A stretch of DNA of 64,000 bases. Source: Escherichia phage phiWec179. The notes under the pieces were generated by a model that worked only from the letters and a program-made list of their open reading frames with translations, searched no databases and was not told the origin of the DNA. Shown here piece after piece: positions 1 to 64,000 of the stretch (positions are counted from its first letter, which is position 1; each line of letters begins with the position of its first letter). The stretch is from the sequence record LC739533.1; one strand, given 5' to 3'. A program made the position numbers and the translations under genes.

Positions 1-1
1 T

Positions 2-598
2 ACGGTTATCGAAGCCGATGATGAATTAGAGAAGTACGGTTTCCAAGGCTACAAAGATTACAAACGCACAGGCAAATTCTCTTACATCCTGGCGTCAATA
101 GATAAAGACAGCCTATCCACTCCAAGCATCCTCTTTAACTTCTACAAAGAAGACGGTGTATTCAAGAATCCCGATATCATTCTGATAGACGAGTCCATTG
201 GAGATTTGTGGATTGTTGAGAAGGGCAAGAAAAAAGAGGTTAAGGGTTGGGGATCTTTCTGGTTGGCCTATCAGATGCTGATGGGAGATAAAACGGATAG
301 CATCCGTCCTTACCAGGATTTTGGTATTAAGTTTGGAGATGTTTCTTGTTTCAACTTGATATCTGAATGCAAGACCCAAGCTGAACTTTTCCAGAAAGTG
401 AAAGATACATTTTATACCTGGTTCCCTGAAGGTGTTAAATTTACATCTTGGGATGGGGAAGCAGTAGAATTAACAACCGATCAATGGATCGAGACAATAT
501 TCCAACTCGTTTACATGAAACGTTGGGATAACGATAACACAACTTTTGAGAGTATGCTTCAAGCGTACATTTCACAACAGGAGATAATTAATGAGTAA
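2..598 (+). CDS. hypothetical protein, 5' end outside window
   Basis: Frame stays open from window start to stop at 598 (track ORF 206..598 is its in-frame tail); no motif recognised. Confidence 0.45.
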   Translation, partial: TVIEADDELEKYGFQGYKDYKRTGKFSYILASIDKDSLSTPSILFNFYKEDGVFKNPDIILIDESIGDLWIVEKGKKKEVKGWGSFWLAYQMLMGDKTDSIRPYQDFGIKFGDVSCFNLISECKTQAELFQKVKDTFYTWFPEGVKFTSWDGEAVELTTDQWIETIFQLVYMKRWDNDNTTFESMLQAYISQQEIINE

Positions 599-1556
599 AT
601 TAACAACAGAGCAGAAAGTAGAAATCATTAGCCTTAAAACACAAGGTCTTTCTTCTCGCCAGATCGCTGCATTAGTTCTCGGTAGCGCGACAAAGAAAAG
701 CACAGTGAACGATTTCTTGGTTCGTGAAAACTCTGCCAATGCTGGAACTCCTAAAGTTAAACCAGAAGGTCCAGTAGTTAAAATTATTGACGTTGAAACA
801 GCACCAGAAATTGCGTATACTTTCCGTCGATTCAAAGCTTTTATCTCTCCTGATCAGGTGATTCGCCGTGGTTACTTGCTGTCCTACTCTTCCGCAGATC
901 TGCGTACTGCTGAAGTTGAAGGTAAGAACTTGGCAAGCTACCCTCTGTTCGATATTGATCACACAGACGATTGGGAACTGTGTCAAGACATTTGGAAGCT
1001 TCTGGATGAAGCTGATATCGTTGTAGCTCACAACGGTGTTAAATTTGACCGTGCTTATATTAACCAGCGTTTCGCATACCACGGAATGGTTCCTCCGTCG
1101 AACTATGTTGTGGTCGATACTCTGAAAGCGGCTAAGAAACAATTCTTCTTACCGTCTAATTCTCTGAAAGAGATGGGTGCTTACTTCGAAACAGAGAGCG
1201 AAAAACTTGATAACGAAGGGTTCCCATTGTGGAAGGCTTGTTGTGAAGGTGATCGTGATGCGTTTGAACGTATGCAAACTTACAACGATGGTGATGTAGT
1301 TTCTCTGCGAGATCTGTACATTAAGATTCTGGCATGGATTCCGCAACATCCTAACGTATCTGCTTACTACGAAGATACCAAAGTTCGTTGCTCTCGTTGT
1401 GGCAGTGCACATGTGAATGTACTGGCAGATAAGAAGTACCACACAGCAGTAAGTTCTTTTGATATTATTCGTTGTGAAGATTGTGGTGGACTTTCTCGTG
1501 GACGTGTTAACAGCCGTTCCAAAGATAAGATGAAAAACACCATTGTAGGGATTTAA
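591..1556 (+). CDS. DnaQ-like (DEDD) 3'-5' exonuclease with N-terminal HTH-like region and C-terminal zinc ribbon
   Basis: Exo motifs IDVETAPE (DxE), VVAHNGVKFD (H-N..FD), YNDGD; C-terminal CSRCGS..CEDCGG; RBS caggag before ATG. Confidence 0.7.
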   Translation: MSKLTTEQKVEIISLKTQGLSSRQIAALVLGSATKKSTVNDFLVRENSANAGTPKVKPEGPVVKIIDVETAPEIAYTFRRFKAFISPDQVIRRGYLLSYSSADLRTAEVEGKNLASYPLFDIDHTDDWELCQDIWKLLDEADIVVAHNGVKFDRAYINQRFAYHGMVPPSNYVVVDTLKAAKKQFFLPSNSLKEMGAYFETESEKLDNEGFPLWKACCEGDRDAFERMQTYNDGDVVSLRDLYIKILAWIPQHPNVSAYYEDTKVRCSRCGSAHVNVLADKKYHTAVSSFDIIRCEDCGGLSRGRVNSRSKDKMKNTIVGI

Positions 1557-1562
1557 TAAGAA

Positions 1563-1584
1563 AGGGGCTTCGGCCCCTTTTTTA
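1563..1584 (+). terminator. rho-independent terminator (GGGGC-TTCG-GCCCC + T6)
   Basis: Perfect 5-bp GC stem with TTCG tetraloop followed by TTTTTT directly after stop of exonuclease gene. Confidence 0.6.
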
Positions 1585-1593
1585 ATTTAAGTG

Positions 1594-1622
1594 TTGACAT
1601 AGAGAACCAAGTGCGATACAAT
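1594..1622 (+). promoter_or_regulatory. sigma70-type promoter TTGACA-17-TACAAT
   Basis: Consensus -35 at 1594-1599, 17-nt spacer, TACAAT at 1617-1622, about 40 nt upstream of ORF 1665. Confidence 0.6.
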
Positions 1623-1664
1623 CTTTATCAAGAAGGCATATCGCCTTAACAAGAGGAGACTATC

Positions 1665-2123
1665 ATGAGTAAGAATATTATTGTTTTTCGTAACGCTGCT
1701 GATTTCCGTAATTATGCCGCAGAATCTGGTCGTAACAATGCAGCCCGTGCTTTGTATCGTCAGTTCTTACGTTTAAATAATCTGGAGCGTAACGAGCTAA
1801 TCCAGGATTCCTCTGGTTTGACAGTAGGGAAAGATAACCGTCAACAAGTACTTATCGGAGGTTGCCTGTACGGTGTGTCTGTGAACGATAAAGGTGATTG
1901 TCGTCAGTACGACACTGACTATGTTGGTCTGATTAATATCTCCCCGACTACAGGCAGAGTTCTACTGGCATTCACTAACGATTTATCTTTACACAAGAAA
2001 CCAAACTTGATCCGCACAAAAGGAAACAATGCATCTTATAACGCTGCTCTTAGCAAAGATGCTTCTGTAGAGCTTGAAAACTTTAAAATCTGGGATAACA
2101 CCACTCCAGAACAAAATTACTAA
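1665..2123 (+). CDS. hypothetical protein
   Basis: 152-aa ORF with RBS gaggag; follows promoter. Confidence 0.6.
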   Translation: MSKNIIVFRNAADFRNYAAESGRNNAARALYRQFLRLNNLERNELIQDSSGLTVGKDNRQQVLIGGCLYGVSVNDKGDCRQYDTDYVGLINISPTTGRVLLAFTNDLSLHKKPNLIRTKGNNASYNAALSKDASVELENFKIWDNTTPEQNY

Positions 2124-2132
2124 GGAGGTTGA

Positions 2133-2360
2133 ATGAGCATTACATTAACAGGTAATGAAATTTTTGAATTATTTGAAATGTTGGGTATGAACTACTCAAT
2201 CGAAAAAGATCCAGAATTATTGGACGTTAGCATCACCGTCTTAGAAGACAAAGAACTTCTTGATGATAATGGTAACGTTATGTACAAAGGTCGTGTAGCT
2301 TTCTATACAGATTACCCTGAAGAGGGTGGAGTTGGAATCCAGGAGGAAAATTATGTCTAA
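2133..2360 (+). CDS. hypothetical protein
   Basis: 75-aa ORF, RBS aaggagg. Confidence 0.5.
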   Translation: MSITLTGNEIFELFEMLGMNYSIEKDPELLDVSITVLEDKELLDDNGNVMYKGRVAFYTDYPEEGGVGIQEENYV

Positions 2361-2751
2361 TGCATTTAATGATCAAGTTGACGGACACCATTACACAGAT
2401 ATGGTAATGCAACCTATAGAGTTGGCTTATCTTGTAGGTGGCACACCTTGTTTCTGCAAGCTTGCTAAATACTCTACTCGTGTCAAGGGTGATCGCATGA
2501 TCAACTTGGACAAAGCTATTCATTGCATCGCGCTGGAAGCTACCATGATGGAAAACCATAGTTTCATGGTACAGGAAAACTACCCAGCAGCCACAAGTAA
2601 GGCCAAAACTGATCAAGCCATGTTACTGATTGACTTCTTCACAAAAGATCCGTTAATCCGCGAAGCTTTGAAGTGTATGTATTGTTCTTACTACCAAGAT
2701 GCAATGATGGCTATCCGAAAACTTAAGGAACAAATTAGTAATGGCGAATAA
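2353..2751 (+). CDS. DUF3310-like phage protein
   Basis: Start moved to ATG 2353 (RBS aggagg); VDGHHYTD..QPIEL..KYSTRVKGDRMINLDKAIHCI resembles DUF3310 pattern (from memory). Confidence 0.45.
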   Translation: MSNAFNDQVDGHHYTDMVMQPIELAYLVGGTPCFCKLAKYSTRVKGDRMINLDKAIHCIALEATMMENHSFMVQENYPAATSKAKTDQAMLLIDFFTKDPLIREALKCMYCSYYQDAMMAIRKLKEQISNGE

Positions 2752-2932
2752 CACAAAACAGTACGGAGAAGGTGAGGTTTATAAAATTTATAACCGTAAA
2801 GGGGATAAGCTTTTAGTAACTATCACCATCCCAGAAAATATGTGCAAGGCAGGTTTGGATCGCCTGTTGTTCTTTAAACACAATATTCCACCTGGTGAAT
2901 ACACAATCAAGAAGGTGCCAATTGTCAAGTAA
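2741..2932 (+). CDS. hypothetical protein
   Basis: 63-aa ORF overlapping neighbours by a few nt. Confidence 0.45.
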   Translation: MANNTKQYGEGEVYKIYNRKGDKLLVTITIPENMCKAGLDRLLFFKHNIPPGEYTIKKVPIVK

Positions 2933-2945
2933 AGAACCAAAAATA

Positions 2946-3500
2946 ATGTGGGGCGAAGGAACGCCCTGGAAGTCACAAGCAGAGTTTTACACTTATCTTC
3001 GTGGCTGTCTTCGTCAGGCTTGGATGCGTCACCCTAACAAAATCAAACTCCTGAATGCAAAACGATACAAAGCGGATCGTCTTGACAAAGATGGTAAGGT
3101 GATGTTAGATAAGAAGACTGGCTTACCGAAACAGGTTTGGCATTGTTCTTGTGAAGTGTGCGGATACACTGGAGGTATGAAAGACTTCCAAGTGGATCAT
3201 ATCCATGCAGCAAAAAACTTGCAATGTTTTGATGACATTCCTATGTTCGTTCTACGTCTGATTTATGTCAATGTGGAAGACTTACGTATGGTTTGTAAAT
3301 CTTGTAACTCTATCTTAGCTTACGCTGACAAGCAGGGCATTTCTTTCGAACAAGCAAAAGTTGAGAAAGAAGCTATTGCGATCTGCAAAGATAAGCAAGA
3401 TAAGAAATGGTTAACGAAACGAGGTATCGAACCAGCAAGTACCGTAGCAAAACGAAGAGAACAAATAGTCAAAATCCTATTGCAGGAAATCGAAAGTTAG
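2946..3500 (+). CDS. HNH endonuclease-like protein
   Basis: CSCEVCG..VDHIHAAKN..CKSCN matches HNH CxxC/DH/N/CxxC arrangement; start taken at ATG 2946 rather than upstream GTG 2895. Confidence 0.6.
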   Translation: MWGEGTPWKSQAEFYTYLRGCLRQAWMRHPNKIKLLNAKRYKADRLDKDGKVMLDKKTGLPKQVWHCSCEVCGYTGGMKDFQVDHIHAAKNLQCFDDIPMFVLRLIYVNVEDLRMVCKSCNSILAYADKQGISFEQAKVEKEAIAICKDKQDKKWLTKRGIEPASTVAKRREQIVKILLQEIES

Positions 3501-3534
3501 GTTAATATAACAATACTGGAAGAGAGGAGGGATT

Positions 3535-4152
3535 ATGAAGATAGTTTGTGATTGGGATCTGGTGGTTGCTCCACTGGATGTTGCTTGGCTGGAATGGTTG
3601 GTTAAAGTTAGTGGAGATTGTGTAGGCTTCTCCGAAGCTGTCAAGAATGTTGACTACGATCTTACTAAATACTTCCCAGGTTTCCGTGAGAAGTTTAACA
3701 TCGATCCTTACGGCTTTCTGGATAATCCCCATCTCTATGACACGATGGGATGTATCAAACCTATGGCTGACTTCTTAGAAGGTATTGTGAAAGAGGGCGA
3801 TAATGCACTTATTGCAAGTGTGACTAAAGGTGGACACCTTAGCTCAAAACACAAACATGTTTTAAGAACTTTGCCAACCATTGATTTTGGTAAAGGTTCT
3901 GGTAACGGTTTCTTTGCCACAAAAGAAAAATACCTGTTGCCTTGTGATATTGCCATAGATGATAGGGCAGAAAACCTGTTGTATTTTCCAGATCATGTTG
4001 TTAAGATTTATTACAATACGATGTATAAAGATTTGTATTTGGAAGAATTAAAAAAGAAACCAAACGTAGTTGTCACGGGTTTGTACAATCAAGCAGAAAC
4101 CTGTTGGCAGGTTTATTCAATGTTAAAAGAACGAGGAGAAATTAATGTCTAA
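3535..4152 (+). CDS. HAD-superfamily 5'(3')-deoxyribonucleotidase-like protein
   Basis: N-terminal CDWDLVV (DxDxV HAD motif I); RBS agaggagg; sits in nucleotide-metabolism cluster. Confidence 0.5.
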   Translation: MKIVCDWDLVVAPLDVAWLEWLVKVSGDCVGFSEAVKNVDYDLTKYFPGFREKFNIDPYGFLDNPHLYDTMGCIKPMADFLEGIVKEGDNALIASVTKGGHLSSKHKHVLRTLPTIDFGKGSGNGFFATKEKYLLPCDIAIDDRAENLLYFPDHVVKIYYNTMYKDLYLEELKKKPNVVVTGLYNQAETCWQVYSMLKERGEINV

Positions 4153-5134
4153 TATCAGTGCACAAGTCATCGCCCAATCCATCAACGAAGAAGGACAGAT
4201 GATCACAACTTTCGAACTGGAATATCCACGCATCATCCATTCGGAACTGATGACACACCGCCTATTCTCCCGAAACGCTGCTTCAAGCCGCGCTATTCCC
4301 GTCAAGACTTTGATTGAGATGGTTCGCAACGAACCTGCGGCACCTGTTCGATTTGGTCAACACCAACCTGGGATGCAGGATCAAGGTGTAGAGTATGATG
4401 CTCTCATTGGGGTAGGTTATTCGAGTCGTGAGTGGTGGAATTTAGCTGCACTTAGTGCGGCAAACTTTGCAGAACAAATGGCGGAAGCTGGTTACGCGAA
4501 GCAGGTTTGTAATCGCCTTCTTGAACCATTCCAAAAAATGAAGACGGTTCTGACAGCAACCGAATATGAAAACTTCTGGTGGCTACGTGATGATGCTGAT
4601 GCTGATCCGACTATTGAAGCTTTAGCCAAAATTATGTTTGAAGCCTATGAAGCTTCTACTCCAGAACTACTGGCTCCAGGTCAATGGCATACGCCTTACG
4701 TAGATCATGTCTACGAGAACATTGGTTTGGAAGGTGATGATGTTTGGGTATTCAGTGGGTATAGCACTACAGATGAAAATGGCAATACTATCATGCTGTC
4801 GCTGGAAGAAGCACTTGCAATCTCTTCTTCTTGTTGCGCACAAGTGAGCTATCGTCGTCTGAATGCAACTAAAGATAAAGCTTTGGACATTTATGGACGT
4901 TTGCTTACCGGACGTAAAGTTCACGCTTCCCCTTTTGAACATCAGGCAACCCCAATGAAAAAAATGGATTTGTCAGGCTTAAAACGACAGGAGCATGGTG
5001 TTAATATTCCTCCGTTCCCGATTTCTTGGGAACCAGGCGTTACTCATGTAGATCGTAATGGTCAATTCTGGTCGGGGAATATGAAGGGTTGGGTACAACA
5101 TCGTCAACTTTTAGACAATCATACTAAATGGTGA
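4145..5134 (+). CDS. ThyX-like (flavin-dependent thymidylate synthase family) protein
   Basis: ELMTHRLFSRNAASSRAIP resembles ThyX RHR-x7-S-x-R motif but with T in place of first R; 329 aa. Confidence 0.6.
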   Translation: MSNISAQVIAQSINEEGQMITTFELEYPRIIHSELMTHRLFSRNAASSRAIPVKTLIEMVRNEPAAPVRFGQHQPGMQDQGVEYDALIGVGYSSREWWNLAALSAANFAEQMAEAGYAKQVCNRLLEPFQKMKTVLTATEYENFWWLRDDADADPTIEALAKIMFEAYEASTPELLAPGQWHTPYVDHVYENIGLEGDDVWVFSGYSTTDENGNTIMLSLEEALAISSSCCAQVSYRRLNATKDKALDIYGRLLTGRKVHASPFEHQATPMKKMDLSGLKRQEHGVNIPPFPISWEPGVTHVDRNGQFWSGNMKGWVQHRQLLDNHTKW

Positions 5135-5230
5135 TTCGAGTAAATTCTTATTGACTTTAGTGTTAGATTTAGTGTAGTATAGCAAAACGTTGGGGGAGGT
5201 GAGATTCCCCCTTTATAAAAGGAGAAAATT

Positions 5231-5641
5231 ATGTCATTAGTAAACACTACCACTTGGGCTACCGTGAGCATGTCTACCGTTAAGTCTACCCCGATCTGGA
5301 AGCAAGAGTCAGAAAAATACCGTGGTCATATTCCTCACGATCGTCACGCAGATGTACTTCGTGCCGCTCTGGTGTTCCTTGGTATGAACGAAGATGGCAA
5401 CTTCTCTGTTGAACGTAATGTTAACATTCGTAGTAACAACGACAACAGTTTGGTTTATATCAACACAACTCTTTATACTTTTGCTGTTAAAGAAAGCTGT
5501 CCTTTCAAACATATCTACCAAAAGAATGATATTTTTCATTACGGAGATGAAGAGTTTGGCGGTTGGGGTGTGACCCACACAAAAATGGATGATTTCGGTA
5601 ATTCCTATGATCCTGCGAGAGCAGAAGATAATTCACTTTAA
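5231..5641 (+). CDS. hypothetical protein
   Basis: 136-aa ORF, RBS aaggag. Confidence 0.55.
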   Translation: MSLVNTTTWATVSMSTVKSTPIWKQESEKYRGHIPHDRHADVLRAALVFLGMNEDGNFSVERNVNIRSNNDNSLVYINTTLYTFAVKESCPFKHIYQKNDIFHYGDEEFGGWGVTHTKMDDFGNSYDPARAEDNSL

Positions 5642-5651
5642 GAGAGGGATA

Positions 5652-5897
5652 ATGACCGATAATAAATACGAAGGCTGTGAGATTGAAGTTTACTTTGATG
5701 AGACAGTAGGCTGTAATGTTACAGTTATTTTAGATACTTCCAAACGCTTATCACCAAAACGACAGGAAGCAGATCGCAAAGCTAAAGCGAAAGGTTTCCA
5801 TGATATAAATCATTTTGAAGGGTTCCTTTATGCGAACGGGCTGTTTAACGAAATGAAATTTGGATACGATGTAGACGTGCTTGGGATTCATAGTTAA
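5652..5897 (+). CDS. hypothetical protein
   Basis: Start taken at ATG 5652 (RBS agagaggga) instead of overlapping 5589. Confidence 0.5.
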   Translation: MTDNKYEGCEIEVYFDETVGCNVTVILDTSKRLSPKRQEADRKAKAKGFHDINHFEGFLYANGLFNEMKFGYDVDVLGIHS

Positions 5898-5911
5898 TAT
5901 AGGGAGGAGAA

Positions 5912-8152
5912 GTGATTCGATACGTTACTAAATCAAATGGTAAGACAGAAGAGTTCAATCCTGAAAAACTGCGTAAATGGTCTGAATTTGCAGCAGGGAA
6001 ACTGAACTGGTCGGAAATTGAATTAGAAGCTGTGAAACGTTGTTACGATGGTGTGTCTACTCGTGATTTACATAAAGCTATGATCGCTGCGTGTATTGAT
6101 AAGAAGACTCAAGCGTACAGTGATATGGCAGGTCGATTGCTTCTCGGTATGATTTACAAACAGGCTCACGGGGGATACCACAGTATCCCTTCCCTGTACA
6201 CTTTCTACCAAGATATGGTGAAGCGTGGACATTGGGCCAAGATGGACTATACCGAAGAAGAAATCAAAGAGATTGGTAAGATTGTCAAACATAACAAGAA
6301 TCTAACCTACGGTTATTCTGTTCTTCGTCAGATGGCGGATAAATACTTGGTTCGTGATGCTGTGAATGATGTTGTTCACGAGTCACCGCAATTCCTGTTT
6401 ATTGGTGTGGCAATGCGTGTTATGGAGATCCAGCCTAAAGATCGTCGTATCAACGATATCAAAAAGCTGTACACATACGTAAGTGATCTTCAGATTAACT
6501 TACCATCTCCTTATCTGACAACGTTACGTACTCCGATCAAAGGTAGCGCGTCTTGTTGTTTATTCCGTGCAGACGATACAGCAGAGTCTTTGGCTATTGC
6601 AAACTATCTGGCACACGAATATACGTTGAATAATGCAGGGATTGGTGTTAACCTCCAAACTCGTGCAACTGGACAGGGTGTTAAGAACAACCGTATCGTT
6701 CATGGTGGTCTTCTCCCTTACCTCAAGTGGATGGAAGATAGCGTAGGAGCTTCTAAACAAGCGAGTCGTGGAGGTAGTGCAACGGTTACGTTCACAATCT
6801 TGGAGCCAGATTTTGAAGATCTGATTCGACTGAAGAACCCAACCACTCCGATCGATAAGCGTGTTGATAAGCTGGATTACTCTGTTGTTGTAAACCGCTC
6901 CTTCCTTCGCCGTGCGGCTAAAGGTGAAGAGTGGATGCTTGTGAGCTGTGACGAAGCACCGGAACTTTACGAAGCATTGTACAAAAGTGAAGAAGAGTTC
7001 GATGCGGTCTACGATAAAGTTAGTCGCCGTCGCATCAAAAAGAAAATTGTTAAGGCTCGTGACCTGTTGACTGAAATCATTGTTCAACGTGCAGAAACTG
7101 GACGTATTTATATGTTCTTCGCTGACAACGTAAACAATCACAGTCCTTTCCTGGATACTGTGTATCAGTCAAACTTATGTCAGGAGATCTTTTTACCTAC
7201 TAAAGCGTTCCATAAAATGACGGATCTCTTTACTGGTGAAAACACAGAAGATCAAGAATTGGCTTTATGCTTCTTGTCCTCTATTGTTGCTGGGCGCGTT
7301 ACGCCGGAGCAATATGAAGATGTTGCGTATTATACTGTATTGACGATTGATAACGTTATTGAGACGATGGAATATCCGTTCAAACATAACGAGATCACAG
7401 CTAAGGCTCGCCGCTCTATCGGCGTAGGTATTACAAACCTTGCACATTACTTGGCAAGCAACTTTGTAACCTATTCTGATCCTTATGCGAAGAAGCTGAT
7501 GCATGAATTAGCAGAACGTCATTACTTCTGGTTGGCACAAGCCTCTCTGCGCTTGGCGAAAGAGAAAGGTAATGCCGAGTGGATGGATAAAACTAAGTGG
7601 CCTCAAGGTTGGCTCCCTATTGACACCTACGCTAAAGCAGTAGATACTATTGGGGACTTTGAACTGAAGCTGGATTGGGAAGGCTTACGTGCTGGTATCA
7701 TTGAACAAGGTGGTATCCGTAACAGTGTGCTTGCAGCAGTGGCCCCGAACGAATCAAGTAGCTTGGTGAGTAATACGACCAACTCACTCTACCCTGTACG
7801 TGACACGATCATGTACAAACAGAGTCAGAAAGGTAACGTACTGTTTATCGTACCAGATTACGAAAAACTGAAAATGTTCTATCAGTCGGCGTGGGATACC
7901 CCGTCTAAAGATATTGCCGAGATGTATGGACTCTTCACTAAGTTTACGGATCAGGGTATCTCCTGTGATGCTTGGTTAGATTATTCCAAAATGGAAGGTG
8001 GACGTTTATCAGTGAAAGCCGAGATGCAATTTATCTTAACATTTGCAAAGCTTGGTGGTAAATCTCTTTACTACCTGAACAGCCGAACCAAATCAGCGGA
8101 ATCTATGGCCCAAGAAGATTCTGATGGTGGTTGTGAAGCTTGTAAAATGTAG
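5912..8152 (+). CDS. nrdA: ribonucleoside-diphosphate reductase large subunit (class Ia)
   Basis: 746 aa; N-terminal ATP-cone-like VTKSNGKTEEFNPEKL; length and conserved blocks typical of NrdA; GTG start with RBS agggaggag. Confidence 0.9.
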   Translation: MIRYVTKSNGKTEEFNPEKLRKWSEFAAGKLNWSEIELEAVKRCYDGVSTRDLHKAMIAACIDKKTQAYSDMAGRLLLGMIYKQAHGGYHSIPSLYTFYQDMVKRGHWAKMDYTEEEIKEIGKIVKHNKNLTYGYSVLRQMADKYLVRDAVNDVVHESPQFLFIGVAMRVMEIQPKDRRINDIKKLYTYVSDLQINLPSPYLTTLRTPIKGSASCCLFRADDTAESLAIANYLAHEYTLNNAGIGVNLQTRATGQGVKNNRIVHGGLLPYLKWMEDSVGASKQASRGGSATVTFTILEPDFEDLIRLKNPTTPIDKRVDKLDYSVVVNRSFLRRAAKGEEWMLVSCDEAPELYEALYKSEEEFDAVYDKVSRRRIKKKIVKARDLLTEIIVQRAETGRIYMFFADNVNNHSPFLDTVYQSNLCQEIFLPTKAFHKMTDLFTGENTEDQELALCFLSSIVAGRVTPEQYEDVAYYTVLTIDNVIETMEYPFKHNEITAKARRSIGVGITNLAHYLASNFVTYSDPYAKKLMHELAERHYFWLAQASLRLAKEKGNAEWMDKTKWPQGWLPIDTYAKAVDTIGDFELKLDWEGLRAGIIEQGGIRNSVLAAVAPNESSSLVSNTTNSLYPVRDTIMYKQSQKGNVLFIVPDYEKLKMFYQSAWDTPSKDIAEMYGLFTKFTDQGISCDAWLDYSKMEGGRLSVKAEMQFILTFAKLGGKSLYYLNSRTKSAESMAQEDSDGGCEACKM

Positions 8153-8158
8153 CAATAC

Positions 8159-8180
8159 AGGGGCTTCGGCCCCTTTTTTA
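8159..8180 (+). terminator. rho-independent terminator (GGGGC-TTCG-GCCCC + T6)
   Basis: Same hairpin as at 1563, immediately after nrdA stop. Confidence 0.55.
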
Positions 8181-8193
8181 TTGAGGAGCGATT

Positions 8194-8532
8194 ATGAGCA
8201 CACTTATAGTTTTACCTGGAGTAACCCCAATCTACCGACCTGGGTTTAAGCCTCTGTTGCTTTGCCCTGAAGATTTCACCCCTACTTGGTGTCACCATTA
8301 TCTTGGTGGACGTGAAATAGCTAACATGCAGATTTGGGAATCTTTTTATCCAGAAGCCACGGCTTACGCAATAACAAGAGCAAGAAGTGAAGAAACAGTG
8401 ACTGTTATACTTGGTAGAAGCGTATGGGAAGCATTAGAAGGTTTCTACCGGAGTAATGGTTTTGAGGAACAAGATATTTTAAACTTAAAAGGTTTTTGTG
8501 AAATAGTGGAGGATTTAAATGGCAGCAATTAA
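8194..8532 (+). CDS. hypothetical protein
   Basis: 112-aa ORF between nrdA and nrdB. Confidence 0.5.
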   Translation: MSTLIVLPGVTPIYRPGFKPLLLCPEDFTPTWCHHYLGGREIANMQIWESFYPEATAYAITRARSEETVTVILGRSVWEALEGFYRSNGFEEQDILNLKGFCEIVEDLNGSN

Positions 8533-9604
8533 TTTACATAATGAGACTTACAAAACAGGTAAATATCCGGTATTCATGGGTGAGCAATTGGGGATCTTTG
8601 ACTCAATTAATGTGACGTATCCTGAAATGCACCGTCTGTATAAACTTCAGAAAGCCCAAGATTGGGATGAGAATGAAGTGGATCTTAGTCAGACCCGTAA
8701 AGACTTTGTAGCGTGTTCAAAAAACAACTACGATGTTATGATCAAGAACTTGTCGTTCCAGTGGGAGAATGATTCTCTGGCAAAATCCATCATCACTTTG
8801 TTCTCTCCGTTTTTGAGCAACAATGAAGCATGTGCTATGATGATGAAGCAGAGTGAGATGGAAGTGCTTCACGCTCTAACTTACTCGGAGATTGTTCGCC
8901 AGTGTACTCCAAACCCTGTAGAAGTTATTGATCAGATTATGGAGAACGACAAGATCTTCAACCGTATGGGTATCATTGCAGAGATCATGGGAGAGTTGGA
9001 AGAAGCAGGTCACAAATATGCACTTGGTCTGATTGAAGCTGATGATAAACTACGTTTGCTGGTCATGAAAGGTCTGGTAGCCCTGATTGGTCTGGAAGGT
9101 ATCCAGTTTATCTCTTCTTTCTCGGCAACGTTCGCCTTGGCAGAACAGCAACTGTTTGTAGGTGCTTGTAAGCTGATTCAGAAAATCATGTTGGATGAAA
9201 TCCTGCATGTTAAAATGGACTATGCTGTCATTGATGCTCTGATGCAAGATCCTGTGTGGAAGAAGATCTACGAAGATAACATCGAAGAACTTACAACTAT
9301 TCTGGATACAGTTATCGCTCAAGAAGAGCAGTGGTGTGATTATCTGTTTAGCGAAGGACGTTTTATCGTTGGGCTGAATGCTGAACTGTCCCGTCAATGG
9401 GTGTACTTCAATGCGGCTCCAATTTATCGTCGTTTGAAGATGAAGCACAGCTTTAAATCTCCTAAACAGAACCCACTACCTTGGATGGACATTTGGTTAA
9501 ACCCAGATCAGATTCAAGCAGCGGCGCAAGAGATCCAAGTTACAGCTTACAAACTGAACTCGGCTAACAAAGATGTTTCTGATGATATGGAGTTTGACTT
9601 CTAA
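8519..9604 (+). CDS. nrdB: ribonucleoside-diphosphate reductase small subunit
   Basis: 361 aa with diiron-carboxylate NrdB-like blocks (EVLHALTYSEIVRQ), C-terminal acidic tail; RBS gtggagga. Confidence 0.9.
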   Translation: MAAINLHNETYKTGKYPVFMGEQLGIFDSINVTYPEMHRLYKLQKAQDWDENEVDLSQTRKDFVACSKNNYDVMIKNLSFQWENDSLAKSIITLFSPFLSNNEACAMMMKQSEMEVLHALTYSEIVRQCTPNPVEVIDQIMENDKIFNRMGIIAEIMGELEEAGHKYALGLIEADDKLRLLVMKGLVALIGLEGIQFISSFSATFALAEQQLFVGACKLIQKIMLDEILHVKMDYAVIDALMQDPVWKKIYEDNIEELTTILDTVIAQEEQWCDYLFSEGRFIVGLNAELSRQWVYFNAAPIYRRLKMKHSFKSPKQNPLPWMDIWLNPDQIQAAAQEIQVTAYKLNSANKDVSDDMEFDF

Positions 9605-9822
9605 TGAAACTTAAATGTGTAGGATTGATCGACACATTCAAAGACGTATTTGACAAAGGGGCTTCCTATGAAGCCTCGGAGTTAAAGAACGGTTTTTGTG
9701 ATGTGCATGGTAAACGTCTTAAGAAAAACGGAGAACCTTGGCTTGGTGTTATGTCTTGTGGTCATATTGTGGTTAACGGTGTTGCAAAGTTTGAAATCGT
9801 AAAGGAGGAAGATAATGAGTGA
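9604..9822 (+). CDS. hypothetical protein
   Basis: 72-aa ORF with ATGA overlap to nrdB stop. Confidence 0.5.
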   Translation: MKLKCVGLIDTFKDVFDKGASYEASELKNGFCDVHGKRLKKNGEPWLGVMSCGHIVVNGVAKFEIVKEEDNE

Positions 9823-9958
9823 GTTTAGTTTTTGCCCTATTTGTGGTGGTACAGGTAATGCCTTAATTAGTGCGGAGCAGTACAGCCCGTGTTGGCATTG
9901 TTCTGGTAGTGGTTTGGTAGTTGAAGAAAACAAAGAGGAGGAAAAAGATGGGGATTGA
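9815..9958 (+). CDS. small zinc-ribbon protein (47 aa)
   Basis: Not in track (<60 aa); MSEFSFCPICGG..CWHCSG with two CxxC pairs; strong RBS aaaggagg 7 nt upstream. Confidence 0.4.
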   Translation: MSEFSFCPICGGTGNALISAEQYSPCWHCSGSGLVVEENKEEEKDGD

Positions 9959-10274
9959 TATCGAATGGAAGATGGTGCAAGGCGCACCATATAAGAAATG
10001 GGAAGAAGTGTTTAAAGGCGATCCGCAGATTGAGGATCAATTCGATGGGGATTTCAACTGGTTTCTTTACGAAGGTATTGGGTTAGTGAGTGTCTCCCCG
10101 TGGTTTGATGCAGATCCTGAAGATTGTGTCTTTGGTATTGAACTTGCGTCAGGATGCAGCGCACGGGCAATAGATCTCACAAGCTTGGATAAAAAAGCAA
10201 ACGAGATCTATTTTGAACTGCTTAATAAGTATAATATTGAGACTGAAACGTTAGTATCACAAAACGTTTGGTAA
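9948..10274 (+). CDS. hypothetical protein
   Basis: Start at ATG 9948 with RBS gaggagg. Confidence 0.5.
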   Translation: MGIDIEWKMVQGAPYKKWEEVFKGDPQIEDQFDGDFNWFLYEGIGLVSVSPWFDADPEDCVFGIELASGCSARAIDLTSLDKKANEIYFELLNKYNIETETLVSQNVW

Positions 10275-10283
10275 GGAGAACTA

Positions 10284-11276
10284 ATGCGCTATCTGGTAAC
10301 AGGTGGTCTTGGTTTTATTGGGAGCGCCGTTGTGCGCTCTCTTTGTCAAGATCCTAATAACGAAGTTTTTGTCATTGATAAAATGGGCTACGCAGCCGAT
10401 ATTGAAAATGTAGGGGATATCACTCACGCCAAACTAAGCATGACGGATTTGGCAAACGAAGCACAGGTCAAAAGTTTGGTGGTAGAATGCAACCCTGATT
10501 TCATTATTCACTTAGCGGCAGAGAGTCATGTGGACAACTCTATCAAAAATCCACGAGCTTTCATCGACTCCAATATCATCGGTACATATAATTTACTGGA
10601 AGCTGCGAGACTACTCCCAAGGAATAAGCTGAAGATGTTTGTACACGTCTCCACAGACGAAGTGTACGGCGATATGGCAGACTCTGGCGCTCCCTTTACC
10701 GAAGAGACAGCATATACTCCTTCAAGCCCGTACAGCGCGTCCAAGGCGGCTTCTGATCATCTTGTGAAAGCTTGGCACCGTACTTATGACTTGCCTGTAG
10801 TGATAACTAATTGCTCCAATAATTTTGGACCTTACCAATACCCTGAAAAATTGATTCCAAAAGTAATCACAAGCATCTTGACGAACAAAGAAATCCCAGT
10901 GTATGGTAAAGGTGATCAGGTACGAGACTGGCTTTTTGTTGAGGACCATGCACGAGCTATTCTTCAGGTAGCTTCTGGCGGCGAACCTGGACAAACTTAC
11001 AACGTAGGTACACGTAATCCTAAAACCAATATGGAGATCATCTATATGATTTGTGATTACATGGATGCCGTACACCCGCAAAGTGGAACCTACCCCTCTT
11101 CAAGTTTAATAACTTTTGTTGAAGATCGTAAAGGACATGACTTGCATTATGAAATCAACCCTGCTAAGATTGAATCTGAACTGGGTTGGAGTGCAAACTC
11201 CACATTTGAACAAGACCTTTACTCTACGATAGAGTGGTATTTAAACAACCCTCAATGGTGGAGAGAAAAGATTTAA
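10284..11276 (+). CDS. rfbB: dTDP-glucose 4,6-dehydratase
   Basis: TGGLGFIGS Rossmann motif, YSASK catalytic YxxxK, about 330 aa SDR-extended. Confidence 0.9.
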
Positions 11277-11284
11277 GGAGGGTT

Positions 11285-12163
11285 ATGAAAGGTATTATTT
11301 TGGCTGGAGGAAGTGGAACCCGCCTACATCCAGTAACACGCAGTGTGAGCAAGCAATTGCTCCCTGTGTATGACAAACCTATGATTTATTATCCTTTATC
11401 AGTCTTGATGTTGGCAGATATTAAGGATATCTTAATCATCACAACCCCAGGCGATCAGGAAGATTTTGAGTATCTTCTTGGAGATGGATCTATGTTTGGG
11501 ATAAAGATCACTTACGCAATGCAGTCTGAACCACGAGGTCTTGCAGATGCTTTCATCATTGGTAAAGATTTCATTGGGGAAGATTCTGTTGCCCTTATTT
11601 TAGGGGATAACTTGTTCTTCGGACAAAGTTTCGGAAAACTTCTTATCCAAGCCAGCGAAATGGTGGATGTTTGGGGTGGAGCTTGTATCTTCGGGTATCT
11701 GGTGAAAGATCCTGAACGATTCGGTGTTGTTGAGTTTGGAAGTAATCGCCAAGCTATCTCTATTGAAGAGAAACCGGAACATCCTAAATCAGACTATGCT
11801 GTCACGGGTTTGTATTTCTATGACAACTCTGTTGTTCAACGTGCATTGGAAGTAACCCCTTCCGAGCGTGGAGAACTGGAGATCACAGATATCAATCGCA
11901 GCTACCTCGAAGACAGGAAGTTACAAGTTGAAGTTCTTGGAAGAGGATTCACTTGGTTGGATACAGGGACACACGCCAGTCTAATGGAAGCAGGTCAATT
12001 CGTGCAGACTATTGAGAACTGCCAAGGATTGAAGATTGCGTGCCTGGAAGAGATCGCTTTCAAAAAAGGGTGGATTTCTTTAGAGACTTTGGTGTATCAT
12101 GGCAACTCATTGAAGAAAACAGAGTACGGGCAATATTTGTTAAAATTAGCGGAGGGTAAATGA
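11285..12163 (+). CDS. rfbA: glucose-1-phosphate thymidylyltransferase
   Basis: [37 protein letters not shown]-terminus typical of RmlA; start at ATG 11285. Confidence 0.9.
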
Positions 12164-12720
12164 AAATAAAAGAATTAAGTATTCCTGGTCTGGTTGTCTT
12201 TAAACCTCAAGTTTACAAAGATGATCGTGGTTACTTCACGGAGACGTTTAACGAGAAGATTTACGAAGAGGTTATTGGCAAACAAACGTTTGTTCAGGAT
12301 AACCATTCATTCTCTACTTTAGGTGTTCTTCGCGGAATGCACTTTCAAGTAAACAATCCGCAAGGTAAGCTTGTACGTTGCACACGAGGTGAAGTTTTTG
12401 ACGTGGCTGTAGATCTTCGTGAAGGTAGTCCAACCTTCGGACAATGGGAAGGTGTGATTCTTAGTGGGCGTAACAATAAACAGTTTTGGATTCCACCTGG
12501 CTTTGCACATGGTTTTGTTGTAACCTCTTATGAAGCCAACTTTGAATACAAGTGCACCAACTACTACGATCCGGCATCTGAACGTAGTTTGTTGTGGAAC
12601 GATCCTACTGTGAATATTGATTGGGGTTTTGATATGATTTTCAATGATGAGAATTTTGTACCTATCATTTCGGAAAAGGATGCACAAGCTAAAACACTGA
12701 AGGAGCTTATGGAATCATGA
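12160..12720 (+). CDS. rfbC: dTDP-4-dehydrorhamnose 3,5-epimerase
   Basis: 186 aa; [18 protein letters not shown] cupin block typical of RmlC. Confidence 0.85.
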
Positions 12721-13559
12721 AAACATATTTAGTATTGGGTGGTAATGGTCAATTAGGTCAGGCACTGCGTAAAGTGGTGCCGGAGAATGTGACTTTGGTG
12801 TATCCAGAAAAGCGTGTAGATATCACCAGTTTCGAAGCTGTAAGAAAAGCGATCATGGACACCCCAAATATTAACGGTGTTATCAACTGTGCGGCATACA
12901 CTGCGGTGGACAAAGCAGAGACAGATGTTGATGCAGCTATGGCTGTAAATTTACACGGGGCAGCTAATATTGCTGCCTTCTGTAAGGCTTGGGATATTGA
13001 CATGGTGCATATTTCTACTGACTATGTGTTCAACAGCGATAAACCGTTGTTCCATCAGGATGAACCCAACCCTATCAATGTTTACGGGTTATCTAAAAGT
13101 TTGGGTGAAGCTGCTGTTCGTGGTATCTACCATAAAGCTTTTATTATCCGCACGGCTTCTGTGTATAGCGAGTTTGGTAACAACTTCCTGAAGACTATGG
13201 TGTCTCGTTACAACGATGGTCAAAGAGACTTCTCGGTAGTTGCAGATCAAACATCTCGACCAACTTATGCCCCAGATTTGGCTAAGATGATTTTCCAAGT
13301 GTTGGAAACAGGATATAACACCCGTACTTTGCATTACGCTGGGAACATCACTGTTTCGTGGCACCAGTTCGCAAAAATGATATTGACACGTATGCCTGAA
13401 TCTGTTATTATACACCCGACCTCTGCTGCAACCTATAATTCGGCAGCGATGCGACCAGCAAAGTCTATACTAATTACGTCTGGTTGGAACGAACCTTCAA
13501 GCGTCGGACAAGGTATTGAAGAATCTTTAGCAGTATTACTTAATAAGGAGAGAGCATGA
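12717..13559 (+). CDS. rfbD: dTDP-4-dehydrorhamnose reductase
   Basis: LVLGGNGQLGQAL Rossmann motif, about 280 aa, directly after rfbC. Confidence 0.85.
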   Translation: MKTYLVLGGNGQLGQALRKVVPENVTLVYPEKRVDITSFEAVRKAIMDTPNINGVINCAAYTAVDKAETDVDAAMAVNLHGAANIAAFCKAWDIDMVHISTDYVFNSDKPLFHQDEPNPINVYGLSKSLGEAAVRGIYHKAFIIRTASVYSEFGNNFLKTMVSRYNDGQRDFSVVADQTSRPTYAPDLAKMIFQVLETGYNTRTLHYAGNITVSWHQFAKMILTRMPESVIIHPTSAATYNSAAMRPAKSILITSGWNEPSSVGQGIEESLAVLLNKERA

Positions 13560-13816
13560 ATTTTGTAATTTACGGCAAACCAAATTGCCAGTTCTGTGAA
13601 ATGTCCAAACAACTCTTAACTATGCGTGAAAAAGAGTTTGAATATCTGACATTAGATCAGGACTATGATTTTGAAGTGATGACTCAAGCAGTGATCGCAG
13701 CAACAGGAATTGCACCTCGCACCTTCCCGCAGATTTTTGTGGAAGAGCTTGGAGCAGTAACCCACGTAGGCGGTTTTACCGAACTGCGTGATTTCATGGC
13801 TCAAATTGCGGAGTAA
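13556..13816 (+). CDS. glutaredoxin/NrdH-like redoxin
   Basis: 86 aa, N-terminal CQFC redox motif in thioredoxin-fold context. Confidence 0.65.
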   Translation: MNFVIYGKPNCQFCEMSKQLLTMREKEFEYLTLDQDYDFEVMTQAVIAATGIAPRTFPQIFVEELGAVTHVGGFTELRDFMAQIAE

Positions 13817-13821
13817 TATAA

Positions 13822-13971
13822 ATGAAAAGTAAACAGAAACGTAAGATCTTTTCTCGTGCTTTAGCAAACGAGCTTAAGTCCAACACAAAGAAGACGAAAC
13901 CGAAACGTGAGACTTCTCCTGAACATTTACTGTTTGACGAACTGGATCACGGAGTAGAGGACGACGAATAA
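13822..13971 (+). CDS. small basic protein (49 aa)
   Basis: Not in track; MKSKQKRKIFSR..; weak RBS. Confidence 0.3.
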   Translation: MKSKQKRKIFSRALANELKSNTKKTKPKRETSPEHLLFDELDHGVEDDE

Positions 13972-13979
13972 AGGAAAAC

Positions 13980-14483
13980 ATGGCTAAAAAAGTAGTAGAT
14001 GAGTTTGACATGTTGGCTGTTGATGAAGGACTGAAGCTGACTGTTTACCCAGACACCTTGGGATATTGGACAGTCGGCATTGGACACCTCTTAACTAAAA
14101 AGAAAGATAAGGCGGAAGCTATTCGTATTCTGGATGCTCTTGTTGGTCGCAAGACTAACGGAGTTATCACAGAGAAAGAAGCCCGTGCTATCTTTGCTGA
14201 CGATGTTGAAAAGGCGAAAAAACAGATTAAAAACAGTTCCATTCTTGCCCCAATTTATGATAAGGTGAGTGAAACCCGTAAACTGGCAATCATCAATATG
14301 GTGTTCCAGTTGGGGTTAACAGGAACGGAAGGCTTTAAAAATAGCTTGACTTTAATCAGTAATTCGTACTATACTCAAGCTGGTAAAAACATGAGAGCCA
14401 GTAAATGGTACTCTCAAACGCCAAACCGTGCAGAACGAGTAATCAAGGTTCTAACATCTGGGACTCTTGATTCTTACAACTAA
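13980..14483 (+). CDS. T4-type lysozyme (GH24 endolysin)
   Basis: DEGLKLTVYPDTLGYWTVGIGHLL..LINMVFQLG..SKWYSQTPNRAERVI closely parallels T4 lysozyme e. Confidence 0.9.
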   Translation: MAKKVVDEFDMLAVDEGLKLTVYPDTLGYWTVGIGHLLTKKKDKAEAIRILDALVGRKTNGVITEKEARAIFADDVEKAKKQIKNSSILAPIYDKVSETRKLAIINMVFQLGLTGTEGFKNSLTLISNSYYTQAGKNMRASKWYSQTPNRAERVIKVLTSGTLDSYN

Positions 14484-14520
14484 CAAAGGGGCGCAAGCCC
14501 CTTCTATAAGGAGTGCTACT

Positions 14521-15276
14521 ATGGGAAAAACAGCTACCGCTAAATCACCGCGCCAGAAGTTAGCTTCTAATGCGAAAGTAGAAAGTCGTTATGCTGCAAA
14601 AGCAGTTGGAAATGATGACTATCGTTTAGATGGGTTTTCACCAGAAGGAGATCAGCAGCAAATCGTTCAAAGTATGATCTGGAATGATCTTACAGTCGTA
14701 AATGCTCCAGCAGGGACAGGCAAGACTTCCGTGACTTTATGGAAAGCTTTGCAGATGCTTCGAGCAGGAGATTTCCGTAAGCTTCTTTTTATTAAAAACC
14801 CGACTGAAGTTGGTGATGATCAGATTGGTTTCCTTTCAGGAGATAAAACTGATAAACTGGCGGCGCACTACGAATCAACCAAACGAATCTTCCAGCAGTT
14901 TATGACTGCAAACAAATTAGAGAATGATATTGGTTCCGGTAAGATTGAACTTAATATCCCGAACTACCTACTGGGTGCTACCCTGGACAACACTATTGTG
15001 ATCATTGATGAAGCACAGCTTATGTCTCCAGAAACATTAAAACTTCTGGTAGAGCGTGCAGGGATCAACACTCATGTTGTTGTTCTTGGAGATGTTCGTC
15101 AAACCTACGCTATCAAGAAGCGTGCAAACGGTTTGAAAGATCTTCTTGACAAAGTTGCCCCTGAAGGTGAAGATGGTGTTCGTGTCCCTCTGGTAGACTT
15201 TATCGGTTATGTGCAGTTAACCACAGATGACAACAAACGATCTCGTTTGTCTAAGTTCATCACGGAAATTTATTAA
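14521..15276 (+). CDS. phoH: PhoH-like ATPase
   Basis: Walker A APAGTGKTS, Walker B VIIDEAQ; start at ATG 14521 with RBS aaggag. Confidence 0.85.
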   Translation: MGKTATAKSPRQKLASNAKVESRYAAKAVGNDDYRLDGFSPEGDQQQIVQSMIWNDLTVVNAPAGTGKTSVTLWKALQMLRAGDFRKLLFIKNPTEVGDDQIGFLSGDKTDKLAAHYESTKRIFQQFMTANKLENDIGSGKIELNIPNYLLGATLDNTIVIIDEAQLMSPETLKLLVERAGINTHVVVLGDVRQTYAIKKRANGLKDLLDKVAPEGEDGVRVPLVDFIGYVQLTTDDNKRSRLSKFITEIY

Positions 15277-15315
15277 TAACAAAAAAGCAAGGATGCTTTA
15301 TTAAAGGGAGGGTCG

Positions 15316-15813
15316 ATGGTACAGACAATTATAGATCGGACTGGTATTGATGAATGTTACCAAACTGGGCTTGTGAAGCCTAACGAGTTCCGACAGATTT
15401 GCGTGAATCATATTGAGAAAGAAATTGCACTAACTTTGGAGAACCTTACTCTCCGAGACAAGCTGTCAATGTTTGTGGCTTGGTGTAAAGGTGAAGATTG
15501 GTTATTGGCCCATTTTCAAGAACTTTCTGATAGTCAAGAAGGCTTATATGAATGTATAATAGGAATAGCTGGCTCCAATCCTGAACTTCTCCATTTGGAA
15601 GAAGAAGAGGCGAAGTTATTGTTCTTAAGCAACATGTTCAATCGTAAAGCATTGCTTGTTCGTGAGTGTAGTGATCTTTTAAATCATCCACTGGCGATCA
15701 CAAACGAAATACTGGTTGACAAAGAGACATTACGTGCGATAGACTATCTGCGCAAGTATGTCAACGGCGGGAAAGCAGTTCTTAAAACATTAACAGAGGA
15801 GGAAGCAGAATGA
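15316..15813 (+). CDS. hypothetical protein
   Basis: 165-aa ORF, RBS aagggagg. Confidence 0.55.
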   Translation: MVQTIIDRTGIDECYQTGLVKPNEFRQICVNHIEKEIALTLENLTLRDKLSMFVAWCKGEDWLLAHFQELSDSQEGLYECIIGIAGSNPELLHLEEEEAKLLFLSNMFNRKALLVRECSDLLNHPLAITNEILVDKETLRAIDYLRKYVNGGKAVLKTLTEEEAE

Positions 15814-16499
15814 CTACAATTATCGCAACCAAAAACAAGATCCTTAGCGACGGTAAAGTAACTTTCGGTGGTCGTGTAGATTCAACCAATTTCAAGAAAG
15901 TACGTAAGATTGGGGATTATCTCGTAGGTGGCGCAGGGCGTTTGACTTCGGTATTAGCTTTCTTCCAGTGGTTCGAACAGAACCTGCAATGTGAAGCGGC
16001 GCGTGAGGCAGTGCCTGGGTTGATGATCAGTTCTAACCCTGATCGTGAAGATGAAGAGTTTATTGCTCTCGTTGTTCACCCAGACGGACGTATTTTCCTG
16101 CATGAAGGTAATGATCCTACTCGTGCATACCCAATCGACGAAGAATACTACGCAGTAGGTAGTGGTTCCGATTTCGCGCTCGCAGCACTGGACGGCGGTG
16201 CTTCTCCAGAAGCTGCTATGGAGGTTGCCAAGAAGCGTGACGCATACTCCGGTGGCGAAACCTTCGTTGAAGAATTAGATGAGATCATTGAACTGACTGA
16301 CGAAGATCTCGAAAACTTCACCAAACAAGAACTGATCAACCTGCTCAAGTTTGGTGATCCTTCTGGTGAAGAAACTCCTCGTGACGTGGCAGGTGACGAG
16401 ACGGTAGAAGAAGAGGTTGCTGTAGAAAAAGACTTGACTTCTAAACCGGAAAATATTAATCTCGTAAACGTAGCGGATTTCGACAATCCCGCTGCTTAA
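15810..16499 (+). CDS. HslV/proteasome-like Ntn peptidase with acidic C-terminal tail
   Basis: MTTIIA (Thr nucleophile after Met), FKKVRKI, VGGAGR, AVGSGSDFALAAL parallel E. coli HslV blocks; extra about 60-aa acidic tail. Confidence 0.6.
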   Translation: MTTIIATKNKILSDGKVTFGGRVDSTNFKKVRKIGDYLVGGAGRLTSVLAFFQWFEQNLQCEAAREAVPGLMISSNPDREDEEFIALVVHPDGRIFLHEGNDPTRAYPIDEEYYAVGSGSDFALAALDGGASPEAAMEVAKKRDAYSGGETFVEELDEIIELTDEDLENFTKQELINLLKFGDPSGEETPRDVAGDETVEEEVAVEKDLTSKPENINLVNVADFDNPAA

Positions 16500-16504
16500 T
16501 AAAA

Positions 16505-16527
16505 CTGCCCCTTCGGGGGCATTTCTT
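16505..16527 (+). terminator. rho-independent terminator (GCCCC-TTCG-GGGGC)
   Basis: Hairpin plus T-rich tract after HslV-like gene. Confidence 0.5.
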
Positions 16528-16544
16528 ACACAGAGGAGATTATT

Positions 16545-16982
16545 ATGTTGAACGTTCCTGTTAAATTCGTCGATAGCTGTGTTAATGCTTACCAACAAAC
16601 TTGTAAACGTGCCTCAAACTGTTTGCAGTCTTTGATTCAAACGCGGTACGTGATCCAAAAGAAAAGAAAGTGGTTTGGTAAGGATTCTTATAGTGTTAAT
16701 GCGTTTGGGGAGTATCAACTCCAATATGACGATAACATGCAGCACATCTTAGAGTTTTTACTGATAAAAGATAAAATCTCCCCTGCGGATTACCAGTTAC
16801 TTAAATTCTACGATCAGAGTTTGTCTATTGAGGAAGTTATTGAAGATATCCTTTCTCGTAAGACAGATAAGAACACTATTGGTATTACAAACTTAGAGAT
16901 GCAATTGCTTAATGAGATCTTTTTGTTTGTGGAAGATGAGTCTGTAACTAAGGAGGAGCTTTTAAATGGCTTTAAGCTATGA
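16545..16982 (+). CDS. hypothetical protein
   Basis: 145-aa ORF, RBS gaggag. Confidence 0.55.
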   Translation: MLNVPVKFVDSCVNAYQQTCKRASNCLQSLIQTRYVIQKKRKWFGKDSYSVNAFGEYQLQYDDNMQHILEFLLIKDKISPADYQLLKFYDQSLSIEEVIEDILSRKTDKNTIGITNLEMQLLNEIFLFVEDESVTKEELLNGFKL

Positions 16983-17475
16983 TCGTCCAGAGTCCGATTA
17001 CTATCCGACTCCGCAAAAAGCGATTAACTCGTTATTTAGCATTATTGATTTTAAAAATTTGAAAGAGGAAGGATTTACATTTGCAGAACCGTGTAAAGGA
17101 CAAGCAGCGGCTATTTACCGTCACTTCCCTGAAGGTTCTCAGTATTGTGAGCTTGAAGAAGGTAAAGATTATTTTAGTCACGTATGGGAAAATCGTCCCG
17201 ACATTATAATCACTAACCCCCCGTTCAAGCTGGCATTAGAGTTCTTGGAAAAGAGCTTGAAAGAAGCAGACGTATCAGTCTACCTGCTTCGCTTGGGATT
17301 CCTTGAGTCAAAGAAACGTCGAGCGTTTCATCAAGAAAACCCACCTACGAATTTGATTGTACTCTCCGAACGTCCTTCGTTCGTAGCGGGTGGAACAGAT
17401 AAGACAGCGTATGCTTGGTACGTATACGATCCAAAACAAATTTTGGGTCTAACTCAACCATTTTATTTCGTTTAA
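16966..17475 (+). CDS. DNA N6-adenine methyltransferase (small phage Dam-like)
   Basis: DYYPTP and ITNPPF motifs. Confidence 0.75.
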   Translation: MALSYDRPESDYYPTPQKAINSLFSIIDFKNLKEEGFTFAEPCKGQAAAIYRHFPEGSQYCELEEGKDYFSHVWENRPDIIITNPPFKLALEFLEKSLKEADVSVYLLRLGFLESKKRRAFHQENPPTNLIVLSERPSFVAGGTDKTAYAWYVYDPKQILGLTQPFYFV

Positions 17476-17485
17476 GGAGCACACT

Positions 17486-17722
17486 ATGGCTAAATTTATT
17501 ATGACCGTTTCTATTGATTTTGATGATGAGGACGGAGGCATTAACTTAGGTATTGCTCAGAACCTGGAAGGGGATTTGAACCCGACAGAAGCAGCTATGG
17601 CGGTATTCTTTAAAGATGCCATAACAGCCACAGCAACGCATTCTGCAAATCAAACTGTAGATTACGGTAGCATGGTTCAAGCCTTGGTTGATGCTCAAAA
17701 CGGTGAAGATTGGGATGATTAA
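17486..17722 (+). CDS. hypothetical acidic protein
   Basis: 78-aa ORF, RBS aaggag. Confidence 0.5.
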   Translation: MAKFIMTVSIDFDDEDGGINLGIAQNLEGDLNPTEAAMAVFFKDAITATATHSANQTVDYGSMVQALVDAQNGEDWDD

Positions 17723-17925
17723 TGGCTTACAATTATTATTGCGTTTACGCAAATGAAGCAAAGAAAGGCGACACTGGCACTAATGTCTATGCAGAATCAG
17801 AAATACATGCAAAAGAAATTGGTGCGATCCTTCTGTCACGTTGGACAGGTGGTAACTATTCTGCTGCGGATTTGTTCGCAGAAATGGATGACACCATCCA
17901 AGAAGATACCATCACCACAACCTGA
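17722..17925 (+). CDS. hypothetical protein
   Basis: 67-aa ORF, ATGA-coupled to previous. Confidence 0.5.
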   Translation: MAYNYYCVYANEAKKGDTGTNVYAESEIHAKEIGAILLSRWTGGNYSAADLFAEMDDTIQEDTITTT

Positions 17926-17946
17926 TATTGCTTGAAGTAGTTGGTA

Positions 17947-17977
17947 CTCTCCTTGTTTCGGCAAGGAGGGTATTTTT
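17947..17977 (+). terminator. putative rho-independent terminator
   Basis: CTCTCCTTG/CAAGGAGGG stem (one mismatch) + TATTTTT. Confidence 0.4.
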
Positions 17978-17989
17978 AAGGAGGAAATT

Positions 17990-18181
17990 ATGCAGGAGAA
18001 TGAAGAGATAGTTGTTAAAAAGTTCCCGACACGTACACAGGCAGTCAACTTTGCCTCTGATTTGCTTTTGGATGTGGAAGGAGTTCTCATTAGACATGAA
18101 GGGGATTCCTGGAATGTCTCTTATAATGTAAACAGATCAATTATATATTTAGGAGAAGAGAACTTCTCTCGTATAGAGTGA
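17990..18181 (+). CDS. hypothetical protein
   Basis: 63-aa ORF, RBS aaggagg. Confidence 0.5.
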   Translation: MQENEEIVVKKFPTRTQAVNFASDLLLDVEGVLIRHEGDSWNVSYNVNRSIIYLGEENFSRIE

Positions 18182-18195
18182 TCGAAGGAGCAATT

Positions 18196-18768
18196 ATGCG
18201 TTCTACTTACACAGGTAAGATTAATTCTGGTATCATTTTAGCAGCAGCAGGAATCATCAGCAAAACTTTCAAAGTGGCAAACCTACCAGAGTGTGTAGAT
18301 TTTGACCACGTATTCAATCCATTAAATCCTTCTCGTTGTGTTGTTCGTAGCAACGTTGAGAATCCAAATGAGAACTTGTTTTATGTAACATCACCTTCAC
18401 AAAGTATTCTAAACCAAGTGGAGGCTAAAATTATTACCGAAGGTAGTTATTTCTCATTGCTACCTTGTAAATCGGTGGAGATTGAAGATAGTATCACCTT
18501 CGCAAATAACTTGGTCTTGACCATGTTCATGGTTTCTGATAAAGACTGTGGAGACGATATGGTTTTAGCTGTAAGGAATGTTTATGACACATTGGGTATT
18601 GCTTATAGCTGTAAGTTGTGCGATGATTATAAATCTTGTTCAGACTTTTACATAAATGGTGTTCGGGTATGCCGTGTTGAATCCTACTGGGTGCAAGACA
18701 CATACATAACAGTAGCGAACGTGATCAATGAACCTATGTTCAGCCACGCTTTAGCGTTAATCATTTGA
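18196..18768 (+). CDS. hypothetical cysteine-rich protein
   Basis: Start at ATG 18196 with RBS gaaggag. Confidence 0.55.
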   Translation: MRSTYTGKINSGIILAAAGIISKTFKVANLPECVDFDHVFNPLNPSRCVVRSNVENPNENLFYVTSPSQSILNQVEAKIITEGSYFSLLPCKSVEIEDSITFANNLVLTMFMVSDKDCGDDMVLAVRNVYDTLGIAYSCKLCDDYKSCSDFYINGVRVCRVESYWVQDTYITVANVINEPMFSHALALII

Positions 18769-18778
18769 GGAGGAAGGA

Positions 18779-19108
18779 ATGGAAATTACTACAGAACAGG
18801 CTCTTATCGACGAAGGGCGTAAAATCTTAGAGAAGCATTTGGGAGATATACATCAAACCCCTGGCTACTTAGGGTGGCGCATGGTTGAAGCTGTAGATTT
18901 CCTTCCTCGTACAAAACAAGACGTTGAAATGCGTTCTCTGTTCTTGCTTGTCAAAGTAGACGGGGATACGCCTTTCAAACTCGCAGCTTCACACATTGAG
19001 AAGGTGGAGGAGAAAGCTTATTCAGAGTTTGCCGAACTCGTATTACAGGAGGATCTCGAAGGGAAGGTAAACATTTTTATTTTTCTGGATTTTGAGGAGG
19101 AGATATGA
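18779..19108 (+). CDS. hypothetical protein
   Basis: 109-aa ORF, RBS gaggagg. Confidence 0.55.
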   Translation: MEITTEQALIDEGRKILEKHLGDIHQTPGYLGWRMVEAVDFLPRTKQDVEMRSLFLLVKVDGDTPFKLAASHIEKVEEKAYSEFAELVLQEDLEGKVNIFIFLDFEEEI

Positions 19109-19842
19109 TTTTATATAAAGAGATTACCGTGGAGCAGGATCAAGACCTCTTCATCATCGGGGACTTACATGGTTGCTACGATCTTTACTTGAAAGGTAAG
19201 AATTATCTTGGTATCCGAGATACAGATGTGGTTGTGTCTCTCGGAGATTTGACAGATCGCGGTAAACAAAACTTCAAATGTGTTGTGGAATTTACACGCA
19301 AAGAGAATCGTTATGCGCTTTGTGGTAATCACGAAGATATGATGATTAAAGGCTTACTGGAAGGGGATCGTCGTTACTACGAATGTTGGTATCAGAACGG
19401 TGGTCATACAGTGTTGGCAGAATGTGATGAAGAAGGCTCTACATTACTTGCTACGATGGTCGAGGACAACCCTGTGGTTTTGGTTGTGAATTACCGAGGT
19501 ATGAAGTTAGGGTTTATTCATGGCGGATATCCTTCCTCTTTTGAATATATTCCGCTGACAGACATACCGCACCTACGTATGAACAAAGCAAGAGAGGCTA
19601 CTTTTGCTGAAGCTTTGATGTGGGATCGTGACATGGTGGAGTGTGCTAAAGAAGGTATGAAACTTCCGGTTGTTATGGGTGTTGATTATGTGTTTCACGG
19701 GCACTCTTATGTGAAAGAACCTTTGATCAATGCTAATCGTGTTTATATGGACACTGGGTCTGTTTTCAATAACAACTTAACGTTTGCCTATTTTGATGCA
19801 GACGGTGGACTTCAGTTTTATTCAACTTTACAGGAGGATTAA
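19105..19842 (+). CDS. Ser/Thr protein phosphatase (PPP-family metallophosphatase)
   Basis: GDLHG, GDLTDRG, GNHE signature motifs. Confidence 0.85.
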   Translation: MILYKEITVEQDQDLFIIGDLHGCYDLYLKGKNYLGIRDTDVVVSLGDLTDRGKQNFKCVVEFTRKENRYALCGNHEDMMIKGLLEGDRRYYECWYQNGGHTVLAECDEEGSTLLATMVEDNPVVLVVNYRGMKLGFIHGGYPSSFEYIPLTDIPHLRMNKAREATFAEALMWDRDMVECAKEGMKLPVVMGVDYVFHGHSYVKEPLINANRVYMDTGSVFNNNLTFAYFDADGGLQFYSTLQED

Positions 19843-20135
19843 TGTATAAAATTACAATCGTAGAATCTGTGGGTGAGATTCGTAAAGAAATTATTCTGGA
19901 GACGGAAGATCTGGAACTGGTACGTGAAATCATAATTGGTAAGAATGTAGACAAGGTGGAGTCGGACGCACCCAACCTGATGATCGATGACCAATATGCA
20001 GAATTTCGTCGTATTTTTGAGGAAGAAAGGAAGAAGTGGGGCAAAGAACCAAACGTTTTTCGTCCTTATAATCCGTATCCTTCTGGTGATCCGTGGATCA
20101 TGACTAACAGAAACCCGTTTGAAATAACCTGTTGA
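19842..20135 (+). CDS. hypothetical protein
   Basis: 97-aa ORF, ATGA-coupled. Confidence 0.55.
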   Translation: MYKITIVESVGEIRKEIILETEDLELVREIIIGKNVDKVESDAPNLMIDDQYAEFRRIFEEERKKWGKEPNVFRPYNPYPSGDPWIMTNRNPFEITC

Positions 20136-20722
20136 GGTGGCCTATGAGCAACCTATTTTACACAGGCGTGGGAAGTCGAGAGATAACCCACGAAGAATGG
20201 GATTTAATGGTCGCTGTAGCAAAGTGGTTGGCTAACTGTGGTTTTACTTTACGTTCAGGTAATGCAAACGGTAGTGACTCTGCTTTCGAAACAGGTGTGG
20301 AAGAATCCAAAAACAAATCTCTCAAGGAGATTTATATCCCTTGGGAGAAGTTTGAAGGCAATGATATTCCAGGTGAGAAAATAGTTCTTGCTAAACCTGA
20401 CAGTATGAACTATGCTATCAGTCTCCAGTGGATAAAGGATATTCATCCGGCATTTGATAAATTGAAACAAGGTGCACGTAAATTGCATCAACGTAACGTT
20501 CATCAGGTGTTGGGACAAGATCTGGAGCATCCAATTCCTTCTTTGTTTTTACTGGCTTGTTCCAAAGAAGATAAGAAGGGAGACGTTATGGGTGGAACAC
20601 GGACGGCGTGGCTCATCGCTAAAGCTAATAACGTTCCATGTTTTAACTTACGTGGTAAAACAAAGGAAGAACTTTATGCTTTTCTTAAACCGTTGGTCAA
20701 GGGGGCAATCAGTGGCAATTAA
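20132..20722 (+). CDS. DprA/Smf-like (SLOG-type) Rossmann-fold protein
   Basis: TGVGSREIT..FTLRSGNANGSDSAFETGV resembles DprA GSR / SGxAxGxD blocks. Confidence 0.5.
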   Translation: MRWPMSNLFYTGVGSREITHEEWDLMVAVAKWLANCGFTLRSGNANGSDSAFETGVEESKNKSLKEIYIPWEKFEGNDIPGEKIVLAKPDSMNYAISLQWIKDIHPAFDKLKQGARKLHQRNVHQVLGQDLEHPIPSLFLLACSKEDKKGDVMGGTRTAWLIAKANNVPCFNLRGKTKEELYAFLKPLVKGAISGN

Positions 20723-21236
20723 GTTAAATCGTGCAAACGTAGGTAATCGTTTTAACCTTAGCCGTATAAACGAGGACGTAGATGTTACAGCAGATATTGA
20801 AAAAATCATGCAGGGTATTGTCCATCACGGTTTGCGTTTTGCCAGGGATTTGGTAATCTTCCGTTATGACGGAGAAGATGATCGTTCAAAGAATGATGGG
20901 ATTATCTTCGTAGATAAAGATTTAACCCAAGCAGATATTGAACAGATCAACCGTTATTTTATTGGTGTAGGGGATCTTCAAGACACGCAGCTTGCACGTA
21001 TGGCAGAAATTCTGGCGAATAAATTGTTGCAAGATATCGGAAAAGTTCTTGACAAAAATCCAAAACATGTTATAGTGACTATCCACAAAATGAGTTTTAT
21101 TAAGTATCTTAACAAACCTGGTAAACTGGGTTATGGATGGATACGCACAAGTGGACCACAAACCACTCTCGAAACCGAGATGTGCTATACAATTGAAGAA
21201 GTAAAACGTGAGGAGGAAGAGAATGGCGGAATTTAA
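20712..21236 (+). CDS. hypothetical protein
   Basis: Start uncertain: GTG 20712 (RBS aaggggg) or ATG 20808; the track start 20472 overlaps the previous gene. Confidence 0.4.
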   Translation: MAIKLNRANVGNRFNLSRINEDVDVTADIEKIMQGIVHHGLRFARDLVIFRYDGEDDRSKNDGIIFVDKDLTQADIEQINRYFIGVGDLQDTQLARMAEILANKLLQDIGKVLDKNPKHVIVTIHKMSFIKYLNKPGKLGYGWIRTSGPQTTLETEMCYTIEEVKREEEENGGI

Positions 21237-21513
21237 TGAAGTGAAAAGTTACGAAAGCAATTTCGTAAGCAATTGGGAAGCATGGGATGAGATGGGTGTT
21301 GGTGAACTCTATTTCTACAATGTAACCCTTCGTCCAGAATATCAACATCTCATTCCAGAAGGCACTGTGCAGATCGGTATGTTCATGTCTTCTCAAGACG
21401 GTGTTGTGCAGTTTGAGTTTTACTCTGACACAGAACAGAACGAATTCACTTATCGTGCATTCAATATCGTATTAGCTTTAGGAGAGGAGAAATTTTATGA
21501 CGACGAAGTATAA
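21223..21513 (+). CDS. hypothetical protein
   Basis: Start at ATG 21223 with RBS gaggagg. Confidence 0.5.
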   Translation: MAEFNEVKSYESNFVSNWEAWDEMGVGELYFYNVTLRPEYQHLIPEGTVQIGMFMSSQDGVVQFEFYSDTEQNEFTYRAFNIVLALGEEKFYDDEV

Positions 21514-21694
21514 AACAGTAGCAGAAGCACTGAAAGCAGCACACGAAGCCATTGCAGAAGCTGAACAATTGGCTGATGAAACTGGCACAAGTTTTCACTT
21601 CTCTGTTGAATATGGGATGGGTGGTACTTATGACCCAGAAGATGAGAACGAATACACTGGGACCAACTGGCACCCATCTTCCCTCGGTTGTTAA
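21497..21694 (+). CDS. small protein, member of tandem paralog triplet
   Basis: C-terminal W-x-SS-x-C motif shared with the next two ORFs. Confidence 0.5.
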   Translation: MTTKYKTVAEALKAAHEAIAEAEQLADETGTSFHFSVEYGMGGTYDPEDENEYTGTNWHPSSLGC

Positions 21695-21708
21695 TAAGGA
21701 GAAATAAA

Positions 21709-21927
21709 ATGAGTGATCGTAATGCACAAGCATTAGCAGACAAAGCAAAAGAAATCATGAAGCTTGTGGATGCACTGGCAGCAGAAGCAGAAAAGGAAGG
21801 TTTCGGTCTTAGCTTAGAAAACAATACAATCTGTTTTGAAGATTGGCAGTCTTCTGCTTGCTATGGCGAAGCTGATGATGGTTTCACCGTTGACTCTGAC
21901 GGTGTTTGGTATAGCAGTAATTGTTAA
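21709..21927 (+). CDS. small protein, member of tandem paralog triplet
   Basis: Ends WYSSNC; RBS aaggag. Confidence 0.5.
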   Translation: MSDRNAQALADKAKEIMKLVDALAAEAEKEGFGLSLENNTICFEDWQSSACYGEADDGFTVDSDGVWYSSNC

Positions 21928-21936
21928 GGAGGGATC

Positions 21937-22206
21937 ATGTCAGAAGGTAGTGCCTTAATCAAGGCAAAAGTTAAAGAGATGGAAGAATCACAACAGAAGT
22001 TCCGCAACGAGATTGAAGAGCTTTGTGAGCAGTTCCAAGAACAAGCGTGGATCGGTGATTACGGGAATGGGGAAACTTACTACCCAACAGGAACAAACGC
22101 AGAAGAACATTATCTCACCTATATCTGCGGAGACTATGATATTGAGATTGACGAAAACGGTCTGATGACCGAAGGTCTTTGGGTGTCTTCCTCGGAAATG
22201 TGCTAA
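21937..22206 (+). CDS. small protein, member of tandem paralog triplet
   Basis: Ends WVSSSEMC; RBS aaggagg. Confidence 0.5.
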   Translation: MSEGSALIKAKVKEMEESQQKFRNEIEELCEQFQEQAWIGDYGNGETYYPTGTNAEEHYLTYICGDYDIEIDENGLMTEGLWVSSSEMC

Positions 22207-22215
22207 TAAATAATA

Positions 22216-22237
22216 ACCCGCTTCGGCGGGTTTTTTA
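22216..22237 (+). terminator. rho-independent terminator (CCCGC-TTCG-GCGGG + T6)
   Basis: Perfect hairpin followed by TTTTTT. Confidence 0.6.
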
Positions 22238-22248
22238 TTGTGTGAGTG

Positions 22249-22277
22249 TTGACAAGACACGAAGAACCTGGTAGACT
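22249..22277 (+). promoter_or_regulatory. sigma70-type promoter TTGACA-17-TAGACT
   Basis: Consensus -35, 17-nt spacer, -10 TAGACT, about 30 nt before ATG 22306. Confidence 0.5.
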
Positions 22278-22305
22278 TGTCTCATCAACTAAGAGAGGAG
22301 GATAT

Positions 22306-23244
22306 ATGAAAGTATTAATCGGTAGTCGTGCGTTGGAAATGATTTGTCGTTCTCGTGGTGTAGAACTGTATCGTGCTTGCGTAGATCTGGATTACCTCTG
22401 CACTGAAGAAGAGTGGCAAGCAGAAGCCCAGAAATTCTCGAAAGATCGTTTCGTAGAAATTGTTGAACGTAAAGGTAACAAAGGGCATATCAAAATGATC
22501 GCGGGCGCTCATCTGGAATATGATATTGCACAACCAGGCGACTCTACAGATGCTTTGATTCAATACATCAAAGAGAATGCAGATCATCTGCCGCGTATTG
22601 GTTATGATGTGGTCGCGCCTTTGGATGTTTTATACCTTCTGAAGATGAGTCACCGTTTTAAGAAGGACAGTCCTCACTTCCTGAAAACAATGAAGGATAT
22701 CCACTTCATGCGTAACCTTGGAGCGAAGATCCCTGAAGAGTTGGAAGATACATACAAACTGCGTCAGAAGGAGTCCTATAATTACGGGCACCCTAATCTG
22801 AACGTGAAAAGTAAAGATTTCTTCAAGGGTGATGAAGTGCCTTATGTGTATGATCACGATAGCCTGCACAGAGTTTTAGCTGTAATGGAGGAACCAGCTT
22901 ACACGAACTACCTAAAGGATGGTAACGAGGTAATGACAAGTAAAGATAAGTTCTATGCTGTTGACGAAACTACCAGATTGCTTGGGGTGTTAGAGGAGAG
23001 TTTGGTTCTGGCTTCGGAAAGGTGTCTAATACCTTTCAACTACAGTGTTACAGGGAAGAAGGCATTTCTTATGGCTTTGACTAAAGTTTGCACTTCTATC
23101 ACATCGGGCTACTTTCGAGAATATGCTTATGAAAAGTTCTTCCTTGTGTGTAAGGTATACGATAATATGTATCCTAACGACGAGTGGGTGGATACGTTAA
23201 GACAAGCCATAGATAAGGGGGCTGTTGATGTATATAAAGCATAA
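22306..23244 (+). CDS. hypothetical protein
   Basis: Start at ATG 22306 (RBS agaggagg); track start 22246 would overlap the promoter. Confidence 0.6.
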   Translation: MKVLIGSRALEMICRSRGVELYRACVDLDYLCTEEEWQAEAQKFSKDRFVEIVERKGNKGHIKMIAGAHLEYDIAQPGDSTDALIQYIKENADHLPRIGYDVVAPLDVLYLLKMSHRFKKDSPHFLKTMKDIHFMRNLGAKIPEELEDTYKLRQKESYNYGHPNLNVKSKDFFKGDEVPYVYDHDSLHRVLAVMEEPAYTNYLKDGNEVMTSKDKFYAVDETTRLLGVLEESLVLASERCLIPFNYSVTGKKAFLMALTKVCTSITSGYFREYAYEKFFLVCKVYDNMYPNDEWVDTLRQAIDKGAVDVYKA

Positions 23245-23839
23245 ATATTTAGGAATCACAGACGAAGACTCCAAAGATGGAGAATTCGTCTACACGATCA
23301 CAGCAGCGAATGGATACTACCAGACCCGTATAGGGGGTTTATGGAGAGCTTTAAATGCGCGGGTAGGTAAGGGATCATACACAAACGTATGTGTAGATTT
23401 TAAAGATTTCAAAGAGTTTGCCGAGAGTGTAACAATATTAGCCAATTATAAAACATTAGATAGTTATGGGAACCACTATCACTTAGATAAAGACTTAAAA
23501 TGTTACAAGAAGGATAAATCTTACAACAAAGATTCAGTGCTGTTTATCCCTGGGCACTTAAATACCGCCTTGAAAGGTGTGATCCCTTACTTGGAGTGTG
23601 GGGCTACTTGTGGAGTCAGTTTTAGTAAGATTCGGAATAAGTTTCGAGCCTACTGTAATGATGGCGGTAGTAGACAGATACATTTAGGGTACTTCGAAAG
23701 TAAAGAAGCTGCTCAAAAAGCTTGGGTATTGGAGAAGATAAATCAAATAAAACGTTCCTTAATCAAAGAGAACATCTCGGACGAAGATATTTTGTATTTT
23801 ACGGGTGTTTTGATAAGCGATTTAGAAGGAGGTTATTGA
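23228..23839 (+). CDS. HNH homing-endonuclease-like protein with C-terminal AP2-type domain
   Basis: C-terminal GVSFSKIRNKFRAYCNDGGSRQIHLGYFESKEAAQKAW resembles AP2 domain; upstream GNHYHLDKD histidine-rich block. Confidence 0.5.
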   Translation: MYIKHKYLGITDEDSKDGEFVYTITAANGYYQTRIGGLWRALNARVGKGSYTNVCVDFKDFKEFAESVTILANYKTLDSYGNHYHLDKDLKCYKKDKSYNKDSVLFIPGHLNTALKGVIPYLECGATCGVSFSKIRNKFRAYCNDGGSRQIHLGYFESKEAAQKAWVLEKINQIKRSLIKENISDEDILYFTGVLISDLEGGY

Positions 23840-23840
23840 T

Positions 23841-24239
23841 ATGGGTTGGTGTGATCAGTCACAAAGTTACTTCAAAGTGACACATGTGGATCTCAACAAG
23901 GCAAGAGTGAAGCTGTTGAGTATTGAAAAAGAAACAGCAGCTATTGACAAACGCCTCCGAGAGAGTAAAGTGGTAATCACTTCTTGGTTCGGACTGAAAC
24001 GTAAAGTCCTCACGCAGCGAGAGCATGTAATTAAAAATATGCATGGTTGGGCTTGGTTCCACGACATGGCAAAACACCTGGGGTACATTTCTACTGAAGA
24101 ACACGACCTCTTGGAGCTACGTTATCGCCTTCCAGATGTAGAAGATTTAGATTTGTGGATCAGTTCCGAACAAATCTTCTTAACCGAGAGCGATTGGAAG
24201 AAAGTCAATATTTGTCTTAAATGGAGGGAGAATGAGTAA
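23841..24239 (+). CDS. hypothetical protein
   Basis: 132-aa ORF, RBS ggaggt. Confidence 0.55.
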   Translation: MGWCDQSQSYFKVTHVDLNKARVKLLSIEKETAAIDKRLRESKVVITSWFGLKRKVLTQREHVIKNMHGWAWFHDMAKHLGYISTEEHDLLELRYRLPDVEDLDLWISSEQIFLTESDWKKVNICLKWRENE

Positions 24240-24915
24240 AGTAGTTTTATCAACATTTGATGGATCTGGGATCATGGTACTTCGTTACGCAGAAGCGGGA
24301 CATAAATGCTATTGTGTAAATGCTGACGAAGGTGATCACGGGGCTTATGAAGTTCGCATGGAACATCCTAACATCACTTACGTGAACGCATGGATTGATT
24401 CCAACTTCAACCCTGAAGATTACGGTATTCCTAAGCCAGATATTATCTTTGGCTTCCCTCCATGTACCATGCTTGCTGGTTGCGGTAGTAAGCACGAACG
24501 TAGCGCAGAAGAGTTGGAAGAAGCTTTGGCTAACATTCGTATCGTGGAAGCTTTAGGAAATAAATACAACGTTCCGTGGATGATTGAGAATCCGGTGGGT
24601 AAACTGTCAACATTGTGGCGTAAACCGGATTTCTATTTCGATCCTTACGAATATGGCGGATATCTGTTTGATGAAGAAGGCAGCTTCCACCCTAAAATGC
24701 CTACCCGTGACGGTTACACAAAGAAAACCTGTATTTGGCATGGCAATGGTTTTGTTAAGCCTGTGAAGAAGCCTGTGGAACATATTGGTTGCTTCTGGGG
24801 CTGGAAAAGTTTAGGCGGAGCAAGTGCGAAAACAAAGCAACTCCGATCGTTAACTGCTCGCGGTTTTGCTCGTGCTGTGTTTTTATCTAACAACCTTTTA
24901 GATAAGGAGGAATGA
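24232..24915 (+). CDS. DNA (cytosine-5) methyltransferase-like protein (short form)
   Basis: FDGSG (motif I FxGxG), GFPPC (motif IV), MIENPVG (ENV motif VI); only 227 aa. Confidence 0.55.
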   Translation: MSKVVLSTFDGSGIMVLRYAEAGHKCYCVNADEGDHGAYEVRMEHPNITYVNAWIDSNFNPEDYGIPKPDIIFGFPPCTMLAGCGSKHERSAEELEEALANIRIVEALGNKYNVPWMIENPVGKLSTLWRKPDFYFDPYEYGGYLFDEEGSFHPKMPTRDGYTKKTCIWHGNGFVKPVKKPVEHIGCFWGWKSLGGASAKTKQLRSLTARGFARAVFLSNNLLDKEE

Positions 24916-25580
24916 TGACCCATTTAAAACCTTTTGGTGGAAAACCTATTGTGGCGTATCAAGTAGATCGTGATGATTGGGAAGGCAGTGTAGTTGTCTT
25001 TGGTAATCATTTCTTTGCTGTGCGTCGTAAAGGCGCAAGCATGTTAGATTGTGAGGAGGAGTATTGTCATGTCTCCCGTGCCAAAGAATTCGACCAGTAT
25101 GTAGAAAAAGGTTTTGTGCCTGTCAAAGCTTTACTGGAGGCAGGATGGTGGATACACTCTGCTCATGATGGTGTTAGACTTGACGAGTCTGTAGATAGTC
25201 TTGAGGCAGATTTTGACGAATGTGAAGATGGCATGTATATTGAGGGGGATCTTGTATTTTCCCTTGACGAGAAAAGTGTGTGGAAGAACTGGGAAGAAAT
25301 GGAACGTCACGCGCATTTTATCAATGATGCTTTGATTCGTAAAGCTTGGTTCACGGAGGCGGTGAAGGTAGCGTATCCGCAATTCACCTTTACAGAGGTT
25401 TGGGGCGGTCCACACCACATCACCCATACAGCATTTTTCGACTTCCCTGGTTCACGTTACAAAGGTAATGTAATGTGGGACTGGGATGAGAATGAAGTAC
25501 CATCTGTTCAAGACTTTCGTTGTTATGTTTGCCAAGGCGATCAAGAAGCCCTTGACAAATACCTGCAAAGTCTGGTATAG
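24912..25580 (+). CDS. hypothetical protein
   Basis: 222-aa ORF, RBS aaggagg. Confidence 0.55.
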   Translation: MMTHLKPFGGKPIVAYQVDRDDWEGSVVVFGNHFFAVRRKGASMLDCEEEYCHVSRAKEFDQYVEKGFVPVKALLEAGWWIHSAHDGVRLDESVDSLEADFDECEDGMYIEGDLVFSLDEKSVWKNWEEMERHAHFINDALIRKAWFTEAVKVAYPQFTFTEVWGGPHHITHTAFFDFPGSRYKGNVMWDWDENEVPSVQDFRCYVCQGDQEALDKYLQSLV

Positions 25581-25595
25581 TGCCAGCATCTGAAC

Positions 25596-25626
25596 AAAGC
25601 CTCCTGCTTCAGGGGGCTTTTCTTTT
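25596..25626 (+). terminator. putative rho-independent terminator
   Basis: AAGCCTCCTG/CAGGGGGCTT stem followed by T-rich tract. Confidence 0.45.
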
Positions 25627-25638
25627 ATGGGAGGAAAT

Positions 25639-26133
25639 ATGTTTCAAGTAGAAATTCATGTGCACAACAGTTGTTCAAATTGCGAAACTTGTGGTTACAA
25701 TAGTTCAACCATGATCACTGTTAGCGGAGACTTAGGACATGCCAAGTTTGGCGAAGTCGCAAGCTGCTTCAGCGGAGAGGATGCAGATTGGCATGATATT
25801 GCTTTGTGGCTATGCGGAAGACTGAATGTAAATTGTAAAGACTTCCCTGAACTGTTGAGCCGAAATCTTATTGATAGTCGGGAACAAGCCTACAATATTT
25901 ATGCCGCTTCTGTTTATGTTGATCATAAATGGGTAGAAGATGAAGAAGCTGAACGTTTGCTGCGCCTCTACTACGAAGCAGAGGAAGCTTATGATAACTA
26001 TTATAGCATGTCCAACATTCTACGCTTGTTTGCAGAGTTTGATATTTACTTTGAAGTGAGTTATTCTGAAGAGGAAGTGTATGATTTTGATGACGATGAT
26101 TACGAGGAGGATGAAGAATGCCAAGACGATTAA
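25639..26133 (+). CDS. hypothetical protein with highly acidic C-terminus
   Basis: Start at ATG 25639 (RBS gggagg); CxxC pair near N-terminus. Confidence 0.5.
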   Translation: MFQVEIHVHNSCSNCETCGYNSSTMITVSGDLGHAKFGEVASCFSGEDADWHDIALWLCGRLNVNCKDFPELLSRNLIDSREQAYNIYAASVYVDHKWVEDEEAERLLRLYYEAEEAYDNYYSMSNILRLFAEFDIYFEVSYSEEEVYDFDDDDYEEDEECQDD

Positions 26134-26918
26134 TAGTGATCAGCGGTGCTGGTCTAAGCGCCGATAGCGGTGTACGTACTTTCCGCACTGATACAGATAG
26201 CGGGAAAGCTTTGTGGGATGAATACGACCTTTCTGAAGTGTGCGATATTTTCAATTTCCGTGCTGGCTACCAGCAAGAACAATGTGTTCCTGGCGCTGCT
26301 GGTGGATTAGATGCAGAGGGATACAACCTCTACCGTAAAACTCACGACTTCTACAATAAACGTCGCGTAGAGATGGATAGTGTGTCTCCTAACGCTGCGC
26401 ATTACCAGATCGCAGAGTGGTTCCAAGAGTACGGCTGCGATCGTGTTATCAACATCACAACAAACGTAGATGATCTTCTGGAACAAGCAGGGGTTGTTCA
26501 TGAAGATGTTCTGCATGTTCACGGCTTCCTGCCTGAAGTGATTGTAGACAATAGAATCATCAAGGATGTTGGTTATGCTGCTATTGATGTAGATGATTAC
26601 AAGTATGTGAAGCCCAATGTAGTGTTCTTTGGGGAGACTGCCCCACTGTATAACGATATGTACCACATCTTAGACGGCTTGACGGCTCAAGATATGGTGG
26701 TTGTAGTGGGCTGCTCTAATCAAGTGATCAACTTCAACTGGGATTTGTTCCCAGCCCTCAACATAGGAACAAAGATGGTCGTAGTTAATCCTGGGGTTAA
26801 TTACGAAGAAACACTTCTCTATGAAGATCGTGGAGTTTTTGTTTACCGAGAAAAAGCTGCAACAGCCTTCAGTAATGAAGGTTTCATTAAAATGATCGAA
26901 GACCACTTAAACAAATAA
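26118..26918 (+). CDS. Sir2-like (sirtuin family) NAD-dependent protein
   Basis: GAGLSADSGVRTFR, catalytic HG, KPNVVFFGE, VVVGCSNQV sirtuin blocks; no Zn-binding Cys tetrad seen. Confidence 0.75.
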   Translation: MPRRLIVISGAGLSADSGVRTFRTDTDSGKALWDEYDLSEVCDIFNFRAGYQQEQCVPGAAGGLDAEGYNLYRKTHDFYNKRRVEMDSVSPNAAHYQIAEWFQEYGCDRVINITTNVDDLLEQAGVVHEDVLHVHGFLPEVIVDNRIIKDVGYAAIDVDDYKYVKPNVVFFGETAPLYNDMYHILDGLTAQDMVVVVGCSNQVINFNWDLFPALNIGTKMVVVNPGVNYEETLLYEDRGVFVYREKAATAFSNEGFIKMIEDHLNK

Positions 26919-26926
26919 ACCAACCA

Positions 26927-26948
26927 AGGGGCTACGGCCCCTTTCTTA
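26927..26948 (+). terminator. rho-independent terminator (GGGGC-TACG-GCCCC)
   Basis: Hairpin plus T-rich tract after Sir2-like gene. Confidence 0.55.
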
Positions 26949-26961
26949 TTAGGAGATTACT

Positions 26962-27234
26962 ATGCAACAAGAAACTTTCGATTTTTATCTCGCCAATTAC
27001 GTCTACTACTTCTCTAATGGTACACAGAAAGGGGAAGGCAACCTTTACCTGGCTACCAACACTGGAGCAGGTGTTCGTAAAGCCAATATTGATTTAGCAA
27101 GAGAAACAGTTCGCTCTGGACTGGAAGAGACGCTTGAAACTCCCGTTGTTGTGGTTATACAAACTATCAGTTACCTTGCAACTTGTACTAAAGAAGATTT
27201 TGAGGCTCCTCAAACGCAATCTAACGAAGCATAA
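26962..27234 (+). CDS. hypothetical protein
   Basis: 90-aa ORF, last gene of rightward block. Confidence 0.5.
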   Translation: MQQETFDFYLANYVYYFSNGTQKGEGNLYLATNTGAGVRKANIDLARETVRSGLEETLETPVVVVIQTISYLATCTKEDFEAPQTQSNEA

Positions 27235-27266
27235 AAGAAAGGCACCCAAGTGGGTGCCTTTTCTAT
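27233..27266. terminator. bidirectional terminator at strand switch
   Basis: GGCACCC-AAGT-GGGTGCC hairpin flanked by A-tract (left) and T-tract (right) between convergent blocks. Confidence 0.5.
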
Positions 27267-27303
27267 TTGAGAGCGTCTCTGTGCGATTTAAGGGGGTTCT
27301 CGG

Positions 27304-27534
27304 CTATTTGTGAAGTGCTCTCTCGTACAACTCGATAATCAACTCGTCTTCGGCAGTAATACGGGCCATTTGATCTGTCTTCAGGATTGCTGGTTGGTAA
27401 TGATGCATTTCACTGCTCAAGATACACTCCCACTCATCTTCCCCTACTCTCTCACCTACGTGAATCTTCACAGGATACCAGAAAGGATTGTCCACCAGGA
27501 ATGCCATACAACCTTCTTCGATTTTGCTCAACAT
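27304..27534 (-). CDS. hypothetical protein
   Basis: 76-aa ORF, RBS aaaggag. Confidence 0.5.
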   Translation of the reverse strand: MLSKIEEGCMAFLVDNPFWYPVKIHVGERVGEDEWECILSSEMHHYQPAILKTDQMARITAEDELIIELYERALHK

Positions 27535-27556
27535 AGTAATCTCCTTTGTTCAGATA

Positions 27557-27581
27557 TGAAAAAACCCGCCGAAGCGGGTTC
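27557..27581 (-). terminator. rho-independent terminator (AACCCGC-TTCG-GCGGGTT + T6 on minus strand)
   Basis: Hairpin with downstream T-tract on minus strand. Confidence 0.5.
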
Positions 27582-27624
27582 ATGTGCTGCGGTAGGATCA
27601 GTATCCTACAGCACGAATTGTTTG

Positions 27625-27909
27625 TCAACGTTTGGAGTAGAAAAACTCCTCATATTCTGATCGTGTGACTATTGCTGGGCGACCTTTAGTGCCGAAGAAG
27701 TTTGCGCTTGGGCCTTGTGCCATACCTTTATTGAACAAGCAGTAATCCCCACGCATATAAATCCCAGAGAATGTTTCAACAACATCGTATTTGCCAACGC
27801 TGGAGAACTTAATTTCTCCATCTGCATCTCGAACTGCGATCACAGCTTGTTCAGGCCATTCTTCGTTGAGAGCTTTAAGACCGTTGTAAACTTCTTGTAC
27901 GAGTTCCAT
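27625..27909 (-). CDS. hypothetical protein
   Basis: 94-aa ORF, RBS aaggaggt. Confidence 0.55.
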   Translation of the reverse strand: MELVQEVYNGLKALNEEWPEQAVIAVRDADGEIKFSSVGKYDVVETFSGIYMRGDYCLFNKGMAQGPSANFFGTKGRPAIVTRSEYEEFFYSKR

Positions 27910-27918
27910 ATTACCTCC

Positions 27919-28092
27919 TTAAAGTACGATTTTTTCTTCGTCTGGTTTGTCATAATTTGGAGAGTAGACATGTGAAGGGTTGAAACCCTTGAAGCTACCA
28001 CGTCCTTTACGAGGACAGTTGAAAGTACGAGCCTGATGATCACCGAAAGACTTACCACAATGCACACATTTGAAGTTGGTAACTTTATTCAT
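27919..28092 (-). CDS. small zinc-ribbon protein
   Basis: CVHCGK..CPRKG; start at ATG 28092 with RBS aaaggag. Confidence 0.5.
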   Translation of the reverse strand: MNKVTNFKCVHCGKSFGDHQARTFNCPRKGRGSFKGFNPSHVYSPNYDKPDEEKIVL

Positions 28093-28147
28093 GTTCTTCT
28101 CCTTTAGGTTAATAGGCTGCACCTATTAAGATGCAGCTTTTGATAGA

Positions 28148-28249
28148 TTACTTAGATGAGTCCAGAATATCTTTTACTTTGGCGATGATAACATCTTGAT
28201 ACTTATGGATGTGATATCCTACTACTAAACCTACGATAAATGCAATCAT
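28148..28249 (-). CDS. small hydrophobic peptide (33 aa)
   Basis: Not in track; TAATG overlap with upstream stop; RBS aggag. Confidence 0.3.
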   Translation of the reverse strand: MIAFIVGLVVGYHIHKYQDVIIAKVKDILDSSK

Positions 28250-28848
28250 TATTTTCTCCTATTTTGCTCGAATGTAGCTTGTGTCGGTATGTCAAACCAG
28301 TGGAAGTAACCTTTTTGTTGGGGTGCGATGCTGGTGCCAGTTGCCACAGCCAACACATCCACACTGATACCTATCTGATCATCTTCTACCGTATAATCCG
28401 AGGACCATAATTTAACAGTCAACGGTGTCTTTCCGACGAGGAAGTGAAGTCCTGCGTTTCCCCAGAGATTCACTTCAATCGCCTCGTCTTGAGATACATC
28501 TTGCTCTACTTCCTGTAGTTTGTCAAACACTTTCTGCACATCTTTTGGGTTAAGACGGATACTGTGCAGATAGTCAAACATGTTCACAAAATCTTGTGCT
28601 CGTTTTGTGTTTTTGGATACAGGATGAAGACAGTGTGGCACTAACGGCGACACACGAATATACCCTCCATCATCGTACCAACGCACAATAAACACGTCTC
28701 GACTTGGCTGACGATCTTTTGCTAAGATCGTAACTTCTTGACCCTCTTCAATAGATGGGTAGTCTGGATCATACGCTGATGCACCATAGACCAAAGCTAC
28801 GTGTCCAACATCCAAAGGTGTTTTTCCGTCCCAATAATTTGTTTCCAT
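28249..28848 (-). CDS. hypothetical protein
   Basis: 199-aa ORF, RBS taggaggg. Confidence 0.6.
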   Translation of the reverse strand: METNYWDGKTPLDVGHVALVYGASAYDPDYPSIEEGQEVTILAKDRQPSRDVFIVRWYDDGGYIRVSPLVPHCLHPVSKNTKRAQDFVNMFDYLHSIRLNPKDVQKVFDKLQEVEQDVSQDEAIEVNLWGNAGLHFLVGKTPLTVKLWSSDYTVEDDQIGISVDVLAVATGTSIAPQQKGYFHWFDIPTQATFEQNRRK

Positions 28849-28857
28849 TTTCCCCTC

Positions 28858-29121
28858 CTAAATAAGATCTGTGAAGTAGTGAATAACTTCAATATTATGG
28901 AAAAGCGTTTTACGCTCTTTTGTGTATTCTGTTGTCGTGACAGTTACCTTCGCCACCCCAAAATCTTTCATAGGGAACGTGGGTGCCTCTTTCAGGATAT
29001 TATGTACTGTTTGGATGGCTTCAAATTCTGTCTCCCAGTAACTGAAGTAACCTTCGTCATCCGTGACGAGATTCTTGCCTTCCAAGTTCACGAAACAATA
29101 AAACTCTCGCGGTGTTGTCAT
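28858..29121 (-). CDS. hypothetical protein
   Basis: 87-aa ORF. Confidence 0.55.
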   Translation of the reverse strand: MTTPREFYCFVNLEGKNLVTDDEGYFSYWETEFEAIQTVHNILKEAPTFPMKDFGVAKVTVTTTEYTKERKTLFHNIEVIHYFTDLI

Positions 29122-29276
29122 TCCACCTTCTCCAAAGCTTTCTTGAAGAATGTAGCATGTAACAGATGGCCCTCTGTATCAAACCATGTCACTTTACAGG
29201 AGTCCCCGTAGTCCTCTGTGACGGTCATGATAACAGCTTCCCCACGTAAGGTTACAACATCGCCTACTGTAATCAT
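29118..29276 (-). CDS. small protein (52 aa)
   Basis: Not in track; fills gap with ATGA overlaps at both ends. Confidence 0.4.
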   Translation of the reverse strand: MITVGDVVTLRGEAVIMTVTEDYGDSCKVTWFDTEGHLLHATFFKKALEKVE

Positions 29277-29719
29277 AAATCCTCCGGTGTACCAGCACGT
29301 AAAGCAGCTAAAGGTTCGGCTACAGCTTCCAGGGCGGCTTCAATTTGATCTTCAATCACATCACGAACCATTGCAATACGCTCATCAATATGCACAACGA
29401 AAGCATCGCTATAAGCACCAACTAACGTATTGTAAAATGTTTCTTGTGCGCTTAACGCGCCGCTAAGAATGAAATTACGTTGATCTTCAGGTAGTTGTTG
29501 GTGCTCTTCATATTTGGCAAACGTTTCACGGTTGATTTCCAACAGAGTCCCCATCATAAGGTCAAACTGCAAATCTTTGTCCGAGGGATTTCCCATTACA
29601 ATGGTATTGTAAATGTTCAGCAAGCTGGTGCTAACACGAGCATTGTTTTCTACACCTTCCATCTGACGGAAAATAGTTAACACATCAATAGTTTCTTCAA
29701 TCTTTTCGTTTTGGTTCAT
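29273..29719 (-). CDS. hypothetical protein
   Basis: 148-aa ORF. Confidence 0.6.
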   Translation of the reverse strand: MNQNEKIEETIDVLTIFRQMEGVENNARVSTSLLNIYNTIVMGNPSDKDLQFDLMMGTLLEINRETFAKYEEHQQLPEDQRNFILSGALSAQETFYNTLVGAYSDAFVVHIDERIAMVRDVIEDQIEAALEAVAEPLAALRAGTPEDL

Positions 29720-29897
29720 ATACGTTCTCCTCTATTATTGGAAGATATCCTGTAGTTTTACAGGGATTGCACTCATAAAGCTGGCCTACATCAACCATAA
29801 CGTAGCCTAAACCTCCACAATATGGACACTCCATAGGGGTACAAGGTACAGGTGTTGTTACGGTTACATCCACAACACGGGCAATTCTCATTCCCAT
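29697..29897 (-). CDS. small zinc-ribbon protein
   Basis: CPYCGG..CNPC. Confidence 0.5.
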   Translation of the reverse strand: MGMRIARVVDVTVTTPVPCTPMECPYCGGLGYVMVDVGQLYECNPCKTTGYLPIIEENVYEPKRKD

Positions 29898-30139
29898 TCT
29901 CCTATAAGCTGGGGATTCAAGGCGAATTGTGACATACGTTCAGTGGGAGAGTATAAGTACGGAGGTGTAATTTGCTCCAGCACCTTAGCTGCACGTACTT
30001 CATCTTCCACATCAATATGGAAACCACGTTCCATAGTTAATACGCCATGATCATTAAGAAGGAATAGAGATTCTACTCCATCTACCTTATCAATTGCAAC
30101 ATAAAGTTTAGTCATATTATCTCCATTACCATTCGGCAA
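29888..30139 (-). CDS. hypothetical protein (C-terminal PQLIGEW motif)
   Basis: Shares C-terminal motif with the next ORF. Confidence 0.5.
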   Translation of the reverse strand: MPNGNGDNMTKLYVAIDKVDGVESLFLLNDHGVLTMERGFHIDVEDEVRAAKVLEQITPPYLYSPTERMSQFALNPQLIGEWE

Positions 30140-30341
30140 TCAGTTGAGGTTTGACAGCAAAAGCTTGAAAGGTTGTAATATCATAAAGAAAGACATTAGT
30201 CGCCTCTTTCAGCTTAGTTGTCATGCCAGCCTTAGTTTCTCCGTTCCACGGGAAGATAGCAACACCTTGCTCTCCAACTAACCACCAGTGGTAATTGCCG
30301 TCACGAAGATCTTTTGCTTTATAAAGATAATTAGTAATCAT
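30126..30341 (-). CDS. hypothetical protein (C-terminal PQLIAEW motif)
   Basis: Start taken at internal ATG 30341; the longer 101-aa version has an atypical basic N-terminal extension. Confidence 0.45.
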   Translation of the reverse strand: MITNYLYKAKDLRDGNYHWWLVGEQGVAIFPWNGETKAGMTTKLKEATNVFLYDITTFQAFAVKPQLIAEW

Positions 30342-30504
30342 TGCCACGTTTCTCCCATCTTTGCATCGCCTGTAACCAGCCCTCGGCTCTTTCCCTGGTT
30401 TCGAAGTAGACAGGAATACCCGTCCCTGCAAATGTGACCCACCAAGTGAAGATCCACCAACCTGTTTTTATGCGATATCCTGTTTCATATTCGACCACTT
30501 TCAT
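30331..30504 (-). CDS. small protein (57 aa)
   Basis: Not in track; only consistent with the short version of the previous ORF. Confidence 0.3.
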   Translation of the reverse strand: MKVVEYETGYRIKTGWWIFTWWVTFAGTGIPVYFETRERAEGWLQAMQRWEKRGNDY

Positions 30505-30694
30505 GAGTCACCTTTAAAATCGTCTCACTATATCATTTACTATGTGTGTCTGTCAAGTTTTTCTTAGGGAAGAAGAGATCACAATAATGAATGTAGAAAA
30601 GTTCCACCAAAACCTCATCCTTGTACGACAAACACTGCTCATCCTATTATTTTACATTAAAGCTTGGATAACAACCATCAGACAAATCTTAGTA

Positions 30695-30859
30695 TCATCT
30701 TATGGCTACAAGATAGAAACATAGAACACATCCAACCACACTTACTAAGAAACTGACATAAACAACAAACCTGTTATCGTCCACAATAGCCACAGCTAAT
30801 GCGGCAGATGTTATCAGGAAAAGAACCATCAACAGAATATCCCTGTTTACTGCATCCAT
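30695..30859 (-). CDS. small membrane protein (54 aa)
   Basis: Not in track; strong RBS aagaggagg; two hydrophobic segments; preceded by TTGTAA-17-TATACT promoter-like site. Confidence 0.45.
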   Translation of the reverse strand: MDAVNRDILLMVLFLITSAALAVAIVDDNRFVVYVSFLVSVVGCVLCFYLVAIR

Positions 30860-31146
30860 AGACACCTCCTCTTGTTAGTTACAGAGAGTATAATACCGGA
30901 ACGTTACGATTACAACTACGAAGAACGGGTGATTTTTGATTGATAGGTAGGACTTATCTGAAAGGAATAATTGATAGGGAACGCTGTATTGACTTTTGCG
31001 AAAAAACATGCTACCCTAAACATATGTTTACGAGCGATAGCGAGTAGTGATTTCTATAGTATTATTGCATGTTACTCACGATAGGGAGTAAGCAATGTTA
31101 GTGAGGTAGACAGACTATGATCAACCATCTACCTACTAACTATCTA

Positions 31147-31347
31147 TTACTCAGAGAAGGTACATTCGAGTACAGTCCAGACTAATATTACAGTCCAAGA
31201 TGCTAACAGTATCCTGAAGATAGTCCACCAACTAAACACATCTACCGTAATCCAGTGTCCAGCTACCAGTGATCCTGCTAACCAACCTCCTACAACAGTG
31301 ATAACCCAAAGAATAAAACCTATCAAAGAAAACGTAGCAAGTTTCAT
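31147..31347 (-). CDS. small membrane protein
   Basis: 66 aa, W-rich hydrophobic segments. Confidence 0.5.
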   Translation of the reverse strand: MKLATFSLIGFILWVITVVGGWLAGSLVAGHWITVDVFSWWTIFRILLASWTVILVWTVLECTFSE

Positions 31348-31628
31348 TAGACTTCTCCTCTATAAAGTTTATCTTCTCTTCTAACTTCAATCTTACACTC
31401 TTTGTCTACCACAATCAAGACTGAACATGAGTAATATCCTTCTGCAACAGTCTCGATCTGTTCTTCCAGATCCTTCGTCAATTCCTCTCCCATGAGATAG
31501 AAGGCAAACTTCGTGCAATGTAATAACTCTTCCTTGAAGTTAACCATCTTGTAGATGTTCATCCCAGTCTTATGTTCATCTACTGTCCAACCACTTGATC
31601 GAAGTCTGACTGCTGCGTTATGTCTCAT
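31347..31628 (-). CDS. hypothetical protein
   Basis: 93-aa ORF. Confidence 0.5.
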   Translation of the reverse strand: MRHNAAVRLRSSGWTVDEHKTGMNIYKMVNFKEELLHCTKFAFYLMGEELTKDLEEQIETVAEGYYSCSVLIVVDKECKIEVRREDKLYRGEV

Positions 31629-31768
31629 CGTCCGTTACCATTCAATTGATCACGTAGCTTTTCTGCATCTCGTTTCTGTGGGAACGTGGCAACAGAGACA
31701 TTGAATTCATTAACAACAGAAAAGGACTTGTCCAGGTTTTCACGGATAGTAAAAGGTTTCTTGCTCAT
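31625..31768 (-). CDS. small protein (47 aa)
   Basis: Not in track; RBS ggaggg; ATGA overlaps at both ends. Confidence 0.4.
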   Translation of the reverse strand: MSKKPFTIRENLDKSFSVVNEFNVSVATFPQKRDAEKLRDQLNGNGR

Positions 31769-32118
31769 AATCTCCCTCCATCTTTAAGACGATTTTTAAC
31801 CCAGCGTAGACGATCTGGATCTGTGTGTTGTGAAGCGTTTTCCGAATCCAGTAAATAAGCCTTTCTTCCGAACGGATAGGTTTCACATAACCCTGCTTCA
31901 ATAAACTGATTATACATCTCTTTCATAGTGTTTTCGATTAAATACCAGTTACCTTCTGGAAGGTCTAAATCATACAACCAATACTCAAGATTACCACACA
32001 ACCCTACAGAAGAGCTAAACACGTCTTCCATAACAAGGCCCGTCTCGTCTCCATTTTCAGCCCAAGATAACCAAGCCTGATAAAAATCTAAAAGTAATTT
32101 ACTTGATGCAATCTTCAT
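31765..32118 (-). CDS. family-A paralog (LxFY..WL.W / GLC.NL / PF / H.N..R..WV)
   Basis: LLLDFYQAWLSW..VGLCGNLEYW..TYPF..HTDPDRLRWVKNRL; start at ATG 32118 (RBS ggagag). Confidence 0.6.
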   Translation of the reverse strand: MKIASSKLLLDFYQAWLSWAENGDETGLVMEDVFSSSVGLCGNLEYWLYDLDLPEGNWYLIENTMKEMYNQFIEAGLCETYPFGRKAYLLDSENASQHTDPDRLRWVKNRLKDGGRL

Positions 32119-32120
32119 GC

Positions 32121-32306
32121 TCACTCTCCTACACTTTCTGGTGTGCCATCCCAAGCACCTAAGACTTCTTTCAGGTGTGCACGGGGTTCTTTAAAATACT
32201 CCTCCATTTTATCCAGAAGATCGTCTGTGTTTGGGCTGTATCCCAACATCCCACGTAAAACTCTTTCTTCTTGCAAGACCAACCATCTATGATAGCTTCG
32301 AATCAT
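32121..32306 (-). CDS. hypothetical protein
   Basis: Start at ATG 32306 (RBS ggagg). Confidence 0.45.
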   Translation of the reverse strand: MIRSYHRWLVLQEERVLRGMLGYSPNTDDLLDKMEEYFKEPRAHLKEVLGAWDGTPESVGE

Positions 32307-32721
32307 AATATTCCTCCAAGAGTTTCTCAATTCTCTGAACGGTCTTAGTATCCCAATAAACCTTATTAAAGTCAAGTGTTCCATGTGCATTTCTTTTTGT
32401 TTCGAAGTAATAACCACCTTCCCGCTCCAAGCGATCACGGATCACTTCTATAAGATGATCCTTACCTATCTGCGTCAAACAATAATCATACTCTCCTTTT
32501 AAGAGATCTATAGAAGGTTGACGGTTATCTCCAACCTGGGAAATCTTCCAATTTACCAATGATCCTTGTATACCAACGTCTGTCTGCTTCACAGCGAAGC
32601 CTTTGGCACCCCAGCTACCCAACGTTACCACTAACAGGGCTTCTCCCGTCAGAGAGCGATTAAGCGTGTCGCTTCGGGGTTCACTTAAAGTTGAAAACCA
32701 TTTAAGAATCTTTTTAAACAT
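32287..32721 (-). CDS. hypothetical protein
   Basis: Start at ATG 32721 (RBS gaggag). Confidence 0.55.
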   Translation of the reverse strand: MFKKILKWFSTLSEPRSDTLNRSLTGEALLVVTLGSWGAKGFAVKQTDVGIQGSLVNWKISQVGDNRQPSIDLLKGEYDYCLTQIGKDHLIEVIRDRLEREGGYYFETKRNAHGTLDFNKVYWDTKTVQRIEKLLEEYYDSKLS

Positions 32722-32782
32722 TATATGCTCCTCTCGTTCAACATGCACAAACAATAACACCCTCCAAAGAGGGTGTCAATGA

Positions 32783-33010
32783 TTAATCGATCACAAAAAA
32801 CGTAGCGTTCAAACGTCTGAATGTCGCAGGGCTATATCCATGATCACACTCTTCAATGAACTGATCTGTAGTCTGATCGTAACTATAATACTGATCATTT
32901 TGGAAATGGAAGGACGCACAGAACAAATCATTTCCTACAGTCCACACTGCCACAAAATTCTTACCGAACGGATAACCTTCAGCTACTTTCATTCTCCCTC
33001 CTCTTACCAA
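32783..33010 (-). CDS. hypothetical protein
   Basis: 75-aa ORF. Confidence 0.5.
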   Translation of the reverse strand: MVRGGRMKVAEGYPFGKNFVAVWTVGNDLFCASFHFQNDQYYSYDQTTDQFIEECDHGYSPATFRRLNATFFVID

Positions 33011-33273
33011 GAAACATACATAGAATACACAAAATCATTGCAGTCTGTCGTAAACGTCGCACTGCAACCTTGAGATCTGAATTTATCACAAATCCCGCGT
33101 ACAATCGAAGCTTGTAGTTCTTTACCTTTCGGTAGACCTAAAGCTTTTACTGGGTTCTGAATCGTCGTGCTGTAGTAACCCCCTTCTGCTGCCGTTGTAA
33201 TGAGGATTTCTGCTCGTTTGATATATTCAAAGTTCACAGAGTCAGCCAAAGCGTGTAAAGAATATGCATCCAT
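33004..33273 (-). CDS. hypothetical protein
   Basis: 89-aa ORF. Confidence 0.5.
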   Translation of the reverse strand: MDAYSLHALADSVNFEYIKRAEILITTAAEGGYYSTTIQNPVKALGLPKGKELQASIVRGICDKFRSQGCSATFTTDCNDFVYSMYVSW

Positions 33274-33283
33274 TATAACCTCC

Positions 33284-33619
33284 TCAAGAACGATCGAGTT
33301 TCATTAAAAATACAATCATAGCTGCACGCAGTGGTTTATCGTCTTCACGGGACGGTACACCTTCTGTCTTCGCAAGCCAACCGCGAGGAAAACCATCTTC
33401 CCCTGTTACAGGGCTGATACAAATCCTATGTTTTACTATGATAGCCCAAGCATCTGCTGGATCATTGCAGTAATCATACCAAGTGTAATTGCCGTTGCAG
33501 TCATTCCCCACTGATCGTCCATCTGCATTGTGCGGATAACCTAAAGGCTTGACACCGTGGACTGCTGCAAACACACGCTTGTTGATTTCAAAATCACTCA
33601 TTACTCCATATTCTGTCAT
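33284..33619 (-). CDS. hypothetical protein
   Basis: 111-aa ORF. Confidence 0.55.
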   Translation of the reverse strand: MTEYGVMSDFEINKRVFAAVHGVKPLGYPHNADGRSVGNDCNGNYTWYDYCNDPADAWAIIVKHRICISPVTGEDGFPRGWLAKTEGVPSREDDKPLRAAMIVFLMKLDRS

Positions 33620-33945
33620 GCTTTCTCCTTATCTTTGGATACTGGAAGGATATTGATCATAACAACCCCATCATATCCGTAGGTATCGTTGATTGTAGTT
33701 TCAACTTCACGTATGTCGGCTAAAGATGGAGGCCAATCTGTGAATTGCACATCAATATTACCTGTCCCGATAAAATTACCTTCTTCTGGTCTGTAGTTGT
33801 ATACAAACACAGCATCGTAACGAAACTCCTTCTGTTTGTTACGCTTCTTAAAAGTGCGGTCTAAGGCATAGATGCTTCCTATGACACATACCGCTACAGC
33901 AACAACAACAATGTTAAAATAGAGTTCTTGTAAAATTGCGCTCAT
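33616..33945 (-). CDS. membrane-anchored hypothetical protein
   Basis: N-terminal hydrophobic helix. Confidence 0.55.
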   Translation of the reverse strand: MSAILQELYFNIVVVAVAVCVIGSIYALDRTFKKRNKQKEFRYDAVFVYNYRPEEGNFIGTGNIDVQFTDWPPSLADIREVETTINDTYGYDGVVMINILPVSKDKEKA

Positions 33946-33947
33946 TG

Positions 33948-34277
33948 TTATTTACCCCCTTTCAGTTTTGATTTAACCCATGCCAACCGTTCTTTGTTCA
34001 TATGTTGCGTGCCGTGCTCATAATCCTGCATATAAGCTAAGTCACCAAATGGGTACAAGGTGTCTTGGAAATCTTTGAAAAGCATCTCTGCAAATGCTTC
34101 GTTAACTTCGTCAATTTCTTTTAATGAAAACCCTTGTTCCAGTAACCAGTAAGACAAAGAGTCGCAAAGCCTAACAAGTGTGCTGAAAGGTTTGACATTC
34201 TCTCTTTTCGGAGCCACTTTAGCCCAGGCTAACCATGCCTTAAGAAATTGTTGGATAATCACTTCGTTCTTTGTCAT
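33948..34277 (-). CDS. family-A paralog
   Basis: IQQFLKAWLAW..LYPF..HMNKERLAWVKSKL; start at ATG 34277 (RBS aggag). Confidence 0.55.
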   Translation of the reverse strand: MTKNEVIIQQFLKAWLAWAKVAPKRENVKPFSTLVRLCDSLSYWLLEQGFSLKEIDEVNEAFAEMLFKDFQDTLYPFGDLAYMQDYEHGTQHMNKERLAWVKSKLKGGK

Positions 34278-34285
34278 TTTAGCTC

Positions 34286-34966
34286 CTATTTGATGTTCAG
34301 TTTGTTGAGCAGACGTTGAACCGTATAAGGGTGCCATGTGGTACTGCCACGAACGGTTTCAATTTTCTCTTCAGTAAAGATCTCTGCAATTCGAGTCAGA
34401 GATGCTCCTGCTTTCCTCATTAACGTCACTTTATCACGAAGCTTCTCTGCATACAAGACACTTTTATCATTTTTTCGAGGTTGTTTGTAGTCTTGACGTG
34501 ATTCTTTATACTTAGGGGAAGCAGATCCTAAAAGAACTCCTTTGCTCTTAGCTACTGCCAAACCTTTTTTGATACGATCTGCCATACCGCGAACTTCCTG
34601 TTCGGCGAGAACAGATAAAAGCTGGATAACCATCTTATCCGCATCTGGCATAATGGCGATCTTAACGTCGATCATTTCCAGCAAGATTGCTACCGAGGCG
34701 TTGTTACGACCTAAACGGTCCACTTTAGCTACCAGGAGGGTTGCTCCGGTAGCTTTACACATCTCAACAGCCTTGACAAGTTCTTTACGTTGCTTCCAGT
34801 CACCTTTACCTGAATAGAATTCAGAAAACTCTCCGATCACTTCAGCCTCCGGCACAGACTCCAAGAAGTAACGGATATCGTTCTCCTGACTCTGCATACC
34901 ATACTGGGCTTCGCCTTTCTTCTGTTTGGACAAACGGCTGTAAACAACAAACTTTTTCATGATCAA
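34286..34966 (-). CDS. serine recombinase (resolvase/invertase family)
   Basis: YSRLS..Q catalytic Ser region, LLVAKVDRLGRN, AEQEVRGMADRIKKGLAVAKSKG, C-terminal HTH-like segment. Confidence 0.8.
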   Translation of the reverse strand: MIMKKFVVYSRLSKQKKGEAQYGMQSQENDIRYFLESVPEAEVIGEFSEFYSGKGDWKQRKELVKAVEMCKATGATLLVAKVDRLGRNNASVAILLEMIDVKIAIMPDADKMVIQLLSVLAEQEVRGMADRIKKGLAVAKSKGVLLGSASPKYKESRQDYKQPRKNDKSVLYAEKLRDKVTLMRKAGASLTRIAEIFTEEKIETVRGSTTWHPYTVQRLLNKLNIK

Positions 34967-34970
34967 CTCC

Positions 34971-35177
34971 TCAATCGTTATTAGGCTTCCATTTTACAAA
35001 CTTGAAGCAGTTATTGTCAAGGAATTTATTGGCATCTTTTTCCTGTTTCCAAACGGTGCATTGTTCTTTAAGGGCTATCTGTTCATTCTGCACATCTGAT
35101 ACCACATCAGCAAGGAGGATCAGAAATCCCAAAAAGACCAACATCAATAACAGATTAAAGAAAGTTTGAAAACTCAT
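34971..35177 (-). CDS. small membrane protein
   Basis: Start at ATG 35177 (RBS gggagg); hydrophobic helix. Confidence 0.5.
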   Translation of the reverse strand: MSFQTFFNLLLMLVFLGFLILLADVVSDVQNEQIALKEQCTVWKQEKDANKFLDNNCFKFVKWKPNND

Positions 35178-35428
35178 GCGTCCTCCCATTTGATCCACAG
35201 AATCATTTCTTCAACGTAAACCTCTTTACCTTTGTTATTGATGAAAGTGTATTCTATGAACTCCGCTGTATACTTTTTGTTGTATTGCTCCGCTGCTGGG
35301 ATCGGACACTTTGTCATACGTGTCTCAACCCATTGACGATGAATCGTTGCCTTGTTTTTGGGGTCAAACGGGTGTAAATAGTGTGGTTCCCCACCCTGAC
35401 TTTGCCCCATCTTATTTTTCTTTGCCAT
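35174..35428 (-). CDS. hypothetical protein
   Basis: Start at ATG 35428 (RBS ggagg). Confidence 0.5.
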   Translation of the reverse strand: MAKKNKMGQSQGGEPHYLHPFDPKNKATIHRQWVETRMTKCPIPAAEQYNKKYTAEFIEYTFINNKGKEVYVEEMILWIKWEDA

Positions 35429-35756
35429 GCTGCACCTCCTCCAGACGGTCATACACCCAAGCAAGACGATCGAAGTTTTTGTGTTGGGTGCCGGACTTCT
35501 TCTCAATCCAATAACAAGGAATCCAACCTGACAGATCCCACTCGCCATCGAACGGATAGTTCCATTCTAAACCTTCCGCTTCAAACTGCTCTACCATTTC
35601 ATCAGAAAGGGAAATATACAAATCTTGGTCTTCCCCGCAATACACTTCCACTGCATGACACAAACCGCAAGCTTTGATGTTTTCGTGCGGATCTTGGCCC
35701 ATAGCCTGATCCAACCACCACTCATAAAACTCCAGTAAAGCTTCACTTGATCTCAT
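35412..35756 (-). CDS. family-A paralog
   Basis: LLEFYEWWL..CGLC..YPF..HKNFDRLAWVYDRL; start at ATG 35756. Confidence 0.55.
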   Translation of the reverse strand: MRSSEALLEFYEWWLDQAMGQDPHENIKACGLCHAVEVYCGEDQDLYISLSDEMVEQFEAEGLEWNYPFDGEWDLSGWIPCYWIEKKSGTQHKNFDRLAWVYDRLEEVQHGKEK

Positions 35757-36129
35757 TTTCTTCCCCTCCCCCTTTTCCAATAAGCGGCGAAGCCGCGATC
35801 ATCGACTTATAGACAACTTCGGCTGTTCGGGTTAGCCCCGTCCAGTCCTTCGCTGCCTCCAACATTTCTGGGGTAGGCTCTTTCGGGACCAAGACATACC
35901 CTTCTGGGACACACATCCCACTCTCTTTCTTTTCGGCTTCTTCCGACATAACTTGCCACACTCCATAGCTGCAATTCTCGAACAAACAATAGAGTTCAGA
36001 TCCTTCATCATCCACGACAATGAAACAGTTCTCATCTGCTACTTTGGCATTATAGATCCGACCTATGGTCAAATAGTCTCGGACATTAATAAACTTAGAG
36101 GCAAGAAACTTCACACGAATGTTTTTCAT
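35743..36129 (-). CDS. hypothetical protein
   Basis: 128-aa ORF. Confidence 0.55.
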   Translation of the reverse strand: MKNIRVKFLASKFINVRDYLTIGRIYNAKVADENCFIVVDDEGSELYCLFENCSYGVWQVMSEEAEKKESGMCVPEGYVLVPKEPTPEMLEAAKDWTGLTRTAEVVYKSMIAASPLIGKGGGEENEIK

Positions 36130-36365
36130 TTCTTAAACTCCGAAAAGCAACCCAAAGAGATGACCCCGCCATTATAGACGATAGCAAACTGGCACCCTGT
36201 CTTTGTGTCTGTGATGATGTAATCTAAAGCCCCAGTCATGCCAGTTTGAACAAAGCGATCCTTGGTTACAACTTTTGAGTCCGAGAAGCCGTTAACTTTC
36301 GGCACAGTGTCTGCCATAACAGTAGGAGTCACCAGAAACAATGCGATCAGTAATGCCTTTTTCAT
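36126..36365 (-). CDS. small secreted protein (signal peptide)
   Basis: MKKALLIALFLVTPTVMA N-terminus. Confidence 0.55.
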   Translation of the reverse strand: MKKALLIALFLVTPTVMADTVPKVNGFSDSKVVTKDRFVQTGMTGALDYIITDTKTGCQFAIVYNGGVISLGCFSEFKK

Positions 36366-36376
36366 AAACCCTCCAG

Positions 36377-36691
36377 TTAGCCTTGAAATGAATTGCGACG
36401 ACCAATACGGGCACAGCGATCACCTTCATAAGAGGTGAAATCCAGACTCACTCGGAAGCCAGGGTGGGTATCAGAGATCCCCACATTCTTCACCCACATC
36501 TCGAAACTGCCGATATGTAAGGTCATAATGTTTACATACCATTCCAGCGTCACTTCTGTGCCGTCTACGCCTGTGATGTAGAAATCACGAGCGAAATGGG
36601 TGTCGTGCTTCTGTTTCTGACGCTCATACTTAGCGATTGCACCTTTCTCAACAGCCGCTTTCAGGATCACTTCTAACTCTTCTATTTGCAT
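36377..36691 (-). CDS. hypothetical protein
   Basis: 104-aa ORF, begins MQIEE like the next ORF. Confidence 0.55.
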   Translation of the reverse strand: MQIEELEVILKAAVEKGAIAKYERQKQKHDTHFARDFYITGVDGTEVTLEWYVNIMTLHIGSFEMWVKNVGISDTHPGFRVSLDFTSYEGDRCARIGRRNSFQG

Positions 36692-36745
36692 GTTCTCTCT
36701 CCTTTATTGTTGATGCAACCACTATAATATGTCTGACACTCTCTG

Positions 36746-36961
36746 TCAAATGTTTTCTGCTTCCAGCACTACTCTTTGGATCTGCACGTCATCAATGTTT
36801 GCGAGACAATTCCCTAAAATAAGCCCTGCTCGGAAAGGGGCTTGGAACTTGGAGGAAGCCCCCACTCGAATAGAATACTCCACACCGCACATAACATAAT
36901 CTACACGGTACATATTCAAGCCCATGAACATGAGTTCTTCTTCCGACTCTTCGATTTGCAT
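36746..36961 (-). CDS. hypothetical protein
   Basis: 71-aa ORF. Confidence 0.5.
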   Translation of the reverse strand: MQIEESEEELMFMGLNMYRVDYVMCGVEYSIRVGASSKFQAPFRAGLILGNCLANIDDVQIQRVVLEAENI

Positions 36962-36973
36962 TTTTATCTCCTC

Positions 36974-37528
36974 TTAGTTCCAACTAATAATGATGTGTTT
37001 GATAACCCCAAAAACGCTATATTCCGCTGTTGTCAACGTTACATCTAAACCTTTTGCACGCAACATTGCGGCTACTACATTCACCCCTTCTTTCTGTTTA
37101 TCCATCTCTTCGTAAGAAGAAGGGCTGTTACACAAACCAAAACTCGAAGGTTCAAAATATTTTTGGAATTTTCCCTGTTCTGCATAATCTTCAATCTCCA
37201 GCAGAACACAGTCTACCATTTCAGTAAAATGGGAATTTGCTTGCAGTGCTTTACTACGTAGTTTATCACGTAAACTTCCCACAAACCCTTCCTGATCTTC
37301 TGTTTGCTCTACTTCACAGAAAGGATGAAGTTCAGCCCAGTCCCAAACGTCTCCCTCTAAAGCAAACGTTGTGTTGTAGTTGAAGAAGGTGCAACGTGGA
37401 AGTTCCCCGTTGAAAGAATCCTTCAGCAAAATGTATTTCTTACCATTTGCGTGGAAGAGTTCCCCTTTGATAACCTTGCCTTTCTGGATATCGCTGTCGG
37501 TGGAACGGGTGCAGATAAACTGTTTCAT
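36974..37528 (-). CDS. hypothetical protein (family-C C-terminal domain)
   Basis: C-terminal F.PSSFGLCNSP..VVAAMLRAKGLDV shared with ORF 43765..44067. Confidence 0.6.
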   Translation of the reverse strand: MKQFICTRSTDSDIQKGKVIKGELFHANGKKYILLKDSFNGELPRCTFFNYNTTFALEGDVWDWAELHPFCEVEQTEDQEGFVGSLRDKLRSKALQANSHFTEMVDCVLLEIEDYAEQGKFQKYFEPSSFGLCNSPSSYEEMDKQKEGVNVVAAMLRAKGLDVTLTTAEYSVFGVIKHIIISWN

Positions 37529-37582
37529 GATTTTCTCCTCTCTGTTTCGATGAGATGATTATGACAAAGACAGATCCTTCTG

Positions 37583-37909
37583 TCAACCAATTATTTCTTC
37601 TGCTATACGTTCTTTTACCCAGTTCACACGATCCACATTCAAATGACAACGGCTTCTTTCCGCTTCTAAGGTGTACTTTCCAAAATTACTGTTGAAAGGC
37701 AACACCATAACCAAATCTTTGCGGTAGAACTGCTCATGCATTTCATCCAGTACAGGTTCGTATCGTTCGCTTTCCCCCATATCGTAAAAATCATAGAGGT
37801 TCGAGCACAAACCTGTGCAACGGGTGAACGGTTCACCTTCAGGAGCACCAGCTTCCAACCATGCCAAATACGTGCGGTAAAATGTTAATAGTTCTTCGCT
37901 CATTTCCAC
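37583..37909 (-). CDS. family-A paralog
   Basis: LLTFYRTYLAWLEAGAP..GLCSNLYDF..LPFN..CHLNVDRVNWVKERIAEE. Confidence 0.65.
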   Translation of the reverse strand: MEMSEELLTFYRTYLAWLEAGAPEGEPFTRCTGLCSNLYDFYDMGESERYEPVLDEMHEQFYRKDLVMVLPFNSNFGKYTLEAERSRCHLNVDRVNWVKERIAEEIIG

Positions 37910-38112
37910 TCTCCTTCATGATAGTAAACCTCAAAAGAATAGTAAGTGAACATGCTCATTGTAACACCTCCCATTTCTGGATCAACGGAAGTGTTGTTAT
38001 ACATGTCAACTACTGCCTGACCCGCTGCTTTGGCATGTGCTGCCGAATCACAGGCACAAACATCTTTCTCCCACGGAAACTTGCCATCATACTTAAGACG
38101 GACAATCCACAT
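37900..38112 (-). CDS. hypothetical protein
   Basis: 70-aa ORF. Confidence 0.5.
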   Translation of the reverse strand: MWIVRLKYDGKFPWEKDVCACDSAAHAKAAGQAVVDMYNNTSVDPEMGGVTMSMFTYYSFEVYYHEGEWK

Positions 38113-38114
38113 GA

Positions 38115-38342
38115 TTATTCCTCCATCTTAAACCATTGAGGGAATACTTTACGGAAGACACGAGTTGCTTCCAAAAGGAATTCCAATTCTTTTTCCCGAT
38201 CTGCGTTCCAACCGTGTACTTTAACATTGATCGCCAGTGCATCAGCGCGCTGACTCAATGCTTGGCAAATCGGATCGCGCAACACTACCGCATCATAAAA
38301 CTGACAAACAGCTTCAAGTTCATACCAATTATAAGCAGCCAT
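38115..38342 (-). CDS. hypothetical protein
   Basis: 75-aa ORF. Confidence 0.5.
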   Translation of the reverse strand: MAAYNWYELEAVCQFYDAVVLRDPICQALSQRADALAINVKVHGWNADREKELEFLLEATRVFRKVFPQWFKMEE

Positions 38343-38668
38343 TATTCATTCTCCTCTGCAATACGATCTTTAACCCAATTAATCCTGTCCACGTTCAGGT
38401 GACAGGCATCTGCATCTGACTCTAAAACATATGCATCGTAGTTCTCATTGAAAGGGAGTTCTTGACTCAACCCTTTATAGTGGAACTGTGCGTGCATCTC
38501 ATCTGACAAGGTTATTATAATGAGATTGAAGCCATCCCTGTGCACATAATCGAACAAGTTGGCACACAAACCCACACTTGGCAGAAACGGTCTGCCATAA
38601 GGAGCACCATTTTCAATCCATGCCAGATACTTTTTGTAAAACTTCATCAACTCTTCACTTGTTTTCAT
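38342..38668 (-). CDS. family-A paralog
   Basis: LMKFYKKYLAWIENGAP..GLCANLFDY..LPFN..CHLNVDRINWVKDRIAEE. Confidence 0.65.
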   Translation of the reverse strand: MKTSEELMKFYKKYLAWIENGAPYGRPFLPSVGLCANLFDYVHRDGFNLIIITLSDEMHAQFHYKGLSQELPFNENYDAYVLESDADACHLNVDRINWVKDRIAEENE

Positions 38669-38906
38669 TTAGCCACCTCGTCAGTTTTTCTTGCTCTTTG
38701 TTTGCGCGTTCTAAGCTTCTAAACTTTAAACAAAGGGGAAGAGTATCCACACCCATGCACAAGCTTTTATCTAAGCTGTGCTCCCCAACCAACCAAAGAG
38801 AATATGTTTGAACATCTAACCCATAGTTTCTGTCTTTCCATAATCTCACCCCAAGAACATCAAAAGGCGCTTCCGCGACTAAAGAAAGAAACCGATCTTT
38901 ATTCAT
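38655..38906 (-). CDS. hypothetical protein
   Basis: 83-aa ORF. Confidence 0.5.
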   Translation of the reverse strand: MNKDRFLSLVAEAPFDVLGVRLWKDRNYGLDVQTYSLWLVGEHSLDKSLCMGVDTLPLCLKFRSLERANKEQEKLTRWLNENK

Positions 38907-38907
38907 G

Positions 38908-39252
38908 TTACACCACCTCTACCACATGAATGGACACATCGTCACGGTAGTATTTATCATCCCCGTAAATCTGGCCCAAACGTACACATGCGTCGTAGAT
39001 AGAAAGGGCTGGGATCTGATAAGTTTTAATACTGCCGTTATCTTTTGTATACCGGATCTCAAAAAGACGCATCACATCTTCAGCTACCACCTCAAAAGTG
39101 GCGCAGCCCATTCTCAACTCAATAACACAATCTGTTCCGTCATCACTATTGATCCAGTAGTAGTCCACATCCTCGTCTGTATTTGTCACAGGGTATTGCT
39201 TACCAACAGTGAAATATGGAACGGAAGATGATACGCACAAAAGTTTAGTCAT
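38908..39252 (-). CDS. hypothetical protein
   Basis: Start at ATG 39252 (RBS aaggagag). Confidence 0.5.
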   Translation of the reverse strand: MTKLLCVSSSVPYFTVGKQYPVTNTDEDVDYYWINSDDGTDCVIELRMGCATFEVVAEDVMRLFEIRYTKDNGSIKTYQIPALSIYDACVRLGQIYGDDKYYRDDVSIHVVEVV

Positions 39253-39312
39253 TTTTCTCTCCTTATTGTCTTGATGTGGTAAGCATACCATACAGAAATC
39301 AGGTGTCAAGCT

Positions 39313-39513
39313 TTATCGACACAGATAGTTGTAACGATCTGCTTTATCCTCTGCTTCAGCAAAGTCAGCAATCAAGGAAGTTTTGAGTTCTTCCAACTCT
39401 TTCACCCAAGAGTCGTAATCGCTCTGTGTTTCCCCGATGGTTTGGAGAAAACAATCGTCGTAGCCAATAGACATGGCTAACTCGATAATACGTTCCAGTT
39501 TTTCTTCCATCAT
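39313..39513 (-). CDS. hypothetical protein
   Basis: 66-aa ORF. Confidence 0.5.
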   Translation of the reverse strand: MMEEKLERIIELAMSIGYDDCFLQTIGETQSDYDSWVKELEELKTSLIADFAEAEDKADRYNYLCR

Positions 39514-40034
39514 TTCTCTCCTTCTACAGATTCTTGTTTAATATGATAATAGGCACCCCGTGCCAGATACACTTCGTGTTCTACATCGCTGATCGGGAAC
39601 CCATCAGGATTGGAAAGTCCTTGCTCAATAGTGAGAATAAGGCTTCGCAAACTAAGAGCCAGCAATTCTATACGTGCTTCAAGCACACGGTTGTGTTTAC
39701 GAGAAATATCGTAGTTGCACTGTGCTTCCTTCCATTGTTCGGTGGCATGTTCCGCTACACGCAGAAGAACAGCTTTCTCCTGTTCAGCTTTAGATACTTC
39801 CCAGTTCACAGAAGTGTCAGCAGGAACAAGAATGAAAGGTTCTTCTTTCTCTCCCACAACAGACCAACGCCCCAGCTTACTATCTTTCAATGTATCCCAC
39901 GCATAGTCCCCATCGTCACAAGTAAATCGGAATACCTCTCCTTCCTTGGCCTCCCATTCAGCCTCGTAAGTTTTACCAGTGGTAACAAAGGAATGTTTAG
40001 AGAGACTACAGTAAACAGCGAATACCTTGCTCAT
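39510..40034 (-). CDS. hypothetical protein
   Basis: 174-aa ORF. Confidence 0.6.
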   Translation of the reverse strand: MSKVFAVYCSLSKHSFVTTGKTYEAEWEAKEGEVFRFTCDDGDYAWDTLKDSKLGRWSVVGEKEEPFILVPADTSVNWEVSKAEQEKAVLLRVAEHATEQWKEAQCNYDISRKHNRVLEARIELLALSLRSLILTIEQGLSNPDGFPISDVEHEVYLARGAYYHIKQESVEGEK

Positions 40035-40276
40035 TCTACCTCCTCATTAGAAATTACAGACAAAGAGAGCGTAGCAAAACCTACAGAGATTGCTCGCCCC
40101 TCATCAATAGCTTCGTTAATCATATAACTTACCAAACTGGTAGTAGCAAAATCACCATCTTCAGTAAGGCGAAACACTTCTTGATCCGGTTCGGTGATGA
40201 AAGGCAGAAGGTATTCTTTCTTTGTATCCAGGAAACGTACTACATGGAATAAACGGGTTTTATTTCCGTAAGACAT
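40031..40276 (-). CDS. hypothetical protein
   Basis: Start at ATG 40276 (RBS aaaggagag). Confidence 0.5.
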   Translation of the reverse strand: MSYGNKTRLFHVVRFLDTKKEYLLPFITEPDQEVFRLTEDGDFATTSLVSYMINEAIDEGRAISVGFATLSLSVISNEEVE

Positions 40277-40541
40277 TCTTTCTCTCCTTTGCTTTTGGAT
40301 ACTCCCAACCCTCTGGGAGATCTTCGTTAAGCATCCACTCAAAAGGCCAGCGACAATAGCTATGCCACTTTCCATCCAAGTAGAGGCAATCTTCATCTAC
40401 TGGTCCACAAGGATTGATAACTACAACACACCCTTTTGCTCGCCAATACTGAACTATTTCGGGGTAAAAACAAGAAACATCAGTCCACTCCCAAATACGT
40501 TCATCATTCAAACGATACGCTGCTGGTAATGTTTCTTTCAT
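40260..40541 (-). CDS. hypothetical protein
   Basis: 93-aa ORF. Confidence 0.5.
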   Translation of the reverse strand: MKETLPAAYRLNDERIWEWTDVSCFYPEIVQYWRAKGCVVVINPCGPVDEDCLYLDGKWHSYCRWPFEWMLNEDLPEGWEYPKAKERKNVLRK

Positions 40542-40545
40542 CCGA

Positions 40546-40992
40546 TCAAACCTCTGTCAAAGAGAAACGCCAATCTTTACTACTACCCACACCAAGGAAG
40601 TAATAGTCTCCGGTACTAACGGAAATACGCCAAGCGGAAATCCAGTCAGGAATCTCTGGCTTATGGCTGTAGCCATAGCGATCACCACTTGAATCTGTTG
40701 CAATATAATTAACAAATTCAGGCACATCTAAAGTTTCACCTTGATACTCTACACGCTTGAAGCCATCTTCCACTTGTTCCTCCCCTTCTACCAGAAGGGC
40801 AAGAAGCTGAATGTGCGGACAAGTGAAATCTTGCCCTGGATAACGTGAACGGATATCTGTAAGCAGAGCGATCACCGCGTCTGCCAGATTTTGGTAATCT
40901 TCATACTTCACGAACGTCCCTTTTGTAGGATCATCCGAACACAAAAGCCAAGCGTCGTTCGGATTCACTCCATAATGTTTAACTTTAGACAT
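40546..40992 (-). CDS. hypothetical protein
   Basis: 148-aa ORF. Confidence 0.6.
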   Translation of the reverse strand: MSKVKHYGVNPNDAWLLCSDDPTKGTFVKYEDYQNLADAVIALLTDIRSRYPGQDFTCPHIQLLALLVEGEEQVEDGFKRVEYQGETLDVPEFVNYIATDSSGDRYGYSHKPEIPDWISAWRISVSTGDYYFLGVGSSKDWRFSLTEV

Positions 40993-41072
40993 ACACCCTC
41001 CTATTCGTACATTAAGAAGCCCAAAATAATAATCAGGGCAGCGAAAATAATAATCTCTATCATATCACATTC

Positions 41073-41285
41073 TCACTTATTCATAGAAGCAGGAAGAATC
41101 GAATGACACTTCCTGCACACTTTCACTTTAACAAGATTATCACTCCCTTCTGCGTAAATCAAAGCTTCTTTCAACTTATTCCCACACGAACAATACTCTG
41201 TTAGGTCCAGGGGAACATCAAAAAGCCCGTAATCGCTCTCATATTGTTTCTTACACAACGAAACCACTCTTGTAAAGTAAGACAT
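41073..41285 (-). CDS. small zinc-ribbon protein
   Basis: CSCGNK..CRKCHS. Confidence 0.5.
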   Translation of the reverse strand: MSYFTRVVSLCKKQYESDYGLFDVPLDLTEYCSCGNKLKEALIYAEGSDNLVKVKVCRKCHSILPASMNK

Positions 41286-41288
41286 TTC

Positions 41289-41510
41289 TTATTCCTCGAT
41301 CACTTCTACATCCCAAGAGAAGAATACATAGTCACAACCTTCCCAAACATCATCCTCCAGGATCTCACAACCTTCCACTTTAGCCATCTCTTCTTGGGAA
41401 ACGAAGAATGTTTGCAGATCATCGCTGAAAAGGTGTGCTTCAACAACAAAAGGAAGCTGAACGTTCTCGAAACCTACATAGCCTGTAACATCAATAATCT
41501 TAATTTTCAT
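41289..41510 (-). CDS. hypothetical protein
   Basis: 73-aa ORF. Confidence 0.5.
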   Translation of the reverse strand: MKIKIIDVTGYVGFENVQLPFVVEAHLFSDDLQTFFVSQEEMAKVEGCEILEDDVWEGCDYVFFSWDVEVIEE

Positions 41511-41701
41511 GATGGTTCTCCTTTATAAAGTAAACCTCTTAGTTCGCATTCTGCCACCAATAGACGGTTGGCTTGATTGTCCATAGACACGTCTATCTCC
41601 ACACTCCAAGCATTAATATACACTTCGTTGATCTTTGCGTCAAGCATTTGTGCAACTAAAGCTACGGCTCCAGCATATTCAAGTTTGATCTCTATAATCA
41701 T
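41507..41701 (-). CDS. hypothetical protein
   Basis: 64-aa ORF. Confidence 0.5.
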   Translation of the reverse strand: MIIEIKLEYAGAVALVAQMLDAKINEVYINAWSVEIDVSMDNQANRLLVAECELRGLLYKGEPS

Positions 41702-41985
41702 TTAAGATGATCCCTTACCCATTGGATACGGACAGCATTGAGATGAGAACCATCTTCCTTGTATTCTTTCGCGTAATCATCCCAATCCTTATTGAACGGG
41801 AGTTCTGGGTCCAACCCCGCAGCTTCAAACTGTTTTGACATTTCATACAGCAAATCATCATCACAATAACCGAAGAAATAGAGATTAGTACATAAACCCC
41901 ATTCACGGCGGAAAGGATTACCGTCTGGCGCTCCCGCGTCCACCCAATCTGCGTAAGCTTGATAGAACTCTCGTAATGTTTTCAT
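41698..41985 (-). CDS. family-A paralog
   Basis: LREFYQAYADWVDAGAP..GLCTNLYFF..LPFN..SHLNAVRIQWVRDHL; start at ATG 41985. Confidence 0.6.
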   Translation of the reverse strand: MKTLREFYQAYADWVDAGAPDGNPFRREWGLCTNLYFFGYCDDDLLYEMSKQFEAAGLDPELPFNKDWDDYAKEYKEDGSHLNAVRIQWVRDHLK

Positions 41986-42140
41986 AACCACCCCTTATCT
42001 TGATAACCTTTAGAAAACCCTTCTTCCCACTCTTGAAACTGTTCAGGATGTTTATTGGGATCGTAAGGATTGTGGCGGCAAAACATGCCGAATTTATAAC
42101 CCTGTGCGTAGCCTTTATCGAATGCGTTCTTACTCTCCAT
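41982..42140 (-). CDS. small protein (52 aa)
   Basis: Not in track; RBS gaggagag; ATGA overlap with next gene. Confidence 0.4.
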   Translation of the reverse strand: MESKNAFDKGYAQGYKFGMFCRHNPYDPNKHPEQFQEWEEGFSKGYQDKGWL

Positions 42141-42152
42141 TGTTCTCTCCTC

Positions 42153-42425
42153 TTATTCAACGTTCCAGAAAACACCCCGTTTATCTGTAATGTCTATACG
42201 ATACTCCTCCCACATCTTAGTTACAAGAGGTCTTTTCACATAACCGTGAAAATAAACTTCAGAATGCACCCCGTAAGCTGTGTAATTGTCAACAGTCCCT
42301 TCTACCTTGAAGATCACCATGTCTCCACCTAAAAATCTTTCAAAAACCAAGGTGAAACAGTCGAACTTAACAACGTCTCCCTCGAAGAGGGAGATATCTT
42401 TCACCTTACAGAAATGTCCGATCAT
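42153..42425 (-). CDS. hypothetical protein
   Basis: 90-aa ORF. Confidence 0.5.
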   Translation of the reverse strand: MIGHFCKVKDISLFEGDVVKFDCFTLVFERFLGGDMVIFKVEGTVDNYTAYGVHSEVYFHGYVKRPLVTKMWEEYRIDITDKRGVFWNVE

Positions 42426-42434
42426 TTTCTCTCC

Positions 42435-42626
42435 TTAATACACATCACCTACAAACCAGATTTCTGGATCGCCATACTGATCCTTCTCGTAAGATTTGTA
42501 GACACTACAGCAATATTTCAAAACACCGTCCACAAGGATTGTTGATCTTTCTTCTGGAATCTCTGTGATCTCCCCTTTGCGGGTTTCGAAGATGGTATCA
42601 CCCTTTTCAATTAGTCGGATTTTCAT
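42435..42626 (-). CDS. hypothetical protein
   Basis: 63-aa ORF. Confidence 0.5.
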   Translation of the reverse strand: MKIRLIEKGDTIFETRKGEITEIPEERSTILVDGVLKYCCSVYKSYEKDQYGDPEIWFVGDVY

Positions 42627-42627
42627 A

Positions 42628-42825
42628 TCATACCTCCCTCAATGCGATTAGTGCGTTCACCAGATTATCAACACCTTGAGCATCCAGGGCAATAACATCA
42701 AAGTTAAACCCTGTATCAGTTGGGACTTTACGTGTTATGGTGTAATAATCCTCTGCATGACGTTCAACATATGCGTATGGGTAACTGGTGTTCGGATCAT
42801 GTTTTACGCGAATAGATGTTTTCAT
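42628..42825 (-). CDS. hypothetical protein
   Basis: 65-aa ORF. Confidence 0.5.
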   Translation of the reverse strand: MKTSIRVKHDPNTSYPYAYVERHAEDYYTITRKVPTDTGFNFDVIALDAQGVDNLVNALIALREV

Positions 42826-43295
42826 GTTTTGTTCTCCTCTTTAGTTGCAACACGGAACTTATTAGCTTCTCTCACCTGGAACATGAAGTCTTTCTTCTTC
42901 ATAATCCCGATGGACATTTCATCCAGTTCTTCTGGATGGATCTGGAGATTACGGCGATCGGACAGGAACCAAGATTTCTCCCACCAGAAGCGTTGATCCT
43001 CCTCCTTGTGGTGCTTGTATTCCTCTTTTTCTTTTTCTGTGAGGATCTTGAAGCGATTCTTTCCTTCCCAACGCATTGCTGTGTTAAAAGGAATACCGTT
43101 ATCCCCATTATACACTGCGGAAGTAGGAAGGCAATAGCCAGTTTCTGCGTCGATCATTTGGTAGTGAAATTCACATTCCAGTTCAACGTACTCTAAATCC
43201 CCATAAAAATCACTGATCAAGAAAGCAATGTAAGTTTCACCATGTTCGGGAACAAATTCTTGCTTTGTCAACATCTCCAGTTTCAAACCTGCCAT
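42822..43295 (-). CDS. hypothetical protein
   Basis: 157-aa ORF. Confidence 0.6.
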   Translation of the reverse strand: MAGLKLEMLTKQEFVPEHGETYIAFLISDFYGDLEYVELECEFHYQMIDAETGYCLPTSAVYNGDNGIPFNTAMRWEGKNRFKILTEKEKEEYKHHKEEDQRFWWEKSWFLSDRRNLQIHPEELDEMSIGIMKKKDFMFQVREANKFRVATKEENKT

Positions 43296-43307
43296 TGCTT
43301 TCTCCTT

Positions 43308-43541
43308 TTAGTCGAACCAGTTATATTCAGAAGGGTAACGCGCATAGTTTGGCTTATACCCCAGCCTTTTCATCTTAACAGACATACGAGTGAAGCCAAA
43401 GGTTTTTTTGCCCTTAGACATAAACTTCTTCCCACTCTTCATTGGCTTCTTAGGGTCTTTGATCGCCTGGTTTAACGCTCGCGCAAGCCACAAAGTGTAT
43501 GCGCTCGGTGCTTGGTTAACTTTCATCTTGTTACCCTTCAT
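43308..43541 (-). CDS. small highly basic protein
   Basis: 77 aa, K/R-rich. Confidence 0.5.
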   Translation of the reverse strand: MKGNKMKVNQAPSAYTLWLARALNQAIKDPKKPMKSGKKFMSKGKKTFGFTRMSVKMKRLGYKPNYARYPSEYNWFD

Positions 43542-43552
43542 ACGATCTCCTC

Positions 43553-43783
43553 TTATAAAATTTCAAGTTCTTCGAGTGTTTCTTTCAGGGAAACTGGCAA
43601 ATCACACTCCACATCCAGCATCGAAACCAACCAAGAGGTGGCTTCGGCTAACTTCTGGTAATCATCATACAACACATAACCCCCTTCGTCAACCTCTACG
43701 ATGCAACGATAAGATGCAAAAGGGTTTTTGCTCATTTCTTCAATGTCATAACGTTCAACAACCATTATTTCACCTCTGACCAA
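43553..43783 (-). CDS. hypothetical protein
   Basis: 76-aa ORF. Confidence 0.5.
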   Translation of the reverse strand: MVRGEIMVVERYDIEEMSKNPFASYRCIVEVDEGGYVLYDDYQKLAEATSWLVSMLDVECDLPVSLKETLEELEIL

Positions 43784-44067
43784 TCAACAGTAATACATTG
43801 ATAAGCTTGATGATTTATGTCCAATTCAATATAAACCACAAGCCCACGCTCGCGGAGTGCTGTTACCACCATATACATTAACTCGCGCTGTCTGGCGATC
43901 CCATCTTGGGAAAGAGGACGATTACAGAAGCCAAAATCAGAGGGCGTGAAATCCCGTTGGTAATTTCCCGCCCGTGCTTCTGAAAAACACGTCTCAATAA
44001 CCTCTTCAATAGGAAAACCGATGGAAGCTTCTTTGGCAATACTGCGTAACTGTTCGGTCAAATTCAT
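43765..44067 (-). CDS. hypothetical protein (family-C domain)
   Basis: F.PSDFGFCNRP..VVTALRERGLVV parallels the C-terminus of ORF 36974..37528. Confidence 0.55.
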   Translation of the reverse strand: MNLTEQLRSIAKEASIGFPIEEVIETCFSEARAGNYQRDFTPSDFGFCNRPLSQDGIARQRELMYMVVTALRERGLVVYIELDINHQAYQCITVDWSEVK

Positions 44068-44132
44068 TTCATTTCTCCTCTCGTCTGTGTATGCAAAGAT
44101 TATCTACCAACGTGATCCTTATGTCAAGCTAT

Positions 44133-44645
44133 TTATTCAAAATAAACTTTAACTTGTGCCGTGCTGTAGCGATTGTAAATCTCGACCACGGCTTTAGCAT
44201 TATCTTCTTTATAGGATTCTGCCAGATCTTCCGCATCTCGGATATTTCCGGCAACACCTACGAGAACAAGATCCACCATTACAAGATATTTTTTATCTTC
44301 TGGACTCTCTTGAGAAGGCTCTTGCACTGGTTCTTCCTTTGGTTCTGGTGGCAAACCAACCTCTGCCTCAACATAAGAGTCAAACCAAGTGATATCGTTA
44401 AAATGCTTTAACTCGTGTTTGGACAGCAGCATACCACAATCAACGAAAGCACCTGCATCAGCTTCAAAGACATGCCCTTCAAATGTTTGGAACTTAACCA
44501 CATCCCCTTTTTCTGTTGTCTCCAACACCAGGAAGTGTTTTGGCCCCAGCAGATCTGAAATCTTTCGGTTCAGATTGACAGCTTCACGGAACGCATTGTA
44601 CTCTTTTGTATTTTTGAATTTATAAGAATGCCCTTGAATAAACAT
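44133..44645 (-). CDS. family-B paralog
   Basis: 170 aa; C-terminal KKYLVMVDLVLVGV..VEIYNRYSTAQV parallels the adjacent ORF. Confidence 0.6.
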   Translation of the reverse strand: MFIQGHSYKFKNTKEYNAFREAVNLNRKISDLLGPKHFLVLETTEKGDVVKFQTFEGHVFEADAGAFVDCGMLLSKHELKHFNDITWFDSYVEAEVGLPPEPKEEPVQEPSQESPEDKKYLVMVDLVLVGVAGNIRDAEDLAESYKEDNAKAVVEIYNRYSTAQVKVYFE

Positions 44646-44657
44646 AGTAGTCTCCTC

Positions 44658-45176
44658 TTAGTCAAATATCACATTACTTACGAGTTTCGCTGTGCTACGC
44701 AGAGTATAAATCTCCACAAGCTTCCCTGGACTCTCTTTCTTCGCTTTCGTGGCTCTTTCTTGTGCCTCTGAAAAAGATGATACAGTATGCACTACTACGT
44801 AGTCAACAATAACTGCAAACTTTTTAGGCACAATATCGGCATCAGGACGATCGTCGTGCGCAGAAACATCCTTACCTGGCTGTGGTGCCAGCGGCGGCAA
44901 GCCTGTCATTAACAGTGCACCTCCATCAAAGAAATATCCGATTTCATCGTGTGCAATAAGGAAGCGATCCATTTGAGCATCACCTACTCCCTGATCCCAG
45001 AACACTTTCCTATCTTCTACGAAGATGATAAGGGACAGGACATTCCCATGAACATCCGTGTTAACTGGTTGGAACCAGTGATCCCCAATCGCTTCAGCCA
45101 ATTGTTTAGAGATTGATTGAAACAACTCTTGGTACGTGCCTTGTCTGAAACGATATACATTATTTGTTTTAAACAT
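44658..45176 (-). CDS. family-B paralog
   Basis: 172 aa; C-terminal KKFAVIVDYVVVHT..VEIYTLRSTAKL. Confidence 0.6.
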   Translation of the reverse strand: MFKTNNVYRFRQGTYQELFQSISKQLAEAIGDHWFQPVNTDVHGNVLSLIIFVEDRKVFWDQGVGDAQMDRFLIAHDEIGYFFDGGALLMTGLPPLAPQPGKDVSAHDDRPDADIVPKKFAVIVDYVVVHTVSSFSEAQERATKAKKESPGKLVEIYTLRSTAKLVSNVIFD

Positions 45177-45198
45177 TAGTGTCTCCTCTTGTATTAAA

Positions 45199-45657
45199 TT
45201 ATTGTTCTACTTCACGCAGCCACGCTAAAGCCTCTTCTGGGGATTTATCGAAGTCGTTGAGCAGTTCCTGCTCCAACTCCTCTTTCATTTCATTCAGCAC
45301 TTGTAGTTGACGTGCCTTTTTCCACAAGGCTACACGATAATCAACACCTTGTGGTGCTTCTTCTGCCACTTTTACATTACCTGTCGGGCAGCGAGGAAGA
45401 TAGTCTTCAATATCTTCCAAGGCACGGCGATAATTGGGGTCCATGTAGTTCACACGAACACGATTACATTCTAACAAAGTGGCACGGAACACTTCATAAC
45501 GTGTTTCGGATAGAATGTGTTTCACACAGACAGCACCAGTATCTTCTGAAATTACGCTATACACTTCCAGTAGGCTGGAGTTTCTCTTGACATAATCTGT
45601 AACGCATTGCACATATGCTCCCAATATTGTGGAAGCTCTCGCTGGTTTTTCGCTCAT
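45199..45657 (-). CDS. hypothetical protein
   Basis: 152-aa ORF. Confidence 0.6.
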   Translation of the reverse strand: MSEKPARASTILGAYVQCVTDYVKRNSSLLEVYSVISEDTGAVCVKHILSETRYEVFRATLLECNRVRVNYMDPNYRRALEDIEDYLPRCPTGNVKVAEEAPQGVDYRVALWKKARQLQVLNEMKEELEQELLNDFDKSPEEALAWLREVEQ

Positions 45658-45893
45658 TTTCTACCTCCCCATAATGCCACCATTTTATTAAAGATGGAAG
45701 CGCGTCGTGCACGAGATGCTAACATACGATTGGCTTCTTCGTAGCCATAGAACAAACGATCTGTCAATACCAACGCCAGTGTCTTCTCTTGCAGAGACTG
45801 GCAATTATGTTCAGGACGACAGTCGTGCCCTGCATCGAAGTACAGATTGTTCAGATAGTTGTTTGCTCTCTCATTCTGCTTTGCAGTGATCAC
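45654..45893 (-). CDS. hypothetical protein
   Basis: 79-aa ORF. Confidence 0.5.
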   Translation of the reverse strand: MITAKQNERANNYLNNLYFDAGHDCRPEHNCQSLQEKTLALVLTDRLFYGYEEANRMLASRARRASIFNKMVALWGGRK

Positions 45894-45902
45894 GATCCCT
45901 CC

Positions 45903-46133
45903 TTAATGAACAATTTCATATTCGTGAGGAAGGAAAACATAATCTTCCCCTTCACCTGCATCTTCTTCATCCCAGAAGAAACCTGGTATCTCAATCATCT
46001 TCGAAAAGCGCACATGCGCCAACCCACTATACCCTATCTGTGCATTCAGCACAACGGGTAACTCTGCACCAATCAGACCTACATACCCGCAAGCGGTTTC
46101 AATACGAATTTTCATACGTTTTATGTTATGCAT
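45903..46133 (-). CDS. hypothetical protein
   Basis: 76-aa ORF. Confidence 0.5.
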   Translation of the reverse strand: MHNIKRMKIRIETACGYVGLIGAELPVVLNAQIGYSGLAHVRFSKMIEIPGFFWDEEDAGEGEDYVFLPHEYEIVH

Positions 46134-46335
46134 CTTTCATATTCTCCACGAAGTGACGAGCAACAGGATTCCCGTAGAAATATTCATTGATGAAATCGAT
46201 CACACAGGTTTCACTGCCTGTCACAACGGACGGTGCGAAGTTTCGGAACTGCACGAGTACACGACTTGCGTTAGCAAGGGCGTTCACACGATCAGTATTA
46301 GCTAAATACAAGGATACAGTTTTCATATTCGACAT
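46126..46335 (-). CDS. hypothetical protein
   Basis: 69-aa ORF. Confidence 0.5.
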   Translation of the reverse strand: MSNMKTVSLYLANTDRVNALANASRVLVQFRNFAPSVVTGSETCVIDFINEYFYGNPVARHFVENMKDA

Positions 46336-46406
46336 TTCAATCTCCTCATTGGCTATCTGTTATGCGCGGTATTGCGCCTCTCATGCAAACAAGTATACAG
46401 ACATTT

Positions 46407-46775
46407 TTATTCAATGCAAGCATTATTTGCATCTTCGATGCGATCTTTCACCCATTGAAGACGTAACGTGTTGGTATGACACGCCAAGTCTATACACTCT
46501 GAAAGGTAATCCATGCAATCTGCATTGAACGGAAGATTGTAGTCCAGTTTTGCACATGTAAATTGTTTCCTCATTTCGTATTTCAAACTATCCAACAAAC
46601 GATCACGCCATCTTTTATCTTCTTCTCTAATTACCTCACCAACAAAATCATCTACATAATCTACCAGACAACCACACAAGCCACTCGTTGTGCGATTCAT
46701 TGCCGGATGGTTGGCAATCCATGCTTTATAGAATCGTATTAATGTTGCACTGCTCAACGGAATGTTACTTTTCAT
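46407..46775 (-). CDS. family-A paralog (NIPLSS subgroup)
   Basis: MKSNIPLSSATLIRFYKAWIANH..GLCGCL..LPFN..CHTNTLRLQWVKDRI; start at ATG 46775 (RBS gaaggagg). Confidence 0.6.
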   Translation of the reverse strand: MKSNIPLSSATLIRFYKAWIANHPAMNRTTSGLCGCLVDYVDDFVGEVIREEDKRWRDRLLDSLKYEMRKQFTCAKLDYNLPFNADCMDYLSECIDLACHTNTLRLQWVKDRIEDANNACIE

Positions 46776-47130
46776 TATTGCCTCCTTCACAATCCTGGAT
46801 ACGATCTTCTACCCATTGCACACGCAGTCGGTTGAGATGACATTTTCTGTTTTCACATTCTTCCTCGTAGTCGAAGAAGTTGGTATTGAAAGGTGTGGTT
46901 TTAGACAACCCTGCATACATAAACTGTACCAGCATTTCATCAGCTAAAGCTTCACGCATCTCCCAAAACTGATCCACATCGGCACCATGTATCGGACACA
47001 ATACGTCCCATGCAAAATTGCCTAAACATACGCACAAGCCATTCGCTGTGTTCACCAACTCACTACGGTGAGCCATCCAATTCTTATAGAACATCAGAAG
47101 AGTATCACTACTCAAGGGAATATTTTTCAT
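46765..47130 (-). CDS. family-A paralog (NIPLSS subgroup)
   Basis: MKNIPLSSDTLLMFYKNWMAH..GLCVCL..TPFN..CHLNRLRVQWVEDRI. Confidence 0.6.
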   Translation of the reverse strand: MKNIPLSSDTLLMFYKNWMAHRSELVNTANGLCVCLGNFAWDVLCPIHGADVDQFWEMREALADEMLVQFMYAGLSKTTPFNTNFFDYEEECENRKCHLNRLRVQWVEDRIQDCEGGNNEK

Positions 47131-47131
47131 A

Positions 47132-47512
47132 TCAGGCTCCTTTACGATTATGGAAACAATCTTTCACTCGCTCTTGCACCCACTCTACACGAAGCTTGTT
47201 TTCATGCGCTCTGTTGTGGTTATGCTCTTGCACATAGTCTTCGTAGTTCACATTAAAGGGAACACTGACAGACAATCCTGCACAACGAAATTGTTTCTTC
47301 ATTTCTTTTAATGTCGCATCACTTAGGGCACAAAGCTGATTTGCCTGTTCCTCACTGAAGTTACTGTCCCACATCTCATCCCAGATAAAACTATCCAAGC
47401 ATACACATAACCCATGCCTTGTGCGCTCTTTAGTATGATGATCAGCAAGCCAACTTTCATAGAAAGCTAACAACACCGGACTACTCAACGGAACATTTTT
47501 ACTCTCTTGCAT
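47132..47512 (-). CDS. family-A paralog (NIPLSS subgroup)
   Basis: MQESKNVPLSSPVLLAFYESWLADH..GLCVCL..VPFN..AHENKLRVEWVQERV; start at ATG 47512 (RBS gagaggag). Confidence 0.6.
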   Translation of the reverse strand: MQESKNVPLSSPVLLAFYESWLADHHTKERTRHGLCVCLDSFIWDEMWDSNFSEEQANQLCALSDATLKEMKKQFRCAGLSVSVPFNVNYEDYVQEHNHNRAHENKLRVEWVQERVKDCFHNRKGA

Positions 47513-47870
47513 GATAATCTCCTCTCTTGGTTTCATGACAAACATCCTAATTCTCAACGAGGAACATCTTACGATCAATCCTCGGCAATTACAATTCATT
47601 TATCATCGCTTTTCCCTATCAATTATTCTATATATACCTGTTATTTTTGACACCCCCTTTGGTCAAATATTAATCGGCAAAATATCTGGGGGTACTCTAT
47701 AAAATGATGCCCCCTGTTCCTGCAATTTATCGAGGAGAATATCATTCGACTATCATCGGCAAAGAGACAGAAAAGCCTTTGGTAGCAAGGATTTATGGCG
47801 AGTACGTCAGGACTGCTTAACGCGAATTTTTCGGCCCCTCCACTTCTGCGAGCCGGAATCCTCAAATATC

Positions 47871-47902
47871 AATGAGAATAATTATCATTATCATTCGTAT
47901 TC
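47871..47902. repeat. Fur-box-like ATTATC hexamer repeat; left copy of about 31-bp imperfect direct repeat
   Basis: aatgagaataattatcattatcattcgtattc; 28/32 identical to 62407-62438; core matches 19-bp Fur-box consensus as recalled at about 16/19. Confidence 0.5.
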
Positions 47903-48289
47903 AATAACTTAGGCGATCTTTTCCCCTGCTATAAGGTCGGGCCTAACTTAACCATCACTTTTCAAACAATCCTTTATCAATCAACTACTTAACAACCTAA
48001 ACATATGATTACTACGGTGTAAAGGTGCCGCCCATAACAGACTACCTATAAAATAGATGAGAATGATTATTATTCAGACAATTCTTACAACAAATCGACC
48101 AACAAATCAAGAATTTTCTTATTTTTATTCACGTTTAAGAGAACGTGCTCAACATTCCGCTACGCGTAACGGTTCGCCCCCAAAAGATTAGCCTTTGCTT
48201 TCCTGTATATTTATACACTATGTGCAAGGTGTCGCTACACGCTCGCCTTGCCCCGCATAATCCTTCACTGTGCTAATGATTTCATAGTG

Positions 48290-48445
48290 CAACAATAACA
48301 CTTATTATTATATTACGCTTAATTATTCTTACATACAATGCTAATAATAAGCCAGCGTAATTAGTGTAAGCGTAATACGCTTGCAATAATTGCAAGCTAC
48401 ATAATCACAAGAAATAACCATCACCGATGGTTATGATTGTGGGGG
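48290..48445. repeat. cluster of perfect palindromes in ORF-free region
   Basis: aagcgtaatacgctt and cttgcaataattgcaag adjacent; ataaccatcaccgatggttat; later atgataatggttatcat at about 48791. Confidence 0.5.
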
Positions 48446-48539
48446 TGTAGTTGGCTTATTATTAGCTCGCTACGTGTCCGGCGTAGCGTGCTAATGATGA
48501 CTCTATGAATGATTCATTTTGCAATTATTACAGTCTTCA

Positions 48540-48770
48540 CTATTTCGGCAATAGTTATTATTTTAATGGTTTCATTTGTTATCGTTAGTTAGTTGGTTGT
48601 TTTGTCGTGTTATCGTTATCTTGCTTAGTATTCATCATGGTTTGATTGTTTGTCGTTATCAATCATCTTTCTATTATTCCTTTGATTATGATTAGTTTGC
48701 TTATTGTTTTAAGTCGTTAGTTGGTTAGTTGTTGCGAACTGTTATCAACATTATAGTTATGCACTTATAT
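48540..48770. repeat. AT-rich iteron region (GTTATCGTT / TTAGTTGGTT repeats), candidate origin
   Basis: Repeated gttatcgtt, ttagttggtt, TTATCAACA (DnaA-box-like, one mismatch to TTATCCACA); no ORF of 60 aa or more in any frame across 47.6-49.05 kb. Confidence 0.4.
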
Positions 48771-49011
48771 TGCATAGATACGCAAGGGTAGATGATAATG
48801 GTTATCATTGCACTGGAAAGGAAGAAAACAGCCTTTTTCGGTTGTTTGTTGTTGGTTGTTGATCGATTTTAACCGCTCTAAATAGCTCTCTAATAGCCTG
48901 TTGCCCTGGGGTGTATGGTTATTCGTTTAATGGTTGATTAGCTCGATACCGCGATCTATTCAGTTTTGTTCTGTGTCGGTTTTTCATAGGCGGAATCTAT
49001 CAACATTGTTC

Positions 49012-49042
49012 GGGCAAAAAGAAAGGGCGCTTTGTGCGCCCT
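49012..49042 (-). terminator. rho-independent terminator closing the leftward small-gene array
   Basis: AGGGCGC-tttgt-GCGCCCT hairpin with T-tract on minus strand, just downstream of ORF 49057..49476. Confidence 0.5.
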
Positions 49043-49056
49043 TGTTTTGTTGTCAA

Positions 49057-49476
49057 TTATAACGCTTCATAGATTGAGTAGATCCGGTTTGCCAGGTCAT
49101 TACGAAAGCGGAATTTTTCATCACGTTTAATCATCAGATCCTTAAAACCGCATTCTTTCAAGGCTTCATTAACTTTACTGCGGCATACTTTCATATTGTC
49201 CTGCGCGTCACCAATAAACTTATTGCTATGATGCATTGTTTTGATCTCTTCCTCCAGGACCAGGGCAACTACACGGATCGGATCAAGCTGATACGCGGTA
49301 ACATCCATGCGGCATTGTAAACGGCTTTTAACATCGTTTACCGGATACACTGCAACCTCTTCCCCGTCAACGTTCACAATAACCAGCTTACCATCAATTT
49401 CGAAGCCTTTCGCGGCGCTACCGTGGCAAAAAGCGTTATCGAAGGAGTAAGCCGGATTATTTGATTTAATGTTCAT
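49057..49476 (-). CDS. hypothetical protein
   Basis: 139-aa ORF; E. coli-like GC-richer codon usage. Confidence 0.6.
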   Translation of the reverse strand: MNIKSNNPAYSFDNAFCHGSAAKGFEIDGKLVIVNVDGEEVAVYPVNDVKSRLQCRMDVTAYQLDPIRVVALVLEEEIKTMHHSNKFIGDAQDNMKVCRSKVNEALKECGFKDLMIKRDEKFRFRNDLANRIYSIYEAL

Positions 49477-49521
49477 GTTGTTGTCCTTTGTTTCGTTTCG
49501 TTGTTTGCTGCCAGTGAGTTA

Positions 49522-49550
49522 AATATAATATAACGCCGATCCCCTGTCAA
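49522..49550 (-). promoter_or_regulatory. sigma70-type promoter (minus strand) TTGACA-17-TATATT
   Basis: Minus-strand TTGACA at 49550-49545 with AT-rich -10. Confidence 0.45.
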
Positions 49551-49616
49551 TAGGCGATAGCGCATTATTTACATTTCTTTACGTTAAAGGGCGCTTAGTG
49601 CGCCCCTTGTACAATC

Positions 49617-49985
49617 TTACTTTGTGCTGTTGTAAACGTTATCGCGTTCAACCATCAGGGCAAGGCGGATCAGTTGATCAGTTGTATCGCGTAAGCTGTC
49701 AGGCCATGTTTTATTGTTCCAGCTATCTAAATTTGATTGAATATAGGTTTCAATGGCTTGATCCATATTGTCGAACAAGTTTTCCTCCAAGCTCTCGGCT
49801 GTTTCACACTGGAAAGCATCAGCGACACTATTAATCAATAAGCAAGCCAGTAAATCAGCGTTGCGCCAATTTTTACGGATAGTTTCATCTGTCAGATAAC
49901 CAACGAGATTAACCTTTGCGCCAGTGGTGGACGTTGCGATCACTTCTTGCGCTTTTTCAACTGCTTTAATTGCTGATTTGCTCAT
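49617..49985 (-). CDS. hypothetical protein
   Basis: 122-aa ORF. Confidence 0.55.
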   Translation of the reverse strand: MSKSAIKAVEKAQEVIATSTTGAKVNLVGYLTDETIRKNWRNADLLACLLINSVADAFQCETAESLEENLFDNMDQAIETYIQSNLDSWNNKTWPDSLRDTTDQLIRLALMVERDNVYNSTK

Positions 49986-50063
49986 CTTCTTTTCCTCTTT
50001 GTGGGCTTGCTGTATTGCTTGCCCTACGCAATAACTATAAGTTAACAGGGTGTATAAAGCAAG

Positions 50064-50297
50064 CTATTTTTTATAAAATTTTTCTGCTGTGATATTCTTC
50101 CCTGTAGGCTTAACCGCTTGCAAGATCTTATCATGTGCCGAACGTCCAAAGGAATAAGATCCGTAAACGGTAAACCAATAATCCCCGTTCGGTTGAACGG
50201 TTACGGCGGCGTATGGTGTGCCTTTTTCATTATCACCAATAAAGTGTGAAACATTGCCGTTAACGTTCGGTTTAGTGCTTTTAATTTGTTCGATCAT
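50064..50297 (-). CDS. hypothetical protein
   Basis: 77-aa ORF preceded by cassette. Confidence 0.55.
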   Translation of the reverse strand: MIEQIKSTKPNVNGNVSHFIGDNEKGTPYAAVTVQPNGDYWFTVYGSYSFGRSAHDKILQAVKPTGKNITAEKFYKK

Positions 50298-50315
50298 GAT
50301 GTGACTCCTAAATCA

Positions 50316-50374
50316 GGCGGGAAACATTCCCGCCCTACGTGATAAATAATAATATAAGGGTGATCCGGTGTCAA
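50316..50374 (-). promoter_or_regulatory. promoter-leader cassette (TTGACA-17-TATTAT then GGCGGGAA-acat-TTCCCGCC leader hairpin)
   Basis: Read on minus strand; hairpin lies between -10 and RBS. Confidence 0.5.
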
Positions 50375-50548
50375 TAGGTAGAATTGTAAAGATTTGATAG
50401 TTTATCTCTTTGATGTTTTGTTGTTTGATAGGTGTTAGCTATCAATATATAGCGGGGTCGTCCGGTGATTACCTCCCCCGTTGCCAGTGCCGCCCGTTCA
50501 GTAAGCATAACAAAAAACAGGACAAAAACAAGCCCTGTTTTGTAAAGA

Positions 50549-50752
50549 TTAGATGATCTGCATATCCTCCACGATAATTTCTAATTTCCAAACAAGATGA
50601 TCTAAGCTCCCTGATAAAAATGATTCCGATACATAACCGCCATCGGACACCGTAGCAAGGATCTCGCCATTTGCTTGCTCTTTGATTTGAACATCCAGGC
50701 GGTTAGCCTTTGCTTTGTTCAGGACGGCGATCAAGCGGTTAGCTGTAGTCAT
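50549..50752 (-). CDS. hypothetical protein
   Basis: 67-aa ORF. Confidence 0.5.
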   Translation of the reverse strand: MTTANRLIAVLNKAKANRLDVQIKEQANGEILATVSDGGYVSESFLSGSLDHLVWKLEIIVEDMQII

Positions 50753-50774
50753 GGTGTTTTCCTTCCAGTCGTGA

Positions 50775-50830
50775 GCGGCACCATTGCCGCCCTACGTGAT
50801 ACATCTTACACTATCAGATACATTGTGCAA
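50775..50830 (-). promoter_or_regulatory. promoter-leader cassette (TTGCAC-16-TAAGAT then GCGGC-accatt-GCCGC hairpin)
   Basis: Conserved gtgagcggcaccattgccgccctacgtgatacatcttac block. Confidence 0.5.
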
Positions 50831-50836
50831 GCTATT

Positions 50837-51028
50837 TTAGATCTCGTCACCTATATAATCAGATCTGTTTTTCTCTGTCATACGCTTAAGCAATTCTTGC
50901 ATATGGCTTATAGCTTGCAATGTGTCTTCTTCCAGGCTTGAATCGAGATAATCAGGATCATTCTTTACCTTGCTATGGTTGTGATACCGCAACGCTGCTA
51001 ATACCTTTCTAACTTGTTCTGCATTCAT
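50837..51028 (-). CDS. hypothetical protein
   Basis: 63-aa ORF. Confidence 0.5.
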   Translation of the reverse strand: MNAEQVRKVLAALRYHNHSKVKNDPDYLDSSLEEDTLQAISHMQELLKRMTEKNRSDYIGDEI

Positions 51029-51171
51029 TTTTATTACTCCTTAAAACCAGGTGCCAACCGTTTCCAATAAGTCACTGACTACCAGAACAACATTGATTAG
51101 CACATATTTAATCAGGAAGGGGATTAGCGCCAGCGTCGCTACTATGATCCCCATTATGATGATTATTTTTC

Positions 51172-51462
51172 TCATGGTTGGCGGTTTACGTGGGCTTTAC
51201 CGTTTACGGTCATCGGTATGGCCTCAAGGTCTGGATCTTCCTTAAGGTCGCGTGCAAGCTCACCGCACCGGATACCCTCGAATCCGTGGTATTCTGTTTC
51301 CCCGTCCTTAAAAGTTTTAGCGGCAAGGCATAGGCGATAATTAACACCGATCCGGTTTACTGCGTTGATATCGGTTAACGTGATCGATTCCGGCAAATCG
51401 TTAGCCATTACAGGCGCGTTAATACCAACAACCAGGGCAACTACTGCGATCATCTTTTTCAT
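51172..51462 (-). CDS. small secreted protein (signal peptide)
   Basis: MKKMIAVVALVVGINAPVMA N-terminus. Confidence 0.55.
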   Translation of the reverse strand: MKKMIAVVALVVGINAPVMANDLPESITLTDINAVNRIGVNYRLCLAAKTFKDGETEYHGFEGIRCGELARDLKEDPDLEAIPMTVNGKAHVNRQP

Positions 51463-51517
51463 GTGTCTATCCTCTTCCTATTGCGTTTAATGGGGGCGTT
51501 GCCGCCCCGCTTATGGT

Positions 51518-51754
51518 TTATTGCTTGATGTTATGATGAAAGTTATTTTCTTCAACGGCTTTTAAAATAAAAGCCGTGATCGCTTTCGTGTCTACTTGTT
51601 CGAACGTATCAGAATAGCACCAATAATAATCATCCCCTACTTTCGGCGGGTAAACCTGGACAAGGAGATCCCCACCATGTTGATCTATAAGCTCAACATG
51701 TAAGCCGGATGATTCAGCGGTTTTAACGGCGTTTAATACTGTTGCAATACTCAT
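51518..51754 (-). CDS. hypothetical protein
   Basis: 78-aa ORF. Confidence 0.5.
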   Translation of the reverse strand: MSIATVLNAVKTAESSGLHVELIDQHGGDLLVQVYPPKVGDDYYWCYSDTFEQVDTKAITAFILKAVEENNFHHNIKQ

Positions 51755-51798
51755 AATCTTTTCCTTTCTGATGTGGGGCGTTGCCGCCCCTTTGTTGA

Positions 51799-52098
51799 TT
51801 AGATCGCTGTTTCCAGTAGTTCGGCTAACGTCTTACCGCCTGATAGTTGGTCTAATGTTTGCTCTTCTGGCAAGAAATTAGCTGATATTAAACCGACTTG
51901 ATTCCCTTTGTGCCAGTTAGCCTGGCGGGTGATTCCATCCTTTAAGGATTTTACCGCCATTGTGCAACCGTCGCCAAATGATTCATTTTTATGGTCCATC
52001 ACTTCATAAGCGCCCAGCTTGCTGCTGTTAGGCACCATTAACGCGAATACATCACCAACAACCAGTTTTTCTACGGTAACAATAGCGATAGTTTCCAT
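51799..52098 (-). CDS. hypothetical protein
   Basis: 99-aa ORF preceded by cassette. Confidence 0.55.
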   Translation of the reverse strand: METIAIVTVEKLVVGDVFALMVPNSSKLGAYEVMDHKNESFGDGCTMAVKSLKDGITRQANWHKGNQVGLISANFLPEEQTLDQLSGGKTLAELLETAI

Positions 52099-52116
52099 TT
52101 TGTTTTCCTCATTATC

Positions 52117-52173
52117 GGCGGCACCATTGCCGCCCTACGTGGTAAATATTATCACACTGGCGATCTGTGTCAA
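52117..52173 (-). promoter_or_regulatory. promoter-leader cassette (TTGACA-16-TAATAT then GGCGGC-accatt-GCCGCC hairpin)
   Basis: Perfect -35 and perfect 6-bp stem. Confidence 0.55.
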
Positions 52174-52179
52174 TACTTT

Positions 52180-52566
52180 TTATTCAATATAAATCAAATT
52201 ATCTTCACCAATGTAAGCCGACACGTCCGGCATGAATTTAGCGGCATTTGTTAGGCGGTTGGCTGTGTTAGTTGTGTATATTTCAGGGCGATCCCAAAAT
52301 CCTACGCCGTGACCGTTACGGGTAAAATGTAAATCATTGCCGATCTGGTTGGCTGTAGCGCCGTCGCTCATTGCCTCAGAGATAGCGGCAAGATTAGCAT
52401 TAATAAAGGCTGTTACATCTTGGGCGATTCGTTCATCCGCACCAGGAGAAAAATCATAATCGCCTAAGTTATCAATAAAATCACCTTCGTGATCCCTGGC
52501 TGATTCAGCAAAAATAAAAGCCTCTTTATAACCGTTGATGATTTCAATAATGATTTCTGTTTTCAT
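52180..52566 (-). CDS. hypothetical protein
   Basis: 128-aa ORF. Confidence 0.6.
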   Translation of the reverse strand: MKTEIIIEIINGYKEAFIFAESARDHEGDFIDNLGDYDFSPGADERIAQDVTAFINANLAAISEAMSDGATANQIGNDLHFTRNGHGVGFWDRPEIYTTNTANRLTNAAKFMPDVSAYIGEDNLIYIE

Positions 52567-52787
52567 GCTGTACGCTCGACAATAATAATAGTTTGCGGGA
52601 TCTCGTTTTCTACTACTAACAAGGCTTTTTTCTGTGTGATAGATATTTTAACACGTTGTAAAGTAGCGGTAAAGTCTTTCATTTCGTTATGCGCCGACTT
52701 GCTGCAATGCCAGATCTCAGGCTTACCGACTTGTAAGCCGCGTAAAAATTCTGTTTTGCCTGTTTTGTTCGTGATCATCTGTTTCAC
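52563..52787 (-). CDS. hypothetical protein
   Basis: 74-aa ORF. Confidence 0.5.
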   Translation of the reverse strand: MKQMITNKTGKTEFLRGLQVGKPEIWHCSKSAHNEMKDFTATLQRVKISITQKKALLVVENEIPQTIIIVERTA

Positions 52788-52788
52788 C

Positions 52789-52893
52789 TTAACCGATACC
52801 GTGGGAAGATAGGATCATATTAGCCATAGTTGCAACCACTCCAACCGATAACGCCAGGCCAACCACTGCAACCGTGAAAATTTTCTCTAACAT
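52789..52893 (-). CDS. small hydrophobic peptide (34 aa)
   Basis: Not in track; RBS gaggg; single hydrophobic helix. Confidence 0.3.
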   Translation of the reverse strand: MLEKIFTVAVVGLALSVGVVATMANMILSSHGIG

Positions 52894-52956
52894 GATGCTA
52901 CCCTCATTAATGGGCGTTGCCTTATTGCCCCGCCCTACAAGATGAATACTACGCGC

Positions 52957-53139
52957 TTATTTTGCTGTTGTCAACAACGGGCGAAAAAACTTTTTGATCT
53001 GGCTTGCTGTTAGGCGCATATCTGCTTTGAGCGTTGCCAGGCGATAAGCTTTACCCTTAACCAGTTTATGGTGTCCGGTGCCGTTGCCGATGATAACATC
53101 AATTTCACACAATACGCGGGAAGCATCAATCTTTTTCAT
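52957..53139 (-). CDS. hypothetical protein
   Basis: 60-aa ORF. Confidence 0.45.
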   Translation of the reverse strand: MKKIDASRVLCEIDVIIGNGTGHHKLVKGKAYRLATLKADMRLTASQIKKFFRPLLTTAK

Positions 53140-53221
53140 GTTGTTACCTTTCGTGTTATGGGGCGCTTGTCGCCCCCTGTCTGATAAAGATAATCCCTTT
53201 CGGGATATCTGTCAACTATTT

Positions 53222-53407
53222 TTATTGTACGGTGTGGCGATCGCTGTATTCAGCGTAAAACTCACATCCATCGTCACGGCTATCAAGTTTAACGATGTAC
53301 CCGCTATTCCAACGTTCAACTGATACTACCGGATAATACTTCCCGTTAAGGATATTTTTCACCAGGTCGCCTTTTACCAGTTCTTTCGTTTTCTTATAAG
53401 TAGTCAT
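53222..53407 (-). CDS. hypothetical protein
   Basis: Start at ATG 53407 just after the leader cassette. Confidence 0.5.
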   Translation of the reverse strand: MTTYKKTKELVKGDLVKNILNGKYYPVVSVERWNSGYIVKLDSRDDGCEFYAEYSDRHTVQ

Positions 53408-53606
53408 GATGTTTTCTCTTCTGTTTTGCGGTGGACCGTTCCGCCGCCCTATGTGGTAAACTATACGCGCCAACGTTCCAGGCGTCAAGCATATTTTTAA
53501 AATTATTTTCTACAACGTAAAACGCCCCAGCATAAGCCAGGGCGCACTAATTAAATCAGGTAGGGGGATTGCATTGCCTTACACCTTTTAGGCTGTTAGC
53601 TGGCGA

Positions 53607-53834
53607 TTAATAGCGTAGGATGTTTACACGCTCATCCCGCCCCAAGATATCCTCATATCTGTTTCCCCTTCCTTCGTACCAGATGATCACGGTATGAGGA
53701 TCAAACGGATTGTTTTCGATAGCCGTTACCTTGCAGAAGTCATAAGACGGGAACGGATAAACGCCAACCTGTAAACGCGCCCGATCTCCTGGGCGAATGG
53801 TAGCGGCACGATCTGCAATGATATTGTTATACAT
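53607..53834 (-). CDS. hypothetical protein
   Basis: 75-aa ORF. Confidence 0.5.
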   Translation of the reverse strand: MYNNIIADRAATIRPGDRARLQVGVYPFPSYDFCKVTAIENNPFDPHTVIIWYEGRGNRYEDILGRDERVNILRY

Positions 53835-53958
53835 GGTGCACCCCCTTAATATTTTTCTTTTTCTTTGCTTCCGTTCGTCTAAGGTTACGGCTTGACTTGT
53901 TACGCAAGGCGCTCAAATCATCATAACCTTTAAAAGGTTGCATATTGTTCGGATTCAT
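53827..53958 (-). CDS. small basic protein
   Basis: Start at ATG 53958 (RBS aagggg). Confidence 0.4.
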   Translation of the reverse strand: MNPNNMQPFKGYDDLSALRNKSSRNLRRTEAKKKKNIKGVHHV

Positions 53959-53968
53959 GCTACGCCCC

Positions 53969-54247
53969 TTAACGGTTATAGATATTGTGGATAGTGATAA
54001 AGGCGCTACGGTCATAAGCTGCCAAATCGGGATTGATCCAAGTGTTATCTAATAGTGTTTCAAGGATAATAGACTCATCATGAATAGCATCATAGAAATC
54101 AGGGTTAATAATGGTGTCAATGTCGCTTTCTGTTAACTCTACATTCAGCTTGCAAACCGCTTGCAAATCGGCTTCACGCTTCCAATCTTGCAGATTAGTA
54201 GTCAGAATGTTGGTGATCTCTTCGGTAGATAATTTGGTGATGGTCAT
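53969..54247 (-). CDS. hypothetical protein
   Basis: 92-aa ORF preceded by cassette. Confidence 0.55.
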   Translation of the reverse strand: MTITKLSTEEITNILTTNLQDWKREADLQAVCKLNVELTESDIDTIINPDFYDAIHDESIILETLLDNTWINPDLAAYDRSAFITIHNIYNR

Positions 54248-54265
54248 GATATTTTCTCTCTGTTA

Positions 54266-54323
54266 GGCGGGGCGCTTGTCGCCCCTATGTGATACATCTT
54301 ATCAGGTTGATTCAGCTTGTCAA
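54266..54323 (-). promoter_or_regulatory. promoter-leader cassette (TTGACA/TAAGAT then GGGGCG-cttgt-CGCCCC hairpin variant)
   Basis: ctctctgttaggcggggcgcttgtcgcccctatgtgatacatctta block. Confidence 0.5.
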
Positions 54324-54329
54324 TACTTT

Positions 54330-54536
54330 TTAACGTGTCGCGTAAATAATATTACTTGCCGGACTACTGCAAACCAGGTTAAGCGGCTTGCTGTTATATT
54401 GCATCTTGTCGGCTTGTTTGCTTGCTGCGATGATTCCATCTATTACACGTTGCAAACTAACCTTTACCGCCTTTTTTGCCAACCGTTGACGCTTTACCAG
54501 TGCCTGGATCTTTTTCTTGTCTGCGTTGCTTAACAT
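54330..54536 (-). CDS. hypothetical protein
   Basis: 68-aa ORF. Confidence 0.5.
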   Translation of the reverse strand: MLSNADKKKIQALVKRQRLAKKAVKVSLQRVIDGIIAASKQADKMQYNSKPLNLVCSSPASNIIYATR

Positions 54537-54545
54537 GGTGCGCCC

Positions 54546-54725
54546 TTACTTGTTAGCCGGATTGTATGCCAGGATCGCGCCGCTTGCTTTCACGCTTTCA
54601 TCTTCATAGTTGCGCAGATCGTTTTCTGTAAGATTGAGCGCGATCACTTCCTCGATCTCAATGCCAGTGGCAAGGGCGATCTCTTTAATGATGTTTGATG
54701 ATCTGATAACGTTTACTGTTTTCAT
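54546..54725 (-). CDS. hypothetical protein
   Basis: Start at ATG 54725. Confidence 0.45.
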   Translation of the reverse strand: MKTVNVIRSSNIIKEIALATGIEIEEVIALNLTENDLRNYEDESVKASGAILAYNPANK

Positions 54726-54735
54726 GGTGTGCACC

Positions 54736-54855
54736 TTATAAGATGATTGATAAGATAGTGATAACGAAAGCGATAACACCAACGGCGATCGTAGTCTTAC
54801 GCCCTTCGGATACTGCCGGATTCTCTACCGTGTATTCTACTGTGTATTTGTTCAT
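54736..54855 (-). CDS. small membrane peptide (39 aa)
   Basis: Not in track; RBS gagagga; hydrophobic C-terminus. Confidence 0.3.
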   Translation of the reverse strand: MNKYTVEYTVENPAVSEGRKTTIAVGVIAFVITILSIIL

Positions 54856-54954
54856 TGTGTTATCCTCTCGCTTGCTTTGAGAACTATTCCCGCCGCCCTA
54901 TGAATTAAATATACACTATCCCAAAATGATTGCAAGCCTTTTTCTAAATTATTT

Positions 54955-55239
54955 TTATGCAGTAAACAGACCATCATTTACAACGGCGGCGATGATCTCC
55001 CGTGCCATTGATTCAGGGAACGGGGCGCTATAGTCCTGGCTTGTCTCGTCGCTGTCTGTTACCCAATGATAAGCCAACGAGTAAAAGCCTTTACTCCCTG
55101 TTTTCAGTGAAACGATGATCACTCGGTTAAGTCCATCGGTAAACGTTGCCGTTAATGTGTTATCATCTTGCGTCATGTTGGACAAGTAAGCGGCATCATT
55201 AACCAGGGAAAACAGTAGCACCGTGTTAGCTTTAACCAT
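54955..55239 (-). CDS. hypothetical protein
   Basis: Start at ATG 55239 (RBS gagga); the track start 55269 falls inside the leader hairpin loop. Confidence 0.55.
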   Translation of the reverse strand: MVKANTVLLFSLVNDAAYLSNMTQDDNTLTATFTDGLNRVIIVSLKTGSKGFYSLAYHWVTDSDETSQDYSAPFPESMAREIIAAVVNDGLFTA

Positions 55240-55295
55240 GATTTGATCCTCAAACGGGCGCGGCACCATTGCCGCCCTACGTAATACACTTTACC

Positions 55296-55496
55296 TTATT
55301 TCTTCCAAAAAGCAAGTTTATTTGCAATTGGTGACAAATAACGTTTACCCGCGTAAAACAGTACAGCGACACTAACCACGGCGGCGATCTCATGCATAGC
55401 CGACGGGAAACGAGTATCATAATAAGATCCAATAATAGCAATAGCGGCAACGGCTGCAACGTCGATAATGATTTTTTCTTGTTTTGCGGTGATCAT
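55296..55496 (-). CDS. small membrane protein
   Basis: 66 aa, hydrophobic helices. Confidence 0.5.
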   Translation of the reverse strand: MITAKQEKIIIDVAAVAAIAIIGSYYDTRFPSAMHEIAAVVSVAVLFYAGKRYLSPIANKLAFWKK

Positions 55497-55584
55497 AATA
55501 TTTACCTTTTTGTATGGTGGGGGGAACTATTCCCCGCCCTGATGTAATACAGTTTAACAGATCCGGTTATAGTGTCAACCACTT

Positions 55585-55770
55585 TTAAAGATATTTTATA
55601 CTGATAACATTTTCCGGTTTAACCTGGTTGTGATAAGCATCAATGTAAATCAAACCATCGTTAGAAACGCCCAGGATCACGCCTTGCGCAATAAAACCGT
55701 ATCGGTCGCGGTAACGTGCCGCCACTTTGTTCGCTGCGTTGTAGGCTGTTTTAATCTCGTTTAAGGTCAT
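55585..55770 (-). CDS. hypothetical protein
   Basis: 61-aa ORF, RBS gagagga. Confidence 0.5.
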   Translation of the reverse strand: MTLNEIKTAYNAANKVAARYRDRYGFIAQGVILGVSNDGLIYIDAYHNQVKPENVISIKYL

Positions 55771-55828
55771 GTGCTGTTATCCTCTCGTTAGATATAAGAA
55801 AGGGCGCTATTTGCGCCCTTGATTTGTT

Positions 55829-55975
55829 TTAGTCTTCCAGGTCCATCCATGCACGTTTCTCGGTGCGGTCGCGCTTAGTTTTGTTGCGCTTGTCGCCCTT
55901 GCGGATCACTTCTTCATTCCACGCTGCGCGTGTTTTAGAAGATTGGATTTTTTCGGCGCGATTAGATGTATTCAT
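55829..55975 (-). CDS. small basic protein (48 aa)
   Basis: Not in track; follows leader cassette at about 55990-56070. Confidence 0.35.
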   Translation of the reverse strand: MNTSNRAEKIQSSKTRAAWNEEVIRKGDKRNKTKRDRTEKRAWMDLED

Positions 55976-56073
55976 GATGTTTCCTCTTTTTAGTTGTGAG
56001 CGGCACCATTGCCGCCCTACGTGTTTTAATTTACTTTATTGTTTGATGCCTGTCAACTACTTTTAAAAACTTT

Positions 56074-56427
56074 TTATTCGTGGGAAAGTGTAAGGATCAC
56101 ACCTGCAATATATAACCAATAGTTTTCCCTTTCTTTCTGGATCTTGTTTTCGCTACTACGCTCGTTAATGTACCCCCAGGATGTTAACAACCGATCTACT
56201 TCCCAATACTCGAAAGCTATATTAATATTTGACGGTAAACCTTGTAACCATGATGCTATTGCTCTGATAATGTTATGATCGTAACGTTTTTGATTATCGG
56301 TGTACCAATATTCAGATTTAAAACAGCGCATCAATTCCGCGATCTTCTCTTTCTCTTCTGTGATGCCATACTCGCTATAATCAATTGAGGCCAGAATATA
56401 AAGTTTAATTGCATTTTGTGCTTTCAT
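56074..56427 (-). CDS. hypothetical protein
   Basis: 117-aa ORF preceded by cassette. Confidence 0.6.
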   Translation of the reverse strand: MKAQNAIKLYILASIDYSEYGITEEKEKIAELMRCFKSEYWYTDNQKRYDHNIIRAIASWLQGLPSNINIAFEYWEVDRLLTSWGYINERSSENKIQKERENYWLYIAGVILTLSHE

Positions 56428-56448
56428 GGTGTCTCTCTTCTGTTGTGA

Positions 56449-56504
56449 GCGGCACCATTGCCGCCCTATGTGTTACATCTTACCGGATTTTTAAAACTTG
56501 TCAA
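56449..56504 (-). promoter_or_regulatory. promoter-leader cassette (TTGACA-16-TAAGAT then GCGGC-accatt-GCCGC hairpin, CACAACAGAAGAGAGA, ATG)
   Basis: Worked example: minus strand reads TTGACAagttttaaaaatccggTAAGATgtaacacatagGGCGGCaatggtGCCGCtcacaacagaagagagacaccATG. Confidence 0.55.
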
Positions 56505-56726
56505 TCATTTTTCTACTATCATTTGATAACCTGTTTCAAGGTTAGTAAACACCGTGATCCCGTCCTGGCGTTCACTCATAAGCAAGCAAGGCGCTAACAT
56601 CCTTCCTACTTCCTTGCACTCGTTATAAGCGGCGGTAATGTCTCCCGCTGCTTTGTCTTCTGTGGTGAATGTATCGTTTACGTAAACTTTACCAGCGACA
56701 ACGGCGACAATAGCAAAAGTGATCAT
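56505..56726 (-). CDS. hypothetical protein
   Basis: Start at ATG 56726. Confidence 0.5.
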   Translation of the reverse strand: MITFAIVAVVAGKVYVNDTFTTEDKAAGDITAAYNECKEVGRMLAPCLLMSERQDGITVFTNLETGYQMIVEK

Positions 56727-56804
56727 GATGTTTTCCTCTTTGTGTTTTTCGTTTTGATTAGTTGATAATACAGCAATTCGCAGATTAGTCTTTAGCAATT
56801 CATG

Positions 56805-57023
56805 CTATTTACTCACAACAGTATCGAAAACAAATTTTTCTTTGTTGTCGAAGCTAACATATCCGATTCGACCACGCAAGCCGCCAGTAGTGCCGTATTC
56901 GTAACCATCAAGGCCTTTAACCTTCCAATCCGTACCCATTAAAACCGCATTATATTTCTGACCAACTACAAACGCGCCACCAGTTGATTCAATGCAAACA
57001 ACTTTAATTTTACGGATTGCCAT
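56805..57023 (-). CDS. hypothetical protein
   Basis: 72-aa ORF. Confidence 0.5.
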   Translation of the reverse strand: MAIRKIKVVCIESTGGAFVVGQKYNAVLMGTDWKVKGLDGYEYGTTGGLRGRIGYVSFDNKEKFVFDTVVSK

Positions 57024-57101
57024 TTTCTTTCTCTCTTTGTGGTGATTGGTTTCTCTTCTCTATAGCGCCCATTATAAGGCGCTATAACGAAAAGTCAACG
57101 A

Positions 57102-57269
57102 TTATTTTTTACGGCTTAAGGTGCCCAAGTTATCAGCGTGACGCAGACCAGGGAAGATCCAAGCGCCGGATTCATCTTTTACAGGTGCCTTAACACTTGC
57201 GCCCAGGTTGGCGGCGTTAACTTTACGTGCTACGTTGCGAGCGGCTTCACGGGTAGTAAAAGTAATCAT
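57102..57269 (-). CDS. small protein (55 aa)
   Basis: Not in track; follows leader cassette. Confidence 0.4.
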   Translation of the reverse strand: MITFTTREAARNVARKVNAANLGASVKAPVKDESGAWIFPGLRHADNLGTLSRKK

Positions 57270-57511
57270 GATGTTTTCCTCTTCTCTTTGTTAGGCGGTG
57301 GACCATTCCGCCGCCTTGATGTAATACAGTTTACTCTATTTTTATTTCTTTGCAACTACTTTTATATTTTCTTTCTTTGCCTCTTCCACCTGGTCCGCCC
57401 ACTGCTTACCCCACGTTTGAGCGTTATAGTGATATTGACAAAGAGCAACACCACGTTTTAAACCAGCGATAGACTTTTTACCACATTGACAAGTTTTCAT
57501 TTTGTGATCCC

Positions 57512-57724
57512 TTAGTTGATGATAGTCAGTGTAAAATTATAATCACCATTCTTATATAACACCATATTACCGAAGGTGCCGACTCGACGCATATCCATAC
57601 GGATACCTATAACATCTTTAACGTCTTTAATGTTTTTAACGCCCGTGATATCTTTATTAAAATATTCCTCGTCTGAAAATAAAACTTGACTTGCATTTTT
57701 TAACAGTGTGCGGATATTAGCCAT
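57512..57724 (-). CDS. hypothetical protein
   Basis: 70-aa ORF. Confidence 0.5.
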   Translation of the reverse strand: MANIRTLLKNASQVLFSDEEYFNKDITGVKNIKDVKDVIGIRMDMRRVGTFGNMVLYKNGDYNFTLTIIN

Positions 57725-57749
57725 CGTGATAATCTCTCTTCTGTTGTGA

Positions 57750-57807
57750 GCGGCACCATTGCCGCCCTACGTAATACAGTTTACTCTTTTTCTTTCCGGT
57801 GTCAACA
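57750..57807 (-). promoter_or_regulatory. promoter-leader cassette (TTGACA-18-TAAACT then GCGGC-accatt-GCCGCC hairpin)
   Basis: Conserved gtgagcggcaccattgccgccctacgtaatacagtttac block. Confidence 0.5.
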
Positions 57808-57813
57808 ATCTTT

Positions 57814-58041
57814 TTAGATTAATTCGTCCAGGCATAACAGGCGATCAACGTTGAGATCGGTCAGGCTGATGGTTGGCACCTGATAAGATTCGATGTACTC
57901 GACGCTTGCATATTCCCCAAAGTTAGCAATAGCCCACTTATTCAAGATCTCACATACATCATTAATCTTTTTGTTTGTTACAACTGCAATAACCTGGGAA
58001 GTGCCAACGGTGCCGGATACGCGAACAATATTGATAGCCAT
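57814..58041 (-). CDS. hypothetical protein
   Basis: 75-aa ORF. Confidence 0.5.
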   Translation of the reverse strand: MAINIVRVSGTVGTSQVIAVVTNKKINDVCEILNKWAIANFGEYASVEYIESYQVPTISLTDLNVDRLLCLDELI

Positions 58042-58060
58042 GATTTTTCTCTCTTCTGTT

Positions 58061-58118
58061 AGGCGGGGCGCTTGTCGCCCCTATGTGATACATCTTACAC
58101 TAATTTAAAACTTTGTCA
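58061..58118 (-). promoter_or_regulatory. promoter-leader cassette (hairpin variant GGGGCG-cttgt-CGCCCC)
   Basis: Near-identical to the copy at 54266. Confidence 0.5.
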
Positions 58119-58214
58119 AATTATTTTCTATTTCTTCCGTAATAGCCCAATTTATGATCTAAGCTAAAACGTTTTGTGAGATAGGTCGAACGATGTTTCA
58201 TTTTTATGTCTCCT

Positions 58215-58454
58215 TTACATTCCAACCATAGCGGCGCGGATCGCGGTAGTGCTATACTTGAAACCGTCTGGAGTTTTATCTTGTCCAGTCTGTTCCAGAA
58301 AGAGCATCATATCACGCGCCGCATCGTTACGGTTAGAATTATAACTAATAAATTCTTTCGCGGTGCGGTATAATGATTCATCGTTATTAATCCAAAGGCT
58401 TACATTCCAATGAGTTTTGTTTTTGTGACCTAAGAACATTTTTGATTTAGCCAT
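58215..58454 (-). CDS. hypothetical protein
   Basis: 79-aa ORF. Confidence 0.5.
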   Translation of the reverse strand: MAKSKMFLGHKNKTHWNVSLWINNDESLYRTAKEFISYNSNRNDAARDMMLFLEQTGQDKTPDGFKYSTTAIRAAMVGM

Positions 58455-58543
58455 GATGTTAATCTCTTTTTCAGTGAGGCGGGAACTATTCCCGCGCCCT
58501 ATGTAATACAGTTTACTCTTTTTATTCGTGCTGTCAATGCTTT

Positions 58544-58897
58544 TTATAAATCTTTTTTACGTTTTACATCGCTTGCATGACTGTATACAGCGATCCCATT
58601 ATCACGACAAAAACGGGTAAGGTATGATCCGCGTGAAAACTCTTTCCCTTCCAGGTCAACAACCTTGCTAAATTCTTCCAGGGCAACGGTATCAAAATGA
58701 TCACCATAACCATATTGAAACGGCACGTTAACAACTTCAATCAATTTACCGCCGATCTCAACGTCCACGCTTAAAGAAAAATATGTGTTACCGTAGGACT
58801 GTTGAAACCAGCGACGGGCGCTAATGTGAACGGCTTCAATCTCACCAATTTTAAATTGAGTGTTACCCAGGATCGCAACGTTGATATTTTTAGCCAT
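58544..58897 (-). CDS. hypothetical protein
   Basis: 117-aa ORF. Confidence 0.6.
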   Translation of the reverse strand: MAKNINVAILGNTQFKIGEIEAVHISARRWFQQSYGNTYFSLSVDVEIGGKLIEVVNVPFQYGYGDHFDTVALEEFSKVVDLEGKEFSRGSYLTRFCRDNGIAVYSHASDVKRKKDL

Positions 58898-58993
58898 GAT
58901 TTTTTCTCTCTTTTTGGTTAGTGGGAAGTGTTCCCGATAAAAGTTATTATGCTTATACTATCGTTTTTTGTCAATAGTATAAGACTAAAACTT

Positions 58994-59173
58994 TTAACGA
59001 TAATCATCGTAGGCTTTATTAACCTGGCGAATATAACATTCGAAAGCGAGATCAATAGAATCATATTCCCGCACATAATCCCCGTAAGAAACTACATACA
59101 CACCTTTTTGATCCTCAAACGTCATGATGATAGAATCCAGGCCGATGATTTCAGTTTTAGCGATGATAGTCAT
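58994..59173 (-). CDS. small protein (59 aa)
   Basis: Not in track; follows leader cassette at 59190-59250. Confidence 0.45.
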   Translation of the reverse strand: MTIIAKTEIIGLDSIIMTFEDQKGVYVVSYGDYVREYDSIDLAFECYIRQVNKAYDDYR

Positions 59174-59261
59174 AATAATAACCTTTTTATTGTTGGCGGC
59201 ACCATTGCCGCCCTACGTGATAAACTATACCAGAATTTTAAACAGTGTCAAACGTTTTTTC

Positions 59262-59507
59262 TTAGTTTGCGAAATATGGCGCGGCGGCTGATGCCGTTAA
59301 TCTCCAAGTGATTTGGCTATCGATCAAGTATTCTTCATTCTTGATCCGCACGGTATCAATCGAGAAGTTACTGAAAGGCTTGCTCTTGATTTTACGAACA
59401 ACCGTTACACGACGGTTATTTTTCATCTCTTTTAACTGAATCCAGGCGTAACCTTTTTCATTGACAAATATTTCATTGTGATTGGTGATAGATGATAAGT
59501 GTTTCAT
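59262..59507 (-). CDS. hypothetical protein
   Basis: 81-aa ORF. Confidence 0.5.
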   Translation of the reverse strand: MKHLSSITNHNEIFVNEKGYAWIQLKEMKNNRRVTVVRKIKSKPFSNFSIDTVRIKNEEYLIDSQITWRLTASAAAPYFAN

Positions 59508-59530
59508 GATTTTTCTCTCTTCTGTTTTGA

Positions 59531-59589
59531 GCGGTGGACCATTCCGCCGCCCTATGTGTTACATCTTACTACTTTTTTAAACATTGTCA
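59531..59589 (-). promoter_or_regulatory. promoter-leader cassette (hairpin variant GCGGtGG-accatt-CCgCCGC)
   Basis: gagcggtggaccattccgccgccctatgtgttacatcttac block with TTGACA on minus strand. Confidence 0.5.
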
Positions 59590-59598
59590 AGGATATTT

Positions 59599-59880
59599 TT
59601 AACTATATGATCCACATCGTTCGCAGTAGTGATCATCGTCGTCATCTGCTACCTGGCTGATAAAATGATCTACCTTTGCTTTCAAATTATTATAATTGCT
59701 TTCTACTTCCTGTAGTCGTCGTTGGTAGTATTCCAGGGCTTGCACATAGGCCATTTGTTCGGTTTTAGCTTGCATAGCTAAATTCATGCCACGCGTTTCA
59801 TCGTATAACCAATAACCATCATTACATTCACTAATAGATAGTGTAGGGCTTAGTTTTTCGTGACGGATAACCTTGCTCAT
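59599..59880 (-). CDS. hypothetical protein
   Basis: 93 aa; C-terminal CERCGSYS. Confidence 0.5.
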   Translation of the reverse strand: MSKVIRHEKLSPTLSISECNDGYWLYDETRGMNLAMQAKTEQMAYVQALEYYQRRLQEVESNYNNLKAKVDHFISQVADDDDDHYCERCGSYS

Positions 59881-59890
59881 AGTGTGCCCC

Positions 59891-60124
59891 TTACTTCAAA
59901 ATGATTGTTGTGATAACTGCTACGGTGATCCAGAATGGAACAACTAAGATAATAGCGTTAATCGTTCCAACTGTCAAACTATTTTCTTTCTTGATCATCA
60001 TGTTTTCCTTACAGTGTCCAAAGAATGATTTCAAGTGCAGCACGGAAACCAGGAATAAAATTGATTGCAAAAAACAGGGAAGTAGTAAACATTTTTCTAT
60101 CCTTTCAGTTGTGAGCGGCACCAT
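59891..60124 (-). CDS. small hydrophobic membrane protein(s)
   Basis: The track ORF may be two short hydrophobic peptides; exact start unclear. Confidence 0.35.
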   Translation of the reverse strand: MVPLTTERIEKCLLLPCFLQSILFLVSVLHLKSFFGHCKENMMIKKENSLTVGTINAIILVVPFWITVAVITTIILK

Positions 60125-60170
60125 TGCCGCCTGATGAGTTAACTATAAGGGATCACGTTTTACCTGTCAA
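60115..60170 (-). promoter_or_regulatory. promoter-leader cassette
   Basis: gtgagcggcaccattgccgcc with TTGACA on minus strand at about 60170. Confidence 0.45.
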
Positions 60171-60724
60171 CCTAAATCATCAAAATAAAGATAATTTTTT
60201 TCGGCTTCTTTCTTCTCTTCCTGTGATGCCTCAAAGACTGGGAGAAAGTGATCAAAGGCGACGCACTCAACCGCTTGATCGTCTTCCTCTTCCTGGTCTT
60301 CCTCCTGGGCTATGGCTGCAATTTTGGCTAATTTCCTTTCAGCCTGGATCAGCTTACCATCTAAAACGCTTTTAGCGGTGCTGTACGCCGTCCAAGTGAT
60401 GCGCTTACTTTCCAGCGCGGCATCAAGCGCCGCTATCTTGCTGGGGTATTCATCCAGGACACGAAAAGCCGGATCTACCTTGTACAGCGGATTATCTTTC
60501 GCGCCGTCGCTATCATCTGCGGCGCTTGCAATGTCAGCGTTACCATTCGCCAGCCAACCAGGGCGATCGCTGCGTGTTTTGGTATTCCCATGACTACGCG
60601 CCGATCTGTTGCCTACTTGCTCGCCACTATAGCCAGGAGCATGATCGATCATGTCGTCCGGTATAATGCGCGGATCATTAACGTCATGTTTTACCCAGGA
60701 CTGGATCACATATTCGCGCCCCAT
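60167..60724 (-). CDS. hypothetical protein
   Basis: 185 aa, largest protein in the array; RBS aaagggg. Confidence 0.6.
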   Translation of the reverse strand: MGREYVIQSWVKHDVNDPRIIPDDMIDHAPGYSGEQVGNRSARSHGNTKTRSDRPGWLANGNADIASAADDSDGAKDNPLYKVDPAFRVLDEYPSKIAALDAALESKRITWTAYSTAKSVLDGKLIQAERKLAKIAAIAQEEDQEEEDDQAVECVAFDHFLPVFEASQEEKKEAEKNYLYFDDLG

Positions 60725-60984
60725 TATACACCCCTTTTAACAATCATTTCACACACAAGAAATAAGCTGGCGGAATCACGGCAAGGATAGAAAGATGTAC
60801 GATAATCTCTCACCCCTGCTTTTATGATCTCCGTGGTTTTACCTGATAGCACATTGTAAATAGTGTAACTTGTCGGACTGTTTTTATATACCTTGCCAGG
60901 GTAGATCATAACATAACGAGCAAGGTTATAAAATTCCTCGTTACGAAAGGCTATGATCTTCCCGCATACCTTAAGAAAGTGCAC
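60724..60984 (-). CDS. hypothetical protein
   Basis: Probable GTG start with RBS aaggggg. Confidence 0.45.
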   Translation of the reverse strand: MHFLKVCGKIIAFRNEEFYNLARYVMIYPGKVYKNSPTSYTIYNVLSGKTTEIIKAGVRDYRTSFYPCRDSASLFLVCEMIVKRGV

Positions 60985-60994
60985 GTTAGCCCCC

Positions 60995-61267
60995 TTACAG
61001 CAAAAAGTTTACTTGTCTTGCTGTTAATGTAGTATCAACCATTTTCGGGCTTTTATAATTGACAAAACGCGCGGTTTTTTCAATAGCGAAGCCGAGATAA
61101 TCTTGTTTGTTGAAATTACATTCTTTCTTAAATGTTTCCCGTGCAATGGCGATCGCTGCGTCCAGGGATAAACGCCCGTCAATATTGATATTTGCGAAAG
61201 ATCCGCCACCGCTCATAGGTTTACCAGTGGTGCCCGTTACGATCATTGTTGCGCTATATGATGCCAT
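60995..61267 (-). CDS. hypothetical protein
   Basis: Start at ATG 61267 after the leader cassette. Confidence 0.5.
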   Translation of the reverse strand: MASYSATMIVTGTTGKPMSGGGSFANINIDGRLSLDAAIAIARETFKKECNFNKQDYLGFAIEKTARFVNYKSPKMVDTTLTARQVNFLL

Positions 61268-61357
61268 GATGATAATCTCTCTTAGTTGTGAGCGGTGGAC
61301 CATTCCGCCGCTCTACGTGATACATCTTATCAGGTTGTTGCCTGTTGTCAATACTTT

Positions 61358-61555
61358 TTATTCAAGCCCTACGATATGTAAGACACGGCGATTAGCAATA
61401 GCGTGCTGGTCTTCTGTTATAACGCCCATTTCTACCAGTGAATCAAGAAAGGAAAGCACCGTGATATATTCGTCATCGGGTACACTCATTTCATTAGTAC
61501 CGTTTACCACTACGTTGATTTGTCCTGCTTTCGCTACAATGTGCAATGTTGCCAT
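61358..61555 (-). CDS. hypothetical protein
   Basis: 65-aa ORF, first gene of the array. Confidence 0.5.
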   Translation of the reverse strand: MATLHIVAKAGQINVVVNGTNEMSVPDDEYITVLSFLDSLVEMGVITEDQHAIANRRVLHIVGLE

Positions 61556-61829
61556 GATCTTAACTCCAGGTGATGAATGATGTTTTTTGTTGGTTGACGG
61601 TGGATTATGGAGATCCTCACCTTTGCCCGTCCTGCATTGCGCCCTCCTGTTGTTTATTGTCGTTGTGCCTCGCCCCCCTCGACAAGATTAATACTACGCT
61701 ACCAGGTGCGGAACGTCAACGACTTTTTCAATCTTTTTTATTTTCTTTTTGCTTGCTATATATAAAGGAAAGGGCTATCATCTTTCTACCGCGCCAACCA
61801 GGGCGCACAACAGAAGAAAGGGCGACACC

Positions 61830-62096
61830 ATGACAACTACTACATTACACCTTATGCACTCGTTAGGCTGGCAAGGCGGCACGGTCCACCAGGTAGCAAG
61901 CGCAACGGGCTTAAAGGTTGAAACAGTTCTCAACCTGGGCGATCATAAAGTGGAAGAGATAGACCATTTTGATCCGTTCGCTGATGGTTATCTCTGGGCT
62001 TGCAGTGGCGGCGGGGAAAGCAAGATACCGCCAGCCGCGCGGGGCGATATGCATTTTTGGTTAGGTGTTCTCTCCTGGCAAGAAAACAAAAAATAA
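61830..62096 (+). CDS. hypothetical protein (isolated rightward gene)
   Basis: Start at ATG 61830; leader has GCGCC-aaccag-GGCGC hairpin followed by ACAACAGAAGAAAGGG, mirroring the minus-strand cassettes. Confidence 0.5.
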   Translation: MTTTTLHLMHSLGWQGGTVHQVASATGLKVETVLNLGDHKVEEIDHFDPFADGYLWACSGGGESKIPPAARGDMHFWLGVLSWQENKK

Positions 62097-62098
62097 TC

Positions 62099-62133
62099 TT
62101 GACAAGCCCAGGGATCGGGCTTATACTGTTTTA
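62099..62133 (+). promoter_or_regulatory. orphan sigma70-type promoter TTGACA-17-TATACT
   Basis: Consensus -35 at 62099-62104, 17-nt spacer holding an AGCCC/GGGCT inverted repeat, -10 TATACT; no downstream ORF of 60 aa or more. Confidence 0.5.
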
Positions 62134-62140
62134 CATACAG

Positions 62141-62240
62141 AAGAGGAAGCGCCACCCCACGGCGTAAAGGCGGGGCTAACATACCAGGGGCACTGGTTGG
62201 AAGGTCGATCGCCGGGAGGCTGGGCGCTATATATTTGTAA
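62141..62240 (+). ncRNA. candidate small structured RNA downstream of orphan promoter
   Basis: GC-rich, self-complementary stretches after the promoter; no credible ORF; ends uncertain. Confidence 0.25.
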
Positions 62241-62351
62241 AGAAATGTAAAGATAAAATAATCGCTTGCTTTCCTGGCTGGATCTGTTATTCTTATTACA
62301 TGGCGAGGGGACACGGGAGCGCGAGACAATCACCGGACCTGCCCGTCATTC

Positions 62352-62378
62352 TGCAAATGAGAAAAATTCTCATTTGCA
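62352..62378. promoter_or_regulatory. perfect 27-bp palindrome, operator-like
   Basis: tgcaaatgagaa aaa ttctcatttgca, 12-bp arms. Confidence 0.5.
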
Positions 62379-62405
62379 AATAAGACTCATTCGCATTTAA
62401 TAATT

Positions 62406-62438
62406 GAATGAGAATCATTCTCATTCTCATTCGTATTT
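62406..62438. promoter_or_regulatory. perfect 21-bp palindrome plus right copy of about 31-bp direct repeat
   Basis: gaatgagaat c attctcattc (62406-62426); 62407-62438 is 28/32 identical to 47871-47902. Confidence 0.5.
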
Positions 62439-62448
62439 CGATTTTAAG

Positions 62449-62463
62449 TGAGAATAATTCTCA
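62449..62463. promoter_or_regulatory. perfect 15-bp palindrome, operator-like
   Basis: tgagaat a attctca; third site sharing the TGAGAA(T) half-site. Confidence 0.45.
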
Positions 62464-62477
62464 TTTCGGTAATTTTC

Positions 62478-62540
62478 ACGTAAACTTTAGAATTTGCTTT
62501 TCAACTTTCACTTTTGTAAAAGCAAAAAAACTTTAAATAC
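62478..62540. repeat. direct repeat copy 1 (about 62 bp)
   Basis: acgtaaactttagaattt..tcacttttgtaaa..aaactttaaata. Confidence 0.5.
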
Positions 62541-62616
62541 CTGGTGCGCGCGACTTTTTAAAAAATTTTTCTCGGTTTTTTGCTTTGAAATCTGGCCCAC
62601 CAATTTGAGATAGTGT

Positions 62617-62680
62617 ACGTAAACTTTAGAATTTGGTTTTGGATTCTCACTTTTGTAAACTCGTAAAAAGTTTAAATAAT
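62617..62680. repeat. direct repeat copy 2 (about 62 bp)
   Basis: acgtaaactttagaattt..tcacttttgtaaa..aaagtttaaata; identical 18-nt and 13-nt blocks with copy 1. Confidence 0.5.
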
Positions 62681-62808
62681 TGTAGGGATTTTGAGATAGT
62701 TTGCTTGTAAGGTTTGAGATAATCCTTCCCGAAGATGTTACGCAGCCTACAGCCTACCTGAATGCTCGTCTAACGAGATTAACTCTAAAAGATGAGTGTT
62801 GGTGTAGC

Positions 62809-62845
62809 TAAAGAGAAAAGGCTCTCTACGGTGTTGTAGGAGCCT
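62809..62845 (-). terminator. rho-independent terminator for NADAR gene
   Basis: GGCTCCTAC/GTAGAGAGCC hairpin (one bulge) with T-rich tract on minus strand. Confidence 0.5.
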
Positions 62846-62916
62846 TATTTCTGTGGCACAAAGTTGACGTATTCTTTTTAAAAACGAATTTTTTCAAAAT
62901 ATCACGAATATCGCCT

Positions 62917-63444
62917 TTATGGTATTTTGGCTGGGAACAGGATTTTAATCAGATTGTTGTGGTATTGTCCTAAAAGATTCTGCCCTTTCCAGTTGGCAGG
63001 ATTAAGCACCCCTGGTTCGTACATACCCATTCCAATTCCGTAAACCTTATCATAAGGACTCGCCTCAACGAACGTTTTGAATTGGTACAGTCGCAAGTCA
63101 GAATAAAGATCAGGGTTCTGTGTATACTTCAAGCATAAGCCTCGCATTACGATACGCTCTCGGTACTCTTCCCACATGTCATTATTAAAACCAGACACCG
63201 CTCGACCCATGCGCTTGTAGTATGCCTGTCCCTTCTCGTCGTCACGCTTCATTGAGTGATCAAGGATAGCTGCTGCGATTACCTGATCCTTGAACAGCAA
63301 AGCCTTACGCCACATCATGTATTGCTCTACACAACAGAAAGTTTCATTGTACCCTGGTTCCGTCTCTGTGAATGGTGCAATGTACCAATTGCTAAACACA
63401 TCTTTATGTGAAAAGAAGAATACATATTCATTAGTTATTCGCAT
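62917..63444 (-). CDS. NADAR-family (YbiA-like) protein, candidate ADP-ribosyl hydrolase
   Basis: FFFSHKDVFSNWY, CVEQYMMWRKALLF, KYTQNPDL, VEASPYDKVYGIGMG, KGQNLLGQ follow NADAR/DUF1768 blocks; RBS aagagg. Confidence 0.7.
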   Translation of the reverse strand: MRITNEYVFFFSHKDVFSNWYIAPFTETEPGYNETFCCVEQYMMWRKALLFKDQVIAAAILDHSMKRDDEKGQAYYKRMGRAVSGFNNDMWEEYRERIVMRGLCLKYTQNPDLYSDLRLYQFKTFVEASPYDKVYGIGMGMYEPGVLNPANWKGQNLLGQYHNNLIKILFPAKIP

Positions 63445-63619
63445 TTTTCATGCCTCTTAAGACTTCAGCTTGCCCGTCTTGAAAAGCTTTCATCAGAACT
63501 ATCTTAAGATTGACTTCCAAGCGTTCTTCATCCTCTTTATAACAATCCAACACTGCCTTAAGTTCATCATAGTGGTTCAGAATAGGTTTAAAGATTTCAT
63601 GATCTGCTAAACGTGCCAT
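63431..63619 (-). CDS. hypothetical protein
   Basis: Start at ATG 63619 (RBS aaggag). Confidence 0.45.
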   Translation of the reverse strand: MARLADHEIFKPILNHYDELKAVLDCYKEDEERLEVNLKIVLMKAFQDGQAEVLRGMKNANN

Positions 63620-63632
63620 AGTTTCTCCTTTG

Positions 63633-63998
63633 TTAGTCCATCCACCAGTAGCCATAAACTGCGTCTGCGTCGATGAGTTTGTGTTTGTTGTTCCGCATGT
63701 AGTCTAAGATAAGTAGACGTTTATTGTATCTGGAGAGATTATGACCCTCTTTTCCGCCATAGTCAAAATATTTTGCAAGACTTTTACACTCAAACAAAAT
63801 CAGTTCGGGAGTTTCTTCACATTGGTCTGTCTGGTACACTTGACGGATGATCATGTATACGTCATCGTCTTCCGCTAAGTGCTCTACTGGTCCACACCCA
63901 GCAGGAATAAATTCATAGTCCCATCGAATCAGATGTTTCTCTACTGCTTCAAAGAAATCCATTTTTTCGCTACGCATGATCTGAACATCAATTAACAT
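63633..63998 (-). CDS. hypothetical protein (start near window edge)
   Basis: 121-aa ORF; true start may lie at internal Met or beyond the window. Confidence 0.45.
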   Translation of the reverse strand: MLIDVQIMRSEKMDFFEAVEKHLIRWDYEFIPAGCGPVEHLAEDDDVYMIIRQVYQTDQCEETPELILFECKSLAKYFDYGGKEGHNLSRYNKRLLILDYMRNNKHKLIDADAVYGYWWMD

Positions 63999-64000
63999 AA

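Follow-up and report, generated by a model that had tools for sequence, protein, structure and literature searches.

The gene under study occupies 4145..5134 on the plus strand of a 64,000-nucleotide stretch (the window) of Escherichia phage phiWec179 (LC739533.1). It is a complete ORF, with a stop-free translation of 329 amino acids plus a stop codon, that begins at an ATG at 4145, preceded at a distance of 7 nt by the ribosome-binding site GAGGAG. The start overlaps by 8 nt (ATGTCTAA) the stop of the gene directly upstream (3535..4152, plus strand). That gene encodes an NT5C-type 5'(3')-deoxyribonucleotidase of the HAD superfamily, with a match to Pfam PF06941 (28.1 bits versus a cutoff of 24.8) and an ortholog annotated as a 5'-3' deoxyribonucleotidase in a relative. 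Downstream on the plus strand lies a class Ia ribonucleotide reductase (RNR; 5912..9604), in which one small ORF separates nrdA (5912-8152) from nrdB (8519-9604). The dTDP-rhamnose genes rmlB/A/C/D follow nrdB at 10284-13559, ~5 kb from the thyX-type gene, completing the set of neighbours described in an earlier note on this DNA (a HAD nucleotidase, nrdAB, and rhamnose genes). The nrdA, nrdB, and thyX-type genes constitute one dNTP-supply module. The source phage is a phAPEC8-like myovirus, and the G+C content of the window is 39-44%. In the record of phage phiWec181, the thyX-type gene is labelled 'hypothetical protein'.

Profile and fold comparisons bear out the ThyX-like assignment. The protein scores 35.8 bits against Pfam Thy1 (PF02511), above the gathering cutoff of 24.8, through a match confined to profile positions 59-190 (residues 21-173). 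The whole-protein score against the ThyX equivalog model TIGR02170 (NCBIfam) is 28.7 bits, below the 87.9-bit cutoff. An AF2 monomer model (pLDDT 95.6, pTM 0.92) displays the ThyX fold, and ThyA-family profiles yield no match in Pfam, NCBIfam, or PDB searches. A single-sequence search of the PDB returned no matches at E values up to 10; matches to ThyX chains appeared once a family profile was used as the HMMER query, and neither search located a solved structure of a member of the protein's own family. A BFVD search added only a few more family members along with canonical viral ThyX.

The definition and mechanistic model of ThyX rest on the signature R-H-R-x7-S, a handful of arginines, and one tyrosine. 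The reference used here is Thermotoga maritima ThyX (TM0449; PDB 1O26/1KQ4); further canonical forms come from M. tuberculosis, H. pylori, and PBCV-1 (A674R). In the phage protein, the segment THRLFSRNAASSR is present as T37-H38-R39-LFSRNAA-S47-S48-R49-A50, with the variant motif T37-H38-R39-x7-S47-S48-R49 at 4253..4291 (plus strand). It aligns residue for residue with R78-H79-R80-x7-S88-G89-R90-Y91 of the T. maritima enzyme in three independent profile alignments (HMMER versus PDB, hhalign). Relative to the canonical signature (extended to -x-R-Y), Thr stands in place of the first Arg and Ala50 in place of Tyr91. The motif is not offset, because all three alignments set T37-H38-R39...S47-x-R49 on R78-H79-R80...S88-x-R90. 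The Thr substitution that the earlier note had read in the motif is therefore genuine, and comparison with characterised ThyX enzymes shows no displaced motif carrying canonical residues. Across 121 diverse relatives, 36-65% identical to the query, the residue frequencies are T37 95%, H38 99%, R39 80%, S47 99%, R49 99%, and A50 99%. Thr at the first motif position is a family trait, although rare permuted members (P0211, P0250) retain R-H-R.

Profile matches to the 329-residue protein fall out of order with respect to the canonical N-to-C succession of structural elements. Residues 1-18 (4145..4198, plus strand) contribute a family-specific N-terminal β-strand (5-13 by DSSP on the model) before the core strand, and the canonical alignment begins at residue 18-19. 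Residues 19-178 (4199..4678, plus strand) correspond to the ThyX core, T. maritima 60-200, from β3 through the long C-terminal helix. This correspondence is seen in hhalign (query 19-174, probability 89%, E 2e-6), in the match to Thy1 positions 59-190, and in the order of secondary structure. Residues 226-269 (4820..4951, plus strand) match T. maritima 21-62, the canonical N-terminal module comprising helix α1, α2, and H260-A-S-P-F-E265-H266 (hhalign probability 88-96%, E 1e-8 to 3e-6). The module ends in HASPFEH and includes the counterparts of S30, H53, E58, and H59. A search of PDB ThyX chains with the HMMER family profile recovers the same out-of-order pair of matches, with residues 226-269 as domain 1. 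Moving the module in silico ahead of the core raises the Thy1 score from 33.4 to 44 bits as one continuous match (positions 16-190). The same reordering raises the TIGR02170 score from 25.5 to 39.3 bits, continuous over positions 21-207 and still below the 87.9-bit cutoff. An alternative in which residues 226-269 represent an internal repeat of the fold was rejected: the competing alignment to T. maritima 121-157 has a probability below 3%, and H-x-S/T-P-F-E-H is matched almost exactly.

Between the core and the relocated module, residues 179-225 (4679..4819, plus strand) form strands 187-192, 201-209, and 215-218 and the start of helix 220-236 in DSSP analysis of the model, and contain an invariant W-H182-x-P184-Y motif. 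In hhalign, residues 179-222 have no match to canonical ThyX. This region may nonetheless be the counterpart of canonical strands β1-β2, with no significant sequence match, as strands 2-5 and 9-17 precede helix 20-31 in a canonical ThyX model. Comparison of the phage and canonical models is consistent with circular permutation. Whereas canonical ThyX places 21-62 ahead of 60-200, the phage family has the equivalent segments in the reverse order, lacks the canonical C-terminal helices (199-217), and adds an N-terminal strand and a 60-residue tail. By sequence comparison and modeling, then, the chain reads as a circular permutation of ThyX supplemented by these two additions.

The tail itself (residues 271-329; 4955..5131, plus strand) is family-specific and, by hhalign, matches nothing in canonical ThyX, where it has no counterpart. 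It carries a conserved WSGN..GW.Q.RQ, including N312, Q318, and an invariant R320. The tail pLDDT of 87-98 suggests that it packs on the core. The length of 329 residues, called unusual in the earlier note, does exceed that of canonical ThyX (~209-255 residues) but is ordinary for the protein's own family, in which full-length members are mostly ~290-350 residues. The 'long C-terminal extension' also proposed there appears as such only when the Pfam Thy1 match (21-173) is taken as the yardstick, and it consists largely of the relocated core module followed by a shorter tail. Relatives align across the full length, so an origin of the additional residues in a frameshift or a gene fusion was rejected.

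Most of the catalytic and cofactor residues can be located in the rearranged chain. In the 121-sequence set, with T. maritima equivalents in brackets, the flavin/folate module retains S235 (S30) at 100%, H260 (H53) at 100%, E265 (E58) at 95%, and H266 (H59) at 99%. The motif region retains H38 (H79) at 99%, N44 (N85) at 96%, S47 (S88) at 99%, and R49 (R90) at 99%, and the remainder of the core R124 (R147) at 99%, N143 (N169) at 99%, and R148 (R174) at 100%. The equivalents of H53, E58, H59, R147, and R174 are thus all present outside the motif. R148 (4586..4588, plus strand), assigned by alignment of NFxxLR with NFLNLR, corresponds to an Arg that contacts uracil O2/O4. Replaced throughout the family are R28, R74, Q75, R78, E86, Y91, N163, R165, and H178 (T. 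maritima numbering).

The likely consequences of these replacements can be gauged from PolB, the ThyX-like enzyme that methylates UMP/dUMP at C5 in polyoxin biosynthesis (PDB 4P5A). Residue roles are drawn from PMC3498832 and PMC5003785, with a PolB-to-T. maritima numbering offset (+8) inferred from motif spacing. R124 (4514..4516, plus strand) is equated via PolB R166, which contacts phosphate (PMC5003785), with a nucleotide-phosphate ligand. T. maritima R78 is reported to hydrogen-bond dUMP (PMC3498832). In PolB, R86 (R78) and E94 (E86) hydrogen-bond the ribose O3', R82 (R74) contacts phosphate, and substitution of Y99 (Y91) by Ala leaves the enzyme almost inactive (PMC5003785). Mapped in this way, the phage family would keep the contacts to uracil and the flavin ring, the folate chemistry, and one phosphate ligand. 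It would lose the sugar 3'-OH/phosphate holders (R74, R78, and E86), the uracil-stacking Tyr (Y91), and, on the FAD side, R28, N163, R165, and H178. These losses are presumably, though conjecturally, compensated by the family-conserved R29, R/K43, H118-K119-Q120, G76-M77, H182, R237, and R320.

Homologs covering at least 80% of the query are found in 982 phage records (~1000 phage genomes), and the protein family comprises 4985 clusters at 50% identity. The permuted form occurs in ICP1, JG004/PAK_P1-like, N4-like, rV5-like, and phiCbK-like phages. Orthologs from ICP1, JG004, DFL12phi1, rV5-like, and phAPEC8-like phages belong to the same family, with 34-75% identity over 97-100% of the query. 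In each of the five lineages inspected, the permuted thyX gene sits among dNTP-supply genes; the neighbours in ICP1, JG004, DFL12phi1, CcrPW, and a phage-like MAG contig include RNR, dNMP/dTMP kinase, dCTP deaminase, and MazG. No rhamnose-pathway gene is annotated within 4 kb of the thyX-type gene in the four other lineages inspected. In the ~128 kb read of the 151-kb relative vB_Ec-G1 (all but the last 23 kb), permuted ThyX is the sole annotated thymidylate synthase, and no dihydrofolate reductase (DHFR) is annotated. A search for loci with a 19-sequence alignment and the single peptide pattern SCCAQVSY, a low-sensitivity estimate, returned 10 loci, all on MAG contigs; the two of these contigs that were inspected are phage-like. 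Inteins in relatives sit at five conserved motif positions, one of them after H260. dCMP deaminase yields dUMP. Co-occurrence of thyX with a dCMP deaminase gene has been described in roseophages (PMC11934525, PMC2784036). The gene is under purifying selection, with dN/dS of 0.11 against the vB_Ec-G1 ortholog at a dS near saturation; a dN/dS of 0.18 is reported for thyX of Rhodovirinae (PMC11934525).

The reading preferred here, at a probability of roughly three in four, is that the gene encodes a working ThyX-type thymidylate synthase, circularly permuted relative to every characterised ThyX. By analogy with canonical enzymes, its product is most likely ordinary dTMP for phage DNA. In this arrangement, the canonical N-terminal module (two helices and the H-x-S/T-P-F-E-H flavin/folate motif) is encoded 3' of the catalytic core, with a short extra strand at the new N-terminus and the conserved 60-residue tail at the new C-terminus. 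By homology, the bound flavin would be reduced by NADPH, and a methylene group would pass from 5,10-methylene-tetrahydrofolate to flavin N5 and on to C5 of dUMP, polarised by R49 and R148. Reduction of the exocyclic methylene would then give dTMP and tetrahydrofolate; with these products, no DHFR would be needed. Canonical ThyX is an FAD-bound homotetramer in which each active site is built from three subunits, and the permuted enzyme may share this oligomeric state. Together with the deoxyribonucleotidase, NrdAB, and glutaredoxin, ThyX would form a dNTP-supply operon and enlarge the dTTP pool that serves an A+T-rich genome and probably also, in this lineage, dTDP-rhamnose synthesis.

The principal alternative, which appears improbable, is a neofunctionalised ThyX fold. 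Such an enzyme would still transfer one carbon to uracil C5 but would use another nucleotide (UMP, dUDP/dUTP, or a sugar-altered form) or make another product (5-hydroxymethyl-dUMP), and in phapecoctaviruses it could feed the dTDP-rhamnose/glycosyltransferase genes to decorate DNA. The location of rmlBACD ~5 kb downstream is in keeping with this proposal, but the distribution of the protein family reaches far beyond that of rhamnose genes, and its neighbours in the other lineages inspected are ordinary dNTP-synthesis genes. To our knowledge, the phage dUMP hydroxymethylases are all ThyA-type. An example is the enzyme of the thymidine hypermodification pathway (PMC8989533). The residues replaced in the phage family (R74, R78, E86, and Y91; contacts from PMC5003785, PMC3498832) are the ligands of the sugar 3'-OH and phosphate together with the Tyr that stacks on uracil, as might be expected of altered specificity; the uracil-binding (R49, R148, and S47) and flavin/folate (H260 and E265) residues are nevertheless conserved, and the co-occurrence with dCMP deaminase supplies a source of dUMP (PMC11934525). 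PolB shows that the substrate range of a ThyX paralog can change (PMC5003785). It retains, however, the canonical segment order, the first motif Arg (R86), E94, and Y99, and derives its specificity from Loops 1 and 2 (PMC5003785), none of which applies to the phage family. In the phage proteins, the equivalent of Tyr99 is Ala50 (99%), and the substrate-loop region is replaced by a segment containing P67, G71, and G76-M77.

A narrower form of this alternative links the family-wide loss of nucleotide ligands and Tyr to the decoration of DNA. The clade would not be a plain dTMP synthase; a flavin relay acting on another uracil nucleotide, or giving a non-methyl C5 product such as 5-hydroxymethyl-dUMP, would in phapecoctaviruses and phi92-like phages be the entry to rhamnose-containing DNA decoration via rmlBACD and the glycosyltransferase cluster. 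Complete dTDP-rhamnose pathways are reported in phapecoctaviruses and phi92-like phages, and hydroxymethylated nucleotides have been suggested as targets of glycosylation in them (PMC7552041). Relatives have a run of four glycosyltransferase genes next to those for primase/helicase and DNA polymerase. Vequintavirinae and phi92-like relatives are reported to be exceptionally RM-sensitive, however, the latter despite their dTDP-sugar genes (PMC8594841), and this sensitivity of rV5-like and phi92-like relatives argues against heavily modified thymidine. This narrower form is slightly more doubtful still. The suggestion in the earlier note that the neighbouring genes point to a modified pyrimidine also finds no support: rhamnose genes adjoin the gene only in particular lineages, and the DNA of relatives that possess them is highly sensitive to restriction.

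It is very unlikely that the enzyme is instead a uracil-C5 methyltransferase acting on polynucleotides, whether RNA or DNA and of phage or host origin, in a pocket opened by loss of mononucleotide ligands. Several sugar/phosphate ligands are indeed lost, the conserved 60-residue tail contains basic residues, and the flavin/folate-dependent uracil methylases TrmFO and RlmFO act on RNA (PMC5954106). Those enzymes have a different fold, however, and in the phage protein R124 (the R147 phosphate ligand) and S47/S48 are kept, domain profile searches detect no nucleic-acid-binding domain, and the neighbouring genes in the lineages inspected serve dNTP synthesis. Least likely of all is a catalytically dead relic with a structural or regulatory role (e.g. 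dUMP or folate binding, or scaffolding of a dNTP-synthesis complex), which would fit the loss of the hallmark residues R78 and Y91 and the failure of TIGR02170 but not the near-invariance of the other catalytic residues over sequences as divergent as the 121 relatives, the dN/dS of 0.11, the targeting of active-site motifs by inteins, or the position of sole annotated thymidylate synthase in the vB_Ec-G1 sequence read.

Taken as a working thymidylate synthase, permuted ThyX is most likely a known enzyme in a new topology, and its role in this genome would be an ordinary one in dNTP supply. ThyX is a textbook case of convergent enzyme evolution and an antibacterial drug target. ThyA-type synthases and hydroxymethylases play an analogous part in the pyrimidine metabolism of phages and are the documented route to modified pyrimidines (PMC8989533), but are unrelated to permuted ThyX in fold and mechanism; ThyA yields dihydrofolate, and DHFR usually accompanies it (PMC7824862). 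The clade, with thousands of sequence clusters and ~1000 sequenced phages, has a rearranged chain and dispenses with four of the residues on which the mechanistic model of ThyX is built. It includes the model phages ICP1, rV5-like, phAPEC8-like, and PAK_P1/JG004-like and, according to the literature, N4, whose gp30 has a listed homolog in ORF29 of roseophage DSS3phi2 (PMC2784036). If the clade is active, R78, R74, E86, and Y91 would be inessential to the chemistry, implying a second way to hold dUMP, and the enzyme would offer a natural circular permutant for study of three-subunit active-site assembly. Viral ThyX would also be undercounted by motif- or equivalog-based surveys, one of which dropped sequences with more than two residues dissimilar to the motif (PMC2826268). 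Full-text literature searches found no biochemical or genetic test of any member of the permuted family, and the searchable literature on phage thyX genes mentions neither the permuted topology nor the altered motif. Phage orthologs (N4 gp30, ICP1, JG004, and others) already receive a thymidylate synthase annotation as a matter of routine, from similarity only. The 'hypothetical protein' of phiWec181/186 can likewise be re-annotated as a ThyX-type thymidylate synthase.

The protein encoded at 4145-5134 (+) is most likely a circularly permuted, phage-specific ThyX variant with a rewired sugar/phosphate pocket, for which no description was found in the searchable literature. The ORF comprises 329 open codons and contains the segment THRLFSRNAASSRA, as the earlier note had read it. 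The Pfam Thy1 profile matches above threshold (35.8 vs 24.8 bits) over residues 21-173 only (profile positions 59-190); the NCBI thyX equivalog model TIGR02170 scores 28.7 bits, far under its 87.9 cutoff, and the match to PHROG_85 ('thymidylate synthase') is strong (354 bits). The PDB yielded no chain with the single sequence, and no solved structure of the permuted family with either that sequence or the family profile. HMMER aligns the family profile to T. maritima ThyX (sequence verified with PDB entry 1KQ4) in three pieces of scrambled order: profile positions 221-264 fall on chain positions 32-73 (T. maritima 20-61), 27-56 on T. maritima 61-90, and 139-178 on T. maritima 160-199. Comparison by hhalign gives two local alignments of equal strength to canonical ThyX, one pairing residues 19-174 with T. 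maritima 60-200 (probability 89%, E 2.3e-6) and the other 226-269 with 21-62 (probability 88-96%, E 1e-8 to 3e-6 by the sub-alignment chosen); residues 179-222 and 271-329 are without a match there. When residues 213-270 (or 179-270) are placed in silico ahead of residues 19-178, the Thy1 match becomes single and continuous over positions 16-190, rising from 33.4 to 44 bits, and the TIGR02170 score improves from 25.5 to 39.3 bits (positions 21-207).

The AF2 model of the phage protein is very confident (pLDDT 95.6, pTM 0.92). Its elements run from e5-13 through E19-28 and H29-36 to E131-138, H142-148 and H155-170, followed by E187-192, E201-209, E215-218, H220-236, H243-254, H262-266, e268-270 and then the tail. 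Canonical ThyX, modelled likewise, begins with E2-5, E9-17, H20-31, H38-50 and H55-59, continues with E61-69 and H70-76, and reaches E154-163, H164-174 and H181-197. The segment order is C-A-B in the phage protein vs A-B-C in canonical ThyX, hence the pattern of a circular permutation, and the phage protein carries as extras an N-terminal strand and a conserved 60-aa tail. Judged by element order in the models, the strands at 187-218 would be the counterpart of canonical beta1-beta2. What had been taken for a long C-terminal extension is mostly a relocated essential core module (residues 226-269, corresponding to T. maritima 21-62). The supposedly unusual length holds against canonical ThyX (329 aa vs about 209-255 aa) but is normal for the permuted family, since most full-length members have about 290-350 aa, the longer ones being intein carriers.

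The permuted family appears to be phage-borne. With the phage protein as query, tblastn matched 1034 phage records (982 at query coverage of at least 80%), among them phAPEC8-like, rV5-like, ICP1, JG004/PAK_P1-like, N4-like, phiCbK-like and Flavobacterium phages. An exhaustive HMMER search collected 4985 50%-identity clusters at E up to 1e-3 and 1629 at E up to 1e-30, most matches aligning at full length. In a scan of 185,579 representative genomes, which had low sensitivity, no more than 10 loci turned up, every one of them on a MAG contig; of the two inspected, L010 has a phage-type DNA polymerase and primase/helicase and L017 other phage-family genes. Inteins interrupt relatives after H32, R39/L40, S48, H150 and H260 (phage numbering), all conserved motifs, which inteins usually target, and one of them within the relocated module. 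Inserts at these five sites occur in 17 of the 150 best family representatives, which reach 520-680 aa (P0124, P0142, P0146, P0164, P0165, P0183, P0187, P0193, P0206, P0210, P0219, P0223, P0228, P0232, P0234, P0244 and P0268); scanning two of them, P0124 and P0142, confirmed intein and homing-endonuclease domains (Intein_splicing with HNH; LAGLIDADG).

The replacement of the first motif Arg by Thr is real and a trait of the whole family. Across 121 diverse members (36-65% identity to the phage protein), T37 is conserved in 95%, R39 in 80%, and H38, S47, R49 and A50 each in 99%. The motif is not offset from that of characterised ThyX: HMMER against the PDB and hhalign against the canonical profile concordantly place T37-H38-R39 on T. 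maritima R78-H79-R80 and S47-S48-R49-A50 on S88-G89-R90-Y91. Rare permuted members (P0211, P0250 and P0197) have RHR or KHR, with Arg or Lys at the Thr position, and would be helpful for reconstructing the order of motif change and permutation.

A residue audit against T. maritima, with family conservation, finds retained S30 (S235, 100%), H53 (H260, 100%), T55 (S262, 98%), E58 (E265, 95%), H59 (H266, 99%), H79 (H38, 99%), R80 (R39, 80%), N85 (N44, 96%), S88 (S47, 99%), R90 (R49, 99%), R147 (R124, 99%), N169 (N143, 99%), L173 (L147, 99%) and R174 (R148, 100%). Replaced family-wide are R28 (Q233), R74 (A/S33), Q75 (E34), R78 (T37), E86 (A/S45), Y91 (A50), N163 (T137), R165 (T139) and H178 (D152). 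In T. maritima ThyX, R78, R80, S88 and R90 are reported to hydrogen-bond dUMP (PMC3498832). Complex structures of PolB, the ThyX-like UMP/dUMP C5-methylase of polyoxin biosynthesis, show R82, S96, A97, R98 and R166 as phosphate ligands, R86 and E94 at ribose O3', and R193 and R98 at the uracil carbonyls, and the Y99A mutant is almost inactive (PMC5003785). PolB numbering probably runs 8 ahead of T. maritima through the motif region, equating R82, R86, E94, R98 and Y99 with R74, R78, E86, R90 and Y91; by position in the fold, R166 and R193 would be R147 and R174. Read against these contacts, the audit predicts a pocket that preserves its uracil and flavin side and is rewired towards the sugar and phosphate. 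The family-specific conserved residues (R29, R/K43, G76-M77, W98, H118-K119-Q120, H182-x-P184, R237, N312, Q318 and R320) could be compensating candidates.

The predicted function is most likely ordinary ThyX chemistry yielding dTMP, at a probability of roughly three in four; the role would be ordinary and the architecture unusual. Against the ortholog of vB_Ec-G1 (75% amino-acid identity), dN/dS is 0.11, with dS near saturation, and Rhodovirinae thyX has a reported 0.18 (PMC11934525); like the intein sites, these values speak for a functional protein. In the ~128 kb read of the 151-kb vB_Ec-G1 genome, this ortholog is the sole gene annotated thymidylate synthase, and the annotation lists no DHFR, dCMP deaminase or hydroxymethylase. 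Elsewhere, ribonucleotide reductase lies within a few kb of the thyX homolog in ICP1, JG004 and CcrPW, with a dNMP kinase also nearby in CcrPW, and the DFL12phi1 homolog lies near genes for a dCTP deaminase and a MazG-type pyrophosphohydrolase. At L017 (CAKZJX010000007.1, locus positions 8152-11442), a phage-like MAG contig, the family gene is followed by thymidylate kinase and by a QueE-like radical SAM enzyme and GTP cyclohydrolase, both 7-deazaguanine pathway genes; guanine is probably modified in this phage, which has the ThyX variant as well. N4-like roseophages carry thyX together with dCMP deaminase (PMC11934525), the homolog being listed as N4 gp30 (PMC2784036).

The proposal that the product might instead be a modified pyrimidine nucleotide drew on the neighbouring genes, which are as claimed: an NT5C-type deoxyribonucleotidase directly upstream, and nrdA and nrdB downstream, then rmlB (10284-11276), rmlA (11234-12163), rmlC (12160-12720) and rmlD (12717-13559). 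After rmlD comes a glutaredoxin gene (13556-13816). The stretch 10284-13816 holds a complete dTDP-L-rhamnose pathway inside a DNA-metabolism region, an arrangement already noted, with glycosylation of hydroxymethylated nucleotides suggested (PMC7552041); candidate targets of the pathway are DNA, the virion and the host envelope. Against the proposal, Vequintavirinae and the phi92-like group have been called 'exceptionally susceptible' to RM systems, notwithstanding this putative glycosylation machinery (PMC8594841). Among phage records (tblastn), moreover, the reach of the ThyX-like family far exceeds that of rml genes. Ordinary dTMP synthesis would offer a metabolic link simpler than base modification: dTDP-rhamnose is made from dTTP, and a phage of 39-44% G+C, as in the window, that also makes dTDP-sugars would need extra dTMP. 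In vB_Ec-G1 (L003, PQ433349.1, 87984-91128), four consecutive glycosyltransferase genes adjoin primase/helicase, DNA methyltransferase and DNA polymerase I; with rmlBACD they suggest a phage-encoded pathway to a putative glycan or glycoconjugate.

The thyX ATG and the NT5C stop overlap by 8 nt (4145-4152, ATGTCTAA) and the ribosome-binding site, GAGGAG, lies within the NT5C gene, which suggests translational coupling of these two nucleotide-metabolism genes. Between the thyX stop and the next small ORF at 5231, a 96-nt stretch contains a promoter-like TTGACT-18-TAGTAT (5151-5180) and a 6-bp G/C hairpin, GGGGGA-loop-TCCCCC (5192-5211), then TTTATAAAA; these may form a terminator or regulatory element ahead of that ORF. 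The window is 100% identical to phiWec181/phiWec186 (LC739534/LC739535), 94% to phiWec188/190 and PsgM04F, and about 79% to phAPEC8-type phapecoctaviruses. Homing endonuclease presence varies within the dNTP module: an HNH endonuclease gene separates nrdA from nrdB in vB_Ec-G1 (L001, 11165-11821), whereas the window has at 8153-8518 a single 112-aa ORF (8194-8532) and no HNH endonuclease gene. The ortholog of the ORF just upstream of NT5C (2895-3500) is annotated HNH endonuclease. GC skew changes sign at ~28000, values of about +0.1 to +0.19 ahead of this point giving way to about -0.14 to -0.2 beyond it, which probably marks a coding-strand switch between gene blocks.

Follow-up and report, generated by a model that had tools for sequence, protein, structure and literature searches.

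A complete predicted dTDP-L-rhamnose pathway of long residence in Escherichia phage phiWec179 that may feed phage-encoded glycosyltransferases

We analysed a stretch of 64,000 nucleotides from Escherichia phage phiWec179 (sequence record LC739533.1), hereafter the window. Four genes at positions 10284-13559, assigned from their sequences to RmlB, RmlA, RmlC and RmlD, make up a complete dTDP-L-rhamnose pathway. The features of this region are as follows.

8159-8174, plus strand: strong intrinsic terminator hairpin, AGGGGCTTCGGCCCCT (GC stem) followed by a T-run, 3' of nrdA
8519-9604, plus strand: nrdB, class Ia ribonucleotide reductase (RNR) beta subunit (Pfam and NCBIfam)
9604-10274, plus strand: three small ORFs (9604-9822, 9815-9958 and 9948-10274; 72, 47 and 108 aa), all deposited CDS
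10284-11276, plus strand: rmlB, dTDP-glucose 4,6-dehydratase, 330 aa (TIGR01181, 428.8 bits against a cut-off of 365)
11285-12163, plus strand: rmlA, glucose-1-phosphate thymidylyltransferase, 292 aa from ATG 11285 (TIGR01207, 465 bits against 361)
12160-12720, plus strand: rmlC, dTDP-4-dehydrorhamnose 3,5-epimerase, 186 aa (TIGR01221, 246 bits against 156)
12717-13559, plus strand: rmlD, dTDP-4-dehydrorhamnose reductase, 280 aa (TIGR01214, 244 bits against 224)
13556-13816, plus strand: grx, glutaredoxin/thioredoxin fold, 86 aa (Pfam Glutaredoxin, E = 1.3e-10; PHROG 22)
14485-14504, strand unspecified: GC-rich hairpin 3' of a lysozyme-like gene, with a weak T-run on the plus strand

Family calls for the Rml proteins were made with NCBIfam equivalog cut-offs, and the Pfam domains were concordant. 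The original prediction of a full dTDP-L-rhamnose pathway in this phage is upheld, since all four proteins pass their equivalog cut-offs and the catalytic motifs are conserved. The closest solved structure to RmlB is Salmonella RmlB 1g1a (E = 6e-110), and GxxGxxG, TDE and YxxxK are kept in the alignment. For RmlA it is 4ho0 (E = 2.5e-123; GGxGTRL, here GGSGTRL, with LGDN, EKP and WLDTGT kept), and for RmlC it is Pseudomonas aeruginosa RmlC 2ixi (E = 6e-62; His, Lys, Tyr and Asp kept). RmlD is the most diverged of the four, with a margin of only 20 bits over the TIGR01214 cut-off; its closest solved structure is 3sc6 from Bacillus anthracis (E = 1.4e-49), the match to Salmonella 1kbz being weaker (1.4e-25), and the alignment to 3sc6 keeps GxxGxxG, STD and YxxxK. 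Very probably, then, the phage enzymes are active and would produce dTDP-L-rhamnose. A divergent RmlD could in principle give dTDP-6-deoxy-L-talose, a point of stereochemistry that lies beyond sequence.

The mechanically called rmlA ORF begins at GTG 11234, yet the HMM match starts only at residue 19; ATG 11285 is preceded by a GGAGG Shine-Dalgarno sequence and is the same as the deposited start. Shine-Dalgarno sites are present for the rml genes, which are tightly packed or overlapping. Translational coupling had been proposed for all four genes; overlaps, each of 4 bp, are limited to rmlA/rmlC, rmlC/rmlD and rmlD/grx, and a gap of 8 bp lies between rmlB and rmlA.

The nucleotide-metabolism setting described earlier was confirmed, with NrdAB, the glutaredoxin and a ThyX-like gene nearby. 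The rml cluster does lie between nrdB and the glutaredoxin gene, although not directly after nrdB as had been stated, since the three small ORFs intervene. These ORFs had no Pfam or NCBIfam match and belong to PHROGs without known function; Vequintavirinae have none of them between nrdB and grx, and phage ESCO37 keeps them. The terminator at 8159-8174 probably bounds, on the 5' side, the transcription unit of nrdB and the rml genes, and the hairpin at 14485-14504 may bound it on the 3' side. The rml genes have the same orientation as the ThyX-like gene (4145-5134); the original placement of both in one operon is not supported, because the strong intrinsic terminator 3' of nrdA intervenes, so a shared transcript cannot be claimed. 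The glutaredoxin is probably an RNR reductant that stands outside the sugar pathway.

The window is approximately 99.6% identical to Escherichia phage phiWec186, with 100% identity across the rml cluster. The cluster is already known: its genes are named in the phiWec186 GenBank record, the pathway is annotated in dozens of records, and it has been discussed in print, the idea of DNA glycosylation included (Olsen et al., 2020; Maffei et al., 2021; PMC7552041, PMC8594841). It occurs in approximately 130 Stephanstirmvirinae genomes (126-169 phage records). The phAPEC8/phi92-like phages (Phapecoctavirus, Justusliebigvirus) carry an orthologous, syntenic cluster from which the one described here differs in nothing substantive. 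Nucleotide identity to the cluster is 82-83% in phAPEC8-type phages, the RmlC protein of phi92-type phages is approximately 68% identical to that of phiWec179, and some relatives have an additional 66-aa ORF 5' of rmlB. The phage analysed here belongs to the phiWec ('Wecvirus') branch.

In Vequintavirus and Mydovirus, the gene order is thyX-nrdA-nrdB-grx-...-phoH without rml genes, and nrdB is followed directly by the glutaredoxin gene. Judged by this comparison, nrdB and grx are ancestral neighbours and the rml cluster was inserted between them; insertion into a pre-existing nrdB-grx block explains its location among nucleotide-metabolism genes. The bacterial rmlBDAC/rfbBDAC operons of E. coli and Salmonella O-antigen loci share with the phage cluster the same four families, catalytic residues and co-directional clustering. 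The phage order, however, is B-A-C-D and not the B-D-A-C of the host, and among 5,426 E. coli genomes none exceeds 65% nucleotide identity (approximately 64%), over 36-39% of the region. Phage RmlD reaches no more than 43% identity with the bacterial homologues found and is nearer to Bacteroidota and Bacillus types; the best bacterial genome matches were all Bacteroidota. Unlike the bacterial operons, the cluster sits inside a nrdB-grx module of a lytic phage, without adjoining O-antigen glycosyltransferases, wzx or wzy. Its GC content equals that of the rest of the phage genome. On these sequence comparisons, the cluster is a long-resident phage copy and was not captured recently from a host.

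For the synthesis of enterobacterial common antigen (ECA), every E. coli produces dTDP-4-keto-6-deoxyglucose via RffH and RffG, and many are without RmlC and RmlD. Through this ECA biochemistry, the host enzymes can supply the steps of a deleted rmlA and rmlB. In phage ESCO37, exactly rmlB and rmlA are deleted and rmlC-rmlD-grx is intact (PMC10269720), a pattern that we count as support for the importance of the end product of the pathway.

The original prediction noted that no glycosyltransferase was recognised in the window, and this holds among the matches listed. The genome-wide search that it proposed was positive: at another place in the genome lie four neighbouring genes for soluble glycosyltransferases, located here on the phiWec186 record.

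phiWec186 record, 24479-27619: four adjacent genes assigned to PHROG 'glycosyltransferase', approximately 70 kb from the rml cluster

The block encodes a 187-aa protein, a 227-aa GT-A protein with a DxD-type FDDD motif, and two paralogous 315-aa GT4-like GT-B proteins, and the genes for primase-helicase and DNA polymerase follow it closely downstream. None of the four proteins has a predicted transmembrane or hydrophobic segment (maximum KD19 1.42). Predicted models of GT-A (pLDDT 87.7) and GT-B (pLDDT 94.3) have GT-A and GT4-like GT-B folds, respectively. Fold matches of GT-B include GtfC, Gtf3 and SdgB, glycosyltransferases of Ser-rich proteins, but these matches are generic and extend to the small-molecule and lipid glycosyltransferases MshA, BshA, PimA and WaaG. 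The block is found in 133 phage records, from the lineage that also has the rml genes; this co-occurrence reflects mostly one lineage-level event and is thus statistically weak evidence. We regard it as somewhat probable that the dTDP-rhamnose pathway feeds this block.

By homology, the GT-A and GT-B genes are members of a widespread phage glycan-building module. The pair is adjacent in approximately 65 of 80 IMG/VR loci, where its neighbours are enriched in GT2, GT1, GT7C and GT11 glycosyltransferases, FkbM methyltransferases and a hexapeptide transferase. Two distant lineages (L006 and L107) have a gene of the NDP-hexose 4,6-dehydratase family embedded in a homologous block, in the order gp0, dehydratase, GT-A, GT-B, primase-helicase and PolA, which we take as coupling to 6-deoxyhexose chemistry. 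Most GT-A/GT-B loci have no sugar-nucleotide gene within 10 kb. Terminase and portal genes occur close to the module, possibly by chance given the small size of the genomes.

The reading that we favour, to which we give a probability of roughly 45%, is that a long-resident phage RmlABCD feeds phage glycosyltransferases that build a rhamnose-containing glycan, most likely on a protein. An ancestor of the Stephanstirmvirinae would have gained the rml genes as an insertion between nrdB and the glutaredoxin gene, so that their co-expression with early/middle nucleotide-metabolism genes would be a matter of position and not of biochemical necessity. RmlA, RmlB, RmlC and RmlD would convert glucose-1-phosphate and dTTP to dTDP-L-rhamnose, guaranteeing an activated 6-deoxyhexose regardless of host O-serotype. 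The four soluble glycosyltransferases would then use it in the cytoplasm to build a rhamnose-containing oligosaccharide, and the acceptor may be a protein, in particular one of the virion, as is the case for glycosylated mycobacteriophages and giant viruses. Our assignment of the acceptor to a virion or other protein is a tentative one.

Capsid and tail-tube proteins are glycosylated in cluster F, O and C mycobacteriophages, according to PMC12363180 and PMC11256854, which both cite Freeman 2023. As in the phage described here, the loci involved (Che8 gp108-110, Corndog gp38 and Myrna) encode soluble phage glycosyltransferases in a non-structural region. The GT-A query had approximately 500 tblastn matches in mycobacteriophages, and hhalign identifies the N-terminal domain of a cluster F glycosyltransferase as a homologue of the GT-A family (probability 99.1%, E = 1.3e-18). 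This glycosyltransferase is the putative 478-aa gp102 of MilleniumForce, which occupies the position of Che8 gp108 and has the F[IL]FDDDCYP motif in common with GT-A. The homology is to this protein and not to Che8 gp108, gp109 or gp110, against which hhalign probabilities were below 2%; the glycosyltransferases shown to be required for virion glycosylation are Che8 gp110 and Corndog gp38. The mycobacteriophages also differ in having no sugar-nucleotide pathway in the regions viewed. In the literature searched, there was no reported virion glycan for Stephanstirmvirinae phages, and inspection of the structural protein sequences found no obvious Ser/Thr-rich tails or extensions.

Giant viruses (chloroviruses and mimiviruses) likewise encode nucleotide-sugar synthesis, including that of rhamnose, together with their own cytoplasmic glycosyltransferases (reviews PMC9614988 and PMC7019647). 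BFVD fold matches to the GT-A model include GT2/GT25 proteins of megavirus, pithovirus and tupanvirus (TM 0.5-0.6, approximately 15% identity), a likeness at the level of fold only and to viruses that are eukaryotic. Giant viruses use UDP-L-rhamnose chemistry and not the bacterial dTDP route.

Among the alternatives, the one that survives best, although we consider it unlikely, is remodelling of the host envelope. The phage glycosyltransferases would use dTDP-rhamnose to alter or cap intermediates of LPS core/O-antigen, ECA or the NGR glycan that are linked to undecaprenyl, or RmlC and RmlD would drain the ECA precursor dTDP-4-keto-6-deoxyglucose, a drainage that the retention of rmlC and rmlD in ESCO37 also fits. 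Surface glycans (ECA, NGR and LPS core) are receptors of these phages (PMC8594841, PMC11990801), and rhamnose is typical in O-antigen. The GT-B fold matches include cell-envelope enzymes such as WaaG, PglA, PimA and those of TarM/TarP type, and the source of a distant homologue labels it 'glycosyltransferase involved in cell wall biosynthesis'. Were this the case, the phage would mask its own glycan receptors, giving superinfection exclusion and fewer progeny lost on debris, or sequester undecaprenyl phosphate (Und-P) and weaken the envelope. However, Pfam scans found no Gtr-type membrane protein, flippase, polymerase or ligase; a Gtr-type seroconversion cassette for O-antigen glucosylation comprises GtrA (flippase), GtrB (Und-P glycosyltransferase) and GtrC (periplasmic transferase), none of which was matched, and the glycosyltransferases found are without transmembrane segments. 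Because the phage is strictly lytic and its cycle is short, there is little time for surface turnover. The module is also found in phages of very different hosts, its relatives in actinobacteriophages included, which infect bacteria with unrelated envelopes; this distribution favours a phage-intrinsic acceptor.

Less probable still is another soluble acceptor, a small molecule or host protein that would be rhamnosylated to take over or protect the infected cell; the pathway would then serve as an auxiliary metabolic module and have no connection with the virion. One such molecule could be a nucleoside-like compound made by the Ter-associated genes nearby (PRTase, TerD, TelA and TerC): the glycosyltransferase block lies approximately 2 kb downstream of this Ter/PRTase gene set, and its GT4-like fold matches include the small-molecule enzymes MshA, BshA, GlgM and TreT. 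Bacteria have dTDP-rhamnose-dependent protein rhamnosylation, namely that of EF-P by EarP (PMC5615199). Against this, the GT-A/GT-B module is widespread without Ter genes, there is no specific likeness to EarP or natural-product rhamnosyltransferases, and the idea comes from gene context alone.

Hypermodification of DNA, in which dTDP-rhamnose would glycosylate a modified base (e.g., 5-hydroxymethyl-dU or -dC) for nuclease evasion, like the glucosyl-hmC of T4, was among the functions originally suggested and has already been raised in print (PMC7552041). The rml genes lie among nucleotide-metabolism genes, and the glycosyltransferase block adjoins replication genes, as in T-even phages (gp42 hydroxymethylase with alpha/beta-glucosyltransferases) and TET-TAGT systems, where lytic phages also have a sugar donor and glycosyltransferases near DNA metabolism. 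GT-A matches PHROG 842 (beta-glucosyl-HMC-alpha-glucosyltransferase; E = 3e-7), over residues 18-80 only, around the DxD motif, and faintly matches TAGT PF20691 (E = 2e-3; 18.5 bits, under the cut-off of 27.5). The ThyX-like protein is very divergent, with no phmmer match to solved ThyX and THR in place of RHR, and a 5'-deoxynucleotidase-like gene (NT5C) overlaps the start of its gene. The same ThyX-like gene, however, is found in Vequintavirinae, which are without rml genes and these glycosyltransferases, and location among nucleotide-metabolism genes is explained by insertion. A Pfam scan of approximately 100 phiWec186 CDS, with matches to E 1e-3, found no ThyA-family hydroxymethylase, TET/JBP or other base modifier, with the ThyX-like gene as the sole related one; this sets the phage apart from the T-even and TET-TAGT systems, as does a donor that would be a dTDP-6-deoxyhexose and not UDP-glucose. 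Fold matches included no structure like the T4 alpha- or beta-glucosyltransferase. Four glycosyltransferases, accompanied elsewhere by FkbM and GT11, suggest a complex glycan over a base decoration of one or two sugars. In the literature, phi92-like relatives with the cluster are described as 'exceptionally susceptible' to six restriction-modification systems of types I-III (PMC8594841); PaulScherrer/Bas60 carries RmlC. DNA glycosylation by this pathway is therefore unlikely, and we rate it below either preceding alternative.

That the genes are a neutral passenger, recently captured from a host rfb locus and with no selected role in the phage, could be argued from the viability of ESCO37 without rmlA and rmlB, by which half of the cluster or more can be spared under laboratory conditions, but the comparison with host rfb genes foreseen in the original prediction refutes it through the low identity, different gene order and diverged RmlD described above, together with GC content ameliorated to phage level, intact frames and catalytic residues, and conservation in approximately 130 genomes from three or more genus-level groups whose proteins have diverged to 65-68% identity.

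The favoured reading is thus of a long-resident phage pathway that may supply the phage's own glycosyltransferases. To a cluster that was already known, our analysis adds four phage glycosyltransferase genes as likely users of dTDP-rhamnose, and suggests that DNA is an unlikely target.

Four complete, clustered genes for dTDP-L-rhamnose synthesis, followed by a glutaredoxin gene (grx), had been predicted in the window, and mechanical ORFs, Pfam and NCBIfam agree on this arrangement. Each of the four enzymes scores above the cut-off of its NCBIfam model:

10284-11276, + strand, RmlB (TIGR01181, score 428.8, cut-off 365)
11285-12163, + strand, RmlA (TIGR01207, score 465, cut-off 361)
12160-12720, + strand, RmlC (TIGR01221, score 246, cut-off 156)
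12717-13559, + strand, RmlD (TIGR01214, score 244, cut-off 224)
13556-13816, + strand, glutaredoxin-fold gene directly 3' of rmlD

The true start of RmlA is the ATG at 11285, which has a GGAGG just 5' of it; the GTG at 11234 is merely the start of the mechanical ORF. Alignments to solved structures show that the catalytic and cofactor motifs of RmlA-D are all intact. Overall, the pathway is real, functional-looking and old in phages. Of the junctions proposed to be translationally coupled, rmlA/rmlC and rmlC/rmlD overlap by 4 bp (ATGA), as do rmlD and grx, and rmlB and rmlA are separated by an 8-bp gap. The cluster does not directly follow nrdA/nrdB, since three small ORFs of unassigned function lie between nrdB and rmlB. 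phiWec188, phiWec190 and PsgM04F carry an extra 66-aa ORF between orf108 and rmlB (a ~194-bp insertion; 20285-20482 in OR584014.1), which the window lacks.

Because a canonical intrinsic terminator lies 3' of nrdA (8159-8174) and a GC hairpin 3' of the lysozyme-like gene (14485-14504), the likely transcription unit comprises orf112, nrdB, the three small ORFs, rmlBACD, grx, orf49 and the lysozyme gene. The ThyX-like gene (4145-5134, + strand; Pfam Thy1, E = 9e-9; PHROG 85), previously placed in the same operon, is upstream of the nrdA terminator. A promoter scan gave no excess of sites (25, against 27.2 ± 5.6 in shuffled sequence). The ThyX-like protein, labelled thymidylate synthase, is very divergent, with the motif THRxxSxxxxSSR and not RHR..., and matched no solved ThyX in the PDB at E <= 0.01 (phmmer). 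The same divergent gene occurs in Vequintavirinae, and in the window its 5' end overlaps the 3' end of a gene for an NT5C-type 5'-deoxynucleotidase-like protein (3535-4152, + strand).

The window belongs to a lytic E. coli myovirus of the subfamily Stephanstirmvirinae. Positions 10000-14000 are 100% identical to Escherichia phage phiWec186 (LC739535.1, 154,550 bp; window position = record position - 85,450), and identity is 99.6-100% across the whole window except for a variable stretch at ~48.4-54.3 kb; by this comparison the phage is a near-identical sibling of phiWec186 and not the same isolate. Genes lie on the + strand up to ~27 kb and on the - strand beyond, and the GC content (~0.42) is uniform along the window, rml region included. 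The only part unlike phiWec186 (48419-54330) has mismatches, small indels and one block at 75% identity, overlaps 1.5 kb without an annotated CDS in the record (window ~47513-49057), and looks like a hypervariable early-gene region. Three + strand genes lie downstream of the cluster: 15810-16499 for an HslV/proteasome-like peptidase subunit, 14521-15276 for a PhoH-like ATPase and 22306-23244 for a DUF7277-DUF7275 protein (E = 1.3e-67). The window also encodes a Sir2/CobB-like NAD-dependent deacylase and a NADAR-domain protein (E = 1.2e-33), one of them at 26118-26918 (+ strand), which together with a macro domain elsewhere in the genome could form an ADP-ribose/NAD-related takeover or anti-defence set. 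The PHROG-style label "DNA methyltransferase" on the PsgM04F orthologues of 16966-17475 and 24232-24915 (both + strand) was set aside as probably unreliable; neither gave a Pfam match at E <= 0.01.

The rml cluster has already been annotated and published for phAPEC8/phi92-like coliphages and alone adds nothing new. In the phiWec186 record the genes carry the names rffG, glucose-1-phosphate thymidylyltransferase, rfbC and rfbD; the region is found in 126 phage records by megablast, most with the four enzyme names, and RmlC in 169 records by tblastn, among them PaulScherrer (Bas60), a phage treated by Maffei et al. The description of "Wecvirus" (PMC12695924) makes no mention of rhamnose, dTDP or glycosyl. 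Several genomes 82-94% identical to these coliphages have been deposited as Pseudomonas, Campylobacter or Acinetobacter phages (OR584014.1, MG065650.1, MG065639.1, OP562383.1), labels that probably reflect host mis-assignment or contaminating coliphages.

Recent capture from the host, which near-identity to rfb genes would have indicated, is contradicted by both sequence and gene order. None of 5,426 complete E. coli genomes matches the query better than ~64-65% nucleotide identity over 36-39% of its length, and these top matches fall on rfbB-D-A-C loci, whereas the phage order is B-A-C-D. The best solved relatives form a mosaic (Salmonella RmlB, Aneurinibacillus RmlA, Pseudomonas RmlC and Bacillus anthracis RmlD), with Salmonella RmlD scoring far worse than that of B. 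anthracis against the phage RmlD. A scan that took one genome for each of 185,579 species of bacteria and archaea, and that is not exhaustive since it starts from exact peptide patterns, found no RmlD more than 43% identical, and the best 80 matches were all from Bacteroidota. The cluster instead appears to be an insertion into an older block. Vequintavirus HeinrichReichert and Mydovirus BIS47 carry thymidylate synthase, two small genes, nrdA, nrdB, glutaredoxin, (endolysin) and PhoH genes in a homologous block from which the rml genes are absent, while in Stephanstirmvirinae nrdB and the glutaredoxin gene are separated by exactly rmlBACD and the small ORFs. Since nrdB and glutaredoxin adjoin without rml in those two phages, glutaredoxin would be the ancestral ribonucleotide reductase partner; the operon setting is therefore a landing place and not evidence that rhamnose serves DNA synthesis.

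Loss of part of the pathway in a relative bears on what it is kept for. Phapecoctavirus ESCO37 was reported to be without the genes for the thymidylyltransferase and the dehydratase (PMC10269720). In its record rmlB and rmlA, and no more than these two, are cleanly deleted, with orf108, rmlC, rmlD and grx kept. Enterobacterales all produce dTDP-4-keto-6-deoxyglucose via RffH and RffG for enterobacterial common antigen, so the host can supply the two lost steps, and not those of RmlC and RmlD; a match in every one of the 5,426 E. coli genomes is consistent with universal RffH/RffG. The pattern agrees with selection for the end product and speaks against the cluster being a mere dTTP sink.

We scanned 100 phiWec186 CDS against Pfam in three bundles. 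As the original prediction stated, none of the window CDS matched a glycosyltransferase; its suggestion to search the rest of the genome was borne out. The early region gave three weak Pfam glycosyltransferase matches, which PHROGs extended to four adjacent genes (phiWec186 record 24479-27619):

187 aa, phrog_14179
227 aa (GT-A), phrog_2456
315 and 314 aa (GT-B, two paralogs 39% identical to each other), phrog_7162

None of the four contains a hydrophobic segment, and the phiWec186 genome holds no more paralogs of them. The block lies between a Ter/PRTase gene set and the genes for HNH endonuclease, primase-helicase and PolA, just upstream of the latter. Most GenBank records call its genes "hypothetical", and RefSeq re-annotations call them "glycosyltransferase (x4)". 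The lineage that carries the rml genes has the block in 133 phage records; tblastn did not detect it in Vequintavirus, with just ~eight non-mycobacterial matches below 60% identity. The region directly upstream (record ~13000-23200) carries a tellurite-resistance-type set (ComF-like PRTase, TerC, TelA, vWA-TerF-like and TerD) in this lytic phage, as well as HAD hydrolase, macro-domain and PRA-PH-like matches.

Because sequence searches of GT-A and GT-B against the PDB gave only noise, we used structure prediction and fold search. The GT-A family has invariant FDDD and GYGxED motifs, and the prediction (pLDDT 87.7) gives it a minimal GT-A fold whose top PDB matches are STIV A197, vaccinia H3, TarP, LH3 and COLGALT1, with megavirus and pithovirus GT2/GT25 proteins among the viral matches. 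The 314-aa protein is modelled (pLDDT 94.3) as a GT4-like GT-B fold, closest to GlgM, GtfC, Gtf3, BshA, MshA, PglA and SdgB.

Related blocks appear to be linked to 6-deoxyhexose chemistry in other lineages. A 135.6-kb contig with a 46%-identical GT-A encodes, in order, a gp0 homologue (46%), a dehydratase, GT-A, GT-B (40%), primase-helicase and PolA; the dehydratase (356 aa) is of the NDP-hexose 4,6-dehydratase family, its best model being TIGR01181 (171 bits, below cut-off). The IMG/VR locus L107 has the same arrangement. Scanning IMG/VR with the GT-A alignment returned 346 relatives, and at ~65 of the 80 retained loci a homologue of the 315-aa GT-B, with identity down to ~26%, lies within 1-2 kb of GT-A. 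The pair is often at the head of a run of 190-290-aa genes including FkbM, GT2, GT7C, GT11 and hexapeptide transferase (L107-L174). In a census of 20 non-redundant lineages, the Pfam families listed for neighbouring genes included further GT2 (8 members), Glyco_trans_1_4 (5+5), Glyco_transf_7C (5+4), GT11, Glyco_tranf_2_5, FkbM methyltransferases (6), hexapeptide transferase, and terminase and portal genes. Proximity of the last two as a sign of a structural role was discounted, as it may be chance in small genomes. Alignment-mode family scans covered the best 25 of 30, 29, 37 and 79 families (in one scan, single matches down to E = 2.5e-30), and among the matches listed in the census (second list: best 25 of 79 families) none were of TET/JBP or ThyA families. 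The make-up of the module points to a glycan-building cassette rather than a one-sugar base modification, and the GT-A/GT-B pair appears to be a widespread phage cassette for glycosylation that is so far uncharacterised.

Most likely, dTDP-L-rhamnose from the rml pathway would be used by the four soluble phage glycosyltransferases to build a glycan in the cytoplasm. As acceptor we tentatively favour protein of the virion. Outside its own lineage, the phage matches of GT-A are ~500 mycobacteriophage glycosyltransferases. When the profiles of GT-A and MilleniumForce gp102 were compared, the probability was 99.1% (E = 1.3e-18, 194 columns), with F[IL]FDDDCYP common to both; gp102 is a cluster F protein of 478 aa located where Che8 has gp108. 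According to PMC12363180 and PMC11256854, both citing Freeman 2023, mycobacteriophages of clusters F, O and C use glycosyltransferases of their own to glycosylate capsid and tail-tube proteins. Direct kinship of GT-A to Che8 gp108-110, proven virion glycosyltransferases, was dropped after a non-significant profile comparison, so the link to virion glycosylation is indirect. Ser/Thr-rich extensions, sought as candidate glycosylation sites, were not distinctive in 32 phiWec186 structural proteins. Host envelope glycans, raised as surface polysaccharide in the original prediction, come second and are rather unlikely; another soluble molecule is more doubtful still. DNA is the least probable acceptor. 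Rhamnosylation of hydroxymethylated nucleotides was proposed by Olsen et al. (PMC7552041). Our literature searches found no report of rhamnosylated phage DNA, nor of glycosylated coliphage virions.

We put at about 0.3 the probability that Stephanstirmvirinae virion proteins are coated with a rhamnose-containing oligosaccharide made wholly by the phage, through RmlABCD and a four-glycosyltransferase block belonging to a GT-A/GT-B cassette found across many unrelated phage lineages. To our knowledge, phage self-glycosylation has so far been described from actinobacteriophages; if the reading is true, this system would be the first to glycosylate virions in phages of Gram-negative bacteria, and phage self-glycosylation would be widespread. 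What is still of interest is the acceptor and the GT-A/GT-B module. The use to which a strictly lytic coliphage puts its own dTDP-rhamnose is a directly testable question, made tractable by the link of rml to a conserved block that is part of a widespread module. Such phages are common in therapy cocktails and in the BASEL collection. Sugar on the virions would influence how therapeutic phages are recognised by the immune system, their pharmacokinetics and their stability, as has been shown with mycobacteriophages, and sugar on the host envelope or DNA would bear on superinfection exclusion or defence evasion.

Follow-up and report, generated by a model that had tools for sequence, protein, structure and literature searches.

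Phage sirtuins resembling the one considered here have been described in two studies. A phage sirtuin clade and its gene neighbourhoods were delineated for V5, Mydo, Serratia BF and SP15 (Iyer, Burroughs, Anantharaman and Aravind, 2022; PMC9503650, section 3.7.3), and salt bridges were reported in place of the zinc ligands in the viral Sir2/CobB of Vibrio phages (Skliros et al., 2016; PMC5107563). No biochemical studies on the phage proteins discussed below were found in the literature.

Here, we analyzed a stretch of 64,000 nucleotides from Escherichia phage phiWec179 (LC739533.1; hereafter the window), in which positions 15810-26918 had preliminarily been described as a cluster of six host-modifying enzymes with an inferred functional link. 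All six ORFs were found where that description had placed them, on the plus strand (as are the other features of this region given below), and the fold calls for the proteins of the region all held after profile and structure comparisons. The 11.1-kb stretch was 100% identical in Escherichia phages phiWec181/186 (Stephanstirmvirinae), and about 65 further Stephanstirmvirinae records matched it at 60-80% nucleotide identity, the best of them covering 74-92% of its length; thus, the six ORFs are real genes. The same six product names are already present in the RefSeq records of PsgM04F and phAPEC8. The six enzymes are therefore already annotated in Stephanstirmvirinae, and both the sirtuin clade and viral sirtuins with replaced zinc ligands are already in the literature. 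On the other hand, nothing was found that joins the six into one NAD-centred counter-defence system. Our results favor, with a probability of roughly three in four, six independent accessory enzymes, which the subfamily has inherited as a syntenic block, rather than a functional system.

The last of the six genes (26118-26918) encodes a 266-aa CobB/SIRT5-class sirtuin belonging to a phage-specific clade without zinc cysteines. It matched Pfam SIR2 (PF02146) at 1e-19 (71.7 bits, cut-off 24) and CobB in the PDB at 2e-15, and hhalign against E. coli CobB gave a probability of 99.7% (1e-26). The clade alignment revealed invariant GAGxS, F22-R23, Y79/R82, TTNVD, H135-G136 and KPNVxFFxE; these include the NAD-binding Rossmann motif GAGxS...FR (GAGLSADSGVRTFR), the catalytic His (H135-G136), the FGE loop (F170-F171-x-E173) and the YxxR pair (Y79, R82), which aligns with the CobB segment FYNARR. 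GAGxS, FR, the catalytic HG, the FGE loop and YxxR are all shared with E. coli CobB and human SIRT5 (class III), from which the phage clade differs by the loss of the zinc cysteines, by TTN for TQN (TQNxD has become TTNVD, with Asn and Asp kept and Gln replaced by Thr in 28 of 28 sequences) and, in some members, by a variable small-domain insertion of about 25 aa. The absence of zinc-binding cysteines claimed for the Sir2-like protein was confirmed and holds for the whole phage clade: the only cysteines are those at positions 42, 56, 107 and 199, and between H135 and K165, where the Cys4 zinc module would lie, there are neither cysteines in this protein nor Cys columns in the clade alignment. 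Judging from these comparisons, the sirtuin is nearest to housekeeping CobB/SIRT5. We also considered a defence-type Sir2 NADase (ThsA, DSR1/2, Sir2-HerA or SPARSA) and rejected it, as the protein matched none of the known defence Sir2 models and, being a standalone protein of 266 aa, has no fused or linked sensor or partner domain of the kind seen in defence Sir2 NADases. PADLOC gave no ThsA, DSR or Sir2-HerA match; the candidate family PDC-S65 was its sole match, and a weak one (5.4e-4).

Compared with the clade of Iyer et al. (2022), the window sirtuin is 55-60% identical to Mydovirus and T5-like members and has the same invariant residues, but it is not located beside an RNA ligase, cREC, kinase or HAD gene. 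Instead, its gene is paired in a two-gene unit with that of an unrelated acidic protein of 164 aa (25639-26133; phrog_9509), whose N-terminus is Cys-rich and whose C-terminus is strongly acidic. The gene for this protein overlaps Sir2 by 16 nt and lies in the same hairpin-delimited segment, 3' of a promoter-like site, and the two genes appear to be co-transcribed. It was not found beside Sir2 in Klebsiella phage KpS8 or Salmonella phage gmork.

The YxxR pair of class III sirtuins reads acidic acyl groups. The zinc-less sirtuin may act on a negatively charged acceptor by NAD-dependent ADP-ribosyl-transfer chemistry, and its invariant YxxR pair would bind that acceptor. A succinyl- or malonyl-type acyl-lysine could be this acceptor, or an RNA 2'-phosphate, as proposed by Iyer et al. 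The latter proposal, in which the protein is a KptA/Tpt1-like remover of RNA 2'-phosphates serving RNA repair against host anticodon nucleases, is possible but doubtful here. The neighbourhoods described for the clade (PMC9503650) were reproduced, with Rnl1, cREC, AAA_33 and SIR2 near each other in KpS8 (full order: Metallophos, Rnl1, cREC, AAA_33, a 74-aa gene, SIR2 and DNA ligase) and Sir2 adjoining HAD_SAK_2 in gmork; the 56-59% identity of the window sirtuin to these clade members and its invariant Tyr/Arg pair, which could bind phosphate as well as carboxylate, also point in this direction. However, tblastn identified neither a T4-type RNA ligase nor an AAA_33 kinase in the window and about 95% of PsgM04F, and cREC and the phosphoesterase are encoded upstream at a distance of about 20 kb. 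Moreover, the acyl-lysine-binding FGE and YxxR are fully kept, and an ordinary deacylase fits equally well. It should be noted that the phage carries cREC, phosphoesterase, MazG and NADAR genes elsewhere, which keeps an ADP-ribose or RNA-end theme for the sirtuin alive.

The DprA/SLOG-like protein of the preliminary description (20144-20722) indeed has a SLOG Rossmannoid fold of the DprA clade, in a single domain of 192 aa. Its score against PF02481 (DprA) was 17 bits, under the Pfam gathering threshold of 29.6, and 24 of 33 homologues matched this family at E<=0.01. In contrast with the DprA/Smf Rossmann domain and the ShosA antitoxin, it is one 192-aa domain that remains sub-threshold in Pfam, and it has neither of the domains that flank this one in DprA, SAM and winged-helix (the predicted 192-aa model is single-domain). 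By these comparisons it is DprA-like and not ThsA/YpsA-like; it might bind ssDNA or a nucleotide via conserved GSR and RN motifs and act in recombination-dependent replication.

Two genes encode methyltransferase-like proteins. The first (16966-17475; phrog_799, 3e-54) is an N6-adenine-methyltransferase-like protein of 169 aa with motif IV NPPF and no target-recognition domain, matching PADLOC MTase_II at 6.9e-5 but Pfam EcoRI_methylase at no better than 0.075. Its homologues comprised 4,925 representative clusters, and the 150 matches listed were mostly 160-220 aa in length. Y13xTP, E41-P42 (EPxxG) and P85-P86 are invariant in the family, EPCxGxG (AdoMet motif I) is also present, and in NPPF N84 occurs in at least 90% of sequences, with F as the consensus. 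The N6-methyltransferase part of the earlier label "Dam-like N6-adenine methyltransferase" is borne out by these motifs, whereas "Dam-like" is weakly supported: among 49 homologues, weak Pfam matches were to EcoRI_methylase in 14 and to Dam in nine, and also to Eco57I and N6_Mtase. The second protein (24232-24915), noted before as a very short C5-cytosine-methyltransferase-like protein, has 227 aa, the C5 fold and motifs I, IV and VI, with a vestigial target-recognition region. DGSG (motif I), FPxCT (C78, motif IV) and ENPVG (motif VI) were invariant among 27 sequences, and the F of FDGSG was found in at least 90% of them. Neither the protein nor the 27-sequence profile had a significant match in Pfam or PDB. 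Structural comparison aligned 176-186 of its 227 residues with C5 methyltransferases (DNMT3 catalytic domain, M.HhaI and prophage 3g7u), with which it shares motif I, the catalytic Cys of motif IV, the ENP of motif VI and a motif IX-like helix; it differs in having only about 30 residues at the site of the target-recognition domain (motifs VIII-IX) and no clear motif X.

Against restriction, the genome mainly relies on extreme palindrome avoidance, lacking every CTAG and 27 of 64 six-base palindromes. GATC (1.08 times the Markov expectation) and CCWGG (about 1.1 times) are both retained. In addition, a homologue of the C5-like gene is carried by Vequintavirinae and relatives, which were reported to be exceptionally sensitive to restriction-modification systems (PMC8594841). 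Because of this site avoidance and the sensitivity of relatives with the C5 homologue, the anti-restriction role suggested earlier for the methyltransferases, although plausible, is probably narrow. The two core-only enzymes may be orphan DNA methyltransferases of short or relaxed specificity that top up methylation of the fast-replicating phage DNA at unpurged sites, such as the retained GATC and CCWGG.

The PPP-family Ser/Thr phosphatase (19105-19842; 245 aa) was confirmed: Pfam Metallophos was matched above its cut-off (1.7e-11, 45.4 bits versus 21.5) and all three PPP motifs (GDLHG, GDLTDRG and GNHE) are present. The match to NCBIfam PRK11439 (6.7e-24) was under the cut-off. The protein shares all PPP metal-binding motifs with lambda NinI and E. 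coli PrpA and PrpB, belongs to the NinI-like phrog_246 (1.3e-72) and shows no notable difference from them. By analogy with lambda phosphatase, it would reverse host Ser/Thr/Tyr phosphorylation.

Counter-defence genes are often found in the early accessory regions of phages, which speaks against reading these genes as independent. The preliminary description had favored such an island for counter-defence or host takeover, in which the sirtuin and the SLOG protein act on NAD+/ADP-ribose immune signaling (Thoeris, DSR, CBASS-like) and the methyltransferases on restriction; we consider it improbable. According to predictions by Iyer et al. (2022; PMC9503650), cADPR-like signals are broken down by viral SLOG domains, and Macro, NADAR and SLOG domains act against small ADP-ribose messengers; a NADAR protein is encoded by the same phage (62917-63444). 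The region also has signs of an accessory region: its small genes are only 31-55% identical to their phAPEC8 counterparts, and an HNH/AP2-type homing endonuclease gene (23228-23839; phrog_953, 1.8e-25; AP2 match weak), which follows a gene for a DUF7277 and DUF7275 protein (22306-23244; Pfam DUF7275 1.6e-67, DUF7277 1.1e-8), is an insertion relative to close relatives, missing at the equivalent position in PsgM04F and phAPEC8. However, the NADAR gene is on the opposite strand at a distance of about 36 kb, the SLOG protein is not of the YpsA-like clade tied to NAD signaling by Iyer et al. (PMC9503650), and the CobB-like sirtuin matched no known defence Sir2 model, so that the case for NAD+/ADP-ribose counter-defence is weak. 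The restriction sensitivity of phages with the C5 homologue (PMC8594841) and the lack of co-occurrence of the families outside this lineage further argue against it.

The cluster reading is not supported by the layout of the region either. We found 20 terminator-like hairpins, versus 10.8 +/- 2.8 in shuffles, and predicted elements of this kind split the 11-kb region into at least four segments. One follows the HslV-like gene (16506-16521); another (22215-22232), at a place where phAPEC8 has an annotated putative terminator, is followed by a promoter-like site (22249-22277); a strong one with an 11-bp stem (25596-25620) precedes the 164-aa/Sir2 unit, with a promoter-like site at 25552-25581; and one lies directly 3' of Sir2 (26926-26943). 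Furthermore, Sir2 is 95.8% identical to phAPEC8 at the nucleotide level versus 71-81% in its flanks, and it thus moves as its own cassette.

The first of the six genes (15810-16499) encodes an N-terminal-threonine peptidase of 229 aa. Its description as an HslV-like Ntn peptidase with an acidic tail proved correct: it matched Pfam Proteasome (1.2e-5), phrog_1040 (3.5e-59) and, as top PDB match, T. maritima HslV (1m4y, 1.4e-8); Thr2 (MTT start), Asp14, Lys30 and G117-S118-G119 are kept in phage homologues, with Asp14, Lys30 and G117-S118-G119 invariant among six aligned sequences; and residues 151-229 contain 24 D+E versus 5 K+R. The NCBIfam HslV match (6.9e-8, 32.4 bits) was under the cut-off of 137, that is, below equivalog level. 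With bacterial HslV (ClpQ), its best PDB and NCBIfam match, it shares the N-terminal Thr, Asp17, Lys33 and GSG positions, but it is only about 26% identical, has a C-terminal acidic extension of about 70 aa and has no phage HslU. In other phages the extension is longer (proteins of 277-304 aa). The reported absence of a partner HslU was upheld, as tblastn with E. coli HslU (E<=10) gave only noise in the 64-kb window and in the close relative PsgM04F, about 95% of whose genome was covered; hslU is present in the E. coli host. The protein might form an active Thr-protease ring that uses host HslU or acts unassisted. That it instead forms a proteasome-like machine, with HslU replaced by a phage AAA+ ATPase or by the 165-aa product of the gene overlapping its start (15316-15813; phrog_14834), is very unlikely. 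PsgM04F does encode a classical AAA ATPase (41112-42251; PF00004, 3.5e-9; 100% identical in phiWec181), and in each of four phage groups (three distant phages) the HslV-like gene is directly preceded by a gene of about 150 aa. However, these upstream genes belong to different PHROGs with mutual identity of 13-14% and so do not reveal a conserved partner, and the ATPase has no tblastn similarity to HslU, ends in SSVF rather than an HbYX-type tail, is encoded tens of kilobases away and, outside Escherichia phages, is mainly a protein of Enterococcus, Bacillus and Staphylococcus phages, unlike the HslV-like family (Vibrio, Aeromonas, Rhizobium and Caulobacter phages).

The reading as independent accessory enzymes draws on the distribution of their families as well. 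Among 50,697 phage genomes, in which five of the six families were counted, the HslV-like family was found in 193 records, the small methyltransferase in 531, Sir2 in 978, the DprA-like family in 1,428 and the C5-like family in 1,489, and the five differ in host and genus profiles. Gene contexts differ too; for example, the C5-like gene is elsewhere part of the replication region of a lambdoid prophage, and it also occurs in an Erwinia phage of about 51 kb with a T1-type holin. Klebsiella phage KP13-16, a distant relative, has a compact order of PhoH, an unknown gene, HslV-like, phosphatase, an unknown gene, DprA-like and small methyltransferase genes; since part of the set is kept together there, a selective reason for linkage may exist. 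Taken together, these differing counts, profiles and neighbours, the hairpins that split the region and the separate Sir2 cassette indicate that the six families are independent. Positions 15810-26918 would thus represent the distal part of a long co-directional block of non-structural genes in a Stephanstirmvirinae myovirus, coming after the nucleotide-metabolism, lysozyme and PhoH genes, in which six enzymes, each from a widespread and already annotated phage family, sit among about 20 small genes. Their grouping is no more than expected in the non-structural half of a phage of about 150 kb.

The preliminary description had read the genes between 15810 and 26918 as a cluster of host-modifying enzymes. 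Family and fold checks confirmed that all six enzymes are present, and to that extent the reading was supported, whereas the evidence argues that they do not form one functional cluster. This is because terminator-like hairpins divide the stretch, the families occur in unlike numbers and in unlike genomic contexts, the Sir2 gene has been exchanged separately, the Sir2 protein is not of a defence type and the SLOG protein is DprA-like. As annotation, the six-gene set was known before: identical product names for all six stand in the phAPEC8 RefSeq record, whose notes record similarity to rV5 and PVP-SE1, and in phage PsgM04F.

Nucleotide searches showed that the 11.1-kb stretch is identical (100%) in phiWec181 and phiWec186 and 95% identical in phiWec188, phiWec190 and 'Pseudomonas' phage PsgM04F; a new genus, 'Wecvirus', has recently been proposed for the phiWec phages (PMC12695924). 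About 65 more Stephanstirmvirinae genomes, including phAPEC8, had 60–80% nucleotide identity, the best covering 74–92% of the stretch. Every gene from ∼13980 to 27234 lies on the + strand, where a long non-structural block draws to its close. In this block the stretch is preceded by genes for exonuclease, thymidylate synthase, ribonucleotide reductase, sugar-nucleotide enzymes, lysozyme and PhoH, in that order, and at ∼27.2 kb the block meets a convergent one on the minus strand, made up of dozens of small genes. The megablast match was broken into two pieces because of the insertion of an HNH/AP2-type homing endonuclease gene (23228–23839), which is located between the DUF7275 gene and the one that follows it and is not present at the equivalent position in PsgM04F or phAPEC8. 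It should be noted that a 190-aa protein (18196–18768) is labelled 'histidyl tRNA synthetase' in related records via phrog_4806, as is a second PsgM04F gene (locus L009, 30306–30869). No match to the 190-aa protein was found in Pfam or NCBIfam, and the label looks unreliable.

Between genes, terminator-like hairpins were found at 16506, 22215, 25596 and 26926, and the 11 kb therefore comprises at least four segments. Such sites were more numerous than in shuffled sequences (20 versus 10.8 ± 2.8), two of the hairpins (22215 and 25596) have promoter-like sites close by, and for the first of these two a putative terminator is annotated at the matching place in phAPEC8. Five of the six families were searched in 50,697 phage records: the HslV-like family occurred in 193, the small methyltransferase in 531, Sir2 in 978, the DprA-like protein in 1,428 and the C5-like methyltransferase in 1,489, a spread of almost one order of magnitude, and host profiles also differed. 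Elsewhere, the C5-like gene resides in the replication region of a lambdoid prophage, and also in an Erwinia phage of ∼51 kb that has a T1-type holin. In the distant relative KP13-16, a Klebsiella phage, part of the set lies close together (in sequence, PhoH, unknown gene, HslV-like, phosphatase, unknown gene, DprA-like and the small methyltransferase), as vertical inheritance predicts, yet this subset leaves room for a selective link.

The claim of an HslV-like peptidase (15810–16499) lacking its partner HslU was upheld. The protein matched Pfam Proteasome (1.2e-5), phrog_1040 (3.5e-59), solved HslV structures (1.4e-8) and, far under the equivalog cut-off, NCBIfam HslV (6.9e-8); its N-terminal Thr, Asp, Lys and GSG loop are conserved relative to E. 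coli HslV and phage homologues. A tblastn search with E. coli HslU covered the window and the fetched ∼95% of the PsgM04F genome, and revealed no HslU. Residues 151–229 contain 24 acidic and 5 basic residues. Homologues in Klebsiella (KP13-16), Vibrio (10AMN) and Aeromonas (PhAER-3) phages have 277–304 aa, with an additional C-terminal region beyond a common acidic linker (LT.E..E..K.EL...FGEE), and the tail of the window protein is thus a shortened form of this longer region. Two other candidate partners were rejected. A gene of ∼150 aa lies directly upstream of the HslV-like gene in the same three phages, and these upstream genes belong to different PHROGs, with 13–14% identity and no homology detected between groups. 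A classical AAA ATPase (PF00004; PsgM04F L009, 41112–42251, ∼1 kb past the window end) adjoins an 'endonuclease' gene and is also present in Herelleviridae-like phages of Gram-positive hosts, and is named 'FtsH-like protease' in some records; it is not HslU-like and its phage distribution differs from that of the HslV-like family.

The phosphatase (19105–19842) is a textbook PPP enzyme. The DprA-like protein (20144–20722) belongs to the DprA clade by sequence: Pfam DprA was matched by 24 of 33 homologues and YpsA by none of the 33, and it can be aligned to DprA through its VGSR and SGxAxGxD motifs. The idea that this SLOG protein acts on NAD+- or nucleotide-based immune signals was not borne out, the protein being DprA-like and not a ThsA- or YpsA-like sensor. 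Viral SLOG domains have been treated by Iyer et al. 2022 (PMC9503650).

The small methyltransferase (16966–17475, 169 aa) belongs to phrog_799, a family of at least 4,925 representative clusters, mostly 160–220 aa in length among the 150 listed. Its YxTP, EPxxG and NPPF motifs are invariant or almost so. Homologues matched several N6-adenine methyltransferase families of Pfam weakly (EcoRI_methylase, 14 of 49; Dam, 9 of 49), and therefore 'N6-adenine-methyltransferase-like, core only' is a fair name; the N6-adenine-like core of the earlier 'Dam-like' assignment stands, whereas the Dam label itself is only loosely supported. For the C5-like methyltransferase (24232–24915), 27 family members all share motifs I, IV (Cys78), VI and IX without variation, and only ∼30 residues occupy the place where a target-recognition domain would stand. 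Adjoining genes were rejected as a specificity subunit, since the neighbours are unrelated in the Serratia and Erwinia phage Snitter homologues. Compared with its phAPEC8 counterpart, this protein has 93.8% amino-acid and 81% nucleotide identity, and ∼60% identity is maintained across very different phages and prophages. Sequence comparison points to what may be unusually strong purifying selection, considering that it is an orphan methyltransferase.

We also examined the occurrence of restriction sites. CTAG is absent from the 64,000-nt window, where base composition predicts 237 and a Markov model 108. Of the 64 six-base palindromes, 27 are missing, versus 2.6% of non-palindromic hexamers, and GGCC and CCGG occur at 0.27x and 0.43x. 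On the other hand, neither GATC (410 observed, 381 Markov-expected; 1.73 times base composition) nor CCWGG (118 versus 108 Markov-expected) is avoided. PsgM04F shows the same palindrome pattern genome-wide, with no CTAG over ∼116 kb (L003, L008 and L009). The 13.7-kb phAPEC8 locus contains 17 CTAG, and complete loss of this site therefore seems to be a trait specific to the 'Wecvirus' lineage. These counts fit passive avoidance of sites as the phage's probable principal strategy against restriction. Dam- or Dcm-type sites would then be left to the two core-only methyltransferases, an assignment that we infer, and the anti-restriction role suggested for them is tenable to that degree. Broad protection is a different matter: Vequintavirinae, together with relatives, are reported to be extraordinarily susceptible to restriction-modification systems (BASEL study, PMC8594841), and one of these sensitive phages, MaxTheCat, carries a homologue of the C5-like gene (48% identity), which argues against it.

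The sirtuin (26118–26918) matched Pfam SIR2 (1e-19), E. coli CobB (2e-15; hhalign 99.7%) and SIRT5. We aligned 28 diverse clade members from Phapecoctavirus, T5-like phages (for example, gmork) and a further group to which Klebsiella phage KpS8 and Raoultella phage Ro1 belong. No cysteine occurs at the zinc positions in any of them, in agreement with the sirtuin fold without zinc cysteines described previously; the GAGxS, FR, YxxR pair, HG pair and FGE loop elements are invariant, and TTN replaces TQN. Viral Sir2/CobB of Vibrio phages have been compared with bacterial CobB, with the zinc ligand sites marked as replaced by salt bridges on the viral side and T5 and other phages listed as carriers (Skliros et al. 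2016, PMC5107563). The proposed defence-related NAD+ activity found no support, as the window sirtuin has no similarity to known defence-type Sir2 profiles.

Iyer et al. 2022 (PMC9503650) defined the phage sirtuin clade and proposed a KptA-like RNA-repair role from neighbourhoods with RNA ligase, cREC, kinase, MazG or HAD genes. Such contexts are seen in KpS8 (Metallophos, Rnl1, cREC, AAA_33, 74-aa gene, SIR2, DNA ligase) and in gmork, where Sir2 adjoins HAD_SAK_2. For the present phage this context was rejected: a tblastn search of the window and the fetched ∼95% of PsgM04F revealed no T4-type RNA ligase (Rnl1), AAA_33 kinase or NAPRTase, so that the RNA-repair idea is without its ligase here, and cREC, phosphoesterase, DNA ligase and MazG genes are present at a distance of ∼20 kb upstream. 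In PsgM04F, just upstream of where the window starts (L008, 4902–6315), cREC (PF20274, 60% identity to that of KpS8) lies together with genes for a calcineurin-like phosphoesterase, a DNA ligase that is ATP-dependent and a MazG-like pyrophosphohydrolase, with no RNA ligase or kinase beside them, and this group appears to be what is left of the RNA-end-processing neighbourhood found around Sir2 in KpS8. A NADAR-domain protein (62917–63444, minus strand; Pfam 1.2e-33) of an ADP-ribose-processing family is encoded at a distance of ∼36 kb from the sirtuin, on the other strand, and is homologous to the NADAR protein encoded near Sir2 in KpS8. With all acyl-lysine elements kept in the sequence, an ordinary CobB-like deacylase would fit equally well.

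The Sir2 gene shares 95.8% nucleotide (98.5% amino-acid) identity with its phAPEC8 counterpart (L013, 11447–12247), compared with 71–81% nucleotide identity for the flanking genes, and was therefore exchanged on its own; the allele in other Phapecoctavirus members has ∼80% amino-acid identity. This suggests a probable recent recombination of the gene between genera. Within the same hairpin-delimited segment, a 164-aa gene (25639–26133, + strand) overlaps Sir2 by 16 nt and encodes a protein with a Cys-rich N-terminus and 18 acidic residues among the 40 at its C-terminal end. It is absent beside Sir2 in KpS8 and gmork and was thus rejected as a conserved partner. We give a chance of roughly one in ten to the reading that the sirtuin and this apparently co-transcribed partner form a mobile two-gene cassette, its sirtuin gene recently exchanged between genera, whose enzyme would serve counter-defence by using its acidic-group pocket on a non-lysine acceptor. 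Candidate acceptors would be an RNA 2'-phosphate or ADP-ribosylated or phosphorylated nucleic acid. If true, the protein would belong to a type of counter-defence enzyme that no sirtuin has so far been shown to be.

As a cluster, the six genes are of little importance, being publicly named and, on this analysis, not a single system. The individual families deserve biochemistry, as they are abundant and literature searches found no experimental or biochemical work on them, including the sirtuins, HslV and DprA-like proteins. The HslV without HslU merits such attention, as do the single-domain DprA (∼1,430 phage genomes), the C5 methyltransferase without target-recognition domain (∼1,490) and the zinc-less phage-specific class III sirtuin (∼980), whose substrate is the point at issue in the 2022 proposal, namely RNA 2'-phosphate removal versus protein deacylation.
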